Positions 1 through 64,000 of a DNA stretch of 64,000 nucleotides are shown here, piece by piece (position 1 is the first letter of the stretch; each line of letters starts with the position of its first letter). The translations under genes were made by a program, and so were the position numbers. Origin of the DNA: Clostridia bacterium (GTDB taxonomy: Bacteria; Bacillota; Clostridia; Oscillospirales; CAG-272); contig JAFTRA010000042.1 in the NCBI GenBank assembly GCA_017462485.1, positions 119,214 to 183,213 of the forward strand, in the 5' to 3' direction. The notes beneath the pieces are model-generated. The model worked only from the letters and a program-made list of their open reading frames with translations, made no database searches and was not told the DNA's origin.

Positions 1-846
1 AAAGAAATCAAGCCCGACGTTGTTCTCTCAATGCCGGAGGAAATAGGTATATATGTTATTGGGGCTCTCTTGGGTACAAAGTATCCAGTGGTCGTTTCGG
101 AGAGAAACAATCCTTGGGTTATGCCCGATAAAAAGGCCACAAGGATATTGAGGAAACTCTTATATCCATTCGCTGACGGATTTATTTTCCAAACTAAGCA
201 GGCGGCTTCATTTTTCTCAAAAAAAATCCAGAAAAAAGGCATAGTTCTCCCCAATCCCTTGGATTTATCCAGAATTCCAGAACGTTATGAGGGTGAGCGT
301 GAGAAAACAATCGTTGGCGCAGGCAGACTTTTCCCACAAAAAAATTTCAAGCTTCTTATAGATGCTTTTGCAAAGTTTTATGAAACTCATACGAGCTATA
401 AGCTTGTTATTTACGGAGAGGGATATTTGCGAGAAGAACTTATAAACCACGCAGCATCCAAACTCCCCGAAGCAGCATTTTCTTTCCCCGGTCAAGTGGA
501 TAATTTGCCGGATAAAATAAATAAGGCTTCAGCGTTTGTTTTGAGCTCGGACTTTGAGGGAATGCCTAACGTTCTTATAGAAGCTCTTGCTATGGGTGTT
601 CCCTCTGTTTCGGTTGACTGCGCACCCGGTGGCGCCGCCGAACTAATTGAGGACGGTGTAAACGGTTATCTTGTCCCGATAGGAGACAAAGATGCCTTGA
701 GCGAAAGGCTTTCTTATTTGATTGATAATAAGACTATTGCTGAAAGCTTTTCAAAAAAATCAATTGAAATTAAGCAAAAACTTGATGCACATATAGTATG
801 CAAAGAGTGGTGCGAATACATTATAAAAAAACAGAGGAACTCATGA
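1..846 (+). CDS. glycosyltransferase family 4 (GT-B fold), 5' end cut by window edge
   Basis: Frame is open from base 1. C-terminal GT1/GT4 signature FEGMPNVLIEALAMGVPSVSVDCAPGGAAELIEDGVNGYLVP. First gene of a polysaccharide locus. Confidence 0.85.
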   Translation, partial: KEIKPDVVLSMPEEIGIYVIGALLGTKYPVVVSERNNPWVMPDKKATRILRKLLYPFADGFIFQTKQAASFFSKKIQKKGIVLPNPLDLSRIPERYEGEREKTIVGAGRLFPQKNFKLLIDAFAKFYETHTSYKLVIYGEGYLREELINHAASKLPEAAFSFPGQVDNLPDKINKASAFVLSSDFEGMPNVLIEALAMGVPSVSVDCAPGGAAELIEDGVNGYLVPIGDKDALSERLSYLIDNKTIAESFSKKSIEIKQKLDAHIVCKEWCEYIIKKQRNS

Positions 847-2042
847 AGTTATCAAAACGCCCTTTTCTTGACCTGGCTTTAGATTTTTCTTTTGCCTTTT
901 GGTTTGTTGCTGAAAATATATTTTTGCACAGCATAGTAGCGGTATTTGCGTTAGTTCTTTTTATGGGACTTACAATAGTTAAATTTGTTTCACTAGGCGT
1001 TATAAAGCTCAAAATACCCGCGATATTTGTGCTGTATGGTATATTTGTTCTAGTATGCTATATGAATATATGGCTTGGATATTCGATAAAGGAATCTCTT
1101 TCTCTTGAGCTAGGAACTACTTTAATCAGAAATTTCGCCTTTCTTGTACTGGCATATTTCTACGTTACTATTACAGACATTGAACGGCTTAAGAAGATTT
1201 TTGTTTTCGCAACTACCGCAGGAAGCATTTTTGCAATGTTTATGACACTTCTTACAACAGGAAGCTTTATGCTTCGAGGAGATGATAGCATATTCAATGC
1301 CAATACTCTGGCTATCAGTGCTGCCGTTGCTATTTGCTTTATCGTATGCTCGAAAGAAAAATGGGCAACGCCTTACAATATTTTTTGCATTACCGTACTG
1401 TCATTGTTATGTATTTTCTCGGGAACAAGAAAAGCTTTAATTGCCGCTGTTATAACTATCGTTGTTTATTTCGTATTAAAAAATCCTCAAAAGCTACTTA
1501 AGAACACAATATTTATATTGGTTTTCGCTGTTGCCGTTTACTTTGCGTTGTTAAAAATTCCGTTTTTATATGAGATGCTCGGTAACAGAGTAGAATCAAT
1601 GTTTGCTCTTCTTATGGGGGAGTCCGGCGATAAATCTGCAGAATCGAGAGCAGATTTTATAAAGCTTGGACTTGAACATTTTCCAAACAGCCCTTGGCTC
1701 GGGCATGGAATCAACTGCTTCCAAACATTAAGAGGCGCGTTCGATACTTATTCTCATTGCAATTACATTGAATTGCTTTTTAGCGTTGGAATATTGGGAA
1801 CATTGGCTTACTACTCAATGTATCTATTCGTCTTACTTTATGCTTTAGGCAAATATTTTAAAAATAGAAGTGATAATGTAGTCCTCTCTATAGGAGTCAT
1901 TATATCGCTATTCTTCATTGATTTTGCCTTGGTTTCATACTATGAAAGAACGAATTTAATACTCGTTATAATATGTCTTGCCTTGATAACTGGAGAAAAG
2001 AAACATGCTCAAAAAAGTCTTAAAACTAATCGAAAATCCTAA
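843..2042 (+). CDS. O-antigen polymerase/ligase-like (Wzy-type) polytopic membrane protein
   Basis: ATG at 843 overlaps the upstream stop (ATGA) and follows AGAGGAA. About 10 hydrophobic helices plus a large late loop (SAESRADFIKLGLEHFPNSPWLGHGINCF), typical of the Wzy/O-antigen ligase family. Confidence 0.7.
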   Translation: MKLSKRPFLDLALDFSFAFWFVAENIFLHSIVAVFALVLFMGLTIVKFVSLGVIKLKIPAIFVLYGIFVLVCYMNIWLGYSIKESLSLELGTTLIRNFAFLVLAYFYVTITDIERLKKIFVFATTAGSIFAMFMTLLTTGSFMLRGDDSIFNANTLAISAAVAICFIVCSKEKWATPYNIFCITVLSLLCIFSGTRKALIAAVITIVVYFVLKNPQKLLKNTIFILVFAVAVYFALLKIPFLYEMLGNRVESMFALLMGESGDKSAESRADFIKLGLEHFPNSPWLGHGINCFQTLRGAFDTYSHCNYIELLFSVGILGTLAYYSMYLFVLLYALGKYFKNRSDNVVLSIGVIISLFFIDFALVSYYERTNLILVIICLALITGEKKHAQKSLKTNRKS

Positions 2043-2916
2043 CAAATTATTTGTTCATTTGGCGTACAAGGGATATTTTTCTACTATGGATGATGAAAAA
2101 TACCTAAAAAAAATGTACAAAGGTATTATGGGTAAAAAGCTTGATTTAGAAAATCCAAAAACATTTAACGAAAAGCTTCAATGGTTGAAGCTTCATGACA
2201 GAAACCCCGAATATACAAAACTCGTTGATAAATACGCAGTAAGAGAATATATTGCATCAACGATAGGCGAGGAATATCTCATTCCCCTTCTCGGTGTCTG
2301 GGATTCTGCCGACGATATTGATTTTGACGCTTTACCAAATCAATTTGTTTTAAAATGCAACCACAATTCCGGTTTAGGAATGTGCATTTGCAAAGACAAA
2401 TCGACTCTTGATATAGAAAAAACGCGGAATGAACTACGAAAAGGTCTAGCTCAAGATTATTATTTAACTAATCGCGAATGGCCCTACAAAAATGTCAAAA
2501 GAAAAATCATAGCTGAAAAATACATGGTAGATGAATCTGGAGTAGAGCTTAAAGACTATAAAATATTTTGTTTCAACGGACACGCAGAATACGTTGAAGT
2601 TGATTTTAACAGACACATAGAACATCAGTTAAATCCATATGATTTTGATTGGAATCCATTAAATTTTTGTGATACATCAAAAAATAATTATAGCGCAAAT
2701 ATCACCAAACCTACCAAACTAAAAGATATGCGTATAATAGCCGAAAAATTATCAAAAGCGGCAACTTTTATGCGAGTGGATTTTTACAGTATAAATGATG
2801 ACATCTACGTTGGAGAACTAACTCTTTTTCCAGGTGCAGGATTTATCCAATTTGAACCTCGTTCAGTGGATTTAAAATATGGACAGTTACTAGATTTACA
2901 TAAGGAGCAACAATGA
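2005..2916 (+). CDS. TupA-like ATP-grasp protein
   Basis: N-terminal block GKKLDLENPKTFNEKLQWLKLHDRNPEYTKLVDKYAVREYI and C-terminal MRVDFY...GELTLFPGAG are characteristic of the TupA-like ATP-grasp family found in teichuronopeptide and capsule loci. Confidence 0.8.
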   Translation: MLKKVLKLIENPNKLFVHLAYKGYFSTMDDEKYLKKMYKGIMGKKLDLENPKTFNEKLQWLKLHDRNPEYTKLVDKYAVREYIASTIGEEYLIPLLGVWDSADDIDFDALPNQFVLKCNHNSGLGMCICKDKSTLDIEKTRNELRKGLAQDYYLTNREWPYKNVKRKIIAEKYMVDESGVELKDYKIFCFNGHAEYVEVDFNRHIEHQLNPYDFDWNPLNFCDTSKNNYSANITKPTKLKDMRIIAEKLSKAATFMRVDFYSINDDIYVGELTLFPGAGFIQFEPRSVDLKYGQLLDLHKEQQ

Positions 2917-4082
2917 AAATTTCAAAAAGAGCAAATGCCATACACCCCTCATTAGCAAGAGATTTATTCAACAAAGCTAAAGAATATAATGATGTAATCG
3001 ATTTAACCTTGGGCGATCCAGATTTTGATACCCCCACGCCCTTAAAGAATGCAGCTTGCAAAGCTATTAATGAAAATCTTACACACTACTCTTGCAATGC
3101 AGGGCTTTTAGAAGCACGAATTGCTGTTTCTAAAAATATAAAAAAATATTGGAAAATAGATGCTGATCCTACAAATGAAGTCATGTTAACCGTCGGAGGA
3201 ATGGAGGCATTATATCTTGCTCTTTTTTCACTTATTGATTCCGGAGATGAAGTAATTGTTTTTGCACCATACTATGTAAACTATGTACAAATGATAAGAA
3301 GCTGCGATGGTATCCCTGTAATAATAGATGCATATTCGGAAAATTACGGTTTTCAATTAAATGAAAGAAAATTGCGGGAAGCAATTACAAACAAAACAGT
3401 TGCTATCGTTCTTAATTCTCCCTGCAATCCCACAGGGGCGATTATTTCTAAAGAAGATCTTCATACCATTGCAAAAATCGCAGACGAAAAAGAATTAGTC
3501 ATTATTTCGGATGAAGTTTACCACACTTTAATTTTCGATAATGAAAAACACGAAAGCGTTTTAACCTTCCCTGAAGCAAAAAACAGAACCGTTTTGATTG
3601 ATAGTATGTCAAAAGAATTTTGTATGACCGGTTGGAGAATAGGATATGCTTACGCACCATCTGTATTAATACAAAGTATGGTAAAAGTTCAAGAAAACAT
3701 TGCCGCTTGCGCCCCCCTACCATCTCAATATGCTTTAATTGAAGCATATACAAATGATGATATACAAACAAACTTCGCAGAAGATTTCCAAAGCAGGCGA
3801 GATTATTTGTACGACCGTATATCTTCTATAAACGGATTAATATGTAAAAAACCACAATCAACCTTCTACTTATTTATCAACATTTCTTCTACAAATATGT
3901 CATCTTTGGATTTTGCACATAAATTACTAGACACCCAACACGTAGCCGTAGTCCCCGGAATAACATACGGTGACGGATATTCGAATTACATTCGAATTGC
4001 ATTCACTAAGGATATTTCTATATTAAAAATCGCATGTGATAGAATTGAAAAATTTATATCAACTCAAATGAACAATCAATAG
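2913..4082 (+). CDS. class I/II (AspC-like) pyridoxal-phosphate aminotransferase
   Basis: LTLGDPDFDTP, NSPCNPTG, IISDEVY and the PLP-lysine motif SMSKEFCMTGWRIGY. Start overlaps the upstream stop. Confidence 0.85.
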   Translation: MKISKRANAIHPSLARDLFNKAKEYNDVIDLTLGDPDFDTPTPLKNAACKAINENLTHYSCNAGLLEARIAVSKNIKKYWKIDADPTNEVMLTVGGMEALYLALFSLIDSGDEVIVFAPYYVNYVQMIRSCDGIPVIIDAYSENYGFQLNERKLREAITNKTVAIVLNSPCNPTGAIISKEDLHTIAKIADEKELVIISDEVYHTLIFDNEKHESVLTFPEAKNRTVLIDSMSKEFCMTGWRIGYAYAPSVLIQSMVKVQENIAACAPLPSQYALIEAYTNDDIQTNFAEDFQSRRDYLYDRISSINGLICKKPQSTFYLFINISSTNMSSLDFAHKLLDTQHVAVVPGITYGDGYSNYIRIAFTKDISILKIACDRIEKFISTQMNNQ

Positions 4083-4125
4083 GGTTAAACTTTAAAAAAC
4101 TGCAATATAAACTTGAGGTAATAAA

Positions 4126-5604
4126 TTGTCAACAGAACTTAACAAAAAATCAACCAACGCGTTAGCTTGGTCAAGCTTTGCCGAAATAATGGCAAAACTT
4201 GTAACTCCAATAGTAAATATAATACTAGCACGTTTATTAACACCTGATGCATTTGGGGCAGTTGCTACCATAACTATGGTTATAACCTTTGCCGAAGTTT
4301 TCACGGATGCTGGATTTCAAAAATATATTGTACAGCACAAATTTAAAAACAACGAAGAACTTAATAATGGTACGAACGTAGCTTTTCTTACAAATTTAAC
4401 GCTCTCCGCGTTGATAGTTATTATCATTGTAATATTCAGACATCAATTAGCAAAGCTTGTTGGAAGTGATAGCTTAGGAAACGCAATTGCGGTAGCTTCT
4501 CTTTCTATTATTCTTGTTGCTTTCTCAAGCATACAAATAGCACGATTCAGAAGAGATTTAGATTTCAAATCATTATTCTTCGTTAGAATAGGAGCTGCTA
4601 TCATACCTCTCATAGTTACCGTTCCTCTCGCATTTATTCTTCGTAATTTCTGGGCATTAGTGATTGGAACTCTATCAGTAAATCTCTTTAATGCTGTTAC
4701 ACTCACGATAAAATCGGATTGGAAACCTAAGTTCTTTTACAAATTTTCAATTTTTAAAGAAATGTTTTCATTTAGCGCTTGGACGCTATTAGAAAGCATT
4801 TCGATTTGGTTAACAGTAAACATTGATATTTTTATAATTGGTAATAAACTTAGTGATTATCACCTTGGAATTTACAAAACCTCCATACAAACAGTAAATT
4901 CTTCAATCGGTATGATTTCCGCTGCTATATTACCTGTTCTTTTTTCAACTTTATCAAAGTGTCAAAATGATTGTGTCGAATTGAAAAATACTTATTTAAA
5001 ATTTCAAAAATACACTTCTCTACTTTTAATTCCATTAGGTTTTGGGTTATTTCTTTACAACGATCTTGTAACGTACATATTGCTAGGTAAACAATGGAAC
5101 GAAGCTGCTCAATTTATTGGAGTGTTCGGTCTCGTTTATGCATTTTTAGTCCTGTTTTCTTATTTTGCAAGCGAGCTCTATAGAAGCACCGGTAATCCAA
5201 AGTTATCCATTATTATTCAATTAATACACATTGCAATTTTAATCATCTCTATTGAAATCGCTGTTTCTTATAGTTTTTCTCTTTTATGCATAGCGCGTGC
5301 AATTACACAAATGTGTTCTATCCTGGCACACATAATATTTGTTAGATTTTTGTATAAAATTCCAATGATAAAGAGCTTGCTTAACATTATGCCTGCATTA
5401 ACTTGTTCAATAATTATGCTCATTAGCGGAATTATTCTACGTCAAGTCTCATCATCTATTTGGTGGCAATTTGTCGTAATTCTAATATGTGTGATTATTT
5501 ATATATTCTCATTATTTCTTTTGTTCAGAAAAACAAAAAACGAACTTCTACAAACAGATATTGCACAAAAACTGTTTCATATTCTACCGAGATATAAACG
5601 TTGA
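4126..5604 (+). CDS. Wzx-type polysaccharide flippase (MOP superfamily)
   Basis: TTG start. 492 aa with about 12-14 TM helices. N-terminus AWSSFAEIMAKLVTPIVNIILARLLTPDAFG is typical of polysaccharide biosynthesis (Wzx) proteins. Confidence 0.8.
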   Translation: MSTELNKKSTNALAWSSFAEIMAKLVTPIVNIILARLLTPDAFGAVATITMVITFAEVFTDAGFQKYIVQHKFKNNEELNNGTNVAFLTNLTLSALIVIIIVIFRHQLAKLVGSDSLGNAIAVASLSIILVAFSSIQIARFRRDLDFKSLFFVRIGAAIIPLIVTVPLAFILRNFWALVIGTLSVNLFNAVTLTIKSDWKPKFFYKFSIFKEMFSFSAWTLLESISIWLTVNIDIFIIGNKLSDYHLGIYKTSIQTVNSSIGMISAAILPVLFSTLSKCQNDCVELKNTYLKFQKYTSLLLIPLGFGLFLYNDLVTYILLGKQWNEAAQFIGVFGLVYAFLVLFSYFASELYRSTGNPKLSIIIQLIHIAILIISIEIAVSYSFSLLCIARAITQMCSILAHIIFVRFLYKIPMIKSLLNIMPALTCSIIMLISGIILRQVSSSIWWQFVVILICVIIYIFSLFLLFRKTKNELLQTDIAQKLFHILPRYKR

Positions 5605-5708
5605 AATTCTATTAAATCACAAAAATTTCTAATAGCGGATTTATAAAAATATAATCTATCTATACTTTGCAAAAAAGATAATGAAAAGGGAGCAAGCATA
5701 TTGACATC

Positions 5709-6251
5709 ATGACGGATTTATTTAAATCGGATTTGTTTAGATATTACGGAAGCAAAAAAGAAACTTTAAAGCAAAAGCTTTTCAGACCTAAAGAACTGAA
5801 ATACATTTTACTTTATAGAAAATGCAGAAATACAAAGAACAAATTTCTAAAAATATACTATGTATATAAATTACGTATGCTACAACAAAAAGCAGGTGTA
5901 CAAATTCCTTATAAAACCGAAATCGGTAAAGGTTTTTATATAGGACATGCAAATAATATCGTGATAAATCCGAATGCAAAAATAGGCAATAATGTGAACG
6001 TTGCCCAAGGAGTTACGATTGGCCAAGAAAATCGCGGTTCCCGCATGGGATCACCTGTAATCGGTGATAAAGTTTGGATAGGAGCCAATTCTGTTATAGT
6101 TGGAAATATCACCATTGGAGATGACGTTATGATCGCTCCTTTAACATTTGTAAATTTCGACGTACCGAACCATTCGATAGTAATTGGAAATCCTGCTAAA
6201 ATCATTCACAAAGACAATGCGACGGAAGACTATATCAATCGCACTGTCTGA
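5709..6251 (+). CDS. hexapeptide-repeat O-acetyltransferase (CysE/WcaB/LacA-like)
   Basis: Left-handed beta-helix repeats IGKGFYIGHANNIVINPNAKIGNNVNVAQGVTIG ... VIGDKVWIGANSVIVGNITIGDDVMI. Confidence 0.8.
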   Translation: MTDLFKSDLFRYYGSKKETLKQKLFRPKELKYILLYRKCRNTKNKFLKIYYVYKLRMLQQKAGVQIPYKTEIGKGFYIGHANNIVINPNAKIGNNVNVAQGVTIGQENRGSRMGSPVIGDKVWIGANSVIVGNITIGDDVMIAPLTFVNFDVPNHSIVIGNPAKIIHKDNATEDYINRTV

Positions 6252-6288
6252 TTAAATCAAAAAACAATACTTGTATAAAGAGGTTCAA

Positions 6289-7470
6289 ATGTTACTACTC
6301 TGTAACGAAATATTTCAACAAACATATGGTCGTGAGCCCGAAAGCGTGGCGTTCACGCCGTACAGAGTCTGTCCGATAGGGGCGCATAGCGACCATCAGC
6401 TAGGACGGATTACGGGGCTTGCGATAGACAAAGGAATACATATCGCTTATGGGCCGAAGCAGAACGGTATTATTGAGATACAGTCGCTTCAGTTTTCGAA
6501 GCGAGCGCAGTGGCACGTTGCTTCGACTCCAAAGGAGAAGCAAGGCGACTGGGCAGACCATTTGCGCGGAGCAACAATAGCGCTTAATTTGCGTTATCCA
6601 TTGAGAATAGGACTTTGCGCCGTGATTGAGGGCGAGCTGCCTATTGGAGGACTTTCCTCCTCTGCGGCGGTTATAATAACGTTTTTGTCCGCTCTATCGA
6701 AGATTAACGGAATTCAGCTCTCTGAAAGAGAGATGATAGAGCTTTCGCTCGAGGCGGAAAATAAATACGTAGGCGTAGCCTGCGGAAAGCTCGACCAGAG
6801 CTGCGAGATTTATTCGAAGAAAAATCACCTGCTTTACCTCGATACGAAGGACGATAGCTTTGAGCTTATTCCCGCGCAGCCGTTTATGAAGCCATATAAA
6901 ATAGCTATTTTCTTCTCGGGACTTGAGCGTTCGCTCGCAACGTCAAAATTTAATATGCGAGTTGACGAATGCAAGAGCGCCGCTTACGCTCTTATGGCAT
7001 ACGCAGGTATGGAATACGGCAAATTTGCCGATACGTATATGAGAGACGTTCCCTACAAGATATACCTTGACCATAGGGACAAGCTACCTGAAAACTGGCG
7101 CAAGAGAGCCGCGCATTACTTCACCGAGTACGAGCGCACCAAGCGCGGCGCTGAAGCCTGGAGATGCGGAAATATCGAGGAGTTTGGAAGACTTTCATTT
7201 GAGAGCGGTCACTCGTCGATACATAACTGGGAGACGGGCTCTCCCGAGCTTATCAAGCTCTACGATATTATGACAAAGACCGACGGTATTTACGGAGGAA
7301 GATTCTCCGGAGCAGGCTTTAAGGGCTGCTGTATGGCTCTTATTGACCCCGCATATGAGGAGTCTATAATTGAAAACGTACGCCGCGAATATATTAAAGA
7401 ATTCCCGCTTCTTGCCGATAAGTATTCCTCGCATATCTGCGAGAGTGCTGACGGTGTTAAGTTGAATTAA
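6289..7470 (+). CDS. GHMP-family sugar-1-kinase, galactokinase-like (possibly a uronic-acid kinase)
   Basis: ATG at 6289 follows AGAGG; the ORF track starts 18 nt upstream at a TTG. It has the GHMP motif PIGGLSSSAA. The N-terminal sugar motif is YRVCPIGAHSDHQLG rather than the canonical GalK NLIGEHTDY. Confidence 0.75.
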   Translation: MLLLCNEIFQQTYGREPESVAFTPYRVCPIGAHSDHQLGRITGLAIDKGIHIAYGPKQNGIIEIQSLQFSKRAQWHVASTPKEKQGDWADHLRGATIALNLRYPLRIGLCAVIEGELPIGGLSSSAAVIITFLSALSKINGIQLSEREMIELSLEAENKYVGVACGKLDQSCEIYSKKNHLLYLDTKDDSFELIPAQPFMKPYKIAIFFSGLERSLATSKFNMRVDECKSAAYALMAYAGMEYGKFADTYMRDVPYKIYLDHRDKLPENWRKRAAHYFTEYERTKRGAEAWRCGNIEEFGRLSFESGHSSIHNWETGSPELIKLYDIMTKTDGIYGGRFSGAGFKGCCMALIDPAYEESIIENVRREYIKEFPLLADKYSSHICESADGVKLN

Positions 7471-7492
7471 CCACCAAAGGATAAATTAAAAT

Positions 7493-8227
7493 ATGAAATG
7501 CTTGATTTTAGCCGCCGGATATGCGACAAGACTTTATCCCCTCACAGAAAATTTTCCAAAGCCGCTTTTGCCCGTGGGAGACAAAACAATTCTCGACTGG
7601 CTTGTTGACGATATTGATACGGCGAAGGTCGTAGATGAATACGTCGTTATTTCAAACCACAAGTACGCTTCGCATTTTGAGGCGTGGGCGAAAACCAAGA
7701 CGCAAAAAATCACTGTCGTTGACGACGGTACAAGCTCTAATGAGACGAGACTCGGCGCGGTTCGCGACGTAGAATTCGCTATTGAAAAGCTTGGACTTGA
7801 CGACGATATGCTCGTTATAGCGGGTGATAACGTACTGGATTTCAGCCTTACTAAGTTTATACACTACTCTTTAGATAAGGCAACCTCTGCTATTATGCGC
7901 TATTACGAGCCTGACGAAAAGAAGCTCTTGAAATGCGGTGTCGTTACCATTGACGATAACGACCTCGTTACTGCTATGACAGAAAAGTCCCCTACCCCTG
8001 CGACACACTGGTGCTGCCCGCCCTTCTACTATTACACAAGGGAAGACGCGCGCCGTGTTAAAGAGGGTATTGATATGGGCTGCGGAACGGATGCGCCGGG
8101 AAGCTATATTGCGTGGCTTGCCACGGTTTCTGACGTTCACGCTATGGAAATGCCCGGCAAACGCTACGACGTTGGAAATCTCGAGAGCTATGAAAAGGTT
8201 AAGGGGGAGTATCACGGAATATGCTGA
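7493..8227 (+). CDS. sugar-1-phosphate nucleotidylyltransferase
   Basis: N-terminal LILAAGYATRLYPLTENFPKPLLPV (G-x-G-T-R-L type pyrophosphorylase motif). Lies immediately downstream of the kinase. Confidence 0.75.
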   Translation: MKCLILAAGYATRLYPLTENFPKPLLPVGDKTILDWLVDDIDTAKVVDEYVVISNHKYASHFEAWAKTKTQKITVVDDGTSSNETRLGAVRDVEFAIEKLGLDDDMLVIAGDNVLDFSLTKFIHYSLDKATSAIMRYYEPDEKKLLKCGVVTIDDNDLVTAMTEKSPTPATHWCCPPFYYYTREDARRVKEGIDMGCGTDAPGSYIAWLATVSDVHAMEMPGKRYDVGNLESYEKVKGEYHGIC

Positions 8228-9297
8228 CTCCAAACGTTGATTTATCAGGAAAAACCGTTCTCGTCACCGGTGCGGCAGGCTTTATTGGCTCAAACCTGGT
8301 TATGAGACTTTTAAAGACCGCAAAAAATATAAAAATCGTCGGTGTTGACAATATGAACGACTATTACGACGTTTCGATTAAGGAGTACCGACTTAAAAAA
8401 ATAGAAGAGCTTGCGGCTGCCACAGAGGACTCTGAATGGACCTTCGTTAGAGGCAATATTGCTGACAGAGACCTTGTAGAAGCTCTTTTCGCTAAGTACC
8501 GCTTCGCTGTTGCAGTAAACCTTGCAGCTCAAGCCGGCGTACGCTACTCTATTACGAATCCCGACGTTTATATTGAGTCGAACATAATCGGATTTTACAA
8601 TATTCTCGAAGCGTGCAGAAGCTATCCTCCCGAGCATCTCGTCTATGCCTCCTCGTCGTCGGTTTACGGCTCTAACAAGAAGATTCCGTACAGCACAGAC
8701 GACAAGGTTGATAATCCTGTTTCTCTCTATGCCGCAACGAAAAAGAGTAACGAGCTTATGGCTCACGCTTACTCGAAGCTATACAACATTCCCTCGACGG
8801 CGCTCCGCTTCTTTACGGTTTACGGCCCTGCGGGACGTCCCGATATGGCTTATTTCAGCTTCACGAATAAGCTCAGACGTGGAGAAACGATAGATATATT
8901 CAACTACGGTAATTGTAAACGTGACTTTACATTTGTTGACGATATCATTACCGGTGTTGCGCTCGTTATGCAAAATGCTCCCGAGAAAAAATGCGGCGAG
9001 GACGGACTTCCAATACCGCCGTACAGAGTATATAATATAGGAAATAACTCTCCCGAGAGTCTCTCGGATTTTGTTACCACTCTCGGTGAGGAGCTTATAA
9101 GAGCCGGTGTTTTATCAGCCGATTTCAACCTCTCGGAGCATATGAGACTCGTTCCTATGCAGCCCGGTGACGTTCCCGAGACGTATGCTGACACGTCGGC
9201 GCTTGAGGAAGATTTCGGATTTAAGCCCGCAACACCGCTGCGTGACGGCCTTAGGACTTTTGCCGAATGGTACAAGGAATTTTACAAAGAAGATTAA
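8221..9297 (+). CDS. NAD-dependent epimerase, UDP-glucuronate 4-epimerase-like (Cap1J/WbnF type)
   Basis: VTGAAGFIGSNL Rossmann motif, YASSSSVYG, catalytic YAATKKSNE, RFFTVYGPAGRPDMAY. Confidence 0.8.
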   Translation: MLTPNVDLSGKTVLVTGAAGFIGSNLVMRLLKTAKNIKIVGVDNMNDYYDVSIKEYRLKKIEELAAATEDSEWTFVRGNIADRDLVEALFAKYRFAVAVNLAAQAGVRYSITNPDVYIESNIIGFYNILEACRSYPPEHLVYASSSSVYGSNKKIPYSTDDKVDNPVSLYAATKKSNELMAHAYSKLYNIPSTALRFFTVYGPAGRPDMAYFSFTNKLRRGETIDIFNYGNCKRDFTFVDDIITGVALVMQNAPEKKCGEDGLPIPPYRVYNIGNNSPESLSDFVTTLGEELIRAGVLSADFNLSEHMRLVPMQPGDVPETYADTSALEEDFGFKPATPLRDGLRTFAEWYKEFYKED

Positions 9298-9309
9298 AAT
9301 AGAAGCGAG

Positions 9310-10476
9310 GTGAATAGCGTGAGCGAAATTTACGGCGTACTTACAAAGCTTATACAAAAAGAAATATGCGGACTTTCAGACGTCGTAATTTCTCCGGACG
9401 CCATAACGCCCGAAGCAGCAAAGACTCTTTATTCAATATCGAGCGCTCACGACGTTTCACACATCGTAGGACAGGCGCTTTTATCGCTTGGTGCGAAGAT
9501 GCCCGAGGAGACAGAGGCAGCCTTTAAAAAGTCGGTTTCTCTTGCTATGTACCGCTATTTACAGACCAAAAGAGAGCTTTCCGCACTAAAAGAGACGCTT
9601 GAAGACGGAAAAATACCATATATCGTTTTGAAAGGCTCCGTACTACGCGACTATTATTCCGAGCCTTGGATGCGTACAAGCTGCGATATTGATATTCTTA
9701 TAAAGAGCTGTGATATCAGTCGGGCTACCGAGCTTCTCACGTCGGAGCTTGACTATAAATTCGAGGGCAGAGCCTCGCACGACGTATCTCTCTTCTCTCC
9801 ATCCGGAATTCACGTTGAGCTGCATTTTAGCCTTATAGAAGAGGGAGAGAGCGCAAAGACCTTCGATGATATCTGGAATTCCGACTTAATCGTAGGCGTT
9901 TCTGATTACGGTTATGCTATGACTCCCGAGACATTTCTTACCTACCACGTGGCTCATATGGCAAAGCATTTTAACGGTGGCGGCTGCGGAATACGACCCT
10001 TTATTGACCTTTGGATTCTCGAAAGCAAGATGCCCTATGACAAGGACAAACTCTTCGCTCTTCTCTCAAGCTGCGGGCTTAATGCTTTTTATGACGCGGC
10101 AAGGCTGCTCTCTTTCGTATGGCTTTCTGACGTCGCGCATACGAACCTTACTCTTGCTATGGAGAGTTACGTTATGGGTGGCGGAGTTTACGGCACTATT
10201 GAAAACAGAGTGACTATACGACAAAGGAAAAGCGGCGGAAAATTCAGGTATATTTTAGGAAGAATTTTTCTGCCCTACCGAAAACTTAAAAGAATTTATC
10301 CGAGACTTGAAAAGTATCCTTTTCTTCTTCCCTACTACGAGGCGCGTCGCTGGGTGACCTTTTTAGTACGCGGTAACAAGAGCCGCGCACTATCCGAAAT
10401 AAGCTACACTGCGAGCGTTTCGGAGGATAAAAGTGTGGAGCTTGCGACGCTTATGCAAGAACTCGGACTTAACTGA
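9310..10476 (+). CDS. uncharacterised nucleotidyltransferase-family protein (NTP_transf_5-like)
   Basis: GTG start at 9310, or GTG at 9319 after GAGGTG. Core LKGSVLRDYY...RTSCDIDILI...HVELHF resembles the uncharacterised nucleotidyltransferase family. Assigned by eye only. Confidence 0.5.
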   Translation: MNSVSEIYGVLTKLIQKEICGLSDVVISPDAITPEAAKTLYSISSAHDVSHIVGQALLSLGAKMPEETEAAFKKSVSLAMYRYLQTKRELSALKETLEDGKIPYIVLKGSVLRDYYSEPWMRTSCDIDILIKSCDISRATELLTSELDYKFEGRASHDVSLFSPSGIHVELHFSLIEEGESAKTFDDIWNSDLIVGVSDYGYAMTPETFLTYHVAHMAKHFNGGGCGIRPFIDLWILESKMPYDKDKLFALLSSCGLNAFYDAARLLSFVWLSDVAHTNLTLAMESYVMGGGVYGTIENRVTIRQRKSGGKFRYILGRIFLPYRKLKRIYPRLEKYPFLLPYYEARRWVTFLVRGNKSRALSEISYTASVSEDKSVELATLMQELGLN

Positions 10477-10489
10477 AGGTTTTAAAAAT

Positions 10490-11458
10490 ATGACTATTAT
10501 CGTTACCGGGTGCGCCGGTTTTATTGGATTGAATTTCACAAAATACTGGCTCTACGAGCATAAGGGTGACAAGGTTGTCGGCATTGATTCTTTCAGCTAT
10601 GCCGCAAACGTAGATGAAATCTACGAGCTTTGCGAAAAAGAGCATAATTTCGTTTTTTATCGCGCGGATATATGCGACAAGGTGAAGATATCTCGTATTT
10701 TTCAAGACGAGAAGCCCAATGCCGTGGTTAACTTTGCGGCAGAGACGCACGTTGACCGTTCGATTGAATCCGCTGAAAAGTTTCTGATGACGAACGTTGT
10801 CGGAACGAACCTTTTGCTCGACGCCTGCCGTGAATACGGAAACGTAAGATTTCATCAGATTTCAACAGATGAGGTGTACGGAGATTTACCGTTAAACTCT
10901 AAAAAGTCATTTACCGAGTCTTCTCCGCTCCTCCCCAGCTCACCGTACAGCGCAAGCAAGGCGGCGGCGGATCTTCTTTCACTTGCCTACTACAGAACGC
11001 ACGGCGTTCCCGTTACGATTTCCCGCTCAGCTAACAATTACGGCTTCTTCCAGCACGAAGAAAAGATGATTCCTCACAGCGTAAAGAGCCTTATGCGAGG
11101 CGAGAAAATCTCGATTTACGGAGACGGAAAAAACGTGCGAGATTGGATATACGTGGGCGACCACGTGAAAGCGGTCGAAGCCATTCTTCTTAACGGTAAG
11201 ATTGGAGAAATATACAACGTCGGAGCAGGATATGAAATATCCAATCTTGAGCTTGCAAGGAAAATAATTTTATGCTATACCGAAAGCAGCGATGCCGCTA
11301 TAGATGAATATATAGAATTTGTTCCAGACAGAAAGGGACACGACAGACGCTACTCGCTTGACACCTCAAAAATAAAAAACGCTCTCGGGTGGCAGGCTAT
11401 CTCTGACTTTGACGAAGAGCTTTTAAAAACGATAAAATGGATAGGAGAAAAACAATGA
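10490..11458 (+). CDS. rfbB: dTDP-glucose 4,6-dehydratase
   Basis: MTIIVTGCAGFIG, ETHVDRSI, STDEVYGD, YSASKAAADL. The ORF track start at 10433 overlaps the upstream gene; the ATG at 10490 gives a canonical N-terminus. Confidence 0.9.
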   Translation: MTIIVTGCAGFIGLNFTKYWLYEHKGDKVVGIDSFSYAANVDEIYELCEKEHNFVFYRADICDKVKISRIFQDEKPNAVVNFAAETHVDRSIESAEKFLMTNVVGTNLLLDACREYGNVRFHQISTDEVYGDLPLNSKKSFTESSPLLPSSPYSASKAAADLLSLAYYRTHGVPVTISRSANNYGFFQHEEKMIPHSVKSLMRGEKISIYGDGKNVRDWIYVGDHVKAVEAILLNGKIGEIYNVGAGYEISNLELARKIILCYTESSDAAIDEYIEFVPDRKGHDRRYSLDTSKIKNALGWQAISDFDEELLKTIKWIGEKQ

Positions 11459-12183
11459 TTGCCGATACTAAAAAGATTCAGGACCATAAAAAGACTTTAA
11501 TGATAGCGCACAGAGGCGCATCGGGGATTGAGCCGGAAAATACCGTATCCGCTTTTATAGCGGCGGCAAACCGTTCCTACTACGGCATAGAAACCGACGT
11601 TCATAAGACGAAGGACGGAAAATACATCATAACTCACGACGACAACGCAAAACGTGTCACAGGAGTTGACACGGTTATAGAAGAAACAGATTTTGACACG
11701 CTCCGCGCCCTTAACATTTTCGATAAGGAAGGCCGTGGCAGATGCGACCTCTATATGCCCACTCTTGAAGAATACATCACCATATGTAAAAGATACGGCA
11801 AGGTTGCCGTGCTTGAATTAAAAAATGAGTTTGAAGAAGCGGATATTTTTGAAATTTGCGAGATAATTGATTCGCTTGGATATCTTGACGGAACGATATT
11901 CATAAGCTTTGCCATTAACAACCTTTATTACGTTAAGAAAAAGTATCCGAATCAAGCCGCTCAATTCCTTATACACAAAAATCTTCCCGAAGATTTGGCA
12001 GAGCAGCTTGCCTCACACGCTTTAGACCTCGACGTTTACTATAAGGAAGCGACAAAGGAGCTTATCGACAAGTGCCACGCAGTCGGCGTTAAGGTCAACG
12101 TATGGACCGTTGACGAGCTTTGCGACGCAGAGGCTCTTATTGAAAGAGGTATTGATTTTATCACCTCGAATATTATAGAATAA
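11455..12183 (+). CDS. glycerophosphodiester phosphodiesterase (cytoplasmic GDPD)
   Basis: AGGAGA RBS, ATG overlapping the rfbB stop. MIAHRGASGIEPENT ... IETDVHKTKDG. Confidence 0.85.
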   Translation: MIADTKKIQDHKKTLMIAHRGASGIEPENTVSAFIAAANRSYYGIETDVHKTKDGKYIITHDDNAKRVTGVDTVIEETDFDTLRALNIFDKEGRGRCDLYMPTLEEYITICKRYGKVAVLELKNEFEEADIFEICEIIDSLGYLDGTIFISFAINNLYYVKKKYPNQAAQFLIHKNLPEDLAEQLASHALDLDVYYKEATKELIDKCHAVGVKVNVWTVDELCDAEALIERGIDFITSNIIE

Positions 12184-12224
12184 CTTACATTGTGATTAAA
12201 TTTATACACTAAAAGAACGAAAAA

Positions 12225-12280
12225 CGAGCAAAAAGCCACAAAATGCAAATCTTTGGTTGCATTTTGCGGCTTTTTGCTCG
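12225..12280. terminator. bidirectional intrinsic terminator between convergent genes
   Basis: Near-perfect stem of about 24 bp, CGAGCAAAAAGCCACAAAATGCAA / TTGCATTTTGCGGCTTTTTGCTCG, with A and T runs on both sides. Confidence 0.8.
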
Positions 12281-12327
12281 TAATAAGTAACTAATCAACA
12301 GTGGAATTGCGGTTGAGCTTTTCGCAG

Positions 12328-13788
12328 TTAATTCTCTGCTTTTCCTACTGCGAATCCGGAATATCCGCCAAGGAAGTCCTCTGCGCACTTTCTGAACTGA
12401 ACTGTTACTATATCGTCATTAAATGTAAAAAGAGCTGACATATTGCCGAAATATTTATCAATTATCTGAACTCTTATCATAAAATCATCGGGCGAAAGAG
12501 CGGCTGCGCTTGATGCACAGTTATATCTATTGCCGGGGCATCTCTTTGAGCCGACCTTGTCGGAATATCCTTCCTCGCAGAACTTTTCAAAAACATTTTT
12601 GCCAAGTCCGAAATTGATAATCTTCTTTTCCGACTTTTTAACGTACTCAAATTTTCCCTCATCACCGTCAAACGTAAGAGTGAACTCTGATATACCTAAA
12701 TAGTTATCCTTGAACACGTATTTTTTTCCGTTAATCTTATCCATAAGGGGCGATGCATAGTCCCCCTTAAGATAGAAGAGGTCATCCTCGGGGATAGGCT
12801 CTCCCGAATACTCGGGAAGCGGATTTTCCGATACCTCCGAATATACCATATCAAAGAAGCCGTCTATTATTTTGGTTTTAGCAAGAGGATTTCCCTGATT
12901 ATCTCCGTTATAAACGAGAATCATATCCTTATCGGGACACATAACGCAAAACTGACAGCCCATACCGTTGAAGAAGAATGAATTCTCTCTCTGACGCCAT
13001 ATAAGGTAGCCATATCCGTAAGCGGAATCGTTAGCAAAGCCATACTCCGACGTGGAAACGAGATTCGAGGTTGCCTCCTTAACAAAAGCTTCACTGAGAA
13101 GCTGCTCGCCCTCCCATTTTCCGCCAAGAAGAAGGAATCTTCCTACTTTCAGAAGGTCAATCGGGCGCATAAGCAGCGCAGAGTCAGACCAGCTATGACC
13201 ACCCGGACACTCAAGCATATAAGCGCCCTCGACACCGAGCTTTGCTAAGAATTTTTCGTATAGGTAATCGGTAAGCTTCTTACCGGCGACACGCTCTACG
13301 AGCGCACCGAGAACGAACGAGCCCGTACTGTCATACTTAAACATCGTTCCTGAGGGATACAGCGAGCCCGAATTATTTGTAAAATAATCAAGAACTCTAT
13401 CCTCAGGGCTTGTTTCAAACCAACTCGGATAATTTTTGGGAAATGCGGAACGCATCTGAAGCATATGCCTTACCGTCTGATTTTTTATATTTTCATTGGT
13501 AACCCTTGAGCATTCTTCGGGAAAATATTTTGAAATGGGGTCATCGAGCGAAACCCTTCCCTCATCAACCAAAAATCCTATGCCAAGTGCAACGAAGCTT
13601 TTTGTTACGGAATACATTCTGTGAAGAAAATCACGGTTAAAGGGCTTCCAATACTTTTCAAATATTATATTGTCACCCTTTGCTATTATCACAGAGTGAG
13701 TAGAAAGAGCGGACCTGTTAAGATGGTTTACGTACTTCTTAATTGCCGCGGTAGAAACACCGCATTTTTCCGGTGAACTGTATTTCAT
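12328..13788 (-). CDS. serine hydrolase, beta-lactamase/transpeptidase-like fold
   Basis: S-x-x-K motif YSVTKSFVALG about 60 aa from the N-terminus. 486 aa with a C-terminal extension. Confidence 0.8.
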   Translation of the reverse strand: MKYSSPEKCGVSTAAIKKYVNHLNRSALSTHSVIIAKGDNIIFEKYWKPFNRDFLHRMYSVTKSFVALGIGFLVDEGRVSLDDPISKYFPEECSRVTNENIKNQTVRHMLQMRSAFPKNYPSWFETSPEDRVLDYFTNNSGSLYPSGTMFKYDSTGSFVLGALVERVAGKKLTDYLYEKFLAKLGVEGAYMLECPGGHSWSDSALLMRPIDLLKVGRFLLLGGKWEGEQLLSEAFVKEATSNLVSTSEYGFANDSAYGYGYLIWRQRENSFFFNGMGCQFCVMCPDKDMILVYNGDNQGNPLAKTKIIDGFFDMVYSEVSENPLPEYSGEPIPEDDLFYLKGDYASPLMDKINGKKYVFKDNYLGISEFTLTFDGDEGKFEYVKKSEKKIINFGLGKNVFEKFCEEGYSDKVGSKRCPGNRYNCASSAAALSPDDFMIRVQIIDKYFGNMSALFTFNDDIVTVQFRKCAEDFLGGYSGFAVGKAEN

Positions 13789-13814
13789 ATAATTTTTCTC
13801 CGTAAAAGTTATTT

Positions 13815-15221
13815 TTACACGTTATACATTTTAAGATATTCTTTCGTATTCTCTATCATCTCGTCGAAGAGAACTCTTGCGTCCTCACGCTCAATAGTAA
13901 CGAGAGGATCGTTTGCAAAGGCTTCGAACGCAAGGTCGAGATTTCTCGTGAAGACTGCCTCGAGAATAATCTCCTGATTTCCCAGAATTCTTGAAATAAG
14001 AGGATAAATAGACGTCGGAAGATTTCCTGCCATAACGGGAAGAACCTCGTTCGTTCTGAAGGTTGCATTGGTTTCTACTACCGCTCCGAGAGGAAGATTA
14101 GGTATCTGACCTACGTTAGGGATATTTACGTTAGTAACCATATCGCCAAGACCAAGAAGCGCCTCCATCATCATAACTCCCTCTTCTCCGGTATCCTTTA
14201 TAGACACCGCCTGAGTTCCGTTATAGTAAGCGTCGCTCTTCGCAAGTCTGTTCTTGAGGTCTTCCTTTCTGTAGCTTACGGGAGTAAGGTTAAAGTACCA
14301 GGTTTTTCTCACCTCGTCAACCGAGTTAAGATACCACTTTCCGGGGCAGAACTCCGCAAGATGACGGTCACCTGCCGCGGCAATATAACCGTAGCGAAGG
14401 AAGAGGTCCATCTTTACCTTATGTCTATGCTGCCATACGTTGCTTCCGTCCTCATCCCACTTATGGAACTGATTAGGATCCATATAACCGTTCTCTACGT
14501 ACTTTTCGCAGAACTTTTTGTATATCGGGAAGATGTCAATATTCTGATATTTAGCCTCGGTGAGCCAAGTGAAATGGTTAACACCTACAACGTTTACCTT
14601 TATATCTCTTCTATCGGCACACTTGATTCCTTCTATATCAAAAAGCGCCTTAACAAGCAAATTTTGAGTTCCAAATACTTCGTGGCAGCAGCCGAACGCC
14701 TTAATTTTAGGGAACGCTCTGTAAAGCGCGGCAACGCAAAGCGTCATAGGATTCGTATAATTTATAACCCAAGCGTTAGGGCAATTTTCCTCTACCTTCT
14801 TTGCGATATACTCGAACATAGGAAGAGTACGGAGCGCTCTTACAACACCGCCGGGGCCCGTAGTATCTCCAACAGGCTGATAAATTCCGTATTTTTCGGG
14901 TGCGTGAACGTCGCTTTCCATTTCATCAAAGGTTGCCGGAAGAATTGATATAACTACAAAATCGGCAGCACGAAGCGCATCGTCTATAGTTTCGCTGGCG
15001 TGATAATTCCAACGAGCCTTCGCGTTTTCGCACTCATTAAACTTTTCACCTATTGCTTCATTTCGCTTTGCCGCCTCATAATCTATATCGTAAAGATATA
15101 CGTCTCCCGATATTTTTTTGCTCGCCGCAAGGTCGGACATAAGCGACCAAGCCCATCCGCGAGAGCCTCCGCCGACGTATGCAATTTTTACGTTTTCGGC
15201 TTTGCCGTTTACAAAATTCAT
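13815..15221 (-). CDS. glycoside hydrolase family 4 (NAD/Mn-dependent alpha-glycosidase)
   Basis: ATG at 15221 follows AGGAGT. KIAYVGGGSRGWA dinucleotide fold, INYTNPM, GCCHEV. The ORF track start at 15308 has no RBS. Confidence 0.85.
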   Translation of the reverse strand: MNFVNGKAENVKIAYVGGGSRGWAWSLMSDLAASKKISGDVYLYDIDYEAAKRNEAIGEKFNECENAKARWNYHASETIDDALRAADFVVISILPATFDEMESDVHAPEKYGIYQPVGDTTGPGGVVRALRTLPMFEYIAKKVEENCPNAWVINYTNPMTLCVAALYRAFPKIKAFGCCHEVFGTQNLLVKALFDIEGIKCADRRDIKVNVVGVNHFTWLTEAKYQNIDIFPIYKKFCEKYVENGYMDPNQFHKWDEDGSNVWQHRHKVKMDLFLRYGYIAAAGDRHLAEFCPGKWYLNSVDEVRKTWYFNLTPVSYRKEDLKNRLAKSDAYYNGTQAVSIKDTGEEGVMMMEALLGLGDMVTNVNIPNVGQIPNLPLGAVVETNATFRTNEVLPVMAGNLPTSIYPLISRILGNQEIILEAVFTRNLDLAFEAFANDPLVTIEREDARVLFDEMIENTKEYLKMYNV

Positions 15222-15408
15222 AATTATACTCCTTATATCTGCCCTATATCCTTGGCAAATATTTTGTATTTCATTATAGATAATACTTGCAAAAAAGCTT
15301 TGCATCATCTCTTGCTTTCATAATATAGCAATTTTTTTGTGTTTTCTATTATATTTTTATCCACTTTACTGAAAATGCAATTTTTTTGCTTGATTTCGCA
15401 CAAAAGAT

Positions 15409-16233
15409 ATGATATACTCAAAATATAATAATATTTTGGAGCGAGAGTGCTTTATGGAAGGTTTGTACGTACACAGAAATATAAATAAGAGCCTCGGCTC
15501 GCAGCAGAGTCATTTTCATAACGGTTATTATGAGATATACTATCTTAAGCGCGGAACTGTAAGGTACATAATATCCGACAAAATTTTCGAGCTTTCAAAA
15601 AACGACGTTGCCCTTATTCCAAAGGGTGTTATACACAACACGTCGTACAGTGAGCTTGAGAACGAAAGATTGCTTCTGAATTTTTCAAAGGAATACTTAA
15701 GCGATACCTCTCTTTTAGAATCGTTTGATAACGGTGTTATTTCTCTTACAGAAAAGGAAGGCTTTGACTTCGAAAACATTTTAAAGAAAATCGAGCATGA
15801 AATCTCTTCCGAAGATGCATTTTCAAAAAAGCTTGTCACTCAATACATAACGGAAATTCTCATATTATTTATGAGAAAGGAAAAGAGAGACCGCAAAGCA
15901 GAGCTTGAGGGATACAATAAAATTATGCAAACGGCAACCGAATATATAAACTCAAGCTTTGATACGGATATCTCTCTTGCGGCACTCAGCAAAAAATTCT
16001 CTTTAAGTCAAAGCTTTTTCTCAAGAAAGTTTAAGGAAATAACAGGCTTTGGCGTTGCTGAATACATTACGCTCGTAAGAATAAAAAGAGCCGAAAAGCT
16101 CCTTAGGGACACAAATCTCTCTATGACCGACGTTGCGTATTCCTGCGGATTTTCTGATTCAAGCTACTTTGCCGCAACCTTCAAAAAGCTGATAGGCATG
16201 ACACCTCTTAAATACTCCAAAAGATATAAATAA
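15409..16233 (+). CDS. AraC-family transcriptional regulator (cupin N-domain)
   Basis: C-terminal double HTH (SLAALSKKFSLSQSFFSRKFKEITG ... AYSCGFSDSSYFAATFKKLIGMTPLKY). An alternative start is the ATG at 15454. Divergent from the GH4 gene. Confidence 0.85.
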   Translation: MIYSKYNNILERECFMEGLYVHRNINKSLGSQQSHFHNGYYEIYYLKRGTVRYIISDKIFELSKNDVALIPKGVIHNTSYSELENERLLLNFSKEYLSDTSLLESFDNGVISLTEKEGFDFENILKKIEHEISSEDAFSKKLVTQYITEILILFMRKEKRDRKAELEGYNKIMQTATEYINSSFDTDISLAALSKKFSLSQSFFSRKFKEITGFGVAEYITLVRIKRAEKLLRDTNLSMTDVAYSCGFSDSSYFAATFKKLIGMTPLKYSKRYK

Positions 16234-16260
16234 TTTTTCTTTAATTTTGATTTATCATAA

Positions 16261-16300
16261 AAGCGCCGACGGTATTTTTACTGTCAGCGCTTGTTTTTTT
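16261..16300 (+). terminator. intrinsic terminator after the AraC gene
   Basis: AAGCGCCGACGG / CTGTCAGCGCTT stem followed by a T8 run. Confidence 0.7.
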
Positions 16301-16384
16301 GTAAATCTTTATTAACCTTATTCGGCAACAATAAGTAGTATAAATTGCATTTCATCAATTCTTCCTTATTGTTAAAGCACTATA

Positions 16385-19300
16385 TCAAGCGTAATAATTT
16401 CCCTCTCCGATTGACGATTCATACTCCTTACACATCACGCATTCCTCAAGGAAATACCCACTTCCCTCGTACATAGCTCTTAAATACGTTCCGCAGTCGG
16501 AGCAATAATAATGGTCGGTACAGTCACCGCAAATCGAGGAGCAAAGCTCTTTGTTATCGTGGTCGCAAACGCCGTGTATGTGACCCGCGCAAAGATTTTT
16601 GCCGCAGCCGTCACTCTCGCATACTCCGTGCACGCCAAGCTCGAAAATACCGTCGCAAGAGGAGCATACGGTAAACGGAAGATTAAGAACGACACCCATG
16701 ATATTATCATTAGGCGCCCACATATTATCATCGTAATTCGTCTGATATTCCGTGAGCATTACGTAGGAAATCTTGCCCGTATCAACTCCGAACGACTCAA
16801 CCTGAGCGCTACTCCAACCGTTATCAAGAAGATTTCTTCTATGAATCTCGGCAGAGACAGGAGTCAGAGCCAAAACGTAATTATCATTTGTTACGAAATA
16901 AGCCGAGCAGGTTACGGTTATAATATCGGCATATTCAGTGTATTCAGCGTTATCACCGTAAGTATAACGAAGAGAATATTTTAGCGTTGCGATACTGCTT
17001 TCTTTACTGTAATGAACCTCAATTTTTACCCAGTTGCCGCCGTCAGTCTGATATTTATTAACGCCTCCCCAGCTAACAGGACATACCGCGCCCTCATAAA
17101 TATGCATACATTCAAAGCAAGGATTTGCTCCACCGCAAAATACGCATTTTTCTTCATCGTAAAGCTTATGGCATCTGTCACAGGCATAATTTCCGTCAGA
17201 ATCGTTATGCCCGTAAGGTTCTATCATACCGAGAATTCCGCTCTCTTCACCGGACGTTGCCACATCTGTGCCGTTTATTATCATATATGAGTAACCGCAG
17301 CTCTCTTTTTGGCAGCTATACGTATCTCTCATTCCGGGGTGCAAGCAGCTTGCATCATGACCCTTAAAAACGGTAACGTCACTTGCACATCTCGGGCAAT
17401 ACTGCGTAATATCCACTCTCTCCGAGCATGCGCAGCATTCAGAGCATTTCTCGCATCTTTCGCAAACGCTTGTGACTGCGTTGTAGCATCCCGAGCAGAA
17501 CTTCTGCTCTTCCTTATCGTCCTCACCTATACAGCTGCAGCAGTACTGACACTGATTACAGCTTCCGCACAAGGTTTCCGCCGCGCCATAGCAGCTCGCG
17601 CAAGTATTAGCTTCTCCGTAGTTACCGCAAATTCCGCAAGTATATGCTCCTCTCATTTCGTTATAGAGGAAAATTCCTTGACAGTTTGAGCAATAGTAAT
17701 GACTTCTTCCTGATACGCAGTCAACGTCTGTCGAGGTCATCGACTCAGGTGTGTGATTACATATAACGATATTAGGATCGCAGTAGTAGCATTCAAACAT
17801 CTCGACACCGATTTCGTTATACACCACACATAATACCTTGCCGCAATCGTTACATTTTCTATGCTCGTATTGCATATTGTAACCGCAGTTCATTAAGAAA
17901 GGCGAGGTATTCGTATGGTCGCAAACGATTTCAAGGTCGCAGGTACAGCAATCTAAACAATAACCGCAATTATCGTGGAAGGAACTCGCCGGAAGATTGT
18001 TTTTGCATCTATCACAGAATCTCGACGTATCTTTCCCCTTTGTACACATAACGTCGTGCTCGTAAACGCAGACGTACATACCGCACTCGCAAAGCTCGTG
18101 GGTAACACCTCTTACGCCGCAGCCCTCGCATATAATCATAGATTGTTTACACCAGTCGCAAAGTTCGTCTGCATCCTTGTCGTCGCACGGAACAGTTCCT
18201 ATGATTATAACCTTATCGTGCTCGGAGCCGGTGGTCTTTCCATCCTCCGAGAAGTACCAATTGCATATATCGCAACGGTAATGGTTATACCAACCGACCT
18301 CGTTACAGGTGGGGTCCTTCGCTTCGTAGAACTTAAGCGTTCCACCGTCTGTTACGTGATTGCACTCTGCAGGTGGATTGTTTTGTCCGGGATCCTGACC
18401 TTCGCAATTATCGTGGTCGCCCTGGCACAAGGGCGCACCGCAATTATCACACGTTTTGCCGTGTATATTTTCGTCCTCACAAATATATTCGGAGCAGTTA
18501 GGACACATCATATAATGCGCATCTCCAAGTCCGTCGCAGGTATATCCGTCACAATTCGCGCACTTATGCTCTTCTCTTGCGCCCTCTTCTCTACATTCAG
18601 GGCAATCCTTAAGCTTCATATCGCACTCTTTGTGCGCATCGTAATCGCCCTCGCATCTGTATTTATTACAGATCTCGCAAAGCGTATAATGATCACGGAG
18701 CTGACCGAGCTTATCTCCCTCCTCGCACCAGGAAAGCTCTCCTTCGCAATGCTCGCAAATCTCTTTCGGGTGATAGCAATAGTGCAGGTGGCAGGACGGA
18801 CAGTAGGATGCGCAGCCTATATATTCATTACAATTTGCGCAAAGCTCGTGATCCTCGCAAATATACTTTTCGCATTCCGGGCACTTTGCGTGCATCCACT
18901 GATTTCCTTCAAACGTTCCGCCACCGCAGAAGCAGGGCTCGTTAGGATAGCAAAGAGAGTGATCTCCTACGCAGATGTAATTATTACATTTAGCGCAAAC
19001 GGAATGAGTTTCACCGGGCTTTTTACAGCCCTCGCATACTCCCTCGGGGTCATTTTTCTTACACTTCGTGTGGTCACCGCGGCAAACGTAATCCTCACAT
19101 TCGGGGCAAAGGTTGTGAATTACTCCCTCGACGTTGCAGCCGGGGCAGACGGTTTCACCGGGAGCCTTGCACTTCGAGTGATCGCCTACGCAGGTATATT
19201 TAAAGCAATATATACATTTTTCGTGAAGCGTTCCGCCACCGCAGCCTTGACAAACGGTAGTAACGTTTCCGCCCGTCGTTCCACTTCCGGAACCGCCATC

Positions 19301-19513
19301 ACCCGTTCCATCTCCCTCGGTCTCGGTGTCGGGGGCTTTATTTTCCTCTTTATTTTCGTTTTCGTTATTTTCCTTATTTTCTTCGCTGTTTTCGTTCTCA
19401 CTGTCATTATTCATTCCCGGAATATCTATCGGCAATTCCTCGCAGGAAACGGCGCCAAGCGCAAGTGCGCAGGTGAGAATTATTAGGAATAGAGCTACGA
19501 GAAGTTTTTTCAT
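16385..19513 (-). CDS. giant cysteine-rich lipoprotein of unknown function (tandem CxxC...CxxC...GDH..C modules)
   Basis: MKKLLVALFLIILTCALALGAVSC signal peptide with lipobox, then an acidic N/E-rich linker, then about 125 Cys by hand count. The ORF track starts 12 nt upstream at 19525. Confidence 0.8.
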   Translation of the reverse strand: MKKLLVALFLIILTCALALGAVSCEELPIDIPGMNNDSENENSEENKENNENENKEENKAPDTETEGDGTGDGGSGSGTTGGNVTTVCQGCGGGTLHEKCIYCFKYTCVGDHSKCKAPGETVCPGCNVEGVIHNLCPECEDYVCRGDHTKCKKNDPEGVCEGCKKPGETHSVCAKCNNYICVGDHSLCYPNEPCFCGGGTFEGNQWMHAKCPECEKYICEDHELCANCNEYIGCASYCPSCHLHYCYHPKEICEHCEGELSWCEEGDKLGQLRDHYTLCEICNKYRCEGDYDAHKECDMKLKDCPECREEGAREEHKCANCDGYTCDGLGDAHYMMCPNCSEYICEDENIHGKTCDNCGAPLCQGDHDNCEGQDPGQNNPPAECNHVTDGGTLKFYEAKDPTCNEVGWYNHYRCDICNWYFSEDGKTTGSEHDKVIIIGTVPCDDKDADELCDWCKQSMIICEGCGVRGVTHELCECGMYVCVYEHDVMCTKGKDTSRFCDRCKNNLPASSFHDNCGYCLDCCTCDLEIVCDHTNTSPFLMNCGYNMQYEHRKCNDCGKVLCVVYNEIGVEMFECYYCDPNIVICNHTPESMTSTDVDCVSGRSHYYCSNCQGIFLYNEMRGAYTCGICGNYGEANTCASCYGAAETLCGSCNQCQYCCSCIGEDDKEEQKFCSGCYNAVTSVCERCEKCSECCACSERVDITQYCPRCASDVTVFKGHDASCLHPGMRDTYSCQKESCGYSYMIINGTDVATSGEESGILGMIEPYGHNDSDGNYACDRCHKLYDEEKCVFCGGANPCFECMHIYEGAVCPVSWGGVNKYQTDGGNWVKIEVHYSKESSIATLKYSLRYTYGDNAEYTEYADIITVTCSAYFVTNDNYVLALTPVSAEIHRRNLLDNGWSSAQVESFGVDTGKISYVMLTEYQTNYDDNMWAPNDNIMGVVLNLPFTVCSSCDGIFELGVHGVCESDGCGKNLCAGHIHGVCDHDNKELCSSICGDCTDHYYCSDCGTYLRAMYEGSGYFLEECVMCKEYESSIGEGNYYA

Positions 19514-19663
19514 AATTATTAGCATTCCTTTCAGGAAAGATGTCGTTTTTTAGATTTACTTCCAAACTGTTTTCTTTCAGAAGAGCCTTATCCGTTTAAT
19601 TTAACGGTAGATTTAGTAAAGGGTTAACCCATAACGGAGCTAACCCTTTCATTATATTGTTTA

Positions 19664-20170
19664 TTACTCAACAAACGTTATAGTTGAGTACGTTCCGGGA
19701 TTATTGTAGGTATGCCCGTTATGGATAACGAGAATCTTATCCTTGTGCACCTCAATTCTTACGTCGTAGGCATAGCCGTCCGAATTAGTGCGCTCAAAGG
19801 TAAGAACGTTCATATCCCTATCGCATTTGGTTTCGGGAACGCTGAATATTTTATGCATACCAGAATCCTTGAACTCCACGGTGTTCTCGGACGTAAATTC
19901 AACGCTTACGTGAACGTAAAGCATTTTGAGCGAATTTTCAGAGGTTACCAGCTTTGCCTCTTCCTTATCTCTTATCTCTATTGACTCGAAATAAAAGGTT
20001 TTTCCCGAAACGGAAATCTTTTTATCCGTAGGAACGTCGTCCTTAAATCTGTTATTGTAAGGATCGAAAACTCCGTCTTGCTCGGTTATGCCGTCGTCCT
20101 TATCACCGCACGAGGCAAATGATAAAAGAGAGAGCGACAGTAAAATAAGCAGAGCAATTATTTTTTTCAT
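19664..20170 (-). CDS. small lipoprotein, unknown function
   Basis: MKKIIALLILLSLSLLSFASCGD lipobox. A hairpin at 19618-19652 separates it from the downstream Cys-rich gene. Confidence 0.7.
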   Translation of the reverse strand: MKKIIALLILLSLSLLSFASCGDKDDGITEQDGVFDPYNNRFKDDVPTDKKISVSGKTFYFESIEIRDKEEAKLVTSENSLKMLYVHVSVEFTSENTVEFKDSGMHKIFSVPETKCDRDMNVLTFERTNSDGYAYDVRIEVHKDKILVIHNGHTYNNPGTYSTITFVE

Positions 20171-20182
20171 TTTAAATTATCC

Positions 20183-21238
20183 TTATTTACCCGCGTTTTT
20201 CTCGAGAGCCTCGAAAAGACCGTTAATATATGTTGCACCAAGAGCTCTGTCAAAGAGTCCGTATCCGGGCTTACCTGTCTCTCCCCATACCATTCTTCCG
20301 TGGTCGGGACGAACGTAGCCGTCAAATCCGTTATCAACAAGAGCCTTTACGATTTCATACATATCAAGCGAGCCGCAAGAGGAAAGATGAGCGCGCTCCT
20401 CGAACGAGCCGTCCTCCATAAGCTTAACGTTACGGATATGCATAAACGCTATTCTGTCCATTTCAGCATACTTGCGTACCATCTTGTTTATATCGTTGGT
20501 AGCAGCGCAACCGAGAGAGCCTGTGCAAAGGCAAAGACTGTTTGCGGGACTGTCAACTATCTTAAGGAATCTGTCAAGATTCTCCTCGCAGGTGATAATT
20601 CTGGGAAGACCAAAGATAGGATATGGCGGATCATCAGGATGGATAGCCATTCTCACACCGCACTCCTCGGCAACGGGAATAACCTTCTTCAAGAATTTTT
20701 CAAGATTCTTCCAAAGTCCCTCTTCGCCAATCTCACCGTAAGCCGTGATAAGCTCACGAACCTCGCTCTGCGTATAGCTCGAATCCCAGCCGGGAAGATG
20801 AATATCGTCCTTCAAGGGATCAAGACCTCTCATCTGGTCCCAATACATAACAAGGCTTGTAGAGCCGTCGGGATGCTTTTTATCAAGCTGAGTACGTGTC
20901 CAGTCAAACACGGGCATAAAGTTATACGTTACGCACTTTACACCGTACTTAGCGCATCTTCTGATATTTTCGCAGTAAACCTCAAGAAGCTCGTCAACCT
21001 TACCGCGTCCGAGCTTTATATCCTCGTGAACGGGAATAGACTCAACTACGTCAAATACAAGACCGTGAGCCTCGCACTGCTCCTTCATTTTTTTAAGGCT
21101 TTCCTCGCCCCATACCTCACCGGGCTTAACGTCGTAAACAGCCGATACGATAGAACGCATACCGGGAATCTGCGAGATATATTCAAGTGAAATAGGGTCG
21201 CTTTCTCCGTACCAACGGAATGACATTTTCATATTCAT
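20183..21238 (-). CDS. uxuA: mannonate dehydratase
   Basis: N-terminus [22 protein letters not shown] and overall length are typical of UxuA. Confidence 0.9.
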
Positions 21239-21253
21239 AATTTTGTCTCCTTA

Positions 21254-23533
21254 TTACTTTCTTAAAGTCTTGGGCTTTCTTATTCTGTTAAGCTGACGGT
21301 TGAGCTTAAGAAGCTCTTCCTTAGTGAAGCTTATATTCATCATACCCATCATACTCGTGAGTCTAAGAACGGTGAAGCCGCCCATCATCTGCATCATATC
21401 GCCTGAAACCTCGAAGCCTGCAGCTTTGGTTTTTTCACCCTTTTCTTTACCGGCGCTCATCTTCTTTTTGAGTCCGAGACCCACTTTTGCAAACCAAAGT
21501 TTACCAAAGAAGGACTGCATAATATCGCCTATCTTATCGTTAAGCGAATATCTTCCCTCAGGAGCGTCGATATCGAACCAGTTAAGAATTGCGCCCTTTT
21601 CCTTAAGCACGTAATCCTGATTCATCTCTGCTACCTTGCGAATAACGCCCTCGTCTGAATACTCGCCCGCCTTAACGGTGATAACGGTTTCGCCCTCGTT
21701 TTTGACGTTGAAGTAGAAGAAGTGGTTATCGCTCTTAAGCTTGCCCTGCGATACGCCGTTGGCAAAGAGCTCAACCTCGGGAAGATTCGAATAAACGGTA
21801 ACCTTTGTTACGTCCTCTACTCTGTCAATATATCTCTTACCGCAAAGGTGAACAAAGGGATCGTCGGAGAGCCAAGCCTTGTAAGCATAGAAGGCATCCT
21901 TCTTATACTTTCTGTCCATCGTGATAAGACCCTTATGGTTCTGACCGTTTTCACCGCCCTCTGCTCTTGCGTCAGCACCGAAGTCGAACATATTCCATAC
22001 GTGAGTCGCCCAGATATAAGGACGGCTGAAGAGCTGCTTTATAAGCTCCTCGTGGTAGTATGCCTGATATTCCTCGGTGTAGTCGCCCTGCACGGGATTC
22101 GACGTATGCCAGTTAAGAGCCTCGCAGCCGTATTCGCTGACACCGATGGGCTTATTTGGATATTTCTCGTGGAAGTTATCAAACCAAGGGCCGTTCATAT
22201 CGGTATCTCCGCCATACCAGCCGAAATAGTGGTTATATGAAACGACGTCGGAAATATGAACGTAAGGGTCGTCTATCTTCGCCATAGATACGCACGCAAC
22301 GGTGGTAAGACGCGTCTTATCCATCTCGTGAACCATATCGTTAAGAACCTTATGGTTATCAATGAGATCGGCATCGGAGCCGTTCATCGAAATCTCATTT
22401 GAAAGTCCCCAAACTACGATAGATGCGTGGTTATAGTTCTGTGTAATAAGCTCTTTCATCTGGCTGATAGTATTTGCTCTTCCGTTCGGAAGGTGCTTCG
22501 AGATATAAGGAATCTCTGCCCAGATAACAAGACCTACCTCGTCGCAAAGGTCATAGAAATACTGATCGTGCTGATAGTGAGCAAGACGGATTGTAGTCGC
22601 GCCAACCTCAAGGATAAGGTCGATATCCTCCTTATGATGCTCAGGGAGAAGAGCGTTACCGATGCCAAGTCTATCCTGATGACGAGATACGCCGCGAAGA
22701 GGATATTCCTCACCGTTAAGTATGAATCCGCGCTCAGGGTCAATCTTGAAGGTACGGCAGCCGAATCTTGCCGAAACGTTATCAAGAACGTTACCCTCTC
22801 TTACGATTTCAGCTTTAGCGGTGTAGAGATAAGGATTCTTTCTTCCGTTCCAAAGGTTTACGTTTTCTATCTTGATATTTACAAGCTTTTCGTTTGAAGT
22901 AAGCTCCGCTACCGTATTGCCCTCCTTGTCGGAGACTACGTAATGAATAGCGTCGCCCTCTGCAAGCTCATTCGTATAAACCTCGATTTCAACGTTTGCA
23001 TCAGCGCCTGAGATTTCCGGTGTAATCTTAATACCGGGTGTTCCGTAGTAATCAAGGTCGAAATGAGTCTTATTTACACCTACGAGGTTTACGTTTCTGT
23101 AAAGACCGCCGTAGAAAGTAAAGTCAGCCATCTGGGGATATACGAAATCGTTAGGAGCGTTATTTACGTGAATCGCAAGCTCGGACTCAGCGTCAGAAAG
23201 CTTACCCTTAAGGTTCACTCTCCAGGTAGAATAACCGCCGTCATGATGAGCGAGATGCTCACCGTCAAGATATACGTCTGCAGAAGAGTTTGCGCCACGT
23301 ATTTCAAGATAGTATTCCTCTGCGTCAAGCATAGACTTCGATATACTCTTCTTGTATATACAACTGCCGCGGAAGTAATCGTTTCCACCGTCCTGACCGT
23401 CGGTTGCGTTCCAGGTATGAGGGAGATTTACACCCTCACCGCCCTCGCTTACCTTAGGGTCATTTGAATTTTTAAAGAACTGCCAGCCTTCGTTAAGGCT
23501 TAAAATTTTTCTCATTGGTTTAGTTCCTTTCAT
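21254..23533 (-). CDS. glycoside hydrolase family 2 (beta-glucuronidase/beta-galactosidase type), catalytically intact
   Basis: Acid/base motif VVWGLSNEISM and nucleophile motif IGVSEYGCEA are both present, as is SRHQDR. An alternative start is the ATG at 23515. Confidence 0.85.
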   Translation of the reverse strand: MKGTKPMRKILSLNEGWQFFKNSNDPKVSEGGEGVNLPHTWNATDGQDGGNDYFRGSCIYKKSISKSMLDAEEYYLEIRGANSSADVYLDGEHLAHHDGGYSTWRVNLKGKLSDAESELAIHVNNAPNDFVYPQMADFTFYGGLYRNVNLVGVNKTHFDLDYYGTPGIKITPEISGADANVEIEVYTNELAEGDAIHYVVSDKEGNTVAELTSNEKLVNIKIENVNLWNGRKNPYLYTAKAEIVREGNVLDNVSARFGCRTFKIDPERGFILNGEEYPLRGVSRHQDRLGIGNALLPEHHKEDIDLILEVGATTIRLAHYQHDQYFYDLCDEVGLVIWAEIPYISKHLPNGRANTISQMKELITQNYNHASIVVWGLSNEISMNGSDADLIDNHKVLNDMVHEMDKTRLTTVACVSMAKIDDPYVHISDVVSYNHYFGWYGGDTDMNGPWFDNFHEKYPNKPIGVSEYGCEALNWHTSNPVQGDYTEEYQAYYHEELIKQLFSRPYIWATHVWNMFDFGADARAEGGENGQNHKGLITMDRKYKKDAFYAYKAWLSDDPFVHLCGKRYIDRVEDVTKVTVYSNLPEVELFANGVSQGKLKSDNHFFYFNVKNEGETVITVKAGEYSDEGVIRKVAEMNQDYVLKEKGAILNWFDIDAPEGRYSLNDKIGDIMQSFFGKLWFAKVGLGLKKKMSAGKEKGEKTKAAGFEVSGDMMQMMGGFTVLRLTSMMGMMNISFTKEELLKLNRQLNRIRKPKTLRK

Positions 23534-23685
23534 AGTTATTATTAAAAACCCATTCTAATTATAACTAAATATTAAGCTTTAGTCAATATTTCGGGCGTTT
23601 TATTTTCAAATTATTTATATATTTAAATACGGCGTCCGACGCATATGCCGGACGCCGCAAAAAAGCTTTGTCTATTTCGTTATAA

Positions 23686-25173
23686 TTAAGCCTCGGTCTC
23701 AGCAGTATTTACTCTGCTTGCCTCAAGCTCTTCATTCATCTTTGCCATAGTCTTGGTGTCAAGGTTATAGATGAATGCGATAGATACGAACATAAGAATT
23801 GCGCTGAAGAGGTAAAGTCCTGCTACGAGCCAGCACATATTGTATGCTGTCGCTGCGCTCTGTCCTCCTGTGCCCTTCTCGGAAATGTAACCGAGAGCAC
23901 CCATTATAAGAAGAACGATAGAGGGACCGATACCCTGAGCGAGCTTTCTGAAGAAGGAGTGAAGCGAATAAACGGTTCCCTCTTCTCTCTTGCCGGTCTT
24001 CCACTCGTTATAGTCGATAGCGTCAGCCATAAGAGCCCAGGATACACAAGTATAAATACCCATACCGATACCGAAAATAGAAAGTGCAAGAATGTAAAGC
24101 ACGAGAGCCGCGGTCTTGTTAGAAACGATCGGGAACACGAGCATAAGAAGTCCGCCGCCTACGGAAACGAGAGCTCCTACCGCGCTGGATTCCTTCTTAC
24201 CCCATTTAGCAACGATCTTCTTAATGAAGGGCATGAAGATAAACATGGGAAGGAAACCAACAAGAGACGCTATACCGGAAAGGCTTGCCATACCGAAGTA
24301 AGTAGCAAACATAATGGTGGTTGCGGTGGTTGCGGAGTTCATACCGAGGAACATAGCCATAGCAGCAAGAGTTGCGCCTACTGCAGGACGGTTCTTCATA
24401 AAGTTCTTGAAAGCGTCAAGAACGTTGAACTTTTGAGTTTCATTAGTCTTAACAGAGTTTTCGTCAACACGGATAGTGATCTTCTTTATCATAAACATGA
24501 ATGCGATGAAACCGAAGATACCCATTATGATAGCAACCCAGAATACTCTCTGTCCGAGAAGAGTCTCTACCTGAACGCCTGTTTCGGGGTTGATAACGGG
24601 ATCGCCGTTAGCGTCAACCTCTTTACGCCAGATAAGCATGGGGAGAAGAATCATAGGAAGCATATTTCCTACCATGGAACCAACCGAACGCCAAGTAGAA
24701 AGCTGTGCTCTTTCACCTGCATCCTCTGTTACGAGAGAAAGCATGGAGCCGTAAGGAACGTTAGCTACCGTGTAGCAAGCATCCCAGATAACGTATCCAA
24801 CGATGAAGAGAACTGCCTTGAGCCATACCGCTGCCTTAGGAGCGGGTATGAATACGAGTGCTCCTGCAACGAGAAGTCCAACAGCACCTATGAATATGTA
24901 GGTCTTGAACTTACCCATCTTGTACTTTCTTCTGTCTGCGTCGATAAGCGAACCAATAAGCGGATCGTTTATTGCGTCCCAAATCTGAACAACCAGAAGC
25001 AACGCGGAAAGAAGACCGGTTTCCAGCATCATATACACGAGCCAGAACGTCTGAACGGTGCCTTTGAGTGAGAAACTCATATTGCAGCCAAAGTCACCTG
25101 CAGCATACGCCAGCTTGTCTATCATACCAAACTTGCGCTTGCCGTTTGAATCGAGCTGAATTTCTTTTTTCAT
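23686..25173 (-). CDS. GPH-family (glycoside-pentoside-hexuronide:cation) symporter
   Basis: 12-TM MFS protein with the GPH signature WDAINDPLIGSLIDA. Sits upstream of GH2 and uxuA on the same strand. Confidence 0.85.
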   Translation of the reverse strand: MKKEIQLDSNGKRKFGMIDKLAYAAGDFGCNMSFSLKGTVQTFWLVYMMLETGLLSALLLVVQIWDAINDPLIGSLIDADRRKYKMGKFKTYIFIGAVGLLVAGALVFIPAPKAAVWLKAVLFIVGYVIWDACYTVANVPYGSMLSLVTEDAGERAQLSTWRSVGSMVGNMLPMILLPMLIWRKEVDANGDPVINPETGVQVETLLGQRVFWVAIIMGIFGFIAFMFMIKKITIRVDENSVKTNETQKFNVLDAFKNFMKNRPAVGATLAAMAMFLGMNSATTATTIMFATYFGMASLSGIASLVGFLPMFIFMPFIKKIVAKWGKKESSAVGALVSVGGGLLMLVFPIVSNKTAALVLYILALSIFGIGMGIYTCVSWALMADAIDYNEWKTGKREEGTVYSLHSFFRKLAQGIGPSIVLLIMGALGYISEKGTGGQSAATAYNMCWLVAGLYLFSAILMFVSIAFIYNLDTKTMAKMNEELEASRVNTAETEA

Positions 25174-25405
25174 TCGATTTACTCCTTTAATAATTTTAAG
25201 TTACTCGGCTTATATTACATACCGGTAATACAATCCTATGACTATTATATTATATTTACAATGTAACAAGTGAGTATTATTTTTATGTTTTTTTGTATTT
25301 TTTTAATATTTTGTTTGAAAATAATGTTGTTTTTAGACAATAAATATGATATAATGAAGAAAATAATAGATTATTTTGACAATTTTGCCATATAGGAGAT
25401 TTAAA

Positions 25406-26617
25406 ATGCTTAACGAATGCGAGCTTGAGCTTCTTTTTGACGTATTAAAGAAATCCCACGTAAGCGCAAGAGCTTTGCAAGCCTCGGATATTGTGGATGC
25501 CGTGAGAAACGTTCAAAACGAGCTAAAATTCGGTGCTTCCGAGAGGGACGATGGGAATATTCCTCTTCCAACCGGGCATACCGTGTATAAAATCACCGAC
25601 TCCTTTGACCTTTGCTATACGTATTTTCTCCTTTCGGATAACGACGATAGGGCGATTTTTATAGGTCCTTATATTGAGTCGCCGATTTCCATATCGAGAA
25701 TCAACGAAATCGCAAAAGAAAACCGCCTCCTTCCAAAGCAGGAAAGACGGCTGAAGGAATATTATGCTTCTATTCCCACGGTTTCCGATGATAGCTTGCT
25801 TTTTGTTATGATAAACAGTTTTCTCGAAAGAGCTTGGGAATCACCGTCGTTTTCCATAGTTGACGTAAACAACGAATATACCTCTCCCGCATCTCCTATG
25901 ACGAATATGCCAAAGGAAGAAAATTTTGACGAGATGCTTGCTGATATGAAGACTATGGAAAAGCGCTACGAATACGAAAACGAGCTGATACGCGCGGTCA
26001 CTCTCGGTCAGATACACAAGGAAAGCATTTTCAACTCTTCCTTCAACGATATGATGTTTGAAAAAAGAGTCCCCGACCTTTTGAGAAATGCGAAAAATTA
26101 CTGTATAATAATGAACACGCTCCTAAGGAAAGCCGCCGAGGCGGGCGGAGTTCACCCCTTATACATTGACCACGTTTCCTCGGATTTTGCCACGAAAATA
26201 GAGAATATGCCTCACCTTTCCGAAACGTCTTGGTTTATGAAAAATATGTTCAAAACCTACTGCTCACTCGTCAGAAATCACACAATGAAAAATTATTCAT
26301 CGCTCGTGCAAAAAACCATTCTTCTTATTGATTCGGATATATCCGCTCCGCTCTCCCCCGCAAACATAGCGGTAGCGCAGAACGTAAGCCTTGGATATCT
26401 TTCGACGGTTTTCAAGAAGGAGACCGGAAAAACTCTCACGGGTTATATAAAGGATAAGCGTATGGCTCACGCAAGGCACTTGCTTTCAACTACGCAGCTC
26501 CAAATTCAAACGATAGCTCTGCGCTGCGGAATAATGGATTTGCAATACTTTTCAAAAATCTTCAAAAAAGAGACGGGAGAAACCCCAAAGCAATATAGAG
26601 AACGTCATTCGTCTTAA
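25406..26617 (+). CDS. AraC-family transcriptional regulator
   Basis: AGGAG RBS before the ATG at 25406. C-terminal HTH pair (ANIAVAQNVSLGYLSTVFKKETG ... ALRCGIMDLQYFSKIFKKETGETPKQY). Divergent from the GPH operon. Confidence 0.8.
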   Translation: MLNECELELLFDVLKKSHVSARALQASDIVDAVRNVQNELKFGASERDDGNIPLPTGHTVYKITDSFDLCYTYFLLSDNDDRAIFIGPYIESPISISRINEIAKENRLLPKQERRLKEYYASIPTVSDDSLLFVMINSFLERAWESPSFSIVDVNNEYTSPASPMTNMPKEENFDEMLADMKTMEKRYEYENELIRAVTLGQIHKESIFNSSFNDMMFEKRVPDLLRNAKNYCIIMNTLLRKAAEAGGVHPLYIDHVSSDFATKIENMPHLSETSWFMKNMFKTYCSLVRNHTMKNYSSLVQKTILLIDSDISAPLSPANIAVAQNVSLGYLSTVFKKETGKTLTGYIKDKRMAHARHLLSTTQLQIQTIALRCGIMDLQYFSKIFKKETGETPKQYRERHSS

Positions 26618-26791
26618 TTTCAAAAAAGCTTTTCACTCGTCACGGACAATGCCCGATAATATTACCGTTTTTTCGTTATTTTCATATACTGAAAAATGGG
26701 CAATAAGCCCATAACGAGAAAATTCAAATAAAGATAAGGATAAAAAAAGCCTAAAAATCGTAACGGATTTCAAAGCTTTTCGGGCAAAAAA

Positions 26792-27652
26792 ATGGCAACC
26801 TTTTATAATCAGGCAACCTTAATATTCGACGGCTCAAGCACCACCTCGAACATCACAGAGGGACAGATAACAGCGGGCGCAGGGATTGAAAAAATTGTTA
26901 TAAACGGCGATTATACGCGAGGCGAGAGCGTAAGCTATTTAATTACACTCTCTAACACGGGTAGCACTCAATCCAACGTTACCCTTTCGGACAATCTCGG
27001 AAGATTTACTCCTACGGGTATGACTGCTGAGGTTACACCTCTTGAATATATCGAGGATTCGCTTATATTTCTCATAAACGGTATAGCTGCGGAGGCTCCC
27101 ACGGCTGCCGTAACAGACGCGGGACTTGTAATATCGGACATTGAGATTCCTGCCGGCAGCACAGCCTCGGTTATTTATTCTGCTCGCGCAAACGAATACG
27201 CTTCGCTTACTTCGGGCTCAACTATTACAAACACGGTAACAATAAGCGCAGGTGCTTTCAATGAAGAAAGCTCAGCTTCCGCTACGGTTACGGTGCGTGA
27301 TTGGACCTCACTCACGATAGCAAAGGCTATATGCCCCGAAATTATCAGCGAAAGCGGAGAGGTTAACTACACCTTTATAATTCAGAACACGGGTAATACT
27401 CCCGCAGTTGCGACGGATAACGTTATTATAACTGACACGTTCACACCGATATTAAACAACCTCACCGTGACACTTAACGGAGAAGAGCTTGTTATGGGCA
27501 CGGGATACACGTATGACGCGACATCCGGAGAGTTCGCTACTCTTGAAGGCGCAATAACCGTACCTGCGGCTACCTTTACAACCAACACCGAAACAGGCGT
27601 AGTCTCAGTTTCACCCGGTGTCACCGTTCTCACCGTGAGCGGCACTGTTTGA
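26792..27652 (+). CDS. DUF11 / conserved-repeat-domain-like protein (two beta-sandwich repeats), no signal peptide
   Basis: MATFYNQATLIFDGSSTTSNITEGQIT start. Two internally similar units (SYLITLSNTGSTQSNVTLSDNL and NYTFIIQNTGNTPAVATDNVIITDTF). T/S/N-rich with no hydrophobic leader. Confidence 0.55.
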   Translation: MATFYNQATLIFDGSSTTSNITEGQITAGAGIEKIVINGDYTRGESVSYLITLSNTGSTQSNVTLSDNLGRFTPTGMTAEVTPLEYIEDSLIFLINGIAAEAPTAAVTDAGLVISDIEIPAGSTASVIYSARANEYASLTSGSTITNTVTISAGAFNEESSASATVTVRDWTSLTIAKAICPEIISESGEVNYTFIIQNTGNTPAVATDNVIITDTFTPILNNLTVTLNGEELVMGTGYTYDATSGEFATLEGAITVPAATFTTNTETGVVSVSPGVTVLTVSGTV

Positions 27653-27733
27653 TTCAATCTTTAGTGCTCGTATAATATCAGCTTTCAATATTCAAATTCG
27701 TTTTTAGACAACAACTGTTTACAAAAACAAAAG

Positions 27734-27768
27734 AATCGCCCCCGAGCAATTTCGTTCGGGGGCGATTT
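27734..27768. terminator. bidirectional intrinsic terminator
   Basis: ATCGCCCCCGA / TCGGGGGCGAT stem between convergent genes. Confidence 0.8.
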
Positions 27769-27774
27769 ATAATA

Positions 27775-30060
27775 TTATTTTCCCATATGGTATGGGGTTA
27801 TAATTTTAAGTTTTGACTGAAGCTCGCCAAGAGTTGAAACTGCGTCGGTTTCAAAATTAATGACGGTAGGAGAGCCTGGAATCAAGTCAACAAAATTGTC
27901 CGCAAAGGCTGCGTAAATTCCGTCAAAGGATATTCTTGCGGCATACGCAAAGGCAGATGCGGTAAGCTTAAGTGAAAATCTTTTTCCGCTTCCGGAAATT
28001 TCAGCTTTAATTTCGGGGTTTTCGAAAGCGAAATGCTTAATGGGAACAAAAAGCTCAGTCCCCTTAACGATAATCCCCTTTGAATCATAAAGCTCGTACG
28101 CCACAAAGTGAGAATTCTTCTCCTCGTTAAGATATTTTGAAAAATCTGCCACTATCGGTTCCGAAGCATCAGACTTATCAAGGGAGATTTCCTTTGAGGT
28201 TTCGAATCGGCAAACTCCCATAGCGTCGTGAAGAGCGTAAACAAGCTTGCCCGAAAATTCCTTCTTCGTTCCGTTAATTACCGTAAAGCGCATTTCATCT
28301 CCGCACGATACGGCACTAACCGTTATTGGAGAGAAGAAATTCCTTGCGTAATAAAGGAGCGCCTTTTCTCTTCCGAACGAATCTATCATAGATGACGATA
28401 CGCACTGCCAACCGTCATTCAGCTGACGCAGAGCTGCGCTCATAGAGTGAGAGCTTTTCTCTCTCGCACATCTTACTGAGCGCGAAGCCTCTATAGCCGC
28501 CGAAAGCTCGGTTGCGTATATAAGCTCAGACATTCCCGTTGGGAATTTCAGGTTTTTCGAGATTGAGATAATCATATTTTGACACGCATCCGTGATTGCC
28601 GTATGAAGCTCGACCGCTTTTGAGAAAAGATTTACGTCTCCCTCACGCGCAATCGAAACCATAGTAAGCTCGGTGGGAAGCGAGTACAATGCCTTTCCCG
28701 ATGCCTTCGCGTCGGAACACGAAGCGTATCTTTCATCGTGACCAAAGAGCTTATCGGGGTTTGACAGAACTACCGTATTCGGTGCGCCGAATTTTAACAC
28801 GGGGCCGATGATTCTCATAGTTACCGCACGGAATTCCTCTATGGCGTCGGGATAAATTCTCATTCCGCCCCTCTCGGATTCTGTAATAGAGATAAACATA
28901 AGCGCAACCGACGGATGAATGGCGAATCTTTTTACAGTGTCGTCTATCGCATCTGTAAGTCCAGCTGCAAAAACGCCTGCCGCGGGCGGCGCTATGTAAG
29001 GCACGGAAAGCGACTGCCACACAAGGATACCTTTTTTATCGCAGGCATCGTAAAAGCTATCAGGAAGCGCTATTCCCTCATCAAATACGGTCAGTGTGTT
29101 CATATTGCGCGATATCACCGAATTCAGAAGAGCTTCGGTTTTTTCTTTAGAAACGCCGGAAAGAATTGAGCTCTCTCTTACATAAACCGCTCCCGAGGAA
29201 AAGATTTTAGTACCGTTGACTATCACCGCAGGAGCGCCGTTTTCCTCCGATTTCAAATCAATAGTTCGAAGTCCTATACGCCTCTCGTAAGTATCTGCAA
29301 CATCAGCTCCGTGATAAAGCGTTACACTGAGCTTATACAAGGATGGAGCGCCAAAGCCTCGGGGCCACCAAAGCTCCGGGTCGGGAACTGTAATTTTTAT
29401 ACCATCCTCATAAATTCCGCCGAAATATATCTTGCCGGAAGGCGACATAAGGCTCGCTACTATACGAACGTCATCGTCACTGCCTAAAATTTCGGGCTTA
29501 ACGATAACATTGACTCTTCCCTCTCCGTGCTCCTGCGAAAGCGTAACTCCGCTGACGAGGGCGCTGTCCGTCATAAGAATTTCGGGACGGCAAAGCACTG
29601 CGATATCTGAAAGGACAGGCGGCATATCGTATTCGCCCGATACCTCACCCGAAGAGGAAAGAATATTCTTTCTCAAAATGGGCTCGGTGCAATTTATGCG
29701 GAGCGTGTTTTCACCCTCCTTAACTCTGTCCGTCACGTCGAAAACGTAGTTAGCGTTCACATTGCTCATAAGCCCCTGGCTTCTATCGTTGAAGAAAACC
29801 TCGGCCTTTGCGCTCACGCCCTTTAGTGATAGATATATATGCTTTTTTGACGCTTCCGCAGCGGAAAAATCTATTTTTGCGACGAAGCTTGCCGCTTTTG
29901 GAAGCAAATCGTTCGTCATAAGTATATTCTTATCAAAATAGGGGTCCTCGATATATCCGCTTGCCAAATATGCCGAGCAAACGCTCGTGGGCACGGAGCA
30001 TTCAATATCCGAATATTTCCCGGCTGTAAGATATAAGGTCTTTATTTCTTTTTTTATCAT
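27775..30060 (-). CDS. GH2-like protein (beta-mannosidase-like architecture) with degenerate catalytic motifs
   Basis: N-terminal sugar-binding and Ig-like regions and GILVWQ resemble GH2 beta-mannosidases. The expected WxGNNE and SEFG motifs are not recognisable (see findings). Confidence 0.65.
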   Translation of the reverse strand: MIKKEIKTLYLTAGKYSDIECSVPTSVCSAYLASGYIEDPYFDKNILMTNDLLPKAASFVAKIDFSAAEASKKHIYLSLKGVSAKAEVFFNDRSQGLMSNVNANYVFDVTDRVKEGENTLRINCTEPILRKNILSSSGEVSGEYDMPPVLSDIAVLCRPEILMTDSALVSGVTLSQEHGEGRVNVIVKPEILGSDDDVRIVASLMSPSGKIYFGGIYEDGIKITVPDPELWWPRGFGAPSLYKLSVTLYHGADVADTYERRIGLRTIDLKSEENGAPAVIVNGTKIFSSGAVYVRESSILSGVSKEKTEALLNSVISRNMNTLTVFDEGIALPDSFYDACDKKGILVWQSLSVPYIAPPAAGVFAAGLTDAIDDTVKRFAIHPSVALMFISITESERGGMRIYPDAIEEFRAVTMRIIGPVLKFGAPNTVVLSNPDKLFGHDERYASCSDAKASGKALYSLPTELTMVSIAREGDVNLFSKAVELHTAITDACQNMIISISKNLKFPTGMSELIYATELSAAIEASRSVRCAREKSSHSMSAALRQLNDGWQCVSSSMIDSFGREKALLYYARNFFSPITVSAVSCGDEMRFTVINGTKKEFSGKLVYALHDAMGVCRFETSKEISLDKSDASEPIVADFSKYLNEEKNSHFVAYELYDSKGIIVKGTELFVPIKHFAFENPEIKAEISGSGKRFSLKLTASAFAYAARISFDGIYAAFADNFVDLIPGSPTVINFETDAVSTLGELQSKLKIITPYHMGK

Positions 30061-30279
30061 ATTTTTCTCTCCACGGTACTCACAAAACGGTTTTATTATA
30101 TTATATCATATCTCTTTTCCAAAATAAATGGTTAAAATTGCACAAAGTAATCGTCTTTTTTTGGTTATTGTTTCAAACATTTAAAAATAAAAATAAGAAA
30201 TTCCGAAAATGGACTTGAAGCTTTTTCCGAAGTATGTTAAAATATCGTATGAAATTATAGGTATCAGGAGGCAAATATC

Positions 30280-30891
30280 TTGAAGAAAGTATTCAGCTTG
30301 ATTTTCTGCGTGATTCTCTTCAGCGCTTTTGCTTTAGCGCTTTCGTCATGCGGACTGTTTAATAAAAACGAGCCCAAGGAGCATGCTCATACGCTTGGCG
30401 AATGGTTTGTTTCCGTTGCTCCCACTTGCGCTGAAAACGGCACGCAGAAAAGAGTTTGCACCTCCGAGGGCTGCACTTATTATGAAACAAAATCGATAAT
30501 TGCCACAGGGCATGATCTTGTTTCGGAAAAGGGAGTTCCCAATAGCTGTATAAGCATAGGTTGGAACGATTACGAAAAATGCACCAAGTGCTCTTACTCG
30601 ACGTACGAAGAAATCCCCGCTACCGGACACGTATATAATCAAGACATTTGCCGCAACTGCGGACAGGAGCATATTCACTCCTACGGTGATTGGTACGGCG
30701 ATACGGCGACCTGCTCCGGTACCGGACTTAAATACAGAAAATGCGTCGGTTGCACGCACGTAGAGAGCACGCCTACTCCCGCTATTGCTCACAAGGTTGA
30801 CGGTGGCGTATGCACGGTTTGCCACGAGGAAGTTGAACAAGAGGATAACGGTGACGATATCGTTCTCCCACCCGAAATATTTGAGGAATAA
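30280..30891 (+). CDS. small cysteine-rich lipoprotein (four H..W..C..C..C modules)
   Basis: AGGAGG RBS, TTG start. The signal peptide ends LALSSCG (lipobox). About 20 Cys in 203 aa. Confidence 0.7.
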   Translation: MKKVFSLIFCVILFSAFALALSSCGLFNKNEPKEHAHTLGEWFVSVAPTCAENGTQKRVCTSEGCTYYETKSIIATGHDLVSEKGVPNSCISIGWNDYEKCTKCSYSTYEEIPATGHVYNQDICRNCGQEHIHSYGDWYGDTATCSGTGLKYRKCVGCTHVESTPTPAIAHKVDGGVCTVCHEEVEQEDNGDDIVLPPEIFEE

Positions 30892-30955
30892 TATCTTACG
30901 TAGATAATTGGGCTACCCGCATCGGTGGGTAGCCCAAAGTATTAAAGGAGTTAAA

Positions 30956-31960
30956 ATGAACACGCTGCCCTACAAGGATAAAATACGCATCGAGAGACTC
31001 ATTTGCACTTTTGAGGATAATTTCCGCATAACGCAGCTTTATGCGGCATACCTCGAAAGCTTTCCCGAAATTATAACAAAGGAGATAATAAACGAGCTAT
31101 GCTGCGATTCGGGAATAAGAAAAGAGGATGCTATAGCCGCGCTTCTTTGCGAATTTTTCGCACTTGATACCGATAAGAACGAGGCGGACAGACGCATATT
31201 CAGAAATTATATACTTCCCTCTATACGAATACTGGACCCGAAGAAATACACCGAAAATCCTTATTATAAAAACGTTAAGCTTCCCGACAAAAAGCTTGGA
31301 AATTGGGAATTTAAAAACGAGAGCTATGCGCCTTACAGGGCTGTTATTTGCCACGATATGATAATAGGAGAGGATTTCTCGGAAATCCCACCGCTTGGAT
31401 TTTTCGAGGAAAAATTCGAATTTCCCGCCGTGCTTGAAGACGGAAACGAGTGGATGACTCTCACACCGGTTGACCTTGACACGTGCGAGGACGCTATAAG
31501 CTCTGCCTTCGGTAAGGTCGTGACCTTTGGGCTTGGTCTTGGATATTACGCATATATGGTCGCAAGACGACCTGAGGTTGACTCCATTACTATCGTAGAA
31601 AAGAGCCACGACGTCATAAAGCTTTTCAAGGAATATGTTCTTCCCTACTTCGAGCATCCCGAAAAGGTTCGCATCGTATGCGACGACGCATTTGACTACG
31701 CAGAAAAAAGAATGCCTAACGAAAAATTCGACTACGCTTTTGTTGACACTTGGCGTGACGCTTCCGACGGCGCGCCTATGTACGAGAGAATGAAGGCTCT
31801 TGAGCATCTTAGCCCCAACACGCGCTTTTCTTACTGGATAGAAAACTTCCTCGTATCCAACATACGTGCCAAAAGATTCGTTGATATAAGAGAGGATTAC
31901 AGAAGCGGTAAGCTTAATATGAGCTACGAGGAAATAGAAAGAAAGCTTGGTAAAAGATAA
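30956..31960 (+). CDS. class I SAM-methyltransferase / spermidine-synthase-like fold protein
   Basis: AAAGGAG RBS before the ATG at 30956. Glycine-rich VVTFGLGLGYYAY, then ITIVEKS, then FDYAFVDTW, is the spacing of Rossmann-type MTase motifs. Weak by-eye call. Confidence 0.45.
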   Translation: MNTLPYKDKIRIERLICTFEDNFRITQLYAAYLESFPEIITKEIINELCCDSGIRKEDAIAALLCEFFALDTDKNEADRRIFRNYILPSIRILDPKKYTENPYYKNVKLPDKKLGNWEFKNESYAPYRAVICHDMIIGEDFSEIPPLGFFEEKFEFPAVLEDGNEWMTLTPVDLDTCEDAISSAFGKVVTFGLGLGYYAYMVARRPEVDSITIVEKSHDVIKLFKEYVLPYFEHPEKVRIVCDDAFDYAEKRMPNEKFDYAFVDTWRDASDGAPMYERMKALEHLSPNTRFSYWIENFLVSNIRAKRFVDIREDYRSGKLNMSYEEIERKLGKR

Positions 31961-32040
31961 TATAGCAAGCTTTCATTTTACTAAAAAACGGCAGAGCCTA
32001 GGAAATCATCCCGACTTTGCCGCTTTTTTATTCGCATTTT

Positions 32041-32601
32041 TCAGTTTTCTTCCTCTTCGTCGCTCTCTTCTTTGAAGTCCGCTTTAGCAAGAGCTGCGTA
32101 TTCAAGAAGTCGTGCGGCAAGCTCGTCGGTTCCCTCTATTATCACCTCAAAGGACTCAGTCCTTGTCTTCGCAAGAATCATATATACAGCATCGGGTGAG
32201 AAGCTTGCAGCAAAGTTGTATTTACGGTATCCGGCTTCGGTTTTATGGAGTTTAAGCTCATTTTTTGTAAACTTTTGTATGCTTATTATACTATAAAGCG
32301 GCAAGCAACCCATCATACTCTGGCGTTTTCCTACCACCTTCGTGAATATCAAAAACGCATCAGAGTCGCTTCCCTCTCTTACAGAGTATGAGTAGTCTGA
32401 GGTTATATATCTTATATAGAACATAGTAGATGCGGTAAGTCCCGCAACGGCGAGAAGACTTATTATTCCCGCATATTTATCCACCGTCATAGAAAGCACT
32501 ACAAGAAGAGCGCTTATACCGATAAGAGTAAAGAACGTAGGCATTGCTCGGCGTTTATCCGCAAGGGTACGGTATGAGAAAGGTATTATTTTTTCGTTCA
32601 T
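32041..32601 (-). CDS. hypothetical membrane protein (2 TM), acidic C-terminus
   Basis: GGAG RBS before the ATG at 32601. Two hydrophobic helices near the N-terminus. I recognise no family. Confidence 0.55.
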   Translation of the reverse strand: MNEKIIPFSYRTLADKRRAMPTFFTLIGISALLVVLSMTVDKYAGIISLLAVAGLTASTMFYIRYITSDYSYSVREGSDSDAFLIFTKVVGKRQSMMGCLPLYSIISIQKFTKNELKLHKTEAGYRKYNFAASFSPDAVYMILAKTRTESFEVIIEGTDELAARLLEYAALAKADFKEESDEEEEN

Positions 32602-32690
32602 ATAAATCTCCGAATTTTTAATTTGCAAAGCTTGATAAAGCAAAAATTACCGCTATAACCTGAGTTACCCGTTGGAATAAAAACAAAGAA

Positions 32691-33419
32691 TTATTTTTTA
32701 AATTTATAGTCCTCAAACTTCGAGTAATTTTCGTTATTTTCGTAAATAGGAATCATATACGTATCTTTTGCCGCATCGGAATCGGGGGCGAGATTCTTCT
32801 CCCACGGAGTATCGTTCTCGGGCTTAACTCTCACCTCAAGTCTTATCCAGTACGGACTACCCTCGCCCGAAAAATCAATTCCGTCAAAGACGAGCTTCTT
32901 GTATCTATACATTACCTGCGAGGCGAAAACCGAATCGCTTACCACGTCGTAATAGACGAGTCCTGCCTCATCACCGTAGCTTGCGCAAAGGCGGTATTCG
33001 AAAACATCCTCATCGTCAGCGTCAAGCTCGCGTCCGAGCTCGTCCGAAAATCTTCTGACGGTCGAGGTATTATATCTCACGGTTATCTGAAGCTGACCGA
33101 GCTCCTCTATGACGTAAAGATAATCGCAGAAGAAGTTGCCGAGATCCTCGTCGTCATAGGGCGCGCGCAGGCTCTGCGTTTTCACCGAGATATTATCTCC
33201 GAGCGCACTGTAATGCGCTTCAAGCGCATCGTTTATATAAAGCTCTTCGACCGAATCGGGATAATTATTGAAAACTATCAGCCTGAACGCAATCAGCCCC
33301 ACAACCGACACGCACATAAAAGCAATCAAAATTTTAAGTATAATAACTATCGGATTTTTAGATTTAGGCGAATCATCGTCTATCTCGTCATAATCGCCAT
33401 ATCTTTCGTAATCTGACAT
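32691..33419 (-). CDS. hypothetical N-terminally anchored membrane protein
   Basis: One TM helix (IVIILKILIAFMCVSVVGLIAFRLIVF) followed by a soluble domain. I recognise no family. Confidence 0.55.
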   Translation of the reverse strand: MSDYERYGDYDEIDDDSPKSKNPIVIILKILIAFMCVSVVGLIAFRLIVFNNYPDSVEELYINDALEAHYSALGDNISVKTQSLRAPYDDEDLGNFFCDYLYVIEELGQLQITVRYNTSTVRRFSDELGRELDADDEDVFEYRLCASYGDEAGLVYYDVVSDSVFASQVMYRYKKLVFDGIDFSGEGSPYWIRLEVRVKPENDTPWEKNLAPDSDAAKDTYMIPIYENNENYSKFEDYKFKK

Positions 33420-33636
33420 CTTCCACACCTTTCAAATTATTCATCTTCATTTATTATAGCTTTTATATTTTATATTGTCAATAAAATTTTAAAATGTTTA
33501 AAGTAAGTTTAAAAAGCGCAAGGATTTAAAGTATAATAATAAAAAAGCCAAAACCGCAATTTTCAATCTCGGTATTTTGAAAACGTTAAAATAAAGTAGA
33601 GGTACCGAATTAACAATACCTCTACTTTGTTTTTAT

Positions 33637-33884
33637 TCGTTTATGCCGAAATGCGAAAACTCTCGCTTTAGCGAACGGATTTCGAGCAGAAATCTTCGTT
33701 CTTCGCTCCGAAGCTGTACCTTTGTACAGCGAGAGGGCGAAAACGGAGATAAAACAAAAAACTTCAATAAAAAGGAGAAATTCGCAGAATTTCAACCTTA
33801 GAACTTCAAATACACATAAATTTAGGGCGAAGATACTAACATCCTCGCCCTTGTTTTTTGTTCGGTTATGCCGAAATGCGAAAG
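33637..33884. repeat. repeated intergenic element, copy A (downstream of gap)
   Basis: Shares two conserved blocks with 37499-37694: GCGAACGRATTT.GAG.AGAAATCTTC..CTTCGCTC.GAAGC, and AAATACACATAAATTTAG.GCGAAGATACTAA..ATCCTCGCCCTT.TTTTTTGTTCGGTTATGCC.AAAT.CGA. Confidence 0.75.
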
Positions 33885-33891
33885 CTAGAAA

Positions 33892-34941
33892 TTAAGCAAG
33901 CTCTGCGAAATACTTAATAGTTCTAACCATCTGGCTGGTGTAGGAGTTCTCGTTGTCATACCAAGAAACAACCTGTACCTGATAGGTATCCTCGTCAATC
34001 TTAGCTACCATGGTCTGAGTAGCATCGAAGAGAGAACCGTAGGTCATACCGATAACGTCGGAAGAAACGATCTCATCGGTGTTGTAACCGAAGGAATCGG
34101 AAGCCTGAGCCTTCATAGCTGCGTTGATAGCTTCCTTGGTAACGTCCTTACCCTTAACAACTGCAACAAGGATAGTAGTAGAGCCTGTGCAGGTGGGAAC
34201 TCTCTGTGCGGAGCCGATGAGCTTACCGTTAAGCTCGGGGATAACAAGGCCGATTGCCTTTGCAGCACCGGTAGAGTTGGGAACGATGTTCTGCGCACCA
34301 GCGCGAGCACGGCGAAGGTCACCCTTTCTGTGAGGACCGTCAAGAATCATCTGTTCGCCGGTGTAAGCGTGAACGGTAGTCATAATACCGGACTGAATAG
34401 GAGCGTAGTCGTTAAGAGCCTTAGCCATAGGAGCAAGGCAGTTGGTGGTGCAGGAAGCAGCGGAGATGATCTGGTCATCAGCGGTGAGGTTAGTATTGTT
34501 TACACCGTAAACGATGGTCTTGAGGTCGTTGCCTGCGGGAGCAGAGATAACAACCTTCTTTGCGCCGGCATTGATGTGAGCCATGGACTTCTCCTTAGAG
34601 CAGTAGAAGCCTGTGCACTCGAGAACAACGTCAACTCTGAGCTTCTTCCAAGGGCACTTTACAGCATCCTTCTCGGAATAAATCTTGATTTCCTTGCCGT
34701 CAACGATGATAGCGCCGGGGGTAACTACCTTACCGTTCTCGTTAACAACTGCATCCTTGTAATCAACGGTGTGACCGTAAGGACCCTGAGCAGTGTCATA
34801 CTTAAGAAGGTGAGCGAGCATCTTGGGGCTGGTGAGGTCGTTGATAGCAACGATCTGATAACCCTTTGCGCCAAACATCTGTCTGAACGCAAGACGACCG
34901 ATACGGCCAAAGCCGTTAATTGCAACTTTTACATTTGCCAT
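33892..34941 (-). CDS. gap: glyceraldehyde-3-phosphate dehydrogenase, type I
   Basis: [20 protein letters not shown], the active site [12 protein letters not shown], and WYDNE. Confidence 0.95.
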
Positions 34942-34987
34942 TTTTGAAAATCCTCCAAAAAATATTAAATTTTATTTCGCGACTAAC

Positions 34988-35016
34988 ATTATAGCACAGT
35001 TTTTTTAAATATACAA
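34988..35016 (-). promoter_or_regulatory. sigma-A type promoter of gap
   Basis: On the minus strand: TTGTAT, 17 nt, TATAAT with an extended TGc just upstream. About 45 nt before the GGAGGA RBS. Confidence 0.6.
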
Positions 35017-35062
35017 TAGCTTTGACTAATTTTTATCAATTTTCTATGATATTTTGAAAAAA

Positions 35063-35797
35063 TCAATGATTTTTGGATAGTTTTTTGCCTATTTTGCCTT
35101 TTATTCGCCTGGGTTTATCCACATTTTTTAAAAAACCTATAATTTTTGGCAAGCGAGCTATGCGCTTCGGCTCCGACAACATACGAAACAGCCACTCGCA
35201 GCCGATAACCCTTATGGCCCTCGGCGCTCTTTTTTTCTCTTTCGAATATATATCCACCGAGCCACCGAGAGCGAGAAAAAGCGTTTTAGGAGCGTGTGTT
35301 CTCATCCTTTTAATAAATATCTCCTGCTTTGGCGAGCCGAGACAGACGAATACTATATCCGGCTTTCTTTCCGTCAAAAGTGATATGAAGGCATTTTCAT
35401 TTATATCATATCCCGAAAGAGCGAACTCGGGGATAACGCCCCCATGCCTCATAACAAGCTCCTGCATAGCTATTTCGGCAACACCGTCTTTCCCACCGAT
35501 AATACCGAGCTTGACCTCTCTTGATTCAAGCAAAGCCTCGCCAAGCTCAACACCCGGGAATCTTTCGGTAAAGACACCTCTCTTCTTCAAAACAGCTTCA
35601 ACACCTATTCCGTCGGGAATACACACCGAATCAAGAAGCGCTGCGCGGAGCTCCACGTTGTTTATAGAATCGTAAAGTATTTCGGGGTTAACTGTTGATA
35701 TAGCACCACCCCTGCCAAGCATCGAAGCGCATTTTTCTAATAACTCCTTACGTTTCCCCGTCTCTATTGTTACTCCTAAAATTTTAACGCAGTCCAT
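35063..35797 (-). CDS. tagA: WecB/TagA/CpsF-family glycosyltransferase (UDP-ManNAc transferase-like)
   Basis: ISTVNPEILY, PDGIGV, VCLGSPKQEIF, LALGGSVDIYS, RAPRAIRVIGCEWLFRMLSEPKR. Confidence 0.85.
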   Translation of the reverse strand: MDCVKILGVTIETGKRKELLEKCASMLGRGGAISTVNPEILYDSINNVELRAALLDSVCIPDGIGVEAVLKKRGVFTERFPGVELGEALLESREVKLGIIGGKDGVAEIAMQELVMRHGGVIPEFALSGYDINENAFISLLTERKPDIVFVCLGSPKQEIFIKRMRTHAPKTLFLALGGSVDIYSKEKKRAPRAIRVIGCEWLFRMLSEPKRIARLPKIIGFLKNVDKPRRIKGKIGKKLSKNH

Positions 35798-35912
35798 TTT
35801 TTACTCCTTTTATTTAAAACACGGTCTATCTTTACTCTTTACGCAAGAGGGCACAATACGAGGTAATTTTAATTCATAATCTCATTTTTTATTCAAGTCT
35901 CTGCTTTTATTA

Positions 35913-35941
35913 TTGACAAAATATAAAAATGATTGTATAAT
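35913..35941 (+). promoter_or_regulatory. consensus sigma-A promoter of rnpB
   Basis: TTGACA, 17 nt, TATAAT. Confidence 0.8.
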
Positions 35942-35945
35942 ATCA

Positions 35946-36320
35946 TAGACTGGGTGGGGCAATCGCGCGATAACACGCCGAAAGGTTTTATCGTGAGGAA
36001 AGTCCGGGCATCAGAGAGCAGGATAACGGATAACGTCCGTCTGGGGCGACCCACGGGAAAGTGCAACAGAAATAAACCGCCGTACCTGTACGGTAAGGAT
36101 GGAAAGGCGAGGTAAGAGCTCACCCGTTTCTATGGCAACATAGATCCGCTGTAAACCCTATCCGATGCAACGCCTTGAGCTTCGGGGCAACCCGAGCCGC
36201 TGCTCGCGGCTTATCATGGCGGCAGAGCCTTACGGCTTGAACTTAACGGTGACGTTAAGTGAAGATAGATGATTGCTGCGCCAAAAGGCGTACAGAACCC
36301 GGCTTACAAGCCCAGTCCAA
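35946..36320 (+). ncRNA. rnpB: RNase P RNA, bacterial type A
   Basis: Universal P4 halves GAGGAAAGTCCGGGC and ACAGAACCCGGCTTA. AGTGCAACAGAAA, GGTAAGAGCTCACC and AGATAGATGATTGC are present. P1 pairs GACTGGG (35948) with CCCAGTC (36311). Confidence 0.92.
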
Positions 36321-36348
36321 AGAAAGCAATCTGACAAAAACATAAAAC

Positions 36349-36410
36349 GAAAGCAGCTCAAGCTTCAAAAATGCATTTTAAGGTGCATAATCAAGCTTGA
36401 GCTGCTTTTC
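36349..36410. terminator. bidirectional terminator (rnpB and the convergent GDPD gene)
   Basis: 17-bp stem GAAAGCAGCTCAAGCTT / AAGCTTGAGCTGCTTTT. Confidence 0.8.
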
Positions 36411-36420
36411 TGCCGCAAAA

Positions 36421-37464
36421 TCAGTCGTTTTGCAAATTATTATTTACATATTCCTCATAAACAGCTTTTAATTTATGAGGATAATTAGTCATTATTCCGT
36501 CTGCGCCCAGCTCTATAAGCTGTCGCATTTCACTCTCGTCATCTATCGTCCAAAAATGTATAGCTATATTATGGCGGTGCATATTTTCTATAATTTCACG
36601 TTTTGCGTAAGTCACGCCAAGCTCTTCCATAGGAAGATGGAAAGCTGAGATTTTATCTCCGAAGAATAAATCGAGTCCGAAGTAATATAGAGCCGTATAT
36701 TTAACAGATGTCATAAGCGACGGAGTGTACATAACTCCCTCGGGAACCTTTCCGTTTTTCTGATACCGCGAAAGTCTTTTATAAACGTTATGATTAAAGG
36801 TCGCAATCGTCACACGGTCAAAGGCTTCGTGCTTTCTTATTACCTCGAGCGTAGCATCGAGCGCCCTTATACCGTCTTCGCCCTTTTGCTTTATTTCAAC
36901 GCTTACCATATTATCGGGAAAAGCCGAAAGAAGCTCATCGAAGGTCGTTGCCAAAAAGATTTCGCTATCCCTCGGAAAAACGCCCTCGGGATACTCGACG
37001 TCAAGCGGAGTTACCTCTATTCCGTCGTCGTTTTTGAACCTTGCTCTCTCGCCGACGAGTATGGTATCCTCTGTGTCATTATCATACCCAAAATTAACAC
37101 GGTCAGCTATTAAATCACTGTAATTCCAATCCGCGATATCTCCCGTCACGTTCGTGCGCCTATCAAGATTCGTGTTGTGCGAGAGAATAACCACTCCGTC
37201 CTTCGTTATGCTGACGTCGGTCTCCATCATTACGTTTTTATCTACGCTGTACGCATTATAGAATGCCTCGAGCGTATTGTCTGGAAATTCACCGTTTCCG
37301 CCGCCGTGTGCTATTAGAATAGGCATTTCCCCATCTTTTTTCATCAGCCGATTTTCACCTTCGGTATTCTCGCCTCTCGGGAAAAAATATACAAGCGCGT
37401 ATACGGCAAGAAATACAAGGAGCAAAATAGCGGTTATTTTATTTTCTATTTTCTTTTTTTCCAT
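36421..37464 (-). CDS. membrane-anchored glycerophosphodiester phosphodiesterase
   Basis: N-terminal TM helix, then ILIAHGGGNGEFPDNTLEAF ... METDVSITKDGVVILSHN. Confidence 0.85.
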   Translation of the reverse strand: MEKKKIENKITAILLLVFLAVYALVYFFPRGENTEGENRLMKKDGEMPILIAHGGGNGEFPDNTLEAFYNAYSVDKNVMMETDVSITKDGVVILSHNTNLDRRTNVTGDIADWNYSDLIADRVNFGYDNDTEDTILVGERARFKNDDGIEVTPLDVEYPEGVFPRDSEIFLATTFDELLSAFPDNMVSVEIKQKGEDGIRALDATLEVIRKHEAFDRVTIATFNHNVYKRLSRYQKNGKVPEGVMYTPSLMTSVKYTALYYFGLDLFFGDKISAFHLPMEELGVTYAKREIIENMHRHNIAIHFWTIDDESEMRQLIELGADGIMTNYPHKLKAVYEEYVNNNLQND

Positions 37465-37498
37465 TTAATAAAATGCAAGCTTTCCTTATTAAATTCTT

Positions 37499-37694
37499 AA
37501 TGCGAACATAAGCGGGGGCGAACGAATTTTGAGAAGAAATCTTCATCTTCGCTCAGAAGCAAATACGCTGTGAGTATTTATCGTTATGTTTCTCTACGAT
37601 GGTGCAAAAATTACGAAATACACATAAATTTAGAGCGAAGATACTAAACGTATCCTCGCCCTTATTTTTTGTTCGGTTATGCCAAAATACGACA
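37499..37694. repeat. repeated intergenic element, copy B (between msmX-like stop and GDPD start)
   Basis: About 86-90 percent identical by eye to the two conserved blocks of copy A (33670-33713 and 33808-33884). Confidence 0.75.
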
Positions 37695-37705
37695 GTCCGA
37701 TAGAT

Positions 37706-38839
37706 TTAGTGGCAAATGCACTTCTCAGTATCTCTATCAAAGATATGGATACGTGATGCATCAATAGCAACGGTAATCTCATCGCCGGACTTAGCCTGCG
37801 AACGAGAGGATACTCTGGCGATAATATTCTTTCCGTTGGTTGCGTCTTCCATACCCTCGAATGCAAGGTAGAGATAAATCTCTGCGCCCATAAGCTCGGT
37901 TACGTCAACGTTAACCTTCATAAGCGACTCGGACAAGGTCTGAAGATACATAGGCTCGTCGTGAATTGCCTCGGGACGAATACCGAAGATAACTTCCTGG
38001 TCTATGTACTCCTTAAGAGCGGGATTGTTTGCCTTCTCGCTGGGGAGCTTAAGCTCGGTGTTACCAAACGTAGCGTAGAGGTTCTGACCCTTCTTCTCAA
38101 GCTTACCGTTGATGAAGTTCATCTGAGGTGTGCCTATGAAGCCTGCAACGAAGAGGTTGCAGGGAGAATCGTAGAGATTCTGGGGAGTATCAACCTGCTG
38201 AATAAGACCGTCTCTCATAACAACGATACGGGAAGCCATCGTCATAGCCTCTACCTGGTCGTGAGTTACGTATATGAAGGTGGTTTCTACCTTCTTATGA
38301 AGCTTGGTAAGCTCGGTTCTCATGCTCGCACGAAGCTTTGCGTCAAGGTTGGAAAGCGGCTCGTCAAGAAGGAATACCTTGGGGTTACGAACGATTGCAC
38401 GACCGAGCGCAACTCTCTGCTTCTGACCACCCGAAAGAGCCTTGGGACGACGGTCGAGAAGGTGGCTGATGTCAAGAATTCTTGCAGCTTCTTCAACTCT
38501 CTTCTTAATCTGCTCCTTGGGAACCTTACGAAGCTTAAGACCGAAAGCCATGTTATCAAATACTGTCATATGAGGATAAAGAGCGTAGTTCTGGAACACC
38601 ATCGCTATGTCTCTGTCCTTAGGAGCAACGTCGTTAACGTACTTATCACCAATCCAAAGCTCGCCCTCGGAAATCTCCTCAAGTCCTGCTATCATACGAA
38701 GAGTGGTGGACTTACCGCATCCGGAAGGACCTACGAAGATAAGGAATTCCTTATCCTTAATTTCAAGGTTGAAGTCGGATACAGCGGTAACGCCGCCGGG
38801 ATACTTTTTGTAAATGTGTCTCAATGAAAGACCTGCCAT
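37706..38839 (-). CDS. msmX: sugar ABC transporter ATP-binding protein, MsmX/MalK/UgpC type (orphan ATPase)
   Basis: Walker A GPSGCGKST, signature LSGGQKQR, Walker B FLLDEPLSNLD, and a C-terminal regulatory domain. No permease or binding-protein gene is adjacent. Confidence 0.9.
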   Translation of the reverse strand: MAGLSLRHIYKKYPGGVTAVSDFNLEIKDKEFLIFVGPSGCGKSTTLRMIAGLEEISEGELWIGDKYVNDVAPKDRDIAMVFQNYALYPHMTVFDNMAFGLKLRKVPKEQIKKRVEEAARILDISHLLDRRPKALSGGQKQRVALGRAIVRNPKVFLLDEPLSNLDAKLRASMRTELTKLHKKVETTFIYVTHDQVEAMTMASRIVVMRDGLIQQVDTPQNLYDSPCNLFVAGFIGTPQMNFINGKLEKKGQNLYATFGNTELKLPSEKANNPALKEYIDQEVIFGIRPEAIHDEPMYLQTLSESLMKVNVDVTELMGAEIYLYLAFEGMEDATNGKNIIARVSSRSQAKSGDEITVAIDASRIHIFDRDTEKCICH

Positions 38840-39077
38840 TTGTGTAATCTCCTTTAAAATAATTTTTTAACACCTATATTCTACAATATTTTTATTCTTT
38901 TTTCCATTGGCATCTTAACTGTTTTTCAAAGGCACTCTTTGGTAGTTTTTCACATTTTATATATCTTTCTTTTGTTATTATTAACAAATCGCTTTTACAT
39001 TTTCTAATTTATTAGAATTCCTTGTTTTCCATTTTAATATGCTGATATTACACTATTTGATTTAGCCAGCTTGTCTA

Positions 39078-39335
39078 TTGACTTTCGCCTTTATTTGTGA
39101 TAGAATAACTCTGCCAAACAAATTTAATAATAGAATTAGCGGTATCTTTTTCTCTATGGGAGTATTATACCCTTTTTTTGTCATAATCTTTTTTATAATT
39201 CGGTAAAACCGCAAATTCCGTTTAAAGAGATTATGGCACAGGTGCTCTAATTCTATTTAAATTTGTTTGGCGACAATTGGAGTTTGCGTTTTTCGGTGCG
39301 CTGACTTCGGTTGGCGCATCTTTTTATTTTTATCA
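39078..39335 (+). promoter_or_regulatory. promoter plus structured 5' leader with terminator-like hairpin upstream of the LRR lipoprotein gene
   Basis: TTGACT, 17 nt, TAGAAT (39078-39106). Arms of about 25 nt at 39113-39139 and 39247-39271 are complementary. A GGTGCGC...GCGCATC hairpin (39295-39320) is followed by TTTTTATTTTT just before the GGAGGA RBS. Confidence 0.5.
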
Positions 39336-39354
39336 AACTTTGGAGGAAAAGAAA

Positions 39355-42036
39355 ATGAAAAAATCAAGAAAAATCGCAATATTTTTACTGTGCCTATGTT
39401 TAATTTATGCGAGTATATTTACATTTGCAGCTTGCAAGAATAACGAAACCGGGAAAGATACTAGCGGAGAGCAAAATTCCGAAAACGCAACTGAGGAAGA
39501 TGCTAGCGTAGAGCAAGGAGGTAATGAGTCAGAAACCGGTTCTAGTGAGCCGAACGACAACAATCAAAATTCCGAGAATGGTGAACAAAACACTGAAAAT
39601 GAATACGCAAGCAATGATTTACAGTATGAACTTTCAAATGACAAGACTCACTATGTACTTTGCGGTATAGGAGATTGCACTGATACAGATATTGTAATTC
39701 CAAGTACGTATAACAATCTCCCTGTTTCTTCTATTCTTAATCAGGCATTTATGGGTTGCACAACTCTTACAAACATAACTATCCCAAATAGCGTTACCTC
39801 TATTGGTGACAGTGCGTTCTACAATTGCACAAGCCTTGCAAGCATAACCATTCCCGATAGCGTTACTTCTGTTGGCTATAGGGCGTTCCTAGGTTGCACC
39901 AATTTACAGTATAACGAATATGATAATGCATATTACCTTGGCAATGAAAAGAATCCTTACGTTGTATTAGTGGAACCTAAGAGTAGAGACATCACTTCTT
40001 GTATTATCCCTAACGGCACGAAGGTTATCTATGAACAAGCATTCCGTAGTTGCACAAGCCTTACAAGCATAACTATCCCCAAAATCGTTACTTCTATTGG
40101 TAGATATGCGTTCCAAGATTGCTCAAGCCTTACAAGCTTAACTATTCCTGATGGCATCACTTTTATTGGTGACGATGCATTCATAAATTGCGCGGATTTG
40201 CAATACAACAAATATGATAACGCATGTTATCTTGGAAATGAGAATAACCCTTACTTAGCATTAATTAAAGCTACGAGTGCCGATATTGCTTCTTGTGCTA
40301 TTCATAACGATACAAAAGTTATTTATTACTCTGCGTTCAAAGATTGCGCAAAACTTACAAACATAAATATTCCTGAAAAGGTTATTTCGATTGGTAGGTA
40401 TGCGTTTGAGAATTGCACAGCTATCGAAGAAATCTATTTTAATGCCAATGCTATGCGTGATTTTGAGTTTAGAAATGGAACTTTCGGTAATGCAGGCAAT
40501 GACGAAAATGGAATAAAAGTTGTTATTGGTAAAAACGTTACTAGAATTCCTGCGCATCTTTTCGAATCTGACACTGAAACAACCCCATATTCACCTAAAA
40601 TAACAAGTGTAGAATTCGAAAATAGCAGTATATGCGAAAATATAGGTTTTTCTGCGTTCTCTCGTTGCACAAGCCTTACAAGCATAACCATTCCGAATAG
40701 CGTTACTTCTATTGGTAGTTATGCGTTCCAAGATTGCTCAAGTCTCACAAGCGTAACTATTCCCGATAGCGTTACTTCTATTGGTAGTTATGCGTTCCAA
40801 GATTGCTCAAGCCTCACAAGCATAACCATTCCGAATGGCGTTACTTCTATTGGTAGGAGTGCGTTCCTTGGTTGCACAAGCCTTACAAGTATAAATATTC
40901 CCGATAGCGTTACTTCTATTGGTAGTTATGCGTTCCAAGATTGCTCAAGCCTCACAAGCGTAACTATTCCCGATAGTGTCACTTCCATTGGTGATTGTGC
41001 ATTTCGTGATTGCTCAAGTCTCACAAGCGTAACTATTCCCGATAGCGTTACTTCTATTGGTGACAGTGCGTTCCAAGATTGCTCAAGCCTCACAAGCATA
41101 ACCATTCCGAATGGCGTTACTTCTATTGGTAGGAGTGCGTTCCTTGGTTGCACAAGCCTTACAAGTATAACTATTCCAGATAGCGTTACTTCTATTGGTG
41201 CTAGAGCGTTCCGCGGTTGCACGAGTCTTACAAGCGTAACTATTCCCGATAGCGTTACTTCTATTGGTAGTTATGCGTTCCAAGATTGCTCAAGCCTTAC
41301 AACCGTAATCATTCCCGATAGCGTTACTTCTATTGGTATGCGTGCTTTCGAGGGTTGCATAAGCCTTACAAACATAACTATTCCAGATAGTGTCACTTCC
41401 ATTGGTGATCTTGCATTTCGTGATTGCTCAAGCCTTACAAGTGTAAATATTCCCAATAGCGTTACTTCTATTGGTAGGAATGCGTTCCAAGATTGCTCAA
41501 GTCTCACAAGCGTAACTATTCCCGATAGCGTTACCTCTATTGGTGATCTTGCATTTCGTGATTGCTCAAGTCTCACAAGCGTAACTATTCCCGATAGCGT
41601 TACCTCTATTGGTGATCTTGCATTTCGTGATTGCTCAAGTCTCACAAGCGTAACTATTCCCGATAGCGTTACTTCTATTGGTGACAGTGCGTTCCTTGGT
41701 TGCACCAATTTACAGTATAACGAATATGATAATGCATATTACCTTGGCAATGAAAAGAATCCTTACGTTGTATTAGTGAAACCTAAGAGTAGAGACATCA
41801 CTTCTTGTATTATCCCTAACGGCACGAAGGTTATCTATGAACAAGCATTCCGTAGTTGCACAAGCCTTACAAACATATTCTACAAAGGTACAAAAAAAGA
41901 CTGGAATAGCATCTCTTTCGGTTACTATAATAATCTTGAAGATGTCGCTCGTTACTACTACTCCGAAACCGCTCCCACAGAAGAAGGAAGTTTCTGGCAT
42001 TATGACGAAAATGAAGAGATTGCGATTTGGGAATAA
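39355..42036 (+). CDS. BspA-type leucine-rich-repeat surface lipoprotein
   Basis: GGAGGA RBS. MKKSRKIAIFLLCLCLIYASIFTFAAC lipobox, an acidic N/E/S linker, then more than 25 LRR units of about 23 aa (SLTSVTIPDSVTSIGDSAFQDCS). The ORF track start at 39277 lies in the leader. Confidence 0.85.
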   Translation: MKKSRKIAIFLLCLCLIYASIFTFAACKNNETGKDTSGEQNSENATEEDASVEQGGNESETGSSEPNDNNQNSENGEQNTENEYASNDLQYELSNDKTHYVLCGIGDCTDTDIVIPSTYNNLPVSSILNQAFMGCTTLTNITIPNSVTSIGDSAFYNCTSLASITIPDSVTSVGYRAFLGCTNLQYNEYDNAYYLGNEKNPYVVLVEPKSRDITSCIIPNGTKVIYEQAFRSCTSLTSITIPKIVTSIGRYAFQDCSSLTSLTIPDGITFIGDDAFINCADLQYNKYDNACYLGNENNPYLALIKATSADIASCAIHNDTKVIYYSAFKDCAKLTNINIPEKVISIGRYAFENCTAIEEIYFNANAMRDFEFRNGTFGNAGNDENGIKVVIGKNVTRIPAHLFESDTETTPYSPKITSVEFENSSICENIGFSAFSRCTSLTSITIPNSVTSIGSYAFQDCSSLTSVTIPDSVTSIGSYAFQDCSSLTSITIPNGVTSIGRSAFLGCTSLTSINIPDSVTSIGSYAFQDCSSLTSVTIPDSVTSIGDCAFRDCSSLTSVTIPDSVTSIGDSAFQDCSSLTSITIPNGVTSIGRSAFLGCTSLTSITIPDSVTSIGARAFRGCTSLTSVTIPDSVTSIGSYAFQDCSSLTTVIIPDSVTSIGMRAFEGCISLTNITIPDSVTSIGDLAFRDCSSLTSVNIPNSVTSIGRNAFQDCSSLTSVTIPDSVTSIGDLAFRDCSSLTSVTIPDSVTSIGDLAFRDCSSLTSVTIPDSVTSIGDSAFLGCTNLQYNEYDNAYYLGNEKNPYVVLVKPKSRDITSCIIPNGTKVIYEQAFRSCTSLTNIFYKGTKKDWNSISFGYYNNLEDVARYYYSETAPTEEGSFWHYDENEEIAIWE
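39892..40066 (+). repeat. 175-bp direct repeat, copy 1 (inside the LRR gene)
   Basis: Identical to 41698-41872 except for one base (GGAACC vs GAAACC). The offset is exactly 1806 bp. Confidence 0.9.
40666..41700 (+). repeat. 15 tandem 69-bp (23-codon) LRR units, highly similar at DNA level
   Basis: Period read directly: TGC.CAAG.CT.ACAAG.(A/G)TAAC.ATTCC.(G/A)ATAG.GTTACTTCTATTGGT... repeated 15 times in frame. Confidence 0.9.
41698..41872 (+). repeat. 175-bp direct repeat, copy 2 (inside the LRR gene)
   Basis: See 39892-40066. Confidence 0.9.
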
Positions 42037-42101
42037 TATGATATCCACTGCTCCAGATAATAAAACATTAAAATCATTTTATCGTAATTTAAGGAGAAAT
42101 C

Positions 42102-42989
42102 ATGGGACGTAAAAAAATAACTTTAGACAACAAAAACTGTACTTTTAGCGACGAGGAATACAAACGTTTAAATAACGAATTGTTAGAACGAATGCGAGGA
42201 ATCTTCACGCATGGCTTTTCCATTATCTCGATGGTTGGGTTGCTTTGGACAATTACCGCAACTTTAATAGCAAACTATAATCTTAAAGATAATTTGTGTG
42301 GCAGTGATGCAACATTCTTTTTTGCCGGACTTGTTGTTTTCCTTTTTGGTGCTCCTTCATTTGTATTATATCCTTTTTCTGTAAAATATCGGGACAATCT
42401 CCGTGTGATTGCAAATCTCAGCTCATATATAAAGGTGTTCTTTGAATATCCGCTTTTATTAGGCAAGCATGATACTAACGGAAAGAATGCTCCTCGTATG
42501 TCATGGGAAACTATGCATTGTGGCGCAAAATACGGAGTAAAAAAGCTTTTCGGATTTGAATACGGAGCAGCGGCAATTGTTTCCGATATTCTTGCAGCAC
42601 TCTCTTTCATTTATATCTTATCTCTTGGGCGAGATACAAATGGGTTTATAGCTTTTTTAGTGTTTGGAATTGTTTATTTAATTTTTCTGACTTACACTAC
42701 AATTATGGTATGCTTAAATTCACGTTCAACCGAACCGCTATTTACATACAACAAAGAATATTTTCTGGTATATCTGTCAGAAGCAACCGAATCTGGCTTT
42801 CTATCAAAAGATGAGGCAATTTTTTGCATAAAAAATCAAATAAAAACACTTATGCGTGATTCTTACGTATCCAACAATCTAAGAAAGAGCAAGAGAAAAA
42901 ACTTATATGATATCTATTTCAATGAGGGGATATCAAAATATAAAAGTTACGTTCGAAAAAATTCTGAATTTCGCTCGATGAATTTTTAA
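42102..42989 (+). CDS. hypothetical polytopic membrane protein
   Basis: AGGAGA RBS. About 5 hydrophobic helices. I recognise no family. AT-rich like the LRR gene. Confidence 0.55.
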   Translation: MGRKKITLDNKNCTFSDEEYKRLNNELLERMRGIFTHGFSIISMVGLLWTITATLIANYNLKDNLCGSDATFFFAGLVVFLFGAPSFVLYPFSVKYRDNLRVIANLSSYIKVFFEYPLLLGKHDTNGKNAPRMSWETMHCGAKYGVKKLFGFEYGAAAIVSDILAALSFIYILSLGRDTNGFIAFLVFGIVYLIFLTYTTIMVCLNSRSTEPLFTYNKEYFLVYLSEATESGFLSKDEAIFCIKNQIKTLMRDSYVSNNLRKSKRKNLYDIYFNEGISKYKSYVRKNSEFRSMNF

Positions 42990-43035
42990 GACTACTACAT
43001 ATCTATTACCTTATTAGAATGAATTCATTCCAGCA

Positions 43036-43070
43036 AGAAGCCGCCTGTTTGTAGGCGGCTTCTTTCATTT
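43036..43070 (+). terminator. intrinsic terminator
   Basis: AAGAAGCCGCCT / AGGCGGCTTCTT stem followed by a T-rich tail. Confidence 0.75.
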
Positions 43071-43182
43071 CTTCTCTAAATATTCAAAATTGAAAACTTT
43101 ATAATGCAAAATTCCGCCAAAAGACACGAACAATTCTACGCAATGGGTTAAGTTAGGCAAAATTAATGACTTGTTTTTTATA

Positions 43183-43211
43183 TTGACATCATCAACTAAA
43201 TAATGTATAAT
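43183..43211 (+). promoter_or_regulatory. consensus sigma-A promoter of the alpha-galactosidase gene
   Basis: TTGACA, 17 nt, TATAAT. Confidence 0.7.
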
Positions 43212-43322
43212 ACCTTTAGTTATTAGTGACATTTTGCCATATAAAAGCGACATATTTCAATGGATTTCTTCGCGCGTGAGATTTATAATAATATTGTAAT
43301 ACAAAAAAACAGGAGAAGTATT

Positions 43323-45503
43323 ATGGCAATTTGCTTTGACAAGGAAACAAAAACCTTCTATCTTGAAGGTAAGAGTACAACCTACGCCTTCTTTATAAAC
43401 AATTTCGGCTATGCCGAGCATCTTTATTACGGCAGTAAAATTCACCGTGATTATCTGCTCTTCACTCGCTCGGGCAGTACGCAGACGTTCCAGGCTACGC
43501 TCCCAGGACTTGACAGGCAGCCGGGATTTAATACGTACAATGCTATGAGCCCCGAAATCACCTTCTTCGGAACGGGTGATTACAGAGAGGCTACCGTTCA
43601 TCCGAAATTCGAGACGGGTGACCGCCTGACGCAGCTTCATTATCACAGCCACGAAATTCTCGACGAGAAGCCTCGCATTTCCTGTATGCCCTCGCTTGAC
43701 GGCGGCAAGACTCTCGTTCTTCATCTTTATGACGAGGTCAAGAGCTTCGGCGCAGACCTTTACTATACCGTTTACGACGACTGCGACGTTATCGCAAGGC
43801 GCATAGTTTACATAAATAATTCGGATAGTGAAATTGCTATTGAGAGAGCTTATTCGTTCGCTTTTGCTCTTCCCACAGCAGACTACGATATGATTTCCCT
43901 CTTCGGTGGTTGGGCTTGCGAAAGACAGCTTGAAAGAACTCCGCTTCACCACGGTGTTTCCTCGGTTGACTCGAAGAGAGGATCCTCTTCTGCCTCGCTC
44001 AATCCGTTCGTTGCTATCGTAGGAAAGGACACTAATGAAACGAGCGGCAACGCTTACGGCTTCAACCTTATTTATTCCTCTTCTTACGTGCTTAAGGCAG
44101 AGCGCGCGGTGGGCGGCGAGGTTATAGTCTCGGGCGGTATCAACGACTTTGACTTTGAGTGGAAGCTTGGCGCCGGCGAGACGTTTGAGACGCCCGAAGC
44201 TGTTATCGCTTATTCTGCCGACGGTATCGGCGGTATGAGCCGTGAGCTTCACGATGCTTACAGAAATCATCTTATAAACAAAAAATACGCACACGCTCCC
44301 CGTCCAATTCTTATCAACAACTGGGAGGCCACCTACTTCAAATTCACAACTGAGAAGCTCTCGGCTATCGCTGACGCGGTTGAGGGCACGGGTATTGACA
44401 CGCTCGTTCTCGACGACGGTTGGTTTGGCAAAAGAGAAGACGATTCTTCCGGACTCGGCGACTGGGTAGTAAACGAACAGAAGCTCGTAGGCGGTCTTGA
44501 CGCGGTGATAAATCACGTTCACAGCAAGGGTATGAAATTCGGTCTTTGGTTTGAGCCCGAGATGATAAGCGAGGACTCGGACATATTCCGCGCTCATCCC
44601 GAATACGCTATCGGAGTACCCGATAGAAAAAGATGCTATTCCAGGCATCAGTTCGTAATGGACCTTACCAACCCCGAGGTCAGAGATTACGTTGTTAACT
44701 CGGTTAACGCTATCGTAAGAAATCACGAGATAGACTACGTTAAGTGGGACTTCAACAGAAATATTACCGAGTTCTTCTCACTTGGTCTTGACGCTGAATA
44801 TCAGTCCGAATTCTCGCACAGATACGCCCTCGGTCTTTACGATATCTGCGAACGCATAGTTAATGGAAATCCCGATGTATTCTTCGAGGGCTGCTCGGGC
44901 GGCGGCGCAAGATTCGACCCGGCAATTCTCTACTACTTCCCACAAATATGGGCATCTGACGACTCGGATGCCGAGGAGCGCACACGCATTCAGTACGGAA
45001 CCTCTCTCGCATACCCACTCTCCGCTATGTCCTGCCACGTATCCGCAGTTCCCAATCACCAGGTAAACAGAATTACGTCATTTGAAACGCGCGGTAACAT
45101 AGCTCACCTCGGAGCAACCGGCTACGAGCTTGACACTACCGTTTTCACCGATAATGACAGAGCTGCCGTTAAAGCGCAGATTGAGAACTATAAGAAGATG
45201 GAGCGTCTCGTTCTTGACGGTGACCTCTACCGCCTTGAGAATCCCTTTGAATCGGATTACTTCGCATTCGCCATAGTTTCTAAGGATAAGTCCCAAGCTC
45301 ATCTTACCTGCTACCGTTCTCTCGGTCACTGCAATCCCCACGCGCATAGAGTTGTAATGCAGGGACTTGACAAAAACAAGGAATACTATATTCCCGAGCT
45401 TAAGATAATCGTTCACGGCTCGACGCTTATGAACGTTGGTCTTACGGTTAACTTCCCCAAGGGAGATTTTCAGACTAAGGTTTATCACTTTGAGGAAAAA
45501 TAA
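43323..45503 (+). CDS. alpha-galactosidase, glycoside hydrolase family 36
   Basis: AGGAGA RBS before the ATG at 43323. YVKWDFNR (nucleophile region), CSGGGARFD, WASDDSDA. The 489-aa antisense ORF is a shadow. Confidence 0.9.
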   Translation: MAICFDKETKTFYLEGKSTTYAFFINNFGYAEHLYYGSKIHRDYLLFTRSGSTQTFQATLPGLDRQPGFNTYNAMSPEITFFGTGDYREATVHPKFETGDRLTQLHYHSHEILDEKPRISCMPSLDGGKTLVLHLYDEVKSFGADLYYTVYDDCDVIARRIVYINNSDSEIAIERAYSFAFALPTADYDMISLFGGWACERQLERTPLHHGVSSVDSKRGSSSASLNPFVAIVGKDTNETSGNAYGFNLIYSSSYVLKAERAVGGEVIVSGGINDFDFEWKLGAGETFETPEAVIAYSADGIGGMSRELHDAYRNHLINKKYAHAPRPILINNWEATYFKFTTEKLSAIADAVEGTGIDTLVLDDGWFGKREDDSSGLGDWVVNEQKLVGGLDAVINHVHSKGMKFGLWFEPEMISEDSDIFRAHPEYAIGVPDRKRCYSRHQFVMDLTNPEVRDYVVNSVNAIVRNHEIDYVKWDFNRNITEFFSLGLDAEYQSEFSHRYALGLYDICERIVNGNPDVFFEGCSGGGARFDPAILYYFPQIWASDDSDAEERTRIQYGTSLAYPLSAMSCHVSAVPNHQVNRITSFETRGNIAHLGATGYELDTTVFTDNDRAAVKAQIENYKKMERLVLDGDLYRLENPFESDYFAFAIVSKDKSQAHLTCYRSLGHCNPHAHRVVMQGLDKNKEYYIPELKIIVHGSTLMNVGLTVNFPKGDFQTKVYHFEEK

Positions 45504-45719
45504 TCATTAAATTTTACTTTAAAATCAAAAATAAAAACGCAGGTTTTTCTCAAAAAAGAGTTAAAACTTGCGTTTTTTGTTTACTTTTATTTACTTTTAG
45601 TGCATTTAACGTCTCATAATTAAAAATTAGTTCTTGTTTTACAGCAAAAATTTAGCTTTGACCCGGTATCATTATTAACCATTCGGAAACACTAACAAAA
45701 AAACGTTTTCGAGGTGTAA

Positions 45720-46394
45720 ATGGAATTTATAAAAATCATATTAACCTCTTTACTCTCCGTCGTCGCCTTGTTCTTTATCGCAAAAATTATGGGGCATAAG
45801 CAGCTGGCACAGCTTGACTTTTTCGACTATATCACGGGGATCACCATAGGCTCAATTGCGGCAGAGCTTGCAATTGATTTGGAGACTCCTTGGAAAGCGC
45901 TTGTTGCCATGCTCATATACGGCGCTGTTTCGGTAACGCTCAATATGATAACTCACAAGTTTCCAAAAACGAGAAAATTTATAAACGGAACGCCTACAAT
46001 AGTTATGAACGACGGCAAAATCTTCCGCAAAAATCTTAAGAAGGCAAAGCTTGATTTAAGCGAATTTATGGTTCTTTGCCGAGAGCAAGGATATTTTGAT
46101 ATGAATGATATCAAAACCGCCATTTTCGAGCAAAACGGAAAGCTAACGGTGTTCCCCGTCAGTACAAGCCGTCCGCTTACAGCCTACGACATTAACCTCA
46201 AAGTTAAGCCCGAGCATATCAGTACCGAGCTTATTATGGACGGACGAATTATGGGTGAGAATCTCAAAAGGCGCGGACTTGACGTAAGCTGGCTTGAAAA
46301 ACAAATCCGCGCGCTCGGTTACCACGGCACGAAGGAAGTTTTTCTCGCACTTTGCGACGAGAGTAACAAGCTTACCGTGTTCGGTTTTGATTAG
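45720..46394 (+). CDS. DUF421 (YetF-like) membrane protein
   Basis: N-terminal helices plus GHKQLAQLDFFDYITGITIGSIAAELA, typical of the YetF/DUF421 family. Confidence 0.8.
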   Translation: MEFIKIILTSLLSVVALFFIAKIMGHKQLAQLDFFDYITGITIGSIAAELAIDLETPWKALVAMLIYGAVSVTLNMITHKFPKTRKFINGTPTIVMNDGKIFRKNLKKAKLDLSEFMVLCREQGYFDMNDIKTAIFEQNGKLTVFPVSTSRPLTAYDINLKVKPEHISTELIMDGRIMGENLKRRGLDVSWLEKQIRALGYHGTKEVFLALCDESNKLTVFGFD

Positions 46395-46424
46395 CACGGC
46401 TGAAATCAGAAGTTTATTCCGAAA

Positions 46425-46466
46425 AGAAACGCAGAGCCCGGAATTTTATGGGACTCTGCGTTTTTA
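46425..46466. terminator. bidirectional intrinsic terminator
   Basis: AAACGCAGAGCCC / GGGACTCTGCGTTT stem between convergent genes. Confidence 0.8.
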
Positions 46467-46476
46467 GTATGTTTGT

Positions 46477-47856
46477 TTATTCGGCTTTGCCGCTTTGTTT
46501 ATCAGCCAAGTTTTTCTTTAAAAGAACCGGAAATCTGAAAACAAAGATAACGGTGCAAAGCGTTGCGGCGACGGCATCCGCAATAGCTTCGGCGGCATAG
46601 ACTCCGCTGACTCCGAGAAATTCAGGCAGCAGAAGCGCAAGAGGTACGAGGAGAACGACCTTACGGAGAAGAGCTATGCAAAGAGATACCTTTGCGTCAC
46701 CGAGAGCAATAAAGGTATTCTGGCAAACACGCTGGAGACCGAATATCGTCATACCCGCAAGGAACAGAGGCATATACGTGCTTACTATCTCGATAAGATA
46801 TGCGTCGCTCGTAAATATAGAGGCTACAAGACCGGGGAATATTATCATAGCAAGCATTCCTATAAGGTTGAATGAAACACCGATAATGAAGGTGTATTTC
46901 AAAGCTTCCTTGACTCTTCCGTGATTACCGTGACCGTAATTGTAGCTGATTATGGGAGAGACTCCCTGCGTGAAGCCCGCAAGAGGAATACTTACTATCT
47001 GCATAGCGCTTTGCATTACCGTAAGAGAGCTCACGTATATATCGCCAAAGCCCGAAAGCGTGCCGTTCAGAACGAATCCCACAAGGCTCTCGGTGCTTGC
47101 CATAACGAACGGCGAGATGCCCAGGGCGAGCGTTCCGCCAACTATAGAAAAATCGGGCTTGAAGTTGCGAAGCTTTAAGCGAAGAGATGCCTTTTTGCTT
47201 ACAAGAAAGGCGAAAACAAAGCACGCCGAAGCAACCTGGGAAATTACAGTTGCCACCGCAGCACCCTTGACGCCCATACCGAACGCATATATAAAAATCG
47301 GGTCAAGCACTGTATTGAGAAGCGCTCCTATAATTACCGAAACCATAGCGACGATAGGTCTTCCCTGCACGCTTATAAAAGCGTTCATTCCCGTCGCAAT
47401 CATAACGAAGAACGTACCGAGAAGATAAATATCGAGGTATTCCTTTGCGTAGGTCAGCGTAACGTCTGACGCGCCTGCAAATTTCAGAAGCGGTGTCATA
47501 AAGGCGTACGACAAGCTCATGCAAAGAGCGGTGAATATTATTATCAAAACAAATCCGTTACCTAAAATATGCTCGGAGCGCTCTCGGTTTCCACGTCCGA
47601 GCGCTATGGCGGCAAGAGGTCCTGCTCCGCCGGCTACGATATTCGCAAACGCCGCAACGAGCATAACCACAGTACCTGCAACGCCTACCCCCGCAAGCGC
47701 ATCCTTACCTATAACGTCTATATGACCTATATAAATTCTGTCAACCACACCGTAAAGCAAATTGACGAGTTGCGCAAAAACAGTGGGCAACGCCATTTTG
47801 AATATCAATGGGAGTATCGGAGACGTGCCGAGAAGTTCATCGGAATTTCTTTTCAT
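46477..47856 (-). CDS. MATE-family efflux transporter
   Basis: 12 TM helices. N-terminus ILPLIFKMALPTVFAQLVNLLYGVVDRIYIGH is typical of MATE/NorM proteins. Confidence 0.9.
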   Translation of the reverse strand: MKRNSDELLGTSPILPLIFKMALPTVFAQLVNLLYGVVDRIYIGHIDVIGKDALAGVGVAGTVVMLVAAFANIVAGGAGPLAAIALGRGNRERSEHILGNGFVLIIIFTALCMSLSYAFMTPLLKFAGASDVTLTYAKEYLDIYLLGTFFVMIATGMNAFISVQGRPIVAMVSVIIGALLNTVLDPIFIYAFGMGVKGAAVATVISQVASACFVFAFLVSKKASLRLKLRNFKPDFSIVGGTLALGISPFVMASTESLVGFVLNGTLSGFGDIYVSSLTVMQSAMQIVSIPLAGFTQGVSPIISYNYGHGNHGRVKEALKYTFIIGVSFNLIGMLAMIIFPGLVASIFTSDAYLIEIVSTYMPLFLAGMTIFGLQRVCQNTFIALGDAKVSLCIALLRKVVLLVPLALLLPEFLGVSGVYAAEAIADAVAATLCTVIFVFRFPVLLKKNLADKQSGKAE

Positions 47857-47983
47857 CTTTATATCTTAAATTTCCTTTATCAGCTTATAGGGTTGCGAAA
47901 TTACGCTCCCGTAACAAGCGTTATTATAGCAAAAAATCTCCGATTTGTCAATCGGAAATTAAAGTAAACCGATAGTGTCCTTA

Positions 47984-48502
47984 TCAGTCACATTCAAGTC
48001 CTGCGAAGAAATCATCGTAGGTGCAATTATATATTTTCTTCAAATTTACAAGAACGCTGATTTTTATGTTAAGCTCACCGCACTCGTACTTTTCATAAGT
48101 GCTTAGGCAAGAGGGAATAATATGAACTCGTTTTAGAAAGGCAAATTTCCAGCAATACATCGGTAAAAATCCTTATAATATCCCTATATTATCTCAAATT
48201 TTAACCTCGTCTTACAGGAAATTTGCTCTTTCTAAAATTTCTCTAAACCCTCGAGCCTTAATTTTAAGATGATTTTGGTGCTTGGCACTCGCAGCCAAGT
48301 ACGACCTTGCAAGAGTGATAAGTGCCGAAAGCACTAAAAATTCAGGCTTGAGGGCGAGTTCGTATTATTCCCTCTTGCCTATATATCACTTCCGCGTCGC
48401 TGGAGCTCAGCACAAAGCTTTTCCTGCGGATAAACCCGCATCTAAACGAAGCTTTTTTAAATTTTGCCCCATATTCCTATCACGTCTTAATTTTTGTTCC
48501 AT
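47984..48502 (-). pseudogene. XRE-family HTH regulator gene, disrupted by a frameshift and a 278-bp insertion
   Basis: The minus strand reads MEQKLRRDRNMGQNLKKLRLDAGLS, then a 1-nt frame slip near 48427, then QEKLCAELQRRGSDI, then the insertion, then STYEKYECGELNIKISVLVNLKKIYNCTYDDFFAGLECD and a stop. Confidence 0.7.
48104..48381. mobile_element. MITE-like non-autonomous element with 27-bp terminal inverted repeats
   Basis: TAGGCAAGAGGGAATAATATGAACTCG (48104-48130) vs the reverse complement of 48355-48381 (TAGGCAAGAGGGAATAATACGAACTCG): 26/27 identical. No ORF. Removing 48104-48381 rejoins the XRE coding halves in frame. Confidence 0.7.
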
Positions 48503-48554
48503 AACTATTCTCCTTAATTTTTAATTGTTGTAACTTGAGGGCATTTTATTAAAG

Positions 48555-48788
48555 GATACCACGGTCAAAAAAGATATTTCGGGGAGTTTTCGTATGGACT
48601 CGAACCCACGCGTCTTAATCACGGCATAGCCGTGGATATCATCAAAACGGAGTTTTGTATATCACCAAGGCGTGAGCCTTGTATATCATCATTGCGAAAG
48701 AGGATACAGCCTACGGCAGATGATATACACCTTCGGTGATGAGATACACGCTAACGCGTGATGATATGCCATTGCTTTCGCAATGGAT
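48555..48788. other. ornate nested hairpin/9-mer element A, with the 19-nt inverted-repeat cap at its outer end
   Basis: GATACCACGGTC+A6+G at 48555-48573. Three (G/T)ATATCA(T/C)C motifs, then three GATGA(T/G)AT motifs, interleaved with six different short hairpins (details in findings). Confidence 0.6.
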
Positions 48789-48823
48789 AAAAAAATTCGA
48801 CAAGTCAAAACTTGTCGATTTTT
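48789..48823. terminator. bidirectional terminator (tRNA-Gln on the minus strand; element A on the plus strand)
   Basis: A7, TCGACAAGT / ACTTGTCGA, T6. Confidence 0.85.
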
Positions 48824-48897
48824 TGGCAGGGGTAGCAAGATTCGAACTTACGATGAGGGAGTCAAAGTCCCTTGCCTTGCCGCTTGGCGATACCCCT
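48824..48897 (-). tRNA. tRNA-Gln (anticodon UUG), CCA encoded
   Basis: The reverse complement AGGGGTATCGCCAAGCGGCAAGGCAAGGGACTTTGACTCCCTCATCGTAAGTTCGAATCTTGCTACCCCTGCCA folds as a cloverleaf with anticodon loop CTTTGAC. Closely resembles E. coli tRNA-Gln. Confidence 0.95.
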
Positions 48898-48918
48898 ATG
48901 TATTTAAGCAACGGGTAG

Positions 48919-48947
48919 ATTATATCATAAAAATTTACTTGTGTCAA
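48919..48947 (-). promoter_or_regulatory. perfect consensus sigma-A promoter of tRNA-Gln
   Basis: On the minus strand: TTGACA, 17 nt, TATAAT, ending about 20 nt upstream of the mature 5' end. Confidence 0.8.
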
Positions 48948-49023
48948 TAGGAGAAATTAAAAGTTTTGAAAGTTCAAATTTTGTTTTTTAGGTGTTGTAC
49001 TTATCTTGGAATTACGAAAGCAG

Positions 49024-49052
49024 TTGAAATATTCGTAGATTTGTGATATAGT
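49024..49052 (+). promoter_or_regulatory. sigma-A type promoter of the 49091-50459 two-gene operon
   Basis: TTGAAA, 17 nt, TATAGT. Confidence 0.6.
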
Positions 49053-49090
49053 GGAGTAAAGAATGTTTAACAGATAGAAGAGGTGAGCAA

Positions 49091-49633
49091 ATGAAATATT
49101 CGTCAACAAATCGGTTTGAAGATTTTGAGTTTCATGATTCTATGCTATCATTGGTGTCATGGGATAACTCGCGTTTGGTCATCGCAGCAAAGCACCTAAA
49201 CGTGCACAAAGACGCAGCGCCAAACAATGCCGGAGCAGATATGGAGATATCCGAAGCCCGCATTACATTCTACGAAGCTCTAGTAAAAGAATTCGAGCCG
49301 GGGCGTGCGTGGAAAAGAGACGAGAGCGGCAATTCATATACCGATGATCCTTTAATTATTCACAACGGAAAAGCTGCGCACGATATGTTTGAAAATGAAT
49401 TACGCAATTCCATTACAGTTATTGGATTTACATCTGACAACGGATTGTATGAGCTTGGTGCGGTTGGCATTGATCCTTATTTTTCTGTTCGTTTTACTTT
49501 TTCCAAATTTGAAGTAGAATGGGATGATTATCGTGAAAAAGCATGGTACGAATTGCATAGACAGTATAAAAAAACGATTACTCTCGCAACTGAAAACGAT
49601 AATATTGAGCTTGACGCTCACATATTGACTTAA
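49091..49633 (+). CDS. hypothetical cytoplasmic protein (180 aa)
   Basis: GAGGTGAG RBS. No signal peptide and no motif I recognise. Followed after a 16-nt gap by the next gene, so probably co-transcribed with it. Confidence 0.6.
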   Translation: MKYSSTNRFEDFEFHDSMLSLVSWDNSRLVIAAKHLNVHKDAAPNNAGADMEISEARITFYEALVKEFEPGRAWKRDESGNSYTDDPLIIHNGKAAHDMFENELRNSITVIGFTSDNGLYELGAVGIDPYFSVRFTFSKFEVEWDDYREKAWYELHRQYKKTITLATENDNIELDAHILT

Positions 49634-49649
49634 GAAAGGCGGTGAGGCA

Positions 49650-50459
49650 ATGTTTGGAGCAATATACGGAGACGTAATCGGCTCGTACTATGAAGTTCAT
49701 TGTACAAAGAATTACAATTTTGAATTCAACAAAGACAGTTATTTCACAGATGACAGTGTTTTAATTGCAGCAGTATGTAAATCAATACTTAATAATCCCA
49801 CTGAAATATCAAAATGGAATCTTCACGCCCGTTCCAAAGAATACGCCTCACACTATCGCCAATATTATTCGTACCATCCTCACGCCGGATTTGGGAATAT
49901 GTTTGCCGCTTGGGCAAAAGATCCGTATGCAAGTAATGGGCACAGTTATGCCAACGGCGCATCTATGCGAGTCATTCCAATCGGATATGCATACGACACA
50001 TTGGAGCAAACACTCCTGCAAGTAAAATCAAGTTGTATTCCTACTCATAATCATCGGGAAGCAATCAAAGGCGCGCAAGCGGTTGCTGCGGCAATTTTTT
50101 TAGCGCGAAACGGAGAGGATAAGGAGCAAATTAAAGCATATTTAGAAAAAACATTTAAATATAAGCTATCAACCCCTCTCACCACAATTAAAGAAAACCA
50201 CGTGTTCGATAGCCGTACATCCTATAGCGTTCCACCTGCGATTATTGCGTTCTTGGAATCGACAGATTATGAAAGTGCAATCAGAAATGCAATTTCCCTC
50301 GGTGGTGATGCAGATACACAAGCGTGCATAGCGGGGGGTATCGCAGAAGCTTATTACAAAGAAATCCCCGAACATATCAAGCGCTTTTGCGATAACAGAA
50401 TTGACAGTTCTATCAAATCCGTCGTGAAAGAATTTAAACAAAAGTATTTCATTAGATAG
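49650..50459 (+). CDS. ADP-ribosylglycohydrolase family protein (ARH/DraG/Tri1-like)
   Basis: IYGDVIGSYYE, FTDDSVL, ANGASMRVIPIG, PTHNHREA, LGGDADTQACIAGGIAEAYY. This is the full set of metal-site motifs of the family. Confidence 0.85.
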   Translation: MFGAIYGDVIGSYYEVHCTKNYNFEFNKDSYFTDDSVLIAAVCKSILNNPTEISKWNLHARSKEYASHYRQYYSYHPHAGFGNMFAAWAKDPYASNGHSYANGASMRVIPIGYAYDTLEQTLLQVKSSCIPTHNHREAIKGAQAVAAAIFLARNGEDKEQIKAYLEKTFKYKLSTPLTTIKENHVFDSRTSYSVPPAIIAFLESTDYESAIRNAISLGGDADTQACIAGGIAEAYYKEIPEHIKRFCDNRIDSSIKSVVKEFKQKYFIR

Positions 50460-50733
50460 ATTTTTGTTTACAAGCATGGCGTTAAAAGTTCTGTAGAACG
50501 CGGATACTTTTAACTCCCATCATCGCCAAGGGAAATGTGCATCATCACGAGAAAATCCGTGCATCTAACTCGGCCACACACTACTGTATCTAAATTTGGC
50601 ACACATCACAACAAAAGCACCCACTGAAAATGGGTGATGTTCTTAGCTGAGAATTTGTATTTTGACAAAAGTGCAAGCATCGCATTTGACTAGTCGAATG
50701 CATTATGGGCTAAGCCCCACCCCTTATAACAAC

Positions 50734-50783
50734 AGAAAGAGATAACAAATCGGTTTGTAGTCGAAATGTTATCTCTTTTTTCT
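50734..50783. terminator. terminator-like hairpin at the inner end of element B
   Basis: AAAGAGATAACA / TGTTATCTCTTT 12-bp stem with a 19-nt loop. TTTTTCT follows on the plus strand and an A-rich run precedes it. Confidence 0.6.
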
Positions 50784-50800
50784 GCTCGTTTTAGTTTAGA

Positions 50801-51036
50801 GTTATGAGGCTCGCAAAGCCCGCATTCGCGGGATTTTATGCTCGCCGTTATGAATTTGCTACACAAATGTTATGATATGATTGCCCATTGAACCTTAAAC
50901 TTGGCGAAGCCAATCATAACAATGCGAAGCATTTCATAACTCATAACTTGCCGGCAATGGCAATCATAACTTAGCGTGATTTGTCCGCTAAGGACAGCAC
51001 GCTAATGGTGGGTGCTCTTTTTTTGACCGTGGTATC
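50801..51036. other. ornate nested hairpin/heptamer element B, with the 19-nt inverted-repeat cap at its outer end
   Basis: Three GTTATGA then four TCATAAC motifs interleaved with seven short hairpins. Ends with T7+GACCGTGGTATC (51018-51036), the reverse complement of 48555-48573. Confidence 0.6.
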
Positions 51037-51090
51037 GGTGACTCGTTTATCGTTCGCAAAGCGAACATAACCGTAAGAGAACCTTTAATT

Positions 51091-52242
51091 TCACTTTATA
51101 AACGCAACCGCAAGAGCTATCCTCAATGCCTGAGGAGCGAGAGAGGATATTATACCGAACTCATTTATGGTATGCACGCTTCCGCCGAGTACTCCGAGCG
51201 CATCTACCGAGGGTATTCCGGCAGAAGATGCGAAAGCCGCATCGGTTCCGCCAAGGCTTTCGCACGGAGTCAACTCTCCGAGTCCCGCCTCGCGCCATAT
51301 ATCGTTCATTTTATTTGCAAGCGTTAGGTTTTTATCCGACCACTCCATAGCAGGTCTTACTCTCGGCAAAACAGCCGTGCAGGTGCAACCGGGCACCTTG
51401 ATATCGTTGCAAAGCTCTTCCACGTATTTTCTGAATTCGTCAAGCTCTGACATCTTTGCAAATCTGACGTTCGCCAGAAATTTGCACTCATCGGGAACGA
51501 TATTATGAACAGTTCCTCCGTTTATTACAGTGCAGGAAACGGTAAGTCCCTCGTTATTCTTGAATTTTTCAAGCTCAATTATTTTATAAGCCGCCTCGGC
51601 AATCGCATTTGAGCCCTGTACGGCGCAAGCAGCAGCGTGAGCCGTTACGCCCTTGAGGGTAAACTCAAAGGTAGCTATTCCTTTTCTTCCTATAACGATT
51701 TTATCCTTCTTGCCATCCTCTAAATTCAAAAATGCAATAGAGCCCTTGGCATCCTCGCAGATATAGTTTATCGTAGCGTCATTACTGTATTTTCCGCCGC
51801 CCTCTTCGTCACTTTGCAGATACATAATTACGGGTCGTGACGTGAAGCCGCATTCACGAAGAGCATCCATAGCCAAGAAGCCGGCAACTATACCGCCCTT
51901 GCAATCGGTAACACCGGGGCCGTATATTTTATCGCCCTCTATTTTTACAGCGGGATAACCGAAGGCTCCTATGCGATGCACCGTATCCATATGTCCCGAT
52001 AACGCAATAGGCTCTGCTGTGGAATCCTTATTCATAGTGATTTTAACAACGTCGCCCGCACGCTCTTGTGGGAATATCTCCACGTGCCAGCCGCGCTCTT
52101 CTGCCATTGATATGAAGTATTTTCCAACAGAGTCAACGCCCATTTTACTGCTCGTCGGACTCTCTATCTCGCAGACCTCTTTCCATATTTCAAGGTATTT
52201 ATCCTTAAGCTCTTCTATTTTTTTGATAAGCTTGTCTTTCAT
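51091..52242 (-). CDS. M20-family metallopeptidase (carboxypeptidase G2 / glutamate carboxypeptidase-like)
   Basis: LSGHMDTV, GPGVTDCKGG and YLQSDEEGGG metal-ligand motifs. Confidence 0.85.
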   Translation of the reverse strand: MKDKLIKKIEELKDKYLEIWKEVCEIESPTSSKMGVDSVGKYFISMAEERGWHVEIFPQERAGDVVKITMNKDSTAEPIALSGHMDTVHRIGAFGYPAVKIEGDKIYGPGVTDCKGGIVAGFLAMDALRECGFTSRPVIMYLQSDEEGGGKYSNDATINYICEDAKGSIAFLNLEDGKKDKIVIGRKGIATFEFTLKGVTAHAAACAVQGSNAIAEAAYKIIELEKFKNNEGLTVSCTVINGGTVHNIVPDECKFLANVRFAKMSELDEFRKYVEELCNDIKVPGCTCTAVLPRVRPAMEWSDKNLTLANKMNDIWREAGLGELTPCESLGGTDAAFASSAGIPSVDALGVLGGSVHTINEFGIISSLAPQALRIALAVAFIK

Positions 52243-52278
52243 AATTCAACGTAACCTTTCTTTAAGTTGGGGTGAAAA

Positions 52279-54264
52279 TCAGTATTCCGCTACTATTGAG
52301 GTATGACAGTTCAGCTCCGCAACGGTGAAGTGAATTTCATCACCCTGCTTCTCGAACTCTATTTTCTCACCGGTTACTCCGTAATACAGGCGCTTGACGT
52401 TTTCCTTAACATTAAGAGAGACCTTCACGTTATATACGGGCATAATGTCCTCTATAATTTCAGCTACTCCGCGCTTTACGGGAACGGCATACGTCATATT
52501 GATGCAGTATCTCTTTTTATCAGGCTGTGAAATCATAGTGCATCTTCCCTGCGAGCCAAGGCCGCTGACCTTAAGCGCTCCGCCAAAATAGACAAGTTTA
52601 AGAGCCTTAAGGAAATACTCTCTGTGATAAAGCGAGCCGTACGTGTTGTATTCGCTTGCGAGAGGGTGGGAGAGATACACCACGTTTTTATATTTTGCGA
52701 TTGCGGGATAACGTTTTGCATTCTTATCGTGAGGCGTGTTCTTGTGGCCGCAGAAATGACCGTTTGTACGACTGAAATAAGGTGTAAGAAGCTCGGCAAA
52801 TACCTCAGCTCCGCATACCTCCGCTCTATGACCCGGCAGATTGCAGAGCATAGGTGCGTTCGGAATATTTTCTTCCTTTTTAAGAGACACTATATAATCG
52901 CAGTCATACTTGGCTGCTCCTACGTATTCAAGCCCCATATCAAGAATGAATTTTCCGTCCTTAACAAGCGAATCAGCCACCGCAACGACTTTTCCGCCCT
53001 GCTCTACGTATGAGCGCAAGGCAGAGGCTGCAGCTTCGTCAAGAAGCGAGCCCTCGGGAATTATTACGGTATCGAAATCGGAGAAATTATTATCCGCTAC
53101 GATTCCGAAATCTATCTGATTTTGCAGGAGTATATTTGATACGCCCGAATTGACGTCTGACTTCATCGAGCAATAAAGACCGAGATTTACAACGGGCTCT
53201 CCGCCATAACAGAAAGGCGATATTTTCTCAAGATAGTCGTATGCGTAGCCTATATTCTCATAGGTTTGCATCTCCATCTCACCGTCCGGGTGCATATGGT
53301 CTCCAATAGACGCTCCCGCTCCGTAAAGCGCCATAGTAGCAACCTCGTATTTAAGAGCTTCTTTAGTCTTGAAGCCTCCGAATTCTCCCCATGCAAGATG
53401 GAATTTACCCGTCATTCCGAGATAAGCCTTGCCGCTGTTCGCAAAGAACTTTGCCCTTACCGGCAGCTTATCGTATCCGCCCCACGCAGTAGGCAAATCC
53501 TCCATCTCAAAATGAGTCTGTAGGGAGTGATATCTCGTCTTATACTGATGCGCTCCTCCGCTATTGAAGAATATGGTCGCATCGGGGTGATATTTTTTCA
53601 AAATGGCAGTGCATTTTTCCATAAATGCGCGGCGCTTGATTATGAAATATTCTCTTGCATCTCTGTCACTTGAGAGACTGAAGCCCATATCGAGCATTCC
53701 CTTTTTACAGCTCTCGCAGTAGCACACGTCATTTACAATGCATATATCAAAGAAAAGACCGTCTATCTTATCGTATCGACGGCAAACCTCTTCGGTAATC
53801 TCATAGATATGCTCGGCATACGCGCCTCCGTCGTTAAGACATAGAGTATGCCAACAGCAGTGATTCCTAGGCTGATCGAGCGCCTTTGAATCATCAAGAC
53901 CTCCGACGGTCATAAACCTTCCGTCTTTTGAAACCGAGCGCCACTCGGGATGCTTCAGGGCATCGGCGTGAGACCAGCCCGCAGTTATGTATATAGGAGC
54001 GCGCACACCGATTTCGTGAGCCGCATCAAGCATTGCTCCCGTAAGGTCGAAATCAAGGTGCGGGTGCATTGTTCCTACCTTTGTCGGATAATAGCATACA
54101 CCGTGATGGCACTTCGCAAAAATTGTAATACTGTCAAGATTTCCAAGCTTAAGGGCTTTTTGGAAATTCTCCTTTGAAAATCTTGAGCCTATACCCTCGA
54201 TATCGGGTGAGGTGTGAAAATCAAGGTGCGTTTGTCTTGTTGGAAATTTGTCGTTTATATTCAT
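52279..54264 (-). CDS. putative glycoside hydrolase (GHL6 / GH42-like TIM barrel plus trimerisation-like domain)
   Basis: N-terminus TRQTHLDFHTSPDIEGIG ... FAKCHHGVCYYPT resembles the hypothetical glycosyl hydrolase 6 family. By-eye call only. Confidence 0.5.
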   Translation of the reverse strand: MNINDKFPTRQTHLDFHTSPDIEGIGSRFSKENFQKALKLGNLDSITIFAKCHHGVCYYPTKVGTMHPHLDFDLTGAMLDAAHEIGVRAPIYITAGWSHADALKHPEWRSVSKDGRFMTVGGLDDSKALDQPRNHCCWHTLCLNDGGAYAEHIYEITEEVCRRYDKIDGLFFDICIVNDVCYCESCKKGMLDMGFSLSSDRDAREYFIIKRRAFMEKCTAILKKYHPDATIFFNSGGAHQYKTRYHSLQTHFEMEDLPTAWGGYDKLPVRAKFFANSGKAYLGMTGKFHLAWGEFGGFKTKEALKYEVATMALYGAGASIGDHMHPDGEMEMQTYENIGYAYDYLEKISPFCYGGEPVVNLGLYCSMKSDVNSGVSNILLQNQIDFGIVADNNFSDFDTVIIPEGSLLDEAAASALRSYVEQGGKVVAVADSLVKDGKFILDMGLEYVGAAKYDCDYIVSLKKEENIPNAPMLCNLPGHRAEVCGAEVFAELLTPYFSRTNGHFCGHKNTPHDKNAKRYPAIAKYKNVVYLSHPLASEYNTYGSLYHREYFLKALKLVYFGGALKVSGLGSQGRCTMISQPDKKRYCINMTYAVPVKRGVAEIIEDIMPVYNVKVSLNVKENVKRLYYGVTGEKIEFEKQGDEIHFTVAELNCHTSIVAEY

Positions 54265-54480
54265 ACTAAAATCCTACCTTTTCATCATTCGATTGATTTT
54301 TTCGGCAAACTGTCAAACCCAAGTAAAGTTTAACATAGCTTAAAATTAAAGTCAATATGCTAAATTTATTTTCTACTTTAGTATTGTAAAGCAAAAAAGT
54401 TTGTGCTATACTGTTATATATCTATACTGGACACACAGGAAAACAAGATTTCTTGGCAGTAATATATTACGAGGTGCTTT

Positions 54481-55251
54481 ATGAGAATAGTTATAAAAAT
54501 CGGAACTTCAAATATAACTTACAGCACGGGCTGCCTTAACTTAAGACACGTTGAAAAGCTCGTTAAGGTTATTTCGGATATAAAGAACGCGGGGCACGAG
54601 GTTATACTCGTTTCCTCGGGAGCTATCGCTATGGGTACGGGCAAGCTCAATCTTGCCTCTCGCCCCTCTGAAATTGCGGGCAAGCAAGCGTGCGCTGCGG
54701 TCGGTCAATGCGAGCTTATGTACACATACGACAGACTTTTTGGTGAATATAATCACACGGTAGCGCAGATTCTTCTGACCGCGCCCGACCTTGCGAATGA
54801 TGAAAGATGCCAAAAATTCAAGGCAACCGTGGCAAAGCTCCTCGACTTCAAGGCGCTTCCCATAATAAACGAAAACGACACGGTAGCAACAGAGGAAATT
54901 GAATTCGGTGACAACGACACGCTTGCGGCAAAGGTTGCGGTAAGCGTAGGTGCAGAGCTTCTCGTTCTTCTCTCGGATATTGACGGACTCTATACGGCAG
55001 ACCCGAGGAAAGACGCCTCGGCATCTCTTATTCCCGAGGTGCATAAGCTTGACGACGAAATTATGGCTCTCGGCTCCGGCGCAGGCTCGGCGCACGGCAC
55101 GGGCGGTATGATTACCAAGCTACGCGCGGCAAAAATAGCAACCGCCTCAGGCTGCGATATGATAATAATGAACGGTGACGCCCCTGAAAAGCTATACAGC
55201 GTAACAGACGGAGAGCCGATAGGCACACGCTTTTTCGCAACCGACAATTAA
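54481..55251 (+). CDS. proB: glutamate 5-kinase (short form, no PUA domain)
   Basis: RIVIKIGTSNIT, VILVSSGAIAMG, INENDTVAT, GTGGMITKLRAAKIA. At 256 aa it ends before where a PUA domain would lie. Confidence 0.9.
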   Translation: MRIVIKIGTSNITYSTGCLNLRHVEKLVKVISDIKNAGHEVILVSSGAIAMGTGKLNLASRPSEIAGKQACAAVGQCELMYTYDRLFGEYNHTVAQILLTAPDLANDERCQKFKATVAKLLDFKALPIINENDTVATEEIEFGDNDTLAAKVAVSVGAELLVLLSDIDGLYTADPRKDASASLIPEVHKLDDEIMALGSGAGSAHGTGGMITKLRAAKIATASGCDMIIMNGDAPEKLYSVTDGEPIGTRFFATDN

Positions 55252-55263
55252 TTGGAGATTTTT

Positions 55264-56532
55264 ATGGAAAACTTAAGTTCAACGGCTTTACTTTGCAAAA
55301 GCGCAAAGGCTGCCGTAAACAAAATTTCGGCTATAGGTGACAAGAAAATAAACGCCGCTCTTTTTGAAATGGCAAACGCTATTGAGGCGAGCAGAGATAG
55401 CATACTTGCCGCAAATGAAATTGACATCGAACGCGCGCAAGGTGTTATTTCAGAGGTTATGATAGACAGACTTCGCCTAACCAAAGAAAGAATATCCTCT
55501 ATGGCTGACGGTATTCGCGCGATAGCTGCTCTTCCCTCGCCTCTCGGCATTACCCTCGAAGAAAAGACTCGCCCGAACGGACTCGTTATTGAAAAGATAA
55601 GCGTTCCTATGGGCGTTATAGCGATAATATATGAAAGCAGGCCTAACGTTACCTCCGATGCTGCAGCTCTTTCGCTAAAAAGCGGAAACGTTTGTATTCT
55701 GCGAGGAGGCAAGGAAGCATACAATTCCTCGCTCGCTATCGTCACCGCTATGAAGTCGGGACTAAAAAAAGTGGGTATAACCGAGGACGCTATAAATCTC
55801 GTAAGCGACACGACCAGAGCGAGCGCTACAGAGCTTATGCGAGCTTCGGGGTACGTAGATTTGCTTATTCCTCGCGGCGGAGCGGGACTTATCAGAGCGT
55901 GCGTCGAGAACTCGACCGTCCCCTGCCTTGAAACCGGAACGGGTATATGCCACGTTTACGTTGACAAAGATGCGGATATACAAAAGGCACTTTCAATTAT
56001 AGAAAACGCAAAGACTTCACGCCCCTCGGTATGCAACGCTGCGGAGGTTTGCCTTGTTGATAAGCAAATAGCGGAAAGCTTTCTTCCTCTTCTCAAAGAG
56101 ACTCTCGTCGATAAAAGAGCTGCGGAGGGAAAGACGCCTGTTTGCTTAAAGCTATGCGAAGAGTCTATAAAAATCATTGACGGCGAGAGAGCCTGCAGCG
56201 AGGATTTCGATACCGAATTTTTGGACTATATTCTTGCGGTAAAGGTGGTTCATTCTGCAGACGAGGCTATAGAGCATATAGCAAGTCACTCAACGCATCA
56301 CAGCGAGGCTATCATCACCGAAAACAAGGAAACCGCAAAAAAATTCGTCTCCTCGGTTGACAGCGCCGCAGTATATATAAACGCATCTACGAGATTTACC
56401 GACGGCGGAGAGTTCGGACTTGGGTGCGAAATGGGTATATCTACTCAAAAAATGCACGCAAGAGGTCCTCTCGGTATAAGAGAGCTCACGACCTACAAAT
56501 ACGTTATCACGGGAGACGGACAGATACGATAA
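55264..56532 (+). CDS. proA: gamma-glutamyl phosphate reductase
   Basis: GGAG RBS before the ATG at 55264. IYESRPNVT, ILRGGKEA, CNAAE, HSEAIIT, YINASTRFTDGGEFG. Confidence 0.9.
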   Translation: MENLSSTALLCKSAKAAVNKISAIGDKKINAALFEMANAIEASRDSILAANEIDIERAQGVISEVMIDRLRLTKERISSMADGIRAIAALPSPLGITLEEKTRPNGLVIEKISVPMGVIAIIYESRPNVTSDAAALSLKSGNVCILRGGKEAYNSSLAIVTAMKSGLKKVGITEDAINLVSDTTRASATELMRASGYVDLLIPRGGAGLIRACVENSTVPCLETGTGICHVYVDKDADIQKALSIIENAKTSRPSVCNAAEVCLVDKQIAESFLPLLKETLVDKRAAEGKTPVCLKLCEESIKIIDGERACSEDFDTEFLDYILAVKVVHSADEAIEHIASHSTHHSEAIITENKETAKKFVSSVDSAAVYINASTRFTDGGEFGLGCEMGISTQKMHARGPLGIRELTTYKYVITGDGQIR

Positions 56533-56574
56533 ACGATACGTAAAACCGTACGAAACACAGAAAGAAGTATTCAA

Positions 56575-57363
56575 ATGAACGTTGGATTTATAGGAGCAGG
56601 CAATATGGGCGGCGCTCTGGCGCGCGCTATTTCCAAAGATTTGGAAACTGTTGTTTACATTTACGACAAAAATGAAGAAAAATCGTCAGCGCTTGCAGAA
56701 ATAACCGGGGGGTTCTCTTCAACCTTTGGAGAGGTGATAGAAAAATCAGATTTTCTTTTTCTCGGGGTGAAGCCCAACATTATCGCACAGATATGCGAAG
56801 CGATAGGGAAAGAGTGCCGGAAGGATACCGTAATCGTATCTATGGCGGCAGGCGTAAAAATTTTAAAAATTGAGGAATCACTCGGGGCAAGGCTCCCCAT
56901 GATACGGATTATGCCTAACACTCCGGTGGCGGTTGGCGAGGGACTTACCGCTTACTCGAAAAACGACCTCGTTACATCTGACACCGAAGAAGCATTTAAG
57001 AAAATTATGAGCCTCACGGGAACACTCGTCCACGTGGAAGAGAGCGAAATAGATGCATTCTGCGCTATTGCGGGCTGCGGACCGGCTTATGCTTATATGT
57101 TTATTGAAGCACTTGCAAAGGGTAGTGAGGCTTGCGGAATTCCCCGTGACCGTGCTATTTTCTATGCTTCAAAAATGATAAGAGGCTCGGCAATTATGGC
57201 ACTTGAGAGCGGCATAGACCCGAAAACGCTACGTGAGAACGTATGCTCACCCGGCGGCGCTACTATTGAGGGCGTCAAGTTGCTCGAAAAATGCGGCTTC
57301 TCCGATAGCGTATCATCTGCAATCGACGCGGCGTATAAACGTACGCTTGAGCTTGGCAAATGA
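56575..57363 (+). CDS. proC: pyrroline-5-carboxylate reductase
   Basis: VGFIGAGNMGGAL, RIMPNTP, SPGGATIEG. Confidence 0.9.
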   Translation: MNVGFIGAGNMGGALARAISKDLETVVYIYDKNEEKSSALAEITGGFSSTFGEVIEKSDFLFLGVKPNIIAQICEAIGKECRKDTVIVSMAAGVKILKIEESLGARLPMIRIMPNTPVAVGEGLTAYSKNDLVTSDTEEAFKKIMSLTGTLVHVEESEIDAFCAIAGCGPAYAYMFIEALAKGSEACGIPRDRAIFYASKMIRGSAIMALESGIDPKTLRENVCSPGGATIEGVKLLEKCGFSDSVSSAIDAAYKRTLELGK

Positions 57364-57447
57364 AATAAAAGGCAAACAGTGCTTTTTCAGCAATAAAACA
57401 CACAAACAATACGGAACGCATCTATAATTTCGCTGTTTAAGATAAAA

Positions 57448-57511
57448 ATAGCAAGAGGCTTAAGCGCGTTATCTTTAACGTAGAACACGCTTAAGCCTCT
57501 TGCTATTTTTT
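57448..57511. terminator. bidirectional terminator after proC, overlapping the 3' end of the convergent XRE gene
   Basis: AATAGCAAGAGGCTTAAGCGCG / CACGCTTAAGCCTCTTGCTATT long stem followed by T6. Confidence 0.8.
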
Positions 57512-57745
57512 CGTTTGCTCATTCTCGGTATCTTCCTCTTCATCATTTGCACCGAGTCCCAGTATAAAATCCGCGCTTACGTCATAATATTGGCATAACG
57601 TTATAAGATGATGAAGCGGCAGCTCGTTAGCTCCTCGCTCATATCTTGCGTACATAGTTTGCGACGTTCCCAAAATCTCTGCGATTTCAGCTTGAGTTTT
57701 ATCGTGGTCCTCGCGCAAATCCCGAATTTTCTTGACGTACTTCAT
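57503..57745 (-). CDS. XRE-family HTH transcriptional regulator with acidic tail
   Basis: IRDLREDHDKTQAEIAEILGTSQTMYARYERG HTH. The start is taken at MKYVKK. Confidence 0.8.
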   Translation of the reverse strand: MKYVKKIRDLREDHDKTQAEIAEILGTSQTMYARYERGANELPLHHLITLCQYYDVSADFILGLGANDEEEDTENEQTKK

Positions 57746-57959
57746 ATAGTCACCACGCAAATTCATAGTATAAGTACATTATACCAAGTAAATATGTTTA
57801 CTAACGCATTTAGTAAATATTTTTACTAAAGAAGCGCTTTTATCAACGATTTAAGTCACAAAACATGAAATATTTATACTAAAACAAATACAAATCATTG
57901 ACACCGGGCGATTATTTTGCTAAAATTATCATATAACAATTATAAATCAGAGGTGCGCT

Positions 57960-58877
57960 ATGAAAAAACATTTAATTTCCGTTCAATCGGGAGACTGGTA
58001 CGAAGAGAGTAACGATGATGCAAGCATGAAATATGCCGCGGAGTGCGGAGTAGAAGCTTTGGACTTTAACATCGACCACATAATGAACACTAAAAGCTAT
58101 GCGGAGGGAACGGCTCATTACGAGCTTTGCGATAAGTCCACCGAGGAGTTCGTTCAGCACTTTGCGCCTCTCAAGGCGGCAAGCGAAAAATACGGCGTCG
58201 CATTTTCTCAGATGCACGCTCCCTTCCCTATCTACTTCCCCGGTCAAGACGACGTAAACGATTACATAGTTGAGATGCTCAAAAAGGTTATAGCAACCTG
58301 CGGATACGTTAACTGCCCCGCTCTCGTTATTCACCCTTACGTTTATGCGAACGATGAAGAAGCTGTCAAAATAAATTTTGAAATTTATAAAAAACTCATT
58401 CCCGCGGCAAAAGAGCATAAGGTTAAGATTTGCCTTGAGAATCTCTTTAAGGGGCACAAGGAATGCATATTCTCAAACGTAAGAGATGCCGTCGAGATGA
58501 TTGACATGCTTAACGAAGAGGCAGGCGGAGACGTATTCGGCTTCTGCTTAGACCTCGGTCACGCTAATTTTTTGAGACGCGACGTAAGAGAATTCGTGAG
58601 AGTTCTCGGAAAAAGGCTCACCGTTCTCCACATCCACGATAACAACGGCAACGGCGACTCTCACCTTATTCCCTTTACGCAAACGGATAACTGGGGCACG
58701 AAGTACACGACGGATTGGGAGGGCTTTATAGCAGGACTGCGTGACATCGGATACGAGGGTAACCTCTCATTCGAAACCTTCCGTGGCTTGAAGCTTATAC
58801 CAAAGGACGCGCAAAAAGAGGCTCTCTGCCTTATCACTGCGATAGGCAGATATTTAAGACGCCGTATTGAAGAGTAA
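57960..58877 (+). CDS. sugar phosphate isomerase/epimerase (xylose-isomerase-like TIM barrel)
   Basis: LVIHP, KICLENL, FCLDLGHANF, HIHDNNGNGDSHLIP and SFETF metal-site pattern. Confidence 0.8.
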   Translation: MKKHLISVQSGDWYEESNDDASMKYAAECGVEALDFNIDHIMNTKSYAEGTAHYELCDKSTEEFVQHFAPLKAASEKYGVAFSQMHAPFPIYFPGQDDVNDYIVEMLKKVIATCGYVNCPALVIHPYVYANDEEAVKINFEIYKKLIPAAKEHKVKICLENLFKGHKECIFSNVRDAVEMIDMLNEEAGGDVFGFCLDLGHANFLRRDVREFVRVLGKRLTVLHIHDNNGNGDSHLIPFTQTDNWGTKYTTDWEGFIAGLRDIGYEGNLSFETFRGLKLIPKDAQKEALCLITAIGRYLRRRIEE

Positions 58878-58950
58878 TAATAAATAAAAGCTGCTTCGTT
58901 AAAGCTCGGATATCCGAATTTGACGAAACAGTTTTTTTTTGAAAAGTATA

Positions 58951-58979
58951 TTGACATTTTGATATCATTATGATATCAT
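58951..58979 (+). promoter_or_regulatory. promoter of the SPFH operon with an overlapping direct-repeat operator candidate
   Basis: TTGACA, 17 nt, TATCAT. The spacer and -10 contain GATATCAT twice (58961-68 and 58972-79). Confidence 0.55.
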
Positions 58980-59030
58980 AAATATACCAACATAAATTGG
59001 AAAAATCAGATTTTACAGGAGAAATTTATT

Positions 59031-60047
59031 ATGACAGAAAAGATTCTAGAAAACAAGAAGAACGGTATGTTTGTGCTTCTCGTTGACCTTGCGGCTCTCG
59101 TTGCGGCTCTCGCAATTACTATTCTCGGCGGCATCCGTCTTGATTCGGGAGATCAGGTGTTTGGCGCTGTACTTTTGGTTATAGGACTGATTGGATTGTC
59201 TGTCGGCTGGATTCCCCTCTGCGGACTTCGAATCCTCAAGCCCCAGGAAGCTCTCGTTCTCACCCTTTTCGGTAATTACATAGGCACTATCAAGGGCGAG
59301 GGATTTTATGCGGTTAACCCCTTCTGCTCGTCGGTAAACCCTGCAGCAAAGACCAAGCTCAATCAGAGCGGAGACGTAAATACTATTGAAAATCCCCTTA
59401 CCGCTGCTACAGCAGGCACTGTAACACTCGTTGATAAGAAAATCTCCCTTAAGATAATGACTCTTAACAACAACCGCCAGAAAATCAACGACTGCCTCGG
59501 TAACCCCGTTGAAATTGGTATTGCTGTAACCTGGAGAATAGTTGACACGGCTAAGGCTGTTTTCAACGTTGATAACTACAAGGAGTTCCTTTCTCTTCAG
59601 TGCGACGCATCTCTTCGAAATATCGTAAGACTTTATCCTTACGACGTTGCTCCCGGCATTGACACCACAGGCGACGGTATTGCAGACGACGGAAGTCTCC
59701 GCGGCTCGAGCGACATTGTTGCTTCCCGAATCAGAGACGAAATTCAAATCAAGGTTGAAGAAGCGGGTATAGAGATACTCGAAGCGAGAATCACCTATCT
59801 TGCTTACGCTACCGAAATCGCTGCGGTAATGCTCCAGCGTCAGCAGGCATCGGCTATTATAGACGCAAGAAAAATGATAGTTGACGGAGCTGTCGGTATG
59901 GTTGAAATGGCTCTTGAAAGACTCGCGCAGAACGACACGGTTGTTCTCGACGAGGAAAGAAAGGCGGCTATGGTCTCAAATCTTCTCGTCGTTCTCTGCG
60001 GAAATAAGGATGCCCAGCCCATAGTAAACTCGGGAAGTCTTTACTGA
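59031..60047 (+). CDS. SPFH/band-7 (stomatin-prohibitin-flotillin) domain membrane protein
   Basis: Two N-terminal TM helices, then an SPFH-like core (ITYLAYATEIAAVMLQRQQASAIIDARKMIVDGAVGMVEMAL coiled region). Confidence 0.8.
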   Translation: MTEKILENKKNGMFVLLVDLAALVAALAITILGGIRLDSGDQVFGAVLLVIGLIGLSVGWIPLCGLRILKPQEALVLTLFGNYIGTIKGEGFYAVNPFCSSVNPAAKTKLNQSGDVNTIENPLTAATAGTVTLVDKKISLKIMTLNNNRQKINDCLGNPVEIGIAVTWRIVDTAKAVFNVDNYKEFLSLQCDASLRNIVRLYPYDVAPGIDTTGDGIADDGSLRGSSDIVASRIRDEIQIKVEEAGIEILEARITYLAYATEIAAVMLQRQQASAIIDARKMIVDGAVGMVEMALERLAQNDTVVLDEERKAAMVSNLLVVLCGNKDAQPIVNSGSLY

Positions 60048-60048
60048 T

Positions 60049-60237
60049 ATGCAGAAAAACGAAAAGAAGCAGGTTCCGCTAAGATTAAATAAGGAGCTTT
60101 TTGACAGTCTTTCAGCTTGGGCTGAAGATGATTTTCGTTCTCTCAACGGACAGATAGAGTATCTTCTTACCGAGTGCGTCAAGGTGCGGAAGAAGAGCGG
60201 AAGAAACACTCCTAAAAGCTTTAAAGAAGAAAATTAA
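60049..60237 (+). CDS. small ribbon-helix-helix (Arc/MetJ-like) protein
   Basis: Starts 1 nt after the SPFH stop. KKQVPLRLNKELFDSLSAWAEDDFRSLNGQIEYLL has the beta-strand/helix/helix pattern of RHH proteins. Confidence 0.55.
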   Translation: MQKNEKKQVPLRLNKELFDSLSAWAEDDFRSLNGQIEYLLTECVKVRKKSGRNTPKSFKEEN

Positions 60238-60326
60238 ACCTAATAAAAGCAAATTATTGTTTATAAAATCAAAAAATCAGCCGATTTATATTTCGGCTGA
60301 TTTTTACTTTGTCGTTTTTTATTTAA
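60192..60326. repeat. ~135-bp direct repeat, copy 1 (3' end of the RHH gene, a terminator and a remnant of a convergent gene end)
   Basis: Aligns with 63665-63802 at roughly 90 percent identity by eye, including the hairpin AATCAGCCGA...TCGGCTGATT. Confidence 0.85.
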
Positions 60327-60396
60327 GAAAAATTTGTATGTAGAATGTCGAAAGTATAAAAATTTTAATATTTGACAACTTAGAGTCCCATGTCTT

Positions 60397-61275
60397 TTAT
60401 ACTCTCTTATGCTTTCTATACTGTAAGGGAGACATTTCGAATTGCTTTTTAAAGACGGTTGAGAAATAGTCCGCGGAGGAAAAACCCGAAGCAAAGGATA
60501 TATACCTTACCGAATACTCGGTCGTGCATAAAAGTTCCTTAGAGTAATTCAAACGGCAAATCCGTATTTCCTCGGCTACGCCGTGCCCCGTCACCACGCT
60601 GAAAAGATGCTTAAGATATGACTCACTTATATGGCAATGCTTTGCCACATCTCTTGCGGTAATGGGACTTTCGAAGCTTTTCGCAATATAATCACACGCT
60701 TTCAGAACATAGTCGTTGGCTTCGCGACGAACGGTGTCAAGTAAGTCTGGAATCTCGCTTTCTAGAGTAACGTAGCGTTCCAGCATATTGCCCAGTATCT
60801 TGATAGCCGTCATTACTGTTTCTTCATTATCCGCCTTTAAAAGCGCACTATCGCGAAGCGCCATAAATCTTTTATACGAAAGACCTATGCGACGACTTAA
60901 CGCCATATAAGTGCATTCGTGAAGATTTCCTAAAAAACCTACCGCAGATACCATGCAAACCAGACGATCGCCGCATTTTATCGGCATAACATACTCGCTC
61001 ACTCCGCAAAAGCAAGTGCTTTTTACAACGCCCTCGCCAGAAAGCACCTTATTCACAAAATCCTCTTTTAGATTTACGCAACGCTTGTGCAACTTTTTAT
61101 TCTCCTTTATTTTCAGGCAATAGGGATTCGTATGCCACTTACCCGTTTGACGAAGTGATGAGAGCGTAGTCTTCGAAAGTAATCTGCATTCATCATAGAT
61201 CACGATATCCAGCCCGAGTTGATTTTCAAGTAAATCGATATAATCTCTTATAATTTCAAGCGTTCCCGTTTTCAT
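60397..61275 (-). CDS. AraC-family transcriptional regulator with Cys-containing N-terminal sensor domain
   Basis: C-terminal HTH pair (ARDVAKHCHISESYLKHLFSVVTG ... SFASGFSSADYFSTVFKKQFEMSPLQY). Confidence 0.8.
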   Translation of the reverse strand: MKTGTLEIIRDYIDLLENQLGLDIVIYDECRLLSKTTLSSLRQTGKWHTNPYCLKIKENKKLHKRCVNLKEDFVNKVLSGEGVVKSTCFCGVSEYVMPIKCGDRLVCMVSAVGFLGNLHECTYMALSRRIGLSYKRFMALRDSALLKADNEETVMTAIKILGNMLERYVTLESEIPDLLDTVRREANDYVLKACDYIAKSFESPITARDVAKHCHISESYLKHLFSVVTGHGVAEEIRICRLNYSKELLCTTEYSVRYISFASGFSSADYFSTVFKKQFEMSPLQYRKHKRV

Positions 61276-61396
61276 TCACCCCTTTTTCAAAGTAATATAG
61301 CACAAAATCAAAGTTTTTTTCTTTATTATAGTGCTATAATGGAGAAAAGTCAATAATTTCTTTGAAAACATCTTTTAAATTGTTTGGAGGTGCATT

Positions 61397-63613
61397 GTGG
61401 AAAAGCTTTGGATAGACGCTGTGGATTTTGACGACTACGGAGGTTTCATATTAGAGACACAGTTCATTCGAGAAATGGGACAGCCTTACCTTATGGCAAA
61501 CGGTGTGGGAGAAGCAGTAAGCCCCGCAGAAGCTTCGTTTACCGTAAAAGGCGGCGGAACGTATCGCTTTTTCATAAGAACGAAAAACTGGTGCGCGGAA
61601 CATAATCCCGACGGCCTTGTTCTTGAGGTTGATGGTATGAAGTCAAGGCACGTTTGCTCGGAAATGCGCGTTAACGGTTGGTATTTTGAAATAGGCGCTG
61701 ATTTTATACTAACCCCCGGAAAGCATACGTTGAAGATATACGACACTAAGGGCTGGTTTGCGAGATTTTCGTGCGTGGTAATAACCAACGATTATGATTT
61801 TATGCCGTCAAGAGAGCTGAAGGCTTTAGAGAGACAGCGTAATGAAATTAAAGGACTTGCGTTGGAGGTGTCCGACAAGGGCAGCTTTGATTTAATAGTC
61901 GTAGGCGCAGGAGTTGGCGGTATCGTTGCGGCAATAACAGCGGCAAGATACGGCTTAAAAACAGCTCTTATAAATGACAGACCGAAGCTCGGCGGTAACG
62001 CTGCGGAGGAATCGAACGTTGTTCTTGAGGGCGCAGCTCACCGTGGTTATCACGAGATGGGCGTAGTTTTTGAGATTAAAAATTACAAGCACGCACATAA
62101 TACGAGCTGGTCTTCCGCATTTGAAAAATTCACCTCGCAAGAAGAAAATCTTGAAGTATTTTCCGATATGCTCCTTATAGATGCGGTAACGAATAATAAC
62201 TCAATTACCGAAATTTTCACACTTGACACGCACAGCCTTGCACAGTACAAATTCTCTGCTGACACATTCGTTGACGGCACGGGAGACGGCTGGCTCGGAT
62301 ATTATGCGGGAGCCGCATACCGAATAGGCAGAGAGGCAAAATTCCAGCATAACGAATCCTTTGCTCCCGATGCCGCTGACGGTAATACGATGAGCGGCTC
62401 TGCAACCGGAGTTGACACTGATGTAAACAAGGCTATATTCGGCTATCTCGCAGAAGAGACCGCAGAAGCGGTAGATTTTAAAGCGCCTGATTGGGCATTT
62501 AAGCTCCCCGAGGGAGAGATGCTCGGCAGAGTTCCTTCGAGATTAGAGCGCGGTGAATGGTGGCTTGAAATGCCAAACGATTATGACGACCTTTTCGAAA
62601 ACGAGTACGTCAGAGATTCAATGCTCCGAATGGCAGTAGGCTATTTTGACTGGATGAAAAACTCCTGGAGCGAGCGTGAGAAGGCAAAAAGCTTCAGGCT
62701 CAAATCACTCGGCACGTATAACGCAAAGAGAGAGTCCAGAAGACTTATCGGAGATTATATTCTTACGGAAAACGACTACGTAGAAAATCAAAGCTACTTT
62801 GATTCTATATCCTATTGCGGCTGGAATATTGACGTTCACCACGTTTGCGGAATTTTCTCGGGAGTTGAGGGGAAATTCACCGCAAATAAAAAGATACCGA
62901 TAACACCTATTCCCTTTGGAACTCTTTATTCCAAAAATATTAACAACTTAATGATGGTAGGACGCTGCATCAGTGCAACTCATATAGGACTTGGTCCCGT
63001 AAGAGTTCAACTTACCACGGGGACTATGGGTCAAGCGGTTTCCACCGCAGCATATCTTTGCAAAAAATACGGCAAAAATCCGCGTGCTATAAGAAACGAG
63101 CATATAGGTGAATTGCAACAGCTTCTTATAAAGGACGGCTTATACATACCCGGTGTTTGCCACAACGACCCCAACGACCTCGCAAAAGGTGCACGGGTAT
63201 CCGCAACCTCACACGCCCCCGGCGGTGAGCCGAGCAACGTCATAAACGGCAAGATATGGAAAAAGGACGGAAGTGATTACGCCTGGATATCAAGTGGCGA
63301 TTTGCCCGAGAGCATAACGCTTGAATTTGACGCTCCCAGAACAGTCAGTCAGGTCCGTCTCACATTTGACACTCCATTTAATAAATACAAATACGGTTAT
63401 ATGGAGCAGCCCTTGCCAAAAGAACTTGTTACCGATTTCTCGCTCTCTTTGCTTAAAAACGGTAAATGGACAGAAGTTAAATTGGTAAATGGCAATATTC
63501 AAAGACTCGCAGTTCTCAATATTGAACCGACAGTTGCAAAGGCAATAAAAATCACTGTTTTGAAAACATTTGATTGTAAAAACGCTGTAATATCCGAAAT
63601 ACGCGCTTATTGA
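61397..63613 (+). CDS. FAD-dependent oxidoreductase-like protein with an N-terminal beta-sandwich and a C-terminal discoidin (F5/8 type C)-like domain
   Basis: GTG start after GGAGG. DLIVVGAGVGGIVAAITAARYGLKTALINDRPKLGGNA dinucleotide motif. The C-terminal 150 aa (PSNVINGK ... ISEIRAY) is discoidin-like. Confidence 0.7.
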   Translation: MEKLWIDAVDFDDYGGFILETQFIREMGQPYLMANGVGEAVSPAEASFTVKGGGTYRFFIRTKNWCAEHNPDGLVLEVDGMKSRHVCSEMRVNGWYFEIGADFILTPGKHTLKIYDTKGWFARFSCVVITNDYDFMPSRELKALERQRNEIKGLALEVSDKGSFDLIVVGAGVGGIVAAITAARYGLKTALINDRPKLGGNAAEESNVVLEGAAHRGYHEMGVVFEIKNYKHAHNTSWSSAFEKFTSQEENLEVFSDMLLIDAVTNNNSITEIFTLDTHSLAQYKFSADTFVDGTGDGWLGYYAGAAYRIGREAKFQHNESFAPDAADGNTMSGSATGVDTDVNKAIFGYLAEETAEAVDFKAPDWAFKLPEGEMLGRVPSRLERGEWWLEMPNDYDDLFENEYVRDSMLRMAVGYFDWMKNSWSEREKAKSFRLKSLGTYNAKRESRRLIGDYILTENDYVENQSYFDSISYCGWNIDVHHVCGIFSGVEGKFTANKKIPITPIPFGTLYSKNINNLMMVGRCISATHIGLGPVRVQLTTGTMGQAVSTAAYLCKKYGKNPRAIRNEHIGELQQLLIKDGLYIPGVCHNDPNDLAKGARVSATSHAPGGEPSNVINGKIWKKDGSDYAWISSGDLPESITLEFDAPRTVSQVRLTFDTPFNKYKYGYMEQPLPKELVTDFSLSLLKNGKWTEVKLVNGNIQRLAVLNIEPTVAKAIKITVLKTFDCKNAVISEIRAY

Positions 63614-63627
63614 TTGCTAGAGTAAAT

Positions 63628-63665
63628 AAAAAAGGGACACCTCAGTGTGTCCCTTTGGCTTTTTG
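63628..63665 (+). terminator. intrinsic terminator after the FAD-protein gene
   Basis: AAAGGGACAC / GTGTCCCTTT stem followed by GGCTTTTT. Confidence 0.75.
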
Positions 63666-63802
63666 AAGAGCGGAATAAACACTCCTAAAAGCTTTGAAAA
63701 AGAAAATTAAACCTAATAAAAGCAAATTATTGTTTACAAAATCAAAAATCAGCCGATTTATATTTCGGCTGATTTTTCTTTTGTCGCTTTTTCTTTTATA
63801 AG
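63665..63802. repeat. ~135-bp direct repeat, copy 2
   Basis: See 60192-60326. Here the RHH-gene tail is non-coding, and the other end is the real 3' end of the 63758.. gene. Confidence 0.85.
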
Positions 63803-64000
63803 ATAATACACATAATAGAACGCTGAAATGTATATTATAAACAGCGCTACGACTATCAATGGATAAAGTACCGCGTTTCCGCCCACGAGATTATAAATAA
63901 TATCGTAAGGAGTTCCGTCACCCTTCATAAGAAACATATAGTTATACGGTATAAGTACGTTTGCGGTATACGCCATAATACAGAAGCTTAACAGTATTGA
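63758..64000 (-). CDS. hypothetical membrane protein, N-terminus beyond window edge
   Basis: The frame stays open upstream of the annotated Met to base 64000. Hydrophobic C-terminal helix, then KEKATKEKSAEI. Confidence 0.5.
   Translation of the reverse strand, partial: SILLSFCIMAYTANVLIPYNYMFLMKGDGTPYDIIYNLVGGNAVLYPLIVVALFIIYISAFYYVYYLIKEKATKEKSAEI

Follow-up and report, generated by a model that had tools for sequence, protein, structure and literature searches.

The open reading frame at 16385..19525 on the minus strand of the window (the whole 64,000-nucleotide stretch analyzed here) encodes a predicted 1046-aa lipoprotein built largely of Cys/His modules. We judge the chances to be about even that this protein is a zinc-stabilized extracellular stalk presenting an eight-stranded beta-meander domain, metal binding being predicted from the sequence. 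All coordinates below are on the minus strand.

Composition and export signals

The sequence-only reading had put the cysteines at about 125, some 12% of 1046 residues, and counting bore this out, giving 125 Cys (11.95%) together with 40 His and 44 overlapping CxxC motifs; the runner-up in Cys content among the real genes of the window contains 4%. Two of these cysteines lie in the signal peptide (lipobox Cys28 included) and 123 in the mature chain. In composition-preserving shuffles of the mature chain, CxxC appeared 14.7 ± 3.4 times (maximum of 29 in 5000 shuffles, versus 44 observed) and HxxC 4.8 ± 2.0 times (versus 18). Therefore, the pattern exceeds mere Cys richness.

Export signals were assessed with the lipobox criterion of PROSITE PS51257 (an n-region with Lys/Arg, a hydrophobic h-region, and [LVI][ASTVI][GAS]C). 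The signal peptide (aa 1 to 28; 19442..19525) reads MKK, then LLVALFLIILTCALALG, then AVS before Cys28 (ending in LALGAVS-C28), and the lipobox predicted earlier was recovered, since A-V-S-C satisfies the PS51257 rule and matches its regular expression, although Ser at −1 is a less common option that stricter Gram-positive patterns reject. It belongs to the Sec/SPase II class and lacks a twin arginine. Extracytoplasmic signals extend across the family: a lipobox was found in 13 of 13 B/A-module relatives with an intact N terminus among the first 50 retrieved proteins (P0001 to P0050), and every retrieved module-bearing relative with an intact N terminus carries a signal peptide, mostly with a lipobox. 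The domains joined to the modules in relatives (dockerin, BspA-type LRR_5, and Flg_new) are all extracellular. Behind the lipobox lies a low-complexity N/E/G-rich linker free of Cys and His (aa 29 to 89; 19259..19441; pLDDT about 22), presumed to be a wall-spanning tether.

Four module types in tandem

Four module types (B, A, K, and R) were resolved, and some 25 Cys/His modules occupy ~730 residues, about 85% of the outer part. The B module follows the pattern CPxCG-x5-H-x2-CxxC-x2-Y-x-C-x-GDH-x2-C. Three of them stand in tandem (aa 90 to 192; 18950..19258), each with 6 Cys and 2 His arranged as C-x2-C-x5-6-H-x2-C-x2-C-x4-C-x3-H-x2-C, and are followed by B-module variants and short units of the A type, about 16 to 19 aa each, CxxC-x4-C-x3-5-H (aa 196 to 374; 18404..18940). 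The A unit itself is 16 aa long (CxxC-x4-C-x3-H) and also makes long arrays in P0021, P0031, P0046, and P0052. The R repeat spans about 45 aa; the first copy (aa 388 to 445; 18191..18364; H-x16-C-x10-C-x2-C) precedes B module 6 (aa 464 to 494; 18044..18136) and a variant K unit with His517 in place of a Cys (aa 502 to 529; 17939-18022). R repeats 2 and 3, separated by a CYYC knuckle (aa 535 to 629; 17639..17923), align with the R family and reach a local pLDDT of up to 64 to 68. K units, with eight Cys and no His (CxxC-x7-CxxCxxCxxCCxC; aa 630 to 700; 17426..17638), and R repeat 4, likewise aligned with its family (aa 708 to 755; 17261..17404), complete the series. In hhalign comparisons, the K unit matched the B module with 80% probability, and a CxxC...CxxC core was common to B, K, and R.

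The modules quoted in the sequence-only reading were found exactly as written (aa 92 to 119, 127 to 155, 164 to 192, and 466 to 494), and its dense CxxC clusters lie at aa 642 to 665 and 677 to 700. It had also described the modules as divergent in DNA sequence, and the data agree: TRF detected no tandem array in the gene, the longest match between modules is 27 nt at 85%, and the mean DNA column identity of B modules 1 to 3 is 74%. Judged by sequence, the module repeats are old and diverged.

Zinc-ribbon likeness of single modules

CP-x-CG is the classical rubredoxin and zinc-ribbon knuckle. Every B and K module contains two CxxC knuckles 7 to 12 residues apart, with zinc-ribbon matches below the curated cut-offs where these are given. 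When a B-module profile was compared with the PDB, nearly all of the ~28 top-ranked structures were bL32 zinc ribbons (best E=0.0027; B-module side of the alignment, 'CPgCGeegvtHekCeyCGkY'), whose spacing, CPxCG-x5-H-x2-CxxCG-x-Y, is nearly identical to that of the B module; B module 6 also gave a phmmer match to bL32 (7ood_y). Single modules matched solely zinc/iron knuckle families in Pfam, namely, Zn_ribbon_3 (best E=3.9e-4), DZR_2, Ribosomal_L32p, and B-box. Both sets of matches, to bL32 and to Pfam models, are borderline, with E values of roughly 1e-3 to 1e-6 and scores under the gathering thresholds, and Cys-rich profiles attract one another. The resemblance of the paired knuckles to zinc ribbons, proposed earlier, is thus upheld as a likeness, and homology to zinc ribbons or B-boxes is not established, because all matches fall below curated thresholds. 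Those folds (bL32, Zn_ribbon_3, DZR/DZR_2, and zf-B_box) are cytoplasmic or nuclear single domains, whereas the B modules are secreted, stand in tandem, and have C-x3-H-x2-C as an additional tail.

Several named families were considered and rejected. The B-box finger was matched by 7 of 33 single modules (best E=3.5e-6), and the eight Cys/His ligands of the B module recall B-boxes, which bind two Zn in a cross-brace; the whole protein reached 18.3 bits, short of the 27 required for PF25287, and the likeness is a resemblance only because the ligand order differs. The earlier analogy to DnaJ failed: the DnaJ cysteine-rich domain (PF00684) has four CxxCxGxG motifs and two zinc centers, while the motif occurs here once (aa 92 to 99), with no DnaJ_CXXCXGXG match at E<=10. 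Only 2 of the 44 CxxC motifs precede a His (aa 242 and 782), against a multiheme c-type cytochrome, and a Giardia variant surface protein (VSP; PF03302) is opposed by the absence of any Pfam match to it at E<=10 and of a transmembrane segment; the chain ends in ...SSIGEGNYYA.

The A unit holds 3 Cys and 1 invariant His per 16 aa, and this odd Cys number suits a C3H site rather than disulfide pairing within the unit. Full-chain AlphaFold2 modeling gave an unusable model (mean pLDDT, 39.6), so that the rod shape is not a confident prediction here.

Homology of the R repeats to an IgA protease

R repeats, which have no Pfam entry, were defined as ~45-aa units of the form H-x10-16-[C/T]-x3-G-x5-6-C-x2-C-x2-[FY]. 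About 30 secreted repeat proteins matched aa 393 to 442, and the R-family profile (four query copies included) matched residues 854 to 897 of 9qa6_A over the full 44-aa unit with E=2.3e-14. By this sequence comparison, the R repeats (aa 388 to 445, 535 to 623, and 708 to 755) are clearly homologous to ZBD1/CTD2 of the Thomasclavelia ramosa IgA protease, an M64 enzyme (UniProt Q9AES2; PDB 9QA6), and they belong to the same sequence family as its ZBD1/ZBD2. In that enzyme, ZBD1 and ZBD2 contain putative tetrahedral zinc sites of 2His+2Cys or 3Cys+His, which are AI predicted and 'pending experimental validation', and no disulfide occurs among its 24 Cys (PMC12237041). The same region has been described as CTD2/CTD4, 'metal-associated periscope domains', forming an extended rod by SAXS (PMC12415215); zinc-stapled, rod-like 'periscope' domains were thus proposed in 2025 from AlphaFold and SAXS evidence only (PMC12237041, PMC12415215). 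The protease is anchored to the cell wall, and the lack of precedent for a Cys/His zinc fold outside the cell, implied earlier, is therefore not supported.

Both proteins come from gut Bacillota, are surface proteins anchored in the wall or membrane, and place Cys/His at fixed spacing between the anchor and a functional domain, and zinc binding is putative in both. The protease packs 5 such sites into ~200 aa and contains just 24 Cys among its 1234 residues, whereas our protein has 123 Cys and consists mostly of B, A, and K modules, which the protease lacks; its predicted anchor is an N-terminal lipid rather than a C-terminal LPXTG-like one, and it has no catalytic domain.

A distal beta domain between Cys/His blocks

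The beta-rich domain (aa 816 to 950; 16676..17080) comprises eight consecutive antiparallel strands with a conserved LNLPF motif at its end and was modeled by AlphaFold2, with 16 cassettes, at a core pLDDT of 80 to 92 and a pTM of 0.71. It had been called Cys free and beta rich; the second description holds, and the first does not, as it contains one Cys (C873). No significant PDB fold match was found (Foldseek best E=0.1), and the weak top matches are up-and-down beta-barrels. The N-terminal flank (aa 772 to 815; 17081..17212), with GH-x-D-x-D-G-x-Y-x-CDxC and then three Cys knuckles, is kept in all orthologues. The final Cys/His block noted earlier was confirmed at aa 954 to 1032 (16430..16666); it includes CxxC-x8-HGxC-x4-C-x4-C-x2-H-x-H-x2-C-x-H and is better conserved among orthologues than any other part, and its junction recurs in P0015, P0031, P0038, and P0046.

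Conservation and length variation

In line with the earlier reading, which recognized no named family, no Pfam, NCBIfam, or PDB family claims the protein. Exhaustive searches yielded a handful of orthologues (917 to 1113 aa) and about a dozen other lipoproteins with the same modules, named by no source. An omega of 0.17 indicates purifying selection on the protein, and Cys and His are by far its most conserved residues: across five or six orthologues, 292 of 325 Cys cells (90%) and 78 of 117 His cells (67%) were kept, and an orthologue of 31 to 37% identity keeps 88 of 100 aligned Cys, 21 of 34 aligned His, and about 25% of the non-Cys residues.

Orthologue lengths of 917, 969, 1046, and 1113 aa reflect gain or loss of modules or cassettes. 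An in-frame indel of 219 bp (73 codons; 18974..19192) removes two B-module periods from the 98%-identical P0001, leaving that strain one B module versus three here, and its length equals the distance between the two copies of a short direct repeat (18957/19176). In P0058 the N-terminal cassette is duplicated, and a 4479-aa dockerin/LRR protein bears a graft of the whole cassette. The protein may thus behave like a stalk, because its length varies by module gain and loss, a cassette has been grafted, and the layout, with modules proximal to the anchor and the beta domain distal, mirrors that of the IgA protease.

Periscope and rod stalks (SasG/Aap G5-E and Sgo_0707 SHIRT; Whelan et al. 2021, PMC8201768) likewise combine an anchor, a long array of core-less beta modules, and a distal binding domain. 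Strain length variation through tandem repeat gain or loss, a periscope hallmark, is seen in the 73-aa indel; highly identical DNA repeats are not, given the lack of a TRF array and the 74% identity among modules 1 to 3. Canonical periscope repeats are near-identical in DNA and metal free or zinc bridged between chains (Aap), whereas the repeats here are old and diverged, and metal is proposed within each module.

A proposed zinc-stapled stalk and its alternatives

The account that follows is inferred as regards the binding of metal, which metal it is, the form of the rod, its exposure at the surface, and the ligand. The protein would be a surface lipoprotein of a monoderm gut Clostridium, exported by Sec and then lipidated at Cys28, with the disordered N/E/G-rich tether spanning the wall. 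Every module would be built on one or two tetrahedrally coordinated metal ions, Zn2+ being the likeliest, acquired outside the cell, for on the order of 30 metal sites per chain. Together, the modules would make a stiff, core-less, protease-resistant rod holding the beta-meander or barrel, capped by the last Cys/His block, away from the membrane to bind a ligand, and module gain and loss would tune its length. Among the roles listed in the sequence-only reading, a scaffold is therefore the best supported, with metal stapling in place of disulfide knotting; metal buffering, sulfide binding, and redox roles are possible, without specific support.

It is improbable, in our estimation, that dense intramodule disulfides instead knot the chain into a protease-resistant surface coat or adhesin, in the manner of Giardia VSPs or EGF/furin-like repeats, with the conserved His being structural or incidental. 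The 12% Cys and many CxxC motifs match the composition of Giardia VSPs and high-cysteine membrane proteins, which likewise form an anchored surface coat on a gut anaerobe; Cys counts are even in B (6) and K (8); and cysteines are gained or lost pairwise between orthologues (803+815 and 995+1002). Against this, only Cys is more conserved than His, which is found at a constant spacing in all B, A, and R units, A units hold three Cys and one His, ligand-type exchanges occur (His517 with Cys and Cys995 with Asp), CPxCG knuckles and the bL32/zinc-ribbon matches favor metal, and the homologous IgA-protease domains show no disulfides. The host is, moreover, a strict-anaerobe-type gut Clostridium, a kind of bacterium in which extracellular disulfide formation is generally uncommon. 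The VSP likeness is an analogy only, without sequence similarity: VSPs are eukaryotic, with a C-terminal transmembrane anchor, a CRGKA tail, and no conserved His pattern; metal binding by VSPs has been reported, and their protease resistance is presumed.

We are similarly doubtful of an extracellular metal sink, a giant anchored metallothionein that binds or buffers thiophilic metals (Zn, Cu, Cd, and Ni) or else sulfide at the surface for storage, detoxification, or zinc competition in the gut. The 123 Cys and 40 His of the mature chain could furnish up to ~40 four-ligand sites, and the CC and CxC spacing of the His-free K clusters is reminiscent of metallothionein. However, metal-homeostasis genes (transporters and Zur/CsoR-type regulators) were absent nearby in every context examined, metallothioneins lack fixed His/aromatic scaffolds, and the ordered, position-specific modules, the conserved non-Cys beta domain, and the LRR/dockerin fusion better suit a structural role.

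A redox-active chain, in which rubredoxin-like iron knuckles or thiol/disulfide relays would serve as an extracellular electron conduit or redox buffer, is very unlikely. CPxCG is a rubredoxin motif too, the CxxCG part gives weak rubredoxin-family matches, and the sites lie close together along one chain; yet most sites contain His, which is not rubredoxin-like, the two CxxCH motifs do not make a multiheme cytochrome, and no respiratory or flavin-transfer genes lie near the gene. The signal peptide has no twin arginine, and therefore export of a folded cofactor protein is unlikely.

Finally, a non-functional or artifactual ORF (an assembly chimera or decaying gene) is effectively refuted: although the gene is known solely from metagenome assemblies, the ORF is intact, with the same neighbors, in at least four independent assemblies from three or four lineages (the 98%-identical strain and two or three more distant ones), its omega is low, 90% of Cys are kept at ~35% identity, and no DNA-level repeat collapse was seen.

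Significance of a putative zinc-knuckle stalk

Zinc fingers are textbook intracellular folds. Cys/His zinc-stapled stalk domains were proposed only in 2025, for one bacterial surface enzyme and from models alone, and the present protein and its small family push the stalk idea to an extreme, nearly the whole extracellular chain being modules, with B, A, and K types described in no database. Such a putative zinc-knuckle stalk lipoprotein is rare and of a barely described kind. If metal binding is true, the modules would represent new Pfam domain families, a simple model, with 8 ligands in a module of 30 aa, in which to study zinc acquisition after Sec export, and a metal-dependent means of building or tuning adhesin stalks in uncultured gut Clostridia. 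The gut setting is anaerobic, sulfide rich, and zinc limited. A bolder proposal, which we consider unlikely, is a new extracellular class: a lipid-anchored polymer of ~25 mini zinc fingers with ~30 to 40 thiolate/imidazole metal sites per chain, whose assembly, stiffness, and length at the surface would be switched by how much zinc, or another thiophilic metal, the gut lumen offers, or which would also be a major surface metal reservoir in competition with host nutritional immunity. If a zinc-switched class is true, metal-dependent extracellular folding would be a regulatory principle of surface display in anaerobic Bacillota; if disulfides are present instead, the protein would be a bacterial counterpart of the VSP coat of Giardia, also of interest.

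Gene context and translation start

Judging from sequence evidence, namely the omega value, conserved synteny, and a terminator-like hairpin, the ORF is a real gene. A gene for a 168-aa lipoprotein (19664..20170), which has no family or PDB match, always lies directly 5′ of it; the copy in L001 is 47% identical, and the order GH2-UxuA-small lipoprotein-Cys-rich gene is kept in L001, L054, and L055/L056. The hairpin, GCGCTGAC...GTCGGCGC and then TTTTAT, 3′ of the stop codon (16257..16290), was read from the sequence and is missing from the list of a simple terminator scanner. Translation probably starts at the second ATG (19513; MKKLL...), yielding 1042 aa, because a GAAAGGA ribosome-binding site lies directly against the first ATG and a 98%-identical homologue is called from MKK.

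The Cys-rich ORF and its gene signals

The Cys-rich gene is an uninterrupted ORF on the minus strand (16385..19525), encoding 1046 aa with 125 Cys (11.95%), 40 His and 44 overlapping CxxC motifs. The sequence-only reading had described a real Cys/His-module ORF of this length and about 12% Cys, which was confirmed, and its four quoted modules, dense CxxC clusters and terminal block were found where it had placed them. Every other real gene in the window contains at most 4% Cys. Upon shuffling of the mature chain (5000 shuffles), CxxC occurred 14.7 ± 3.4 times, with a maximum of 29, versus 44 in the whole ORF, and HxxC occurred 4.8 ± 2.0 times versus 18 observed. The non-randomness lies in the spacing, beyond composition alone.

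Translation likely starts at the second ATG (19513, MKKLL); a Shine-Dalgarno sequence, GAAAGGA, directly adjoins the first ATG and is separated from the second by 12 nt. The stop codon is followed by a hairpin and then TTTTAT. A 503-aa antisense ORF (17975-19486, plus strand) and several shorter ones lie inside the gene; the 503-aa ORF is Ala/Thr/Val-rich, a shadow of TGC/TGT, GAA and similar codons opposite, and is almost certainly not a gene.

Four types of Cys/His module

The signal peptide and lipobox (aa 1-28) are followed by an N/E/G linker without Cys or His (aa 29-89). Six B modules (aa 90-192, 196-229, 306-341 and 464-494) follow the pattern C-x2-C-x5-6-H-x2-C-x2-C-x4-C-x3-H-x2-C, with 6 Cys and 2 His per ~30 aa and the consensus CPGC......H..C..C..Y.CVGDH..C. 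Short A units, CxxC-x4-C-x3-5-H, lie within aa 229-374; in relatives they form long arrays of 16-aa units, each carrying 3 Cys and 1 His or 2 Cys and 2 His. Four R repeats, H-x10-16-C-x3-G-x5-6-CxxC, were located at aa 388-445, 535-578, 589-629 and 708-755, and K units with eight Cys, CxxC-x7-CxxCxxCxxCCxC, at aa 630-700, a K variant at aa 502-529 having one Cys replaced by His517. A conserved GH-D-D-G-Y-CDxC motif and further knuckles (aa 772-815) precede the beta domain (aa 816-950), and a Cys/His cap (aa 954-1032) follows it. The earlier description of a Cys-free beta-rich stretch was right in location, but the domain holds one Cys. With hhalign, B matched K at a probability of 80% and R at 63% through a common CxxC...CxxC core, and therefore the four module types look like variations on a two-knuckle theme.

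An acidic motif, D-x-D-x-D...C-D-x-C, stands twice directly N-terminal to a CDxC knuckle, as in GHNDSDGNYACDRC (aa 446-459 and 772-785; nt 18149-18190 and 17171-17212). It is kept in all orthologues and also occurs in two module-bearing lipoproteins, P0008 and P0021. The motif resembles the DxDxDG calcium loop and may form a mixed Ca/Zn site.

Module similarity to zinc knuckles and IgA-protease domains

Whole-protein sequence searches of Pfam, NCBIfam and PDB returned nothing over threshold, in agreement with the earlier failure to recognise a named family; bL32 and the zinc-ribbon protein YfgJ were listed below threshold. When a B-module profile was compared with all PDB sequences, the bL32 zinc ribbon accounted for almost all of the top ~28 matches, with a nearly superimposable motif in the two (CPgCGeegvtHekCeyCGkY; E=0.0027). 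Single-module Pfam scans yielded zinc/iron-knuckle families only, all below curated thresholds: zf-B_box_Trim66 in 7 of 33 modules (best E=3.5e-6), Zn_ribbon_3, DZR_2, Ribosomal_L32p, B-box, HIT and a rubredoxin-like domain. These matches appear to represent a consistent fold signal, not family membership. Membership of the DnaJ-type finger, Giardia VSP, multihaem cytochrome and metallothionein families was considered and rejected.

The R-repeat profile aligned strongly and over its full length (E=2.3e-14) with residues 854-897 of PDB 9QA6, the IgA protease of Thomasclavelia ramosa, and weaker matches fell at residues 942-969 and 1103-1130. We infer a ~30-residue offset, which puts these matches into regions described in two 2025 papers. 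ZBD1 (E879-T1008; 129 aa, ~110 Å, ~0.85 Å per residue) and ZBD2 were described as sheets of three strands, linked through putative tetrahedral sites with either 2 His + 2 Cys or 3 Cys + His as ligands, and no disulfide was seen among the 24 Cys of the protease (PMC12237041). The same regions, as CTD2 and CTD4, were termed metal-associated periscope domains, proposed to hold the protease at a distance from the wall, and isolated CTD2 was a fully extended rod by SAXS (PMC12415215). By profile similarity, the R repeats are members of an uncurated IgA-protease ZBD/CTD2 family.

Cys/His metal-stapled stalk domains in gut Bacillota surface proteins were first put forward in 2025, on the basis of models of a single enzyme. 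The B, A and K modules are undescribed, as is a chain with ~85% of its ectodomain in such modules; chains of this family contain 12-14% Cys and of the order of 30 putative sites. A literature phrase search for extracellular or secreted zinc fingers or ribbons returned none, and a zinc-ribbon stalk would surprise those who take zinc ribbons as intracellular.

The beta domain

Full-length AlphaFold2 modelling (8 sequences) gave a pLDDT of 39.6; this unusable model was left out of the fold search. The beta domain and its Cys/His flanks form a cassette common to the wider family, with the junction ...Y.D.tFsG.lNLPF..C..C.G...H..C. Modelling of aa 778-1000 with 16 cassettes reached pLDDT 69 (core 80-92) and pTM 0.71, with eight consecutive antiparallel strands predicted. 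Foldseek found no significant match in PDB (best E=0.1), and the weak top matches were mostly up-and-down beta-barrels, namely, APCDD1, LbpB/fHbp, avidins, nitrophorin and the bile-salt sensor VtrC (TMt 0.50). The beta-cassette profile matched nothing in PDB or Pfam, and P0049, a HYR/SprB-like repeat protein pulled in by jackhmmer with the beta domain, is unrelated and was discarded as spurious. These weak matches at most hint at a binding domain of calycin-like type.

Relatives and distribution

Exhaustive HMMER searching of 1.84 billion cluster representatives (E<=1e-3) gave 49 matches in three groups; the homologue survey that the sequence-only reading had called for comes to a few orthologues and ~12 module lipoproteins. 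Group (i) comprises the strain variant P0001 (969 aa, 98% identical) and the distant orthologues P0002 (917 aa), P0022/P0058 (1113 aa, 13.7% Cys) and the fragments P0004, P0006 and P0007. Group (ii) consists of ~12 further lipoproteins of the same modules, unnamed in every source (P0003, P0008, P0011, P0015, P0019, P0021, P0031, P0038 and P0046, later P0051-P0055), some with LRR_5 or FecR parts. Group (iii) holds many secreted ~45-aa-repeat proteins that match the query only at aa ~390-442. The 4479-aa protein P0005, from an ENA metagenome and also part of group (i), contains a complete query-like cassette at residues ~3460-4330 as well as dockerin, BspA-type LRR_5 and Flg_new domains; across residues ~3290-4330 it shows, besides the cassette, 14 regex matches to the eight-Cys K unit, several of which overlap, so that they represent ~10 distinct units. 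This arrangement shows that the query-type cassette is a portable super-module and connects it with cellulosome-type surface assemblies.

All retrieved module-bearing relatives with an intact N-terminus have a signal peptide and most a lipobox; among the first 50 retrieved proteins, the lipobox was present in 13/13 B/A-module proteins with an intact N-terminus. No source names any module-bearing relative or orthologue, clusters containing relatives hold 1-3 sequences each, and the family is rare. A word-indexed search with the whole query gave 3 matches only, the N/E-rich linker having probably filled the candidate list; a 47-aa module alignment matched nothing, and a 293-column array alignment gave 7 matches, 5 of them new unnamed relatives. 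The query protein found no locus in the GTDB species genomes, and the species is therefore absent from that representative set. ProA is 78% identical to that of its nearest relative, an 'Eubacteriales bacterium' MAG, and 69% to that of Eubacterium sp. CAG:841; the host is, to judge from sequence, an uncultured, gut-type member of the Clostridia/Eubacteriales.

Conservation and module turnover

Compared with P0002 (31-37% identity), the query keeps 88 of its 100 aligned Cys and 21 of its 34 aligned His, non-Cys identity being ~25%. In the alignment of orthologues, conservation extends to 292/325 Cys cells and 78/117 His cells, with the exchanges His517<->Cys and Cys995<->Asp. The strain variant differs at 10 synonymous and 7 non-synonymous positions, none at Cys or His (omega for the two strains, 0.17). 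A 73-codon in-frame indel further separates the two strains; it takes out exactly two B-module periods, and its length matches the distance between the copies of a short direct repeat. In P0058 the whole N-terminal cassette is duplicated. As the earlier reading held, the modules have diverged in DNA: Tandem Repeats Finder detected no repeats, and the longest DNA common to the three best modules is <=27 nt at 85%. The repeats are old. Because the modules lack long stretches of identical DNA, the 73-aa indel was judged not to stem from assembly collapse.

A candidate metal-stapled stalk

Taken together, the data give about an even chance that the protein is a metal-stapled stalk presenting the beta domain; its metal sites are putative, and its function and metal content are what we infer. 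The protein would be exported unfolded by Sec and lipidated at Cys28, with the disordered linker as tether. Modules would fold around metal ions picked up outside the cell, the anoxic, reducing gut keeping thiolates available. Together they would form a stiff rod of ~730 residues, whose length, extrapolated from the ~0.85 Å per residue of ZBD1, could reach a few tens of nm. The rod would present the beta domain and cap distally, and module gain or loss would tune its length.

Two alternatives, each improbable and equally so, have to be weighed. A disulfide-knotted, VSP-like surface coat would account for the composition and for B and K units having even numbers of Cys, but is at odds with the His pattern. 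We favored metal over disulfides because His is invariant at a fixed spacing, A units carry an odd Cys count, Cys<->His/Asp exchanges occur, CPxCG knuckles are present, zinc-ribbon profiles match, and the IgA-protease domains are homologous, the zinc sites of that reference being themselves predictions (PMC12237041). The sheer number of putative sites would suit a surface metal sink, against which stand the ordered architecture, the adhesin-type fusions and the lack of metal-homeostasis genes among the neighbours. Putative His ligands, a Sec signal and the lack of CxxCH arrays make a redox or iron chain very unlikely, and an artefactual ORF, the least credible of all, is excluded by conservation.

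Gene neighbourhood

The strain variant shares the order GH2, UxuA, small lipoprotein and Cys-rich lipoprotein with the window, and so do two other lineages; the small lipoprotein is 47% identical between lineages. Distant relatives lie in unrelated genomic contexts, and thus there is no conserved maturation or transport operon. The 168-aa partner lipoprotein (19664-20170, minus strand) lies directly upstream of the Cys-rich gene in all three lineages examined; no relative of it turned up in Pfam, NCBIfam or PDB, it shows no detectable similarity to the beta domain, and it may act as co-receptor or as assembly partner. The gap between the two genes is 138 bp in the window versus 44 bp at L001 and L055, the loci of relatives with the same gene order. 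Directly after the stop codon of the gene for the 168-aa lipoprotein lies a perfect 9-bp stem, AAAGGGTTA ... TAACCCTTT (19618-19649, minus strand), whose loop is 14 nt long and which has no T-run after it; it may be a partial terminator or a processing/stability element setting the ratio of the two lipoproteins.

The window encodes a second large lipoprotein (39277-42036, plus strand; lipobox FTFAAC) with BspA/HupY-type leucine-rich repeats and PARCEL repeats. Elsewhere, LRR_5 genes adjoin or fuse with Cys/His-module proteins (loci L052 and L053; proteins P0005 and P0015), which suggests a common surface-adhesin repertoire. A polysaccharide-biosynthesis cluster (1-11450, especially 2000-6000) encodes a Wzx-type flippase, epimerases and NTP_transf_5; its GC content drops to 30-34% versus ~44% elsewhere, as is typical of a horizontally exchanged capsule/O-antigen-like cassette. 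At L001 and L055 the same cluster directly adjoins the Cys-rich gene; in the window an AraC/GH4/beta-lactamase-fold/GDPD block sits between them.

Follow-up and report, generated by a model that had tools for sequence, protein, structure and literature searches.

A mirrored mini-hairpin array downstream of tRNA-Gln in a Clostridia bacterium is a relative, by architecture, of the Gut-1 motif

The tRNA-Gln locus

The window, that is, the whole 64,000-nucleotide (64-kb) stretch of DNA analyzed, carries a tRNA-Gln gene on its minus strand, so that the non-coding sequence that we call element A lies downstream of the tRNA 3′ end. Between 43 and 54 kb, the eight largest ORFs encoded a melibiase, YetF, MatE, an unknown 180-aa protein, an ADP-ribosylglycohydrolase, an M20 peptidase, GHL6, and an unmatched 58-aa product, and among them we found no integrase or recombinase domain, RAYT, or cas gene. 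Within element A no ORF of weight was present, in keeping with the initial annotation. The features of the locus are:

48554 to 48572, plus strand: 19-mer GGATACCACGGTCAAAAAA, shared with 51019-51037 in inverted orientation
48581 to 48609, minus strand: terminator-like flank hairpin, followed by TTTTTT at 48572-48567
48620 to 48689, strand-neutral: tRNA-distal (left) arm of element A, with three hairpins (48620-34, 48643-57, 48666-81) and three linkers (GATATCAT, 48635-42; TATATCAC, 48658-65; TATATCAT, 48682-89) that are reverse complements of the proximal linkers
48690 to 48718, strand-neutral: centre, with one P1 strand, CATTGCGAAAG (48690-48700), and a small hairpin, GCC-TAC-GGC (48709-17)
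48719 to 48768, strand-neutral: tRNA-proximal (right) arm, with linkers (GATGATATA, 48719-27; ATGAGATA, 48739-46; ATGATATG, 48761-68) and hairpins (48728-38, 48747-60)
48769 to 48786, strand-neutral: hairpin h0, the third of the right arm, CCATTGC-TTTC-GCAATGG, minus-strand reading GCGAAAGC, overlapping the P1 strand 48775-48785
48789 to 48826, strand-neutral: H-long, a bidirectional terminator hairpin with its stem (48797-48818) between an A-tract and a T-tract, terminator-like on both strands
48824 to 48897, minus strand: tRNA-Gln (UUG), Rfam tRNA score 58.9 bits, 3′ end facing element A
48919 to 48947, minus strand: tRNA-Gln promoter, TTGACA-17-TATAAT with TG, matching the consensus at 12 of 12 positions

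A strong bidirectional terminator, H-long, stands between tRNA-Gln and element A. The initial annotation had seen a good plus-strand terminator at this end; a terminator does exist there, but it acts in both directions and is first of all that of tRNA-Gln itself (48797-48818). Terminator-like hairpins are present at both outer ends of element A, and the one on the far side (48581-48609) probably lies outside the hairpin array. The unit had been taken to begin at the 19-mer, yet 48573-48619, which holds this minus-strand hairpin, is probably not part of the array. No promoter-like site was detected inside or beside element A on either strand, the plus strand upstream included.

Element A consists of two mirrored arms

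Six perfect mini-hairpins (48620-48786) alternate in element A with six copies of a single 8-12 nt linker having a TGATGATATACA core, three copies in each orientation. The hairpins share no sequence with one another or with those of a second element in the window, element B. The description of a discrete, highly ordered non-coding element with complementary linkers in its two arms holds, as do the hairpin and 9-mer positions given for it, to within 1 nt, and the inner 9-mer pair, described as perfect, proved to be an 11-bp perfect inverted repeat. A further pairing was absent from that description. Specifically, 48690-48700 pairs with 48775-48785 over 11 perfect base pairs, enclosing the tRNA-proximal arm, and this helix, P1, is the conserved helix of the Gut-1 class described below. 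Of the stable tetraloops that had been pointed out, cUUCGg is present in element A and also in the Rfam consensus of Gut-1, alongside GNRA loops.

The order of element A is far beyond chance. Allowing one mismatch, GATGATATAC occurred 11 times in the window, compared with 3.55 ± 1.94 expected copies, and none of 100 shuffled sequences reached 11; six of the 11 copies are located in 48634-48769, three per strand. Folding z-scores were −6.3 on the plus strand and −5.25 on the minus strand, with none of 200 shuffles folding as well. The three-storey helix proposed by the initial annotation, in which the linkers of one arm pair with those of the other, is energetically possible (−48.4 kcal/mol, compared with −46.1 for the P1 fold and −41.6 for the hairpins alone), but a changed linker is not matched by a change in its partner arm: across 95 related elements, variant linkers were complementary in two cases and not in 77. 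The helix that is conserved with compensatory changes in the Gut-1 class is P1.

Relationship of elements A and B to Gut-1

The Gut-1 motif was found only in gut metagenome sequence, and its published model comprises the three hairpins of one arm, from uncultured gut bacteria (Weinberg et al. 2010, PMC2864571). Our literature search covered Gut-1, arrays of hairpins, and repeats located 3′ of tRNA genes, and recovered this 2010 paper alone. Rfam classes the motif as an sRNA on covariation grounds.

Element A had been thought to match no known family. No Rfam family reached its gathering score on element A; nevertheless, the best match over the right arm was Gut-1 (RF01706), at full length (model positions 1-77 of 77, 48699-48772, plus strand), with 18.2 bits and an E-value of 1.1 against a gathering score of 50. 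We also built a covariance model, R1, of the P1-closed arm from 21 non-redundant members of the Gut-1 class; it scored 10.5 bits on element A (E 2.8, 48679-48775, plus strand) and did not detect it as a member. Element A is thus a relative of Gut-1 by architecture only. In both, short GC-rich hairpins alternate with copies of a purine-rich linker whose core is UGA (GUGAAAU or GUGAUAU in Gut-1; GAUGAUAUA in element A), and each arm of element A has three hairpins and three copies of one such linker, although the linker is GATGATATA in place of GUGAAAU/GUGAUAU and, at 8-12 nt, is longer. A reverse-complement second arm, P1, and a bidirectional terminator are likewise found in both element A and the extended class, the terminator of the class often being 3′ of a facing tRNA, as it is in element A. 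What differs is polarity, in that the linkers and loops of element A are inverted relative to the tRNA and terminator. The canonical polarity, with the purine-type linker and pyrimidine-rich loops in the terminator-proximal arm when read in the tRNA sense, was seen in 37 of 38 elements, whereas in element A, read in the same sense, the proximal arm combines linkers of the ATATCAT type with the loops GAAA, GTTA, and GAA; its relative at locus L041 is similar. We therefore place element A, as a polarity variant, in the Gut-1 class, whose members are modular hairpin arrays.

Element B, 2 kb away, speaks a second linker 'dialect' within the same window:

50800 to 51005, minus strand: element B, a divergent Gut-1-class member
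50801, 50847, and 50869, plus strand: GTTATGA linkers of the second arm
50959-68 with 50876-85: P1 (GGCAATCATA with TATGATTGCC)
50914, 50934, 50941, and 50964: linkers of the P1-closed arm, TCATAAC on the plus strand and GTTATGA on the canonical minus strand, with GCGAAGC mini-hairpins
50971 to 51005: long hairpin
51018 to 51037, minus strand: second copy of the 19-mer, on the plus strand the T-run and tail of a terminator-like hairpin (50996-51016)

R1 matched element B at full length (50869-50971, minus strand) with 28.1 bits and an E-value of about 6e-5, the next best score in the window being 13.6 bits, and on this match we consider element B a true member of the Gut-1 class. Rfam itself gave no Gut-1 match and nothing relevant on element B at E-values up to 10. 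Hairpin cores with the sequences GCGAAGC and GCGAAAGC are found in elements B and A, respectively. The 19-mer reported as common to both elements is real (18 of 19 positions identical between 48554-72, plus strand, and 51019-37, minus strand; 0.03 expected), with the qualification that its copies are inverted; it was missing from related loci. An 18-mer common to both elements had 36 single hits in 185,579 reference genomes (the source species not among them), in unrelated taxa and coding sequence, at chance level.

The Gut-1 class across metagenomes

Rows of the published Gut-1 alignment, flanks included, contain GUGAUAUU-hairpin units and hairpin-AAUAUCAC units with a centre between them, behind a tRNA and a terminator, and a 24-base pattern covering both arms recovered at least 120 metagenome loci. 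Together these identify Gut-1 as one arm of a larger mirrored element. Its first module, to which H-long corresponds, is a bidirectional terminator hairpin directly behind a tRNA or coding gene. The second is an arm that P1, here 11-14 bp long, closes; it has three to four units, in each of which a conserved linker of 7-12 nt is joined to a perfect mini-hairpin whose sequence is free. The third and fourth are a short centre and a second arm with the same units inverted. The published model omits the mirrored arm, P1, the terminator module, and the association with tRNA 3′ ends.

Among the matches listed, a tRNA was located within 250 nt of the element in 56 of 120 loci, the tRNA pointed at the element in all 74 tRNA-element pairs (13 anticodon species), and in Gut-1-type loci the first linker lay a median of 36 nt from the tRNA end. 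The terminators between tRNA and array were perfect over 9-17 bp and had a T-run, and H-long equivalents with homologous stems preceded Gut-1-type arrays behind five tRNA species (Met, Tyr, Thr, Asn, and Gly). Many Gut-1-type elements, like element B, were behind protein genes instead of tRNAs; an ORF-based orientation test for these neighbors was dropped, as antisense ORFs in GC-rich genes are unreliable. Tandem copies of the element occur, and unit number is variable. The mirrored architecture recurred in at least four linker families lacking sequence similarity, namely those of element A and L041, of element B, of the Gut-1 type, and of the L045 heptads. At four sampled Gut-1-type sites (L276, L289, L290, and L328), three of which were directly behind a tRNA, the array was followed by an ORF of four-helix-bundle type, confirmed as PF05635 in L290 and L328; the window itself has no PF05635 gene. 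Among the phage contigs searched for canonical Gut-1-type elements, a single short contig (L178) had one.

The conservation statistics were measured on Gut-1-type sequences, the A type being represented only by L041. The P1 strands were ~81 nt apart and occurred as variant pairs (TATA/TATA, TTTA/TAAA, TCTA/TAGA, CGCC/GGCG, and TTGCC/GGCAA; 4 of 143 in a shuffled control), 98.7% paired, with both-sided changes in three of the 11 base pairs. Of 38 informative elements, 37 had P1 on the side of the tRNA, and its topology is common to element A, element B, and L041, in which it is a perfect 14 bp. Covariation was strong in the mini-hairpins and was also seen in P1, and hairpin identity was kept position by position between loci. 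Stems in the two arms contained 142 and 224 Watson-Crick pairs, as opposed to three and four G·T and three and two A·C pairs. This lack of a wobble excess is suggestive, not decisive, as very short stems may not tolerate G·U; the terminator hairpins counted as a control had 11 G·U in the sense and none in the antisense direction, mostly from A-tract/T-tract pairing, and were given no weight. Loop type switched with linker orientation (TTC/TTT/TGC with GTGATAT; GAA/GCA/GAAA with ATATCAC).

The linkers are conserved as sequence and not as a covarying helix. At one locus with 16 haplotypes, 13 columns were polymorphic; none of these is among the 49 linker positions, and several break stems. Linker spacing was 16-24 nt, and some relatives have contiguous heptads with no hairpin.

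Variation at tRNA-Gln sites and the origin of the array

Relatives of element A itself were few. Among loci of the neighboring 180-aa gene family, one (L041) had an A-like array and one (L039) was empty at the same tRNA-Gln site, while the others held unrelated repeats. A search for orthologs via the neighboring MatE gene found other genes on that side in the closest relatives (79-83% identity), with neither tRNA-Gln nor an array. In IMG/VR, the A-type linker pattern had at least 119 matches, and those listed were all coding tandem repeats (GAT GAT, i.e., Asp-Asp), none with different hairpins between the linkers. No empty/filled site pair with clean boundaries or a target-site duplication was found. 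The homologous terminator stems, the tandem copies, and the presence and absence of the array in L041 and L039 indicate that the element behaves as a dispersed repeat.

The tRNA-Gln flank was hypervariable among these relatives and contained several T-arm fragments, and in L043, L046, and L048 it had tandem units that close with a copy of the 3′ end of the tRNA. The flank hairpin next to element A also includes a T-arm-like 13-mer, GTGGGTTCGAGTC (minus strand, 48597-48609), in the orientation of tRNA-Gln and ~215 nt past its 3′ end, of which 12 nt, GGTTCGAGTCCA, match the T-arm of tRNA-Gln in L039 exactly. These traces would fit the remnant of a small element integrated in tRNA-Gln, the arms being integrase arm-type sites (attL and attR joined by an internal deletion, cis-mobilizable-like) and the displaced tRNA 3′ end lying at the far side, and three plus three inverted sites resemble att arm sites. 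We consider such an origin quite improbable, given that the fragment had no Rfam tRNA match at E-values up to 10, that a tRNA 3′-end repeat (14-mer, at most one mismatch) was not found in the available downstream sequence of almost all of ~70 tRNA-element pairs, three being exceptions, and that no integrase domain is encoded in the eight ORFs named above; it also leaves the palindromic spacers unexplained and is at odds with the location of element B and many Gut-1-type elements behind protein genes.

The same variability could have arisen neutrally, through slippage duplication of a terminator hairpin and its flank, with templated correction of quasi-palindromes keeping the hairpins perfect in a functionless, minisatellite-like by-product. 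Variable unit number, tandem copies, and presence/absence differences would follow, as would the perfect Watson-Crick stems and the tolerance of stem-breaking polymorphisms within a species, and the P1 of L041 repeats, in inverted form, a stretch of flank that the empty L039 site has as well. This explanation appears very improbable, for it does not accommodate one detailed architecture in at least four dissimilar linker families, a fixed orientation to the tRNA, hairpin identity maintained by position between loci, or linkers without polymorphism.

Transcript or DNA site

The initial annotation proposed a plus-strand RNA gene of ~270 nt. This finds no support, as no promoter-like site was detected upstream on the plus strand, the stems show no G·U excess, and the two strands of the element resemble each other. 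More broadly, a structured non-coding RNA could be read from one strand, either as a plus-strand sRNA ending at 48797-48823 or as a minus-strand read-through trailer of tRNA-Gln ending at 48609-48567, and could fold into a rod of junctions, in which side hairpins branch from linker helices, or into a P1-closed domain; it would serve as a platform for protein binding or processing. For this speak the Rfam sRNA class, the very stable predicted fold, the covariation of hairpins and P1, and the terminator-like hairpins at the two outer ends; tRNA promoters are strong, and read-through of a few percent would presumably supply a transcript. The 37:1 orientation relative to the upstream tRNA is what would be expected of a co-transcribed RNA, and this, together with the classic RNA tetraloops (cUUCGg and GNRA), argues against action as DNA. 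However, neither strand has a G·U excess, both fold equally well, and the opposite unit polarity of the arms means that only one arm would be 'right' in any transcript. The plus strand upstream has no promoter-like site, a perfect terminator with a T-run intervenes between tRNA and array, the linkers are kept as uncompensated sequence, and the polarity of element A with respect to the tRNA is the reverse of that in canonical Gut-1. On balance, an RNA made from one strand seems to us somewhat unlikely.

Stems made almost wholly of Watson-Crick pairs, linkers conserved as sequence, the failure to find a promoter, and the strong terminator in front count against a one-strand sRNA and for a strand-symmetric array that probably acts at the DNA level. 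We thus favor, with a probability of roughly 0.4, the reading that element A is a strand-symmetric array of recognition sites acting as DNA, in a polarity variant of the Gut-1 class. The element would be a dispersed intergenic repeat whose action is symmetric with respect to strand and most likely exerted on DNA, with linkers that are putative sequence-specific recognition sites in two inverted arrays. On strand separation, the palindromic spacers would fold out as mini-hairpins, bringing the linkers side by side, much as in REP/BIME clusters or at the multi-site termini of a miniature transposon, and the element would bring its own two-way terminator, occupying the untranscribed gap behind tRNA genes. 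A cruciform-forming DNA site had been named in the initial annotation as the other possibility, and a hairpin or cruciform site of this kind fits the data better than the plus-strand RNA gene. In addition to the orientation and loops mentioned above, further points weigh against this reading: no linker-reading protein was identified, no cleanly bounded empty/filled site pair was found, and the linker polarity of element A is opposite to that of the canonical family.

The stems and the mirror symmetry would also suit a two-way transcription insulator, transcribed only by read-through from either side, whose hairpins form in either transcript and help to stop, pause, or process read-through behind tRNA operons with very strong transcription. 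Since a G·U pair on one strand is an A·C mismatch on the other, this accounts for stems restricted to Watson-Crick pairs, and it likewise accounts for the place directly behind bidirectional terminators and before the next promoter, for free hairpin sequences, and for variable unit number. The most conserved part, the linkers, is nevertheless left unexplained, as are their complementarity between the arms and the restriction of P1 to the terminator-proximal arm, and hairpins without U-tracts are not terminators by established rules; we regard an insulator as improbable.

We tentatively suggest that Gut-1 and its relatives (element A, element B, and L041) may constitute a new class of bacterial repeat element with conserved linkers and perfectly palindromic spacers of free sequence, the opposite of REP and CRISPR, which would be read in folded, single-stranded form by an enzyme and spread specifically to the site just after tRNA genes with its own bidirectional terminator, in some lineages with a four-helix-bundle (Avd/IVP-like) gene, or else a new rod-shaped, multi-junction RNA. 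Gut-1, an orphan Rfam motif since 2010, now becomes one arm of a mirrored element whose anatomy is fixed. This element is frequent in human-gut metagenomes, keeps one orientation behind tRNA genes, and comes in several linker dialects. With an improved model, many intergenic regions of gut Clostridia that have no explanation so far would be annotated, and the Rfam entry may need extension, or re-typing if the element acts as DNA.

Comparison with known systems

ROOL and GOLLD, suggested by the initial annotation as possible matches, are large non-coding elements often near tRNA genes, as is element A. Their size and architecture are unrelated to it, and a check against Rfam returned neither at gathering score or at E-values up to 10. 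We also considered K-turns or C/D boxes (UGAUGA), DnaA-trios, attC sites, iterons, and omega-type heptad operators, and dropped them on account of variable spacing, direct rather than inverted hairpin flanks, or no matching sequence.

The intervening sequences of 23S rRNA that are associated with a PF05635 gene are similar in being structured insertions attached to a stable-RNA gene; in Gut-1-type elements, however, the gene is outside the paired arms, and the element follows the tRNA without interrupting it. The resemblance to CRISPR lies in short conserved repeats alternating regularly with unique segments of similar length. The repeats of the element are only 7-12 nt, though, its unique segments are perfect palindromes of 9-18 nt, and orientation reverses at the centre, so that a CRISPR array, with direct repeats of 23-50 nt, non-palindromic spacers, and cas genes, was rejected for element A; Rfam CRISPR-DR matches on elements A and B were at chance level only.

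In the BOX elements of Streptococcus pneumoniae, which are modular repeats between genes, the number of internal modules varies, and the two end modules around them can pair into a long stem-loop. Their modules are sequence-conserved blocks of 45-60 nt, in contrast to the free-sequence mini-hairpins between short linkers of the Gut-1 class, and they have neither a terminator module nor an association with tRNAs.

REP/BIME and REPIN sequences of enterobacteria and pseudomonads are extragenic clusters of short palindromes, alternating or inverted, that are found behind genes and between convergent genes. REP/BIME are dispersed in the genome with variable copy number and are thought to act on DNA (by binding of gyrase, IHF, and Pol I) and on RNA. 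Unlike Gut-1-type elements, REPs show no preference for tRNA 3′ flanks, and the six hairpins of element A offer no sequence-conserved palindromic unit comparable to that of REP/BIME. In REPs, the palindrome is conserved and recognized while the linkers vary; in the class to which element A belongs, the reverse is the case.

Element A, a mirrored hairpin array behind tRNA-Gln

The array of hairpins and 9-mers described in the initial annotation was recovered in full. Element A, at 48620-48786, consists of six perfect mini-hairpins (stems 4-7 bp, loops 3-5 nt) interleaved with six copies of one linker, the left-arm form of which, with the flanking TG and CA, is TGTATATCATCA and the right-arm form TGATGATATACA. 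With at most one mismatch, the linker 10-mer occurred 11 times in the 64 kb, against 3.55 expected (0 of 100 shuffles reached 11), and six of the 11 copies fell within a 135-nt stretch of element A, three on each strand. The repeat finder returned a left-arm period of 23-24 nt (D1), the inverted pairs I5-I8 and I13-I15, and one pair unmentioned in that annotation, I10, in which 48690-48700 pairs with 48775-48785 over 11 perfect base pairs. Folding was far better than that of shuffled sequences on both strands (z = -6.3 and -5.25), and the whole-window scan exposed no hairpin chains with conserved linkers besides element A and the related element B.

The three-storey helix proposed for the linkers is feasible by energy, but it is one of several folds and is not singled out by the family data. 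Folded as RNA, the plus strand reached -41.6 kcal/mol with nothing but the six hairpins, -48.4 once the three linker helices were added, -46.1 with P1 (the long-range helix that I10 represents) and -65.0 as the unconstrained minimum; energies of the minus strand were nearly equal. The arms are genuinely complementary, in four or more unrelated linker dialects, which can reflect either pairing or the same site read in both orientations.

Genomic surroundings

The tRNA-Gln gene, preceded by a consensus promoter, is on the minus strand, so that the array sits behind the tRNA 3′ end. All that separates the two is a 9-bp hairpin flanked by an A-tract and, at its other side, a T-tract. This hairpin had been taken for a plus-strand terminator; it scores as one in both directions. 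The suggested plus-strand RNA gene was not upheld, as no promoter-like site was found upstream of element A on that strand. That the array acts as a two-way insulator via read-through RNA is rather unlikely. The following features were located in the surroundings:

35947-36322, bacterial RNase P RNA class A (Rfam, 247 bits)
start at about 48503, minus strand, short ORF beyond the far end of element A; its first 31 residues resemble an XRE-type regulator
48597-48609, minus strand, tRNA T-arm-like 13-mer in the same orientation as tRNA-Gln
beyond the far end of element A, minus strand, hairpin plus T-run containing this 13-mer

The RNase P RNA indicates that the window is chromosomal, and the genes neighboring element A have ordinary functions in metabolism and transport, in a MAG of an uncultured Clostridia member. 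Pfam returned no match for the short ORF. A 12-mer of the 13-mer, GGTTCGAGTCCA, is identical to the tRNA-Gln T-arm in one related locus (L039), and three others (L043, L046, L048) carry similar fragments, AGATTCGAAC, in reverse orientation upstream of the homologous gene. Between MatE and the short ORF, a 25-nt inverted repeat (48106-48130 and 48355-48379, 24/25 identical) encloses ~225 bp of hairpin-rich non-coding sequence, and the whole resembles a miniature inverted-repeat element.

The 19-mer reported as common to both elements was also verified, as an 18/19 inverted repeat (48554-48572 and 51019-51037). Its copies bracket a 2.5-kb segment comprising element A, tRNA-Gln, a 180-aa ORF, an ADP-ribosylglycohydrolase gene and element B, and this whole segment is missing from relatives with the same MatE/melibiase side. 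Related loci lack the 19-mer; the pair could mark both ends of a mobile module, or merely be two related terminator tails. The 180-aa ORF (49091-49633; the ADP-ribosylglycohydrolase gene entry is 49650-50459) is a truncated relative of ~312-aa proteins, some of which carry PF19822 (DUF6304). These often adjoin an ADP-ribosylglycohydrolase gene and tRNA-Gln in very different genomic neighborhoods, several with transposase genes beside them.

The Gut-1-type family in metagenomes

Element A could not be matched to an RNA family in the initial annotation. At the gathering threshold Rfam indeed returned only RNase P RNA and tRNA, but the best structured match to the right arm under relaxed thresholds was Gut-1 (RF01706), weak yet full length (18.2 bits, E 1.1, gathering score 50). 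Three hairpins with UGAAAU between them make up the consensus of this family. The paper on this motif (Weinberg et al. 2010, PMC2864571) states only its occurrence in human-gut sequence, and the published structure is limited to three hairpins of one arm. The full layout is visible in the flanks that the Stockholm file includes. In BAAZ01025322, GUGAUAUU-hairpin units come after a tRNA 3′ end plus terminator and lead through a centre to hairpin-AAUAUCAC units; the same layout lies behind a coding gene in BAAZ01000095.

A 24-base pattern, in which two left linkers and one right linker were obligatory, retrieved at least 120 metagenome loci, mostly from human gut, where a rough estimate of chance gives only a few. 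Among the matches listed, a tRNA lay within 250 nt in 56 of 120 loci, ~30 of the tRNA-linked loci being one tRNA-Arg site seen in many samples, and the tRNA pointed at the element in all 74 tRNA-element pairs listed (13 anticodon species). The terminator belongs to the repeat: the stems of these hairpins (GCAATTGC) are homologous behind Met, Tyr, Thr, Asn and Gly tRNAs. P1 joins the first linker and the 5′ arm of the first hairpin (TTATATTCGCC) with the centre (GGCGAATATAA), ~81 nt apart. It has compensated variants (shuffled control 4/143), was 98.7% paired in 21 non-redundant members, with both sides changed in three pairs, and was placed toward the tRNA in 37 of the 38 informative cases.

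Stems were almost purely Watson-Crick in both the proximal arm (142 pairs, with three G.T, three A.C and three other) and the distal arm (224, with four, two and four, respectively). Linker GTGATAT goes with loops TTC, TTT and TGC, and ATATCAC with GAA, GCA and GAAA; since loop type follows linker orientation, the two arms are inverted copies of one oriented unit type. Variant linkers were uncompensated in the other arm (two matched versus 77 not), and of the 13 polymorphic array columns in 16 haplotypes from one locus, none fell in linkers, while several broke stems. The linkers are the most constrained part of the array, and a neutral minisatellite is a highly improbable reading.

An att-type repeat of the tRNA 3′ end was not found after the Gut-1-type arrays, three cases excepted, and we consider the remnant of an integrative element quite unlikely. 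At four sampled sites (L276, L290, L289, L328) the next gene downstream was a related ORF of 118-132 aa, which had the orientation of the array and a promoter-like site of its own, as in many other metagenome loci. Two of the four ORFs (L290, L328) were confirmed to carry PF05635 (four-helix bundle, "23S rRNA intervening sequence protein"), and the 64-kb window has no PF05635 gene. In two samples (L322, L326) this downstream gene has internal deletions. Among phage contigs, only one (L178, IMG/VR, 4.2 kb) had an array, at 1379-1570, between convergent ORFs, one of which by eye resembles a small phage head-tail connector protein.

Elements A and B relative to the family

Element A has all architectural features of the family: a terminator hairpin, a second arm complementary to the first, loops whose type goes with linker orientation, and P1 (here I10) around the tRNA-proximal arm. 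Unlike the canonical family, its proximal arm, read in the tRNA sense, has the pyrimidine-type linker with GAAA, GTTA and GAA loops, that is, the opposite polarity. When a covariance model was trained on the P1-closed arm with window sequences excluded, element A scored a non-significant 10.5 bits (E 2.8), in the region and on the strand of the weak Rfam match. The kind is already known as Gut-1, of which element A is a new variant with another linker and inverted polarity, under every model threshold; new for the Gut-1 family are the extended anatomy and the tRNA-3′ association.

Element B (50800-51005) is built like element A with another linker, GTTATGA three times and then TCATAAC four times, and two of its hairpins are GCGAAGC. 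Arms are complementary within each element, and no linker sequence is common to both. Because the same model found it at full length on the minus strand (28.1 bits, rough E 6e-5), versus 13.6 bits for the next best window match, element B is a divergent true member of the family. Elsewhere in the spacer that runs from the ADP-ribosylglycohydrolase gene to element B (50460-50800), there are CATCATC-spaced hairpins and the following features:

50596-50649, weak STnc320-like Rfam match (23.9 bits, E 0.048)
50618-50636, both strands, bidirectional terminator-like hairpin
about 50734-50786, plus strand, strong terminator

The one relative recovered from behind another tRNA-Gln, L041, adjoins a 71%-identical neighbor gene. 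Its polarity is likewise inverted, its linkers differ (AACATCGTT/AACGATGTT and CAAATGAAGT), and its P1, 14 perfect base pairs, directly follows the terminator; L039 shares tRNA, terminator and gene but lacks the array. At the tRNA-Gln site, other relatives have hairpin-free contiguous heptads or else tandem units of an unrelated kind. In L045 (1560-1650), four contiguous CTTTTCA heptads and then GTAATAG/TGAATAG/TGAAGAAG heptads follow tRNA-Gln and its terminator, forming an imperfect long hairpin without side hairpins. L046 (2340-2940; also L047) has three tandem ~200-nt units behind tRNA-Gln, with nested hairpins between complementary TGAACTTA/TAAGTTCA, each ending in CTTGCTACC, which duplicates the 3′ end of tRNA-Gln.

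Nature of the array

Many hairpin cores are cGNAg, GCGAAGC or GCGAAAGC, which Hirao and colleagues reportedly found unusually stable as DNA mini-hairpins. An RNA made from one strand, which is the main rival reading, has in its favor that orientation is fixed, that UUCG and GNRA loops occur and that Rfam sets a precedent; it appears possible though doubtful. We rank first, at a probability of roughly 40%, a strand-symmetric, probably DNA-level array of recognition sites, because the stems are Watson-Crick only, without wobble bias, the arms have mirror polarity, the linkers are constrained as sequence, spacing is variable and hairpin-free variants occur, there is no promoter and a strong terminator in front, tandem copies and differences in presence or absence occur, and the terminator modules are homologous behind different tRNAs. 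Such an array would be a dispersed repeat with a role similar to that of REP/BIME clusters, or of multi-site ends in a miniature transposon.

Follow-up and report, generated by a model that had tools for sequence, protein, structure and literature searches.

A tRNA-Gln-linked cassette site with modular transcription-unit ends as the probable source of an 18-nt inverted repeat in a gut Clostridia bacterium

REP/BIME elements of enterobacteria are mosaics of short palindromes arrayed with alternating orientation; they occupy intergenic positions after genes or terminators, and their copy number varies between strains. The palindromic ladders of the locus described here are likewise mosaics of short palindromes that lie after genes or terminators in strain-variable copy number, but the sequences are unrelated, no RAYT-type transposase was seen and the two halves of a ladder are complementary over a long range. 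Integrons and attC/CALIN cassettes offer a second comparison, in that a structured element begins at or inside the stop codon of the cassette gene and its structure is conserved above its sequence. Integron cassettes are promoterless, however, while the present cassettes have their own promoters; the hairpin here reads GTT...AAC, whereas attC sites follow the order R'' (RYYYAAC) ... R' (GTTRRRY); and the module here is followed by a terminator and a ladder. Neither IntI nor attI was found in the window (the whole stretch of 64,000 nt that was analysed) or in L085, L086 and L087, three related loci examined over 5 kb to each side of the query gene. The locus also recalls tRNA-targeted integrative islets, as the cassettes adjoin a tRNA gene and, in L085, a 30-nt direct repeat consisting of the last 15 nt of tRNA-Gln and the start of its terminator brackets 2.6 kb with two cassettes. 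The window differs from such islets in having no integrase and no partial tRNA-Gln copy (an att-like direct repeat of the tRNA 3' end was searched for with up to three mismatches), and its cassette lies upstream of and divergent from the tRNA, not downstream of the 3' end.

The rAID-1 and polyimmunity loci of Bacteroidales (Ross et al., bioRxiv 10.1101/471110) share with the present arrays co-oriented small genes including immunity-type ones, repetitive intergenic sequences, low G+C content and strain-to-strain variation. They differ in that the host here belongs to a Clostridia lineage, the array head is a tRNA-Gln with no XerD-like recombinase there, each gene possesses its own promoter and terminator, and the repeats are a 3' module and Gut-1 ladders. 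Several co-directional small genes, some of them matching immunity families and with repeated sequences in the intergenic gaps, were found in L085 and L087, whereas the window holds a single cassette. The Gut-1 motif itself (RF01706) was published as a non-coding RNA candidate from the 'human gut only', with no function given (Weinberg et al. 2010, PMC2864571).

The window corresponds to positions 119,214-183,213 of contig JAFTRA010000042.1 (GCA_017462485.1; Clostridia bacterium, CAG-272), forward strand, and the host of the locus is a gut Clostridia, Oscillospiraceae-like bacterium. The features of the locus, in window coordinates, are the following.

48555-48573, minus strand: left copy of the inverted repeat, minus-strand reading CTTTTTTGACCGTGGTATC, putative tail closing the tRNA-Gln unit.
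48574-48619, minus strand: spacer from ladder A to the tail, with a T-arm-like GGGTTCGAGTCC and a small hairpin, as read from sequence and fold.
48620-48790, no strand assigned: ladder A, a palindromic array of Gut-1 architecture, under the Rfam threshold.
48791-48823, minus strand: intrinsic terminator of tRNA-Gln, stem at 48797-48818, then a T-run.
48824-48897, minus strand: tRNA-Gln(UUG), 58.9 bits.
48919-48947, minus strand: tRNA promoter TTGACA-17-TATAAT, 12/12 match.
48973-51085, plus strand: strain-variable segment of 2113 bp, replaced by 115 bp in L006 to L010.
49024-49052, plus strand: cassette promoter TTGAAA-17-TATAGT, part of a promoter module common to L052, L085 and L087.
49091-49633, plus strand: gene for a DUF6304-like N-terminal domain, 180 aa, no Pfam match.
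49650-50459, plus strand: ADP-ribosylglycohydrolase (ARH) gene (ADP_ribosyl_GH, E = 1.5e-30).
50450-50609, plus strand: conserved 3' module of about 160 nt, beginning at the stop codon (nhmmer E = 1e-45).
50612-50645, plus strand: cassette terminator hairpin, T-run decayed; the left arm is in addition complementary to 51008-51026.
50736-50783, plus strand: second hairpin, then a T-run, directly upstream of ladder B.
50800-50972, no strand assigned: ladder B, three GTTATGA with hairpins, then four TCATAAC with hairpins.
51006-51036, plus strand: terminator right arm GGTGGGTGCTC, then T7, then GACCGTGGTATC; includes the right repeat copy (51017-51036).
51037-51085, plus strand: tail X (GGTGACTCGTTTATCG...), homologous to the L009 tails and to the 115-bp remnant of L006.

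The tRNA-Gln gene with its own promoter and terminator, and the two-gene operon with its own promoter, were thus found as the first-pass annotation had described them. The same holds for the disrupted XRE gene just outside the left end, which is split by a 277-bp MITE with 27-nt terminal inverted repeats (48105-48381); in L006 and L008 this element is absent and the XRE ORF is intact. The 180-aa ORF represents only the N-terminal domain of a DUF6304-like protein of about 312 aa, its Cys-rich C-terminal domain being missing, and in comparison with L086 about 486 nt are missing from the gene. tRNA-Gln adjoins DUF6304 or ARH genes in four genomes, co-directionally in two of them (L052 and L085) and divergently in the window and in L092, and neighbouring cassette genes in the relatives include WapI immunity, Cys_rich_CPCC and DUF2310. 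The cargo resembles the immunity-type cassette genes that adjoin tRNA-Gln in several species. Judging only by family names and neighbours, we infer that it encodes putative immunity-type proteins, and the ARH would undo ADP-ribosylation caused by a toxin. The PADLOC defence-system models matched neither cargo protein, and no ARH relatives were found in the viral contigs searched.

The left repeat copy, GATACCACGGTCAAAAAA (48555-48572), is perfectly complementary to 51019-51036 across 18 nt, and the match grows to 19-20 nt when the A6/A7 length difference is permitted. Its 12-mer core has two sites only in the window, even at one mismatch, and 0.13 are expected per window. Perfect 18-mer inverted pairs 50-3000 nt apart in the window are confined to this repeat and the terminal repeats of the MITE, and any such pair occurred in just 0.5% of 200 windows simulated by a first-order Markov model. 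The earlier description of an inverted repeat of about 19 nt, beyond chance and with its copies at the outer edges of two structured elements, A and B, was thus borne out, and both elements fold much better than shuffled sequence (z about -6). The flanks TTAAAG and GGTGAC form no target-site duplication, again as annotated, and no recombinase or transposase domain is present among the ORFs of at least 170 aa in the 64-kb window, in agreement with the earlier statement that it holds no recombinase. Further copies of the 18-mer, element A, element B, the L009 tail or the MITE were absent from the rest of the window. Exact scans for the 18-mer in a genome and a metagenome collection, from both of which the species is absent, returned 36 and 26 loci, respectively, all chance matches in unrelated taxa with dissimilar flanks, and viral contigs gave 0 matches. 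Two candidate functions for the repeat were rejected: TTGACC as an outward -35 box, since the promoter scan was empty at both copies, and a split bidirectional terminator, since the order stem, A-run ... T-run, stem is the reverse of a terminator.

The strain comparison comprised about ten metagenome contigs in three haplotypes, at contig level only, where a low-frequency inversion could go unseen. L006, L007 and L008 are about 99.2-99.4% identical to the window over the peptidase-side flank, yet they are without 48973-51085, the segment carrying the operon, element B and the right repeat copy. The same contigs retain 48382-48972, which includes the tRNA, ladder A and the left copy, with zero base substitutions, the sole differences being one or two gaps, one of which is a run of N in the L006 scaffold. 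The breakpoints lie at 48972/48973, at the tRNA promoter, and at 51085/51086, 5 nt beyond the peptidase stop codon, and are therefore 418 bp and 49 bp off the repeats. G+C content is 0.38-0.41 in the variable segment versus 0.46-0.49 in the flanks. The first-pass annotation had suggested that the DNA bracketed by the repeat is mobile or invertible: the segment 48973-51085 is accessory within the species, but the inverted repeats are not its bounds. In place of the empty site predicted at 48554/51037, the contigs showed the breakpoints given above with the left repeat, element A and the tRNA retained, and the predicted inverted orientation did not occur among the contigs carrying the segment, which all have one orientation. 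Comparison with the next genus was uninformative, as the peptidase there is 67% identical but the surrounding genes are unrelated.

The 115-bp filler aligns end to end with 50581-50631 plus 51003-51076 (78% identity, z about 9.6) and, to judge from this alignment, preserves in diverged form the end of a 3' module, a terminator and a tail, as the remnant of a cassette end. The core of the filler is degenerate, and the perfect inverted repeat is therefore confined to the window haplotype. In L009, a third contig, tRNA-Gln is followed by a plain terminator and then by a stretch 100% identical to window 51006-51041, with homology continuing further, so that a tail of 36-40 nt stands directly after the tRNA-Gln terminator. 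The 19-mer thus follows a terminator T-run in this contig, as a terminator-associated word would; the earlier annotation had named a common word of this kind, scattered through the genome, as an outcome opposed to a mobile cassette. L009 stops 70 nt past the tail, and has 153 nt in common with the window against an assembly k of 141; instead of being an allele, it may represent a second, paralogous tRNA-Gln locus or have arisen from a join made during assembly. A MatE look-up intended to extend its haplotype gave only the window haplotype and contigs breaking inside the MITE. A simple inversion linking L009 to the window haplotype was rejected, since it would never put GACCGTGGTATC-GGTGA downstream of a tRNA co-oriented with the peptidase.

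The 3' module, with which element B begins, contains a hairpin that covaries, with compensatory changes across copies, an invariant block, CCCATCATCGCCAA, and the sequence GCATCTAAATyGGmCACACA twice; tandem repeats of 20-26 nt number one to three in the module. It recurs after unrelated small genes in other Clostridia MAGs and stands behind five different genes in L085, L086 and L087, its start always coinciding with the stop codon. The promoter module recurs in other genomes as well, namely those listed with the cassette promoter. The 3'-module pattern was absent from viral contigs, the L085 modules gave no BLAST match to phages and plasmids, and the island matched phages at tRNA-Gln genes only.

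Elements A and B each include a palindromic ladder. Ladder A has ATATCATC(A) three times, with a short hairpin after every copy, and then three copies of the complement, (T)GATGATAT, each beside a short hairpin. The architecture of ladder B was found once in the window and in 0 of 50 shuffles. In Gut-1, three short hairpins separate four copies of a word of 7-9 nt, and the same architecture was recognized in the window ladders by eye and by script. The published seeds lie after a tRNA and terminator or after a gene stop and terminator, and the window ladders, too, directly follow an intrinsic terminator, although this is not a formal criterion of the family. The words themselves differ, GATGATAT and GTTATGA in the window versus GUGAAAU in Gut-1. 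The published motif is moreover one half, whereas an inverted second half is present at the seeds and the window ladders also consist of inverted halves, with mutually complementary words. Ladder A runs antisense then sense, while ladder B and the L085 ladders run sense then antisense. At the equivalent positions in L085, the ladders are opposite-strand Gut-1 pairs scoring 63.5, 53.5 and 51.9 bits (gathering threshold 50). In the window, the best and only Gut-1 match (48699-48772, plus strand, in ladder A) reached 18.2 bits with E = 3.9, under the threshold, and Rfam searches in gathering and E-value modes returned no family for elements A and B other than this non-significant one.

We regard the locus as probably a tRNA-Gln-linked cassette site with end-modules, and not a transposon or a repeat-bounded invertible segment. 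Each transcription unit would close with a modular end-piece, in which an intrinsic terminator leads to a short tail, usually with a Gut-1-type ladder in between, and this tail would open with a T-run followed by GACCGTGGTATC; on sequence grounds, the T-run and this word are the tail that follows a terminator. The end-piece of the tRNA-Gln unit on the minus strand would thus comprise terminator, ladder A and tail, and that of the DUF6304N-ARH cassette on the plus strand 3' module, terminators, ladder B and tail. Since the two units are divergent, the paralogous tails point in opposite directions and give the appearance of an inverted repeat of 18 nt. What strains gain or lose is the cassette itself (48973-51085), which has the tRNA promoter on one side and, on the other, the stop codon at which the convergent peptidase gene ends. 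Cassettes may turn over when the conserved non-coding modules recombine, or may integrate at the 3' end and terminator of the tRNA gene, with catalysis by functions that would be encoded elsewhere, and the divergent layout of the window might be the inverted form of the co-directional tRNA-then-cassette layout of its relatives.

Alternatively, T6-7 plus GACCGTGGTATC might be a site-specific recombination core, att- or attC-like, at which a recombinase encoded elsewhere inserts, deletes or inverts cassettes and ladder blocks; the two inverted copies would then be functional sites and the 2.5-kb segment could invert. We consider this unlikely, even if several observations are in line with it. 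The 18-mer occurs in three junction contexts, and at the left copy the flanks differ on both sides and homology to the other tails ends precisely at the end of the 12-mer, a sharp edge that would also fit a recombination core. The ladder blocks are flanked by duplicates of either a T-run or a terminator right arm, the orientation of the tRNA relative to the cassette differs among species, the tRNA-3'-end repeats around the two L085 cassettes are att-like, and the tandem repeats of the 3' module resemble arm-type binding sites. On the other hand, no recombinase was found in the 64-kb window, nor in the 5 kb that flank the query gene on each side in L085, L086, L087 and L092, the 12-mer is not conserved in the cassettes of other species, the strain difference breaks away from the 18-mer and the contigs include no inverted form.

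Highly improbable is a non-autonomous transposon-like cassette, or MITE-like composite, spanning 48555-51036 and ending at the 18-19-nt inverted repeats. Such an element would account for a perfect repeat, improbable by chance, at the outer edges of structured regions, for an interior self-contained in its promoters and terminators, and for the vicinity of a true MITE, but it is already contradicted by the strain comparison, in which the cargo-less strains keep the left end and the tRNA and break away from the repeats. The lack of a target-site duplication and of a transposase, the lack of a second copy of the 18-mer or of either element in the window, and the chance nature of the 18-mer matches in the two collections also speak against it. 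A coincidence of two T-rich post-terminator sequences with no common origin is scarcely credible, for although six or seven of the 18 bases form a homopolymer run of a kind common after terminators, the simulated windows and the 12-mer expectation argue otherwise and the right copy belongs to a tail of 36-60 nt that is conserved in L009 and diverged in L006.

The preferred reading, a cassette site with paralogous end-modules, corrects a misreading, since a perfect inverted repeat around self-contained genes looks mobile and the strain comparison indicates a by-product of the end-modules instead. It also provides Gut-1, an orphan motif since 2010, with a genomic setting: in gut Clostridia the motif forms inverted pairs after the terminators of tRNAs and single-gene cassettes, within arrays of immunity-type genes that vary between strains. 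One may ask, given this setting, whether Gut-1 acts as an RNA or instead as a structure in DNA or an array for protein binding. It is conceivable, though doubtful, that Gut-1 is half of a palindromic post-terminator ladder which, together with the 3' module and the promoter module, makes up an undescribed, tRNA-anchored cassette platform functionally comparable to integrons that shuffles immunity-type genes between strains of gut Clostridia, with the terminator T-run and tail and the tRNA 3' end serving as sites for a recombinase encoded elsewhere. Were the arrays to capture cassettes in this way, the Firmicutes would have an equivalent of integrons and of the Bacteroidales rAID clusters, with implications for the routes by which gut bacteria gain protection from ADP-ribosylating and other contact-dependent toxins.

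Finally, the 180-aa protein was modelled with AlphaFold2, which returned a beta-rich structure with a pLDDT of 88. Searching the model against the PDB gave nothing significant (best E = 0.013, query-length-normalised TM-scores of at most 0.26); the fold search contained a weak hint to 8owu, a polymorphic-toxin immunity protein.

The sequence GATACCACGGTCAAAAAA at 48555-48572 is complementary over 18 of 18 nt to 51019-51036, and over 19-20 nt if a run of six A residues is allowed to face seven, confirming the inverted repeat of about 19 nt described at these positions by the first-pass annotation. The 12-mer core occurs at only two sites across the 64-kb window, even at one mismatch. Apart from the terminal repeats of the adjacent MITE, the window contained no other perfect 18-mer inverted pair spaced by 50-3000 nt, and any such pair was found in only 0.5% of 200 windows simulated with a first-order Markov model.

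Features between the two copies of the inverted repeat
48620-48790, ladder A, built on the word GATGATAT
48824-48897, minus strand, tRNA-Gln(UUG)
promoter of tRNA-Gln, TTGACA-17-TATAAT, 12/12 match
terminator of tRNA-Gln, hairpin and T-run
cassette promoter, TTGAAA-17-TATAGT, ahead of the two ORFs
49091-49633, ORF 1, 180 aa, no Pfam match
49650-50459, ORF 2, ADP-ribosylglycohydrolase (ARH), E = 1.5e-30
50800-50972, ladder B, built on the word GTTATGA

Both the tRNA-Gln with its own promoter and terminator and the two-gene operon with a separate promoter had been proposed from the bare sequence and were borne out, and no recombinase or transposase domain was detected among window ORFs of 170 aa or more, in agreement with the absence of a recombinase noted earlier. 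Elements A and B, the structured regions beside the left and right copies that contain the two ladders, both folded about 6 standard deviations better than their shuffles. The cassette terminator is separated from a second terminator by some 95 nt (50640-50735) that carry the palindrome GCATTTGACTAGTCGAATGC together with a small GC hairpin; this spacer had no relatives in any fetched locus and was negative in a promoter scan.

Part of the ENA contig ERZ28018778:k141_866621 was 100% identical to the window, and contigs from other metagenomes were reached via a peptidase variant (P0120) 99% identical to that of the window. On the peptidase side the conspecific contigs L006, L007 and L008 showed 99.2-99.4% identity to the window, with L006 (98.6%) and L008 (99.9%) also covering the MatE side. 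All three carried 115 bp in place of window 48973-51085 (2113 bp), and matched 48382-48972, comprising the tRNA promoter, tRNA-Gln, terminator, element A and left repeat copy, with zero base substitutions and one or two gaps, one being an N run in the L006 scaffold. On this alignment the variable unit starts immediately ahead of the tRNA promoter and stops 5 nt beyond the peptidase stop codon. Its left end thus falls 418 bp to the inside of the left repeat, and its right end passes the right repeat by 49 bp. Since these strains keep the left repeat, the tRNA and element A, the inverted repeat does not form the ends of the variable unit. The mobile or invertible cassette put forward by the first-pass annotation thus survives as to its accessory cargo, while the strain breakpoints speak against the repeat as its ends. 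From these alignments we conclude that the real accessory unit is probably the cassette 48973-51085, as supported by its low G+C content (0.38-0.41 vs 0.46-0.49 in the flanks).

In the source samples, Logan contigs are interrupted at three places, namely the tRNA 3' end, an invariant block (50522) of the 3' module described below and the interior of the MITE, which is consistent with the modules being multi-copy or polymorphic within the community. Two independent sample assemblies (Logan contigs L004 and L005) also end inside ladder B, at 50898 and 50923, which hints at heterogeneous or repeated sequence inside this ladder in those communities.

As for the cargo, the 180-aa protein corresponds to the N-terminal domain of DUF6304-like proteins of about 312 aa and stops exactly where the Cys-rich C-terminal domain would start. 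In the related locus L086 a full-length DUF6304-like gene is directly followed by the ARH gene, an arrangement of which the window lacks about 486 nt. The gene was cut by this internal deletion (window 49624-49650 vs L086 4639-5124), whose end is separated from the downstream ARH start codon by 19 nt. The short form may still be functional, because stand-alone DUF6304-like forms of 157-173 aa occur in other genomes, where they often adjoin a MatE gene (L053-L058). Its AlphaFold2 model was confident (pLDDT 88); a comparison with the PDB returned no significant neighbour, and the second-ranked, non-significant match was a polymorphic-toxin immunity protein. The ARH has many homologues at 75-90% identity in Clostridia and Ruminococcaceae MAGs. 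ARH-family proteins serve as immunity proteins against ADP-ribosylating toxins, as exemplified by Tri1 of Serratia. The cassette genes of the relatives include WapI immunity, Cys_rich_CPCC and DUF2310 genes, which support the explanation of the segment as a cassette.

The first ~160 nt of element B (50450-50609) constitute a non-coding 3' module that was found behind five different genes in the related loci L085, L086 and L087 (DUF6304-like, 133-aa ORF, ARH, HTH and DUF2310), always with the stop codon inside its conserved TACATAG. Its first hairpin shows compensatory changes (AAAAG/CUUUU vs GCGC/GCGC) in two sequence lineages only. The module contains one to three tandem copies of a ~20-26-nt unit, GCATCTAAATCGGMCACACA, whose number varies among cassettes (window 50561-50605; L085 3474-3521 and 4425-4475; L087 1765-1835) and which may be a protein-binding site. 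One copy of the module in L087 (4620-4850) is broken by an insertion of about 200 nt in place of the first hairpin.

In L085-L087 the 3' module is followed by an intrinsic terminator, a ladder and a promoter module common to the cassettes. Each ladder consists of a 7-9-nt word repeated three to four times, with a short hairpin per copy, and then of the reverse-complement word three to four times, again with hairpins. Those of L085 matched the Rfam family Gut-1 (RF01706) as pairs on opposite strands, with bit scores of 63.5, 53.5 and 51.9 where the gathering score is 50. Ladders A and B have the architecture and the post-terminator position of these pairs; no Gut-1 match reached the Rfam threshold in the window, the sole match being ladder A at 18 bits. 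A scan for the ladder architecture returned ladder B alone in the window and none in 50 shuffles. Ladders have different words (GTGAAAT, GTGATAT, GATGAAATC, GATGATAT, GTTATGA), and the complement of the word is always present within the same ladder, reflecting either helix-level covariation or concerted evolution of both halves.

Gut-1 was published as a candidate ncRNA of human gut metagenomes only, with no assigned function (Weinberg 2010, PMC2864571). The flanks of the published seed alignment agree with the setting described here: one seed follows a tRNA and terminator and another follows a gene stop and terminator, and both carry an inverted second half outside the Rfam model. The published motif appears to cover one half of a longer palindrome. 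The former seed, BAAZ01025322.1 (Weinberg 2010, supplement file 95), stands directly after the tRNA and terminator and has ATATCAC words in its second half; the tRNA was read as a probable tRNA-Arg(ACG) from its anticodon loop.

The conspecific contig L009 has the L006 version of the peptidase side, and its tRNA-Gln is followed by a plain terminator (AAAAAGAGCACCCACC-GTTT-TTGGTGGGTGCTCTTTTTTT). After it comes GACCGTGGTATCGGTGATTCG..., a 100% match to window 51006-51041 that faces the other way with respect to the peptidase gene. Further out, the L009 tail and the right flank of the window share short stretches (aligned as CTCGTTTAT) and can be aligned by eye with a 12-nt indel. In L006, the 115-bp filler could be aligned over its entire length with 50581-50631 plus 51003-51076 (78% identity, z ~9.6 vs shuffles), and corresponds to the last 3'-module repeat, the terminator and a diverged tail in which the word reads GTTATGTGGATAGCG. 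Together, the L009 tail and the L006 filler indicate that the terminator T-run, GACCGTGGTATC and GGTGAYTCG... form a tail module after terminators at this locus, and that the perfect inverted repeat is confined to the window haplotype. The 19-mer is thus a terminator-associated word here, standing behind the tRNA-Gln terminator in L009. This contig ends 70 nt past the tail, and the segment that it has in common with the window upstream of the divergence measures 153 nt, compared with an assembly k of 141. L009 may therefore represent another tRNA-Gln locus or an artificial join made in assembly; whichever its origin, it places the tail after the terminator of a tRNA-Gln within this population.

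The left copy shares only its T-run and 12-mer with the other tails, and homology ends exactly at the end of the 12-mer. This sharp edge, together with the T-runs and terminator arms that flank the ladder blocks in duplicate, would suit a tail acting as a recombination site, a reading that we consider unlikely. A transposon or inverton bounded by the inverted repeat appears very unlikely, as it would not leave one repeat and half of the interior behind. We conclude instead that the repeat probably marks two paralogous end-modules rather than the termini of a mobile element.

The tRNA-Gln adjoins DUF6304 or ARH genes in four genomes, co-directionally in L052 (tRNA then DUF6304) and L085 (tRNA then DUF6304, 133-aa ORF, ARH and further genes), divergently in L092 (tRNA and ARH) and the window (tRNA and DUF6304N-ARH). 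On the plus strand of the window, the parts facing left come first (the reverse-complement tail, ladder A, the tRNA and its promoter) and are followed by those facing right (the cassette promoter with its genes, the 3' module, the terminators, ladder B and the tail). Compared with the co-directional arrays of L052 and L085, the tRNA unit would thus be flipped, so that two tails lying as direct repeats in the L085-type layout would read as an inverted repeat in the window.

In L085, 2.6 kb with two cassettes are bracketed by a 30-nt direct repeat made of the last 15 nt of tRNA-Gln and the terminator start, and paralogues of the tRNA's terminator and ladder start stand behind each cassette. Between two cassettes (4537-4683), an inverted (GGAATAGGGATTCGAAC) and a direct (AATCCCTATTCCCCA) copy of the tRNA-Gln 3' end lie on either side of about 100 nt of hairpins. 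A paralogue of the tRNA terminator comes after them, and the arrangement looks like an att-type scar. No partial tRNA-Gln copy was found in the window. Cassette exchange might proceed by homologous recombination between conserved flanks or modules, by integration at the tRNA 3' end and terminator, or by a dedicated recombinase acting on the tail.

The elements had no match in the phage or plasmid collections searched, the patterns tried were not found in viral contigs, and the locus fully fits no defined family. Among the closest, the Gut-1 motif agrees in architecture and position, although the window ladders miss its score threshold; rAID-1 or polyimmunity immunity-gene cassette arrays are also close, but the window locus has no recombinase. 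The value of the locus lies mainly in the genomic context it gives to Gut-1 and in the suggested cassette platform anchored at a tRNA gene.

Outside the left end, an XRE-family HTH gene is interrupted by a MITE-like insertion of 277 bp (48105-48381) whose 27-nt terminal inverted repeats are 96% complementary. The disruption had been recognised at first reading and is confirmed by L006 and L008, which lack the MITE and have an intact XRE ORF (81 aa). Logan contigs breaking within the MITE suggest that it is multi-copy. Its target-site duplication is ambiguous because the end of the MITE itself (TAGGCAAGAGG) is similar to the sequence of the empty site (…GATATAGGCAGAAGCAC…).

Elsewhere, a large LRR_5 repeat protein gene (window 39277-42036; L006 16100-17000) contains many internal DNA repeats 75-80% identical, and the strains fall to 78% identity there vs 99% elsewhere. 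A full-length bacterial class A RNase P RNA lies at 35947-36322 (247 bits).
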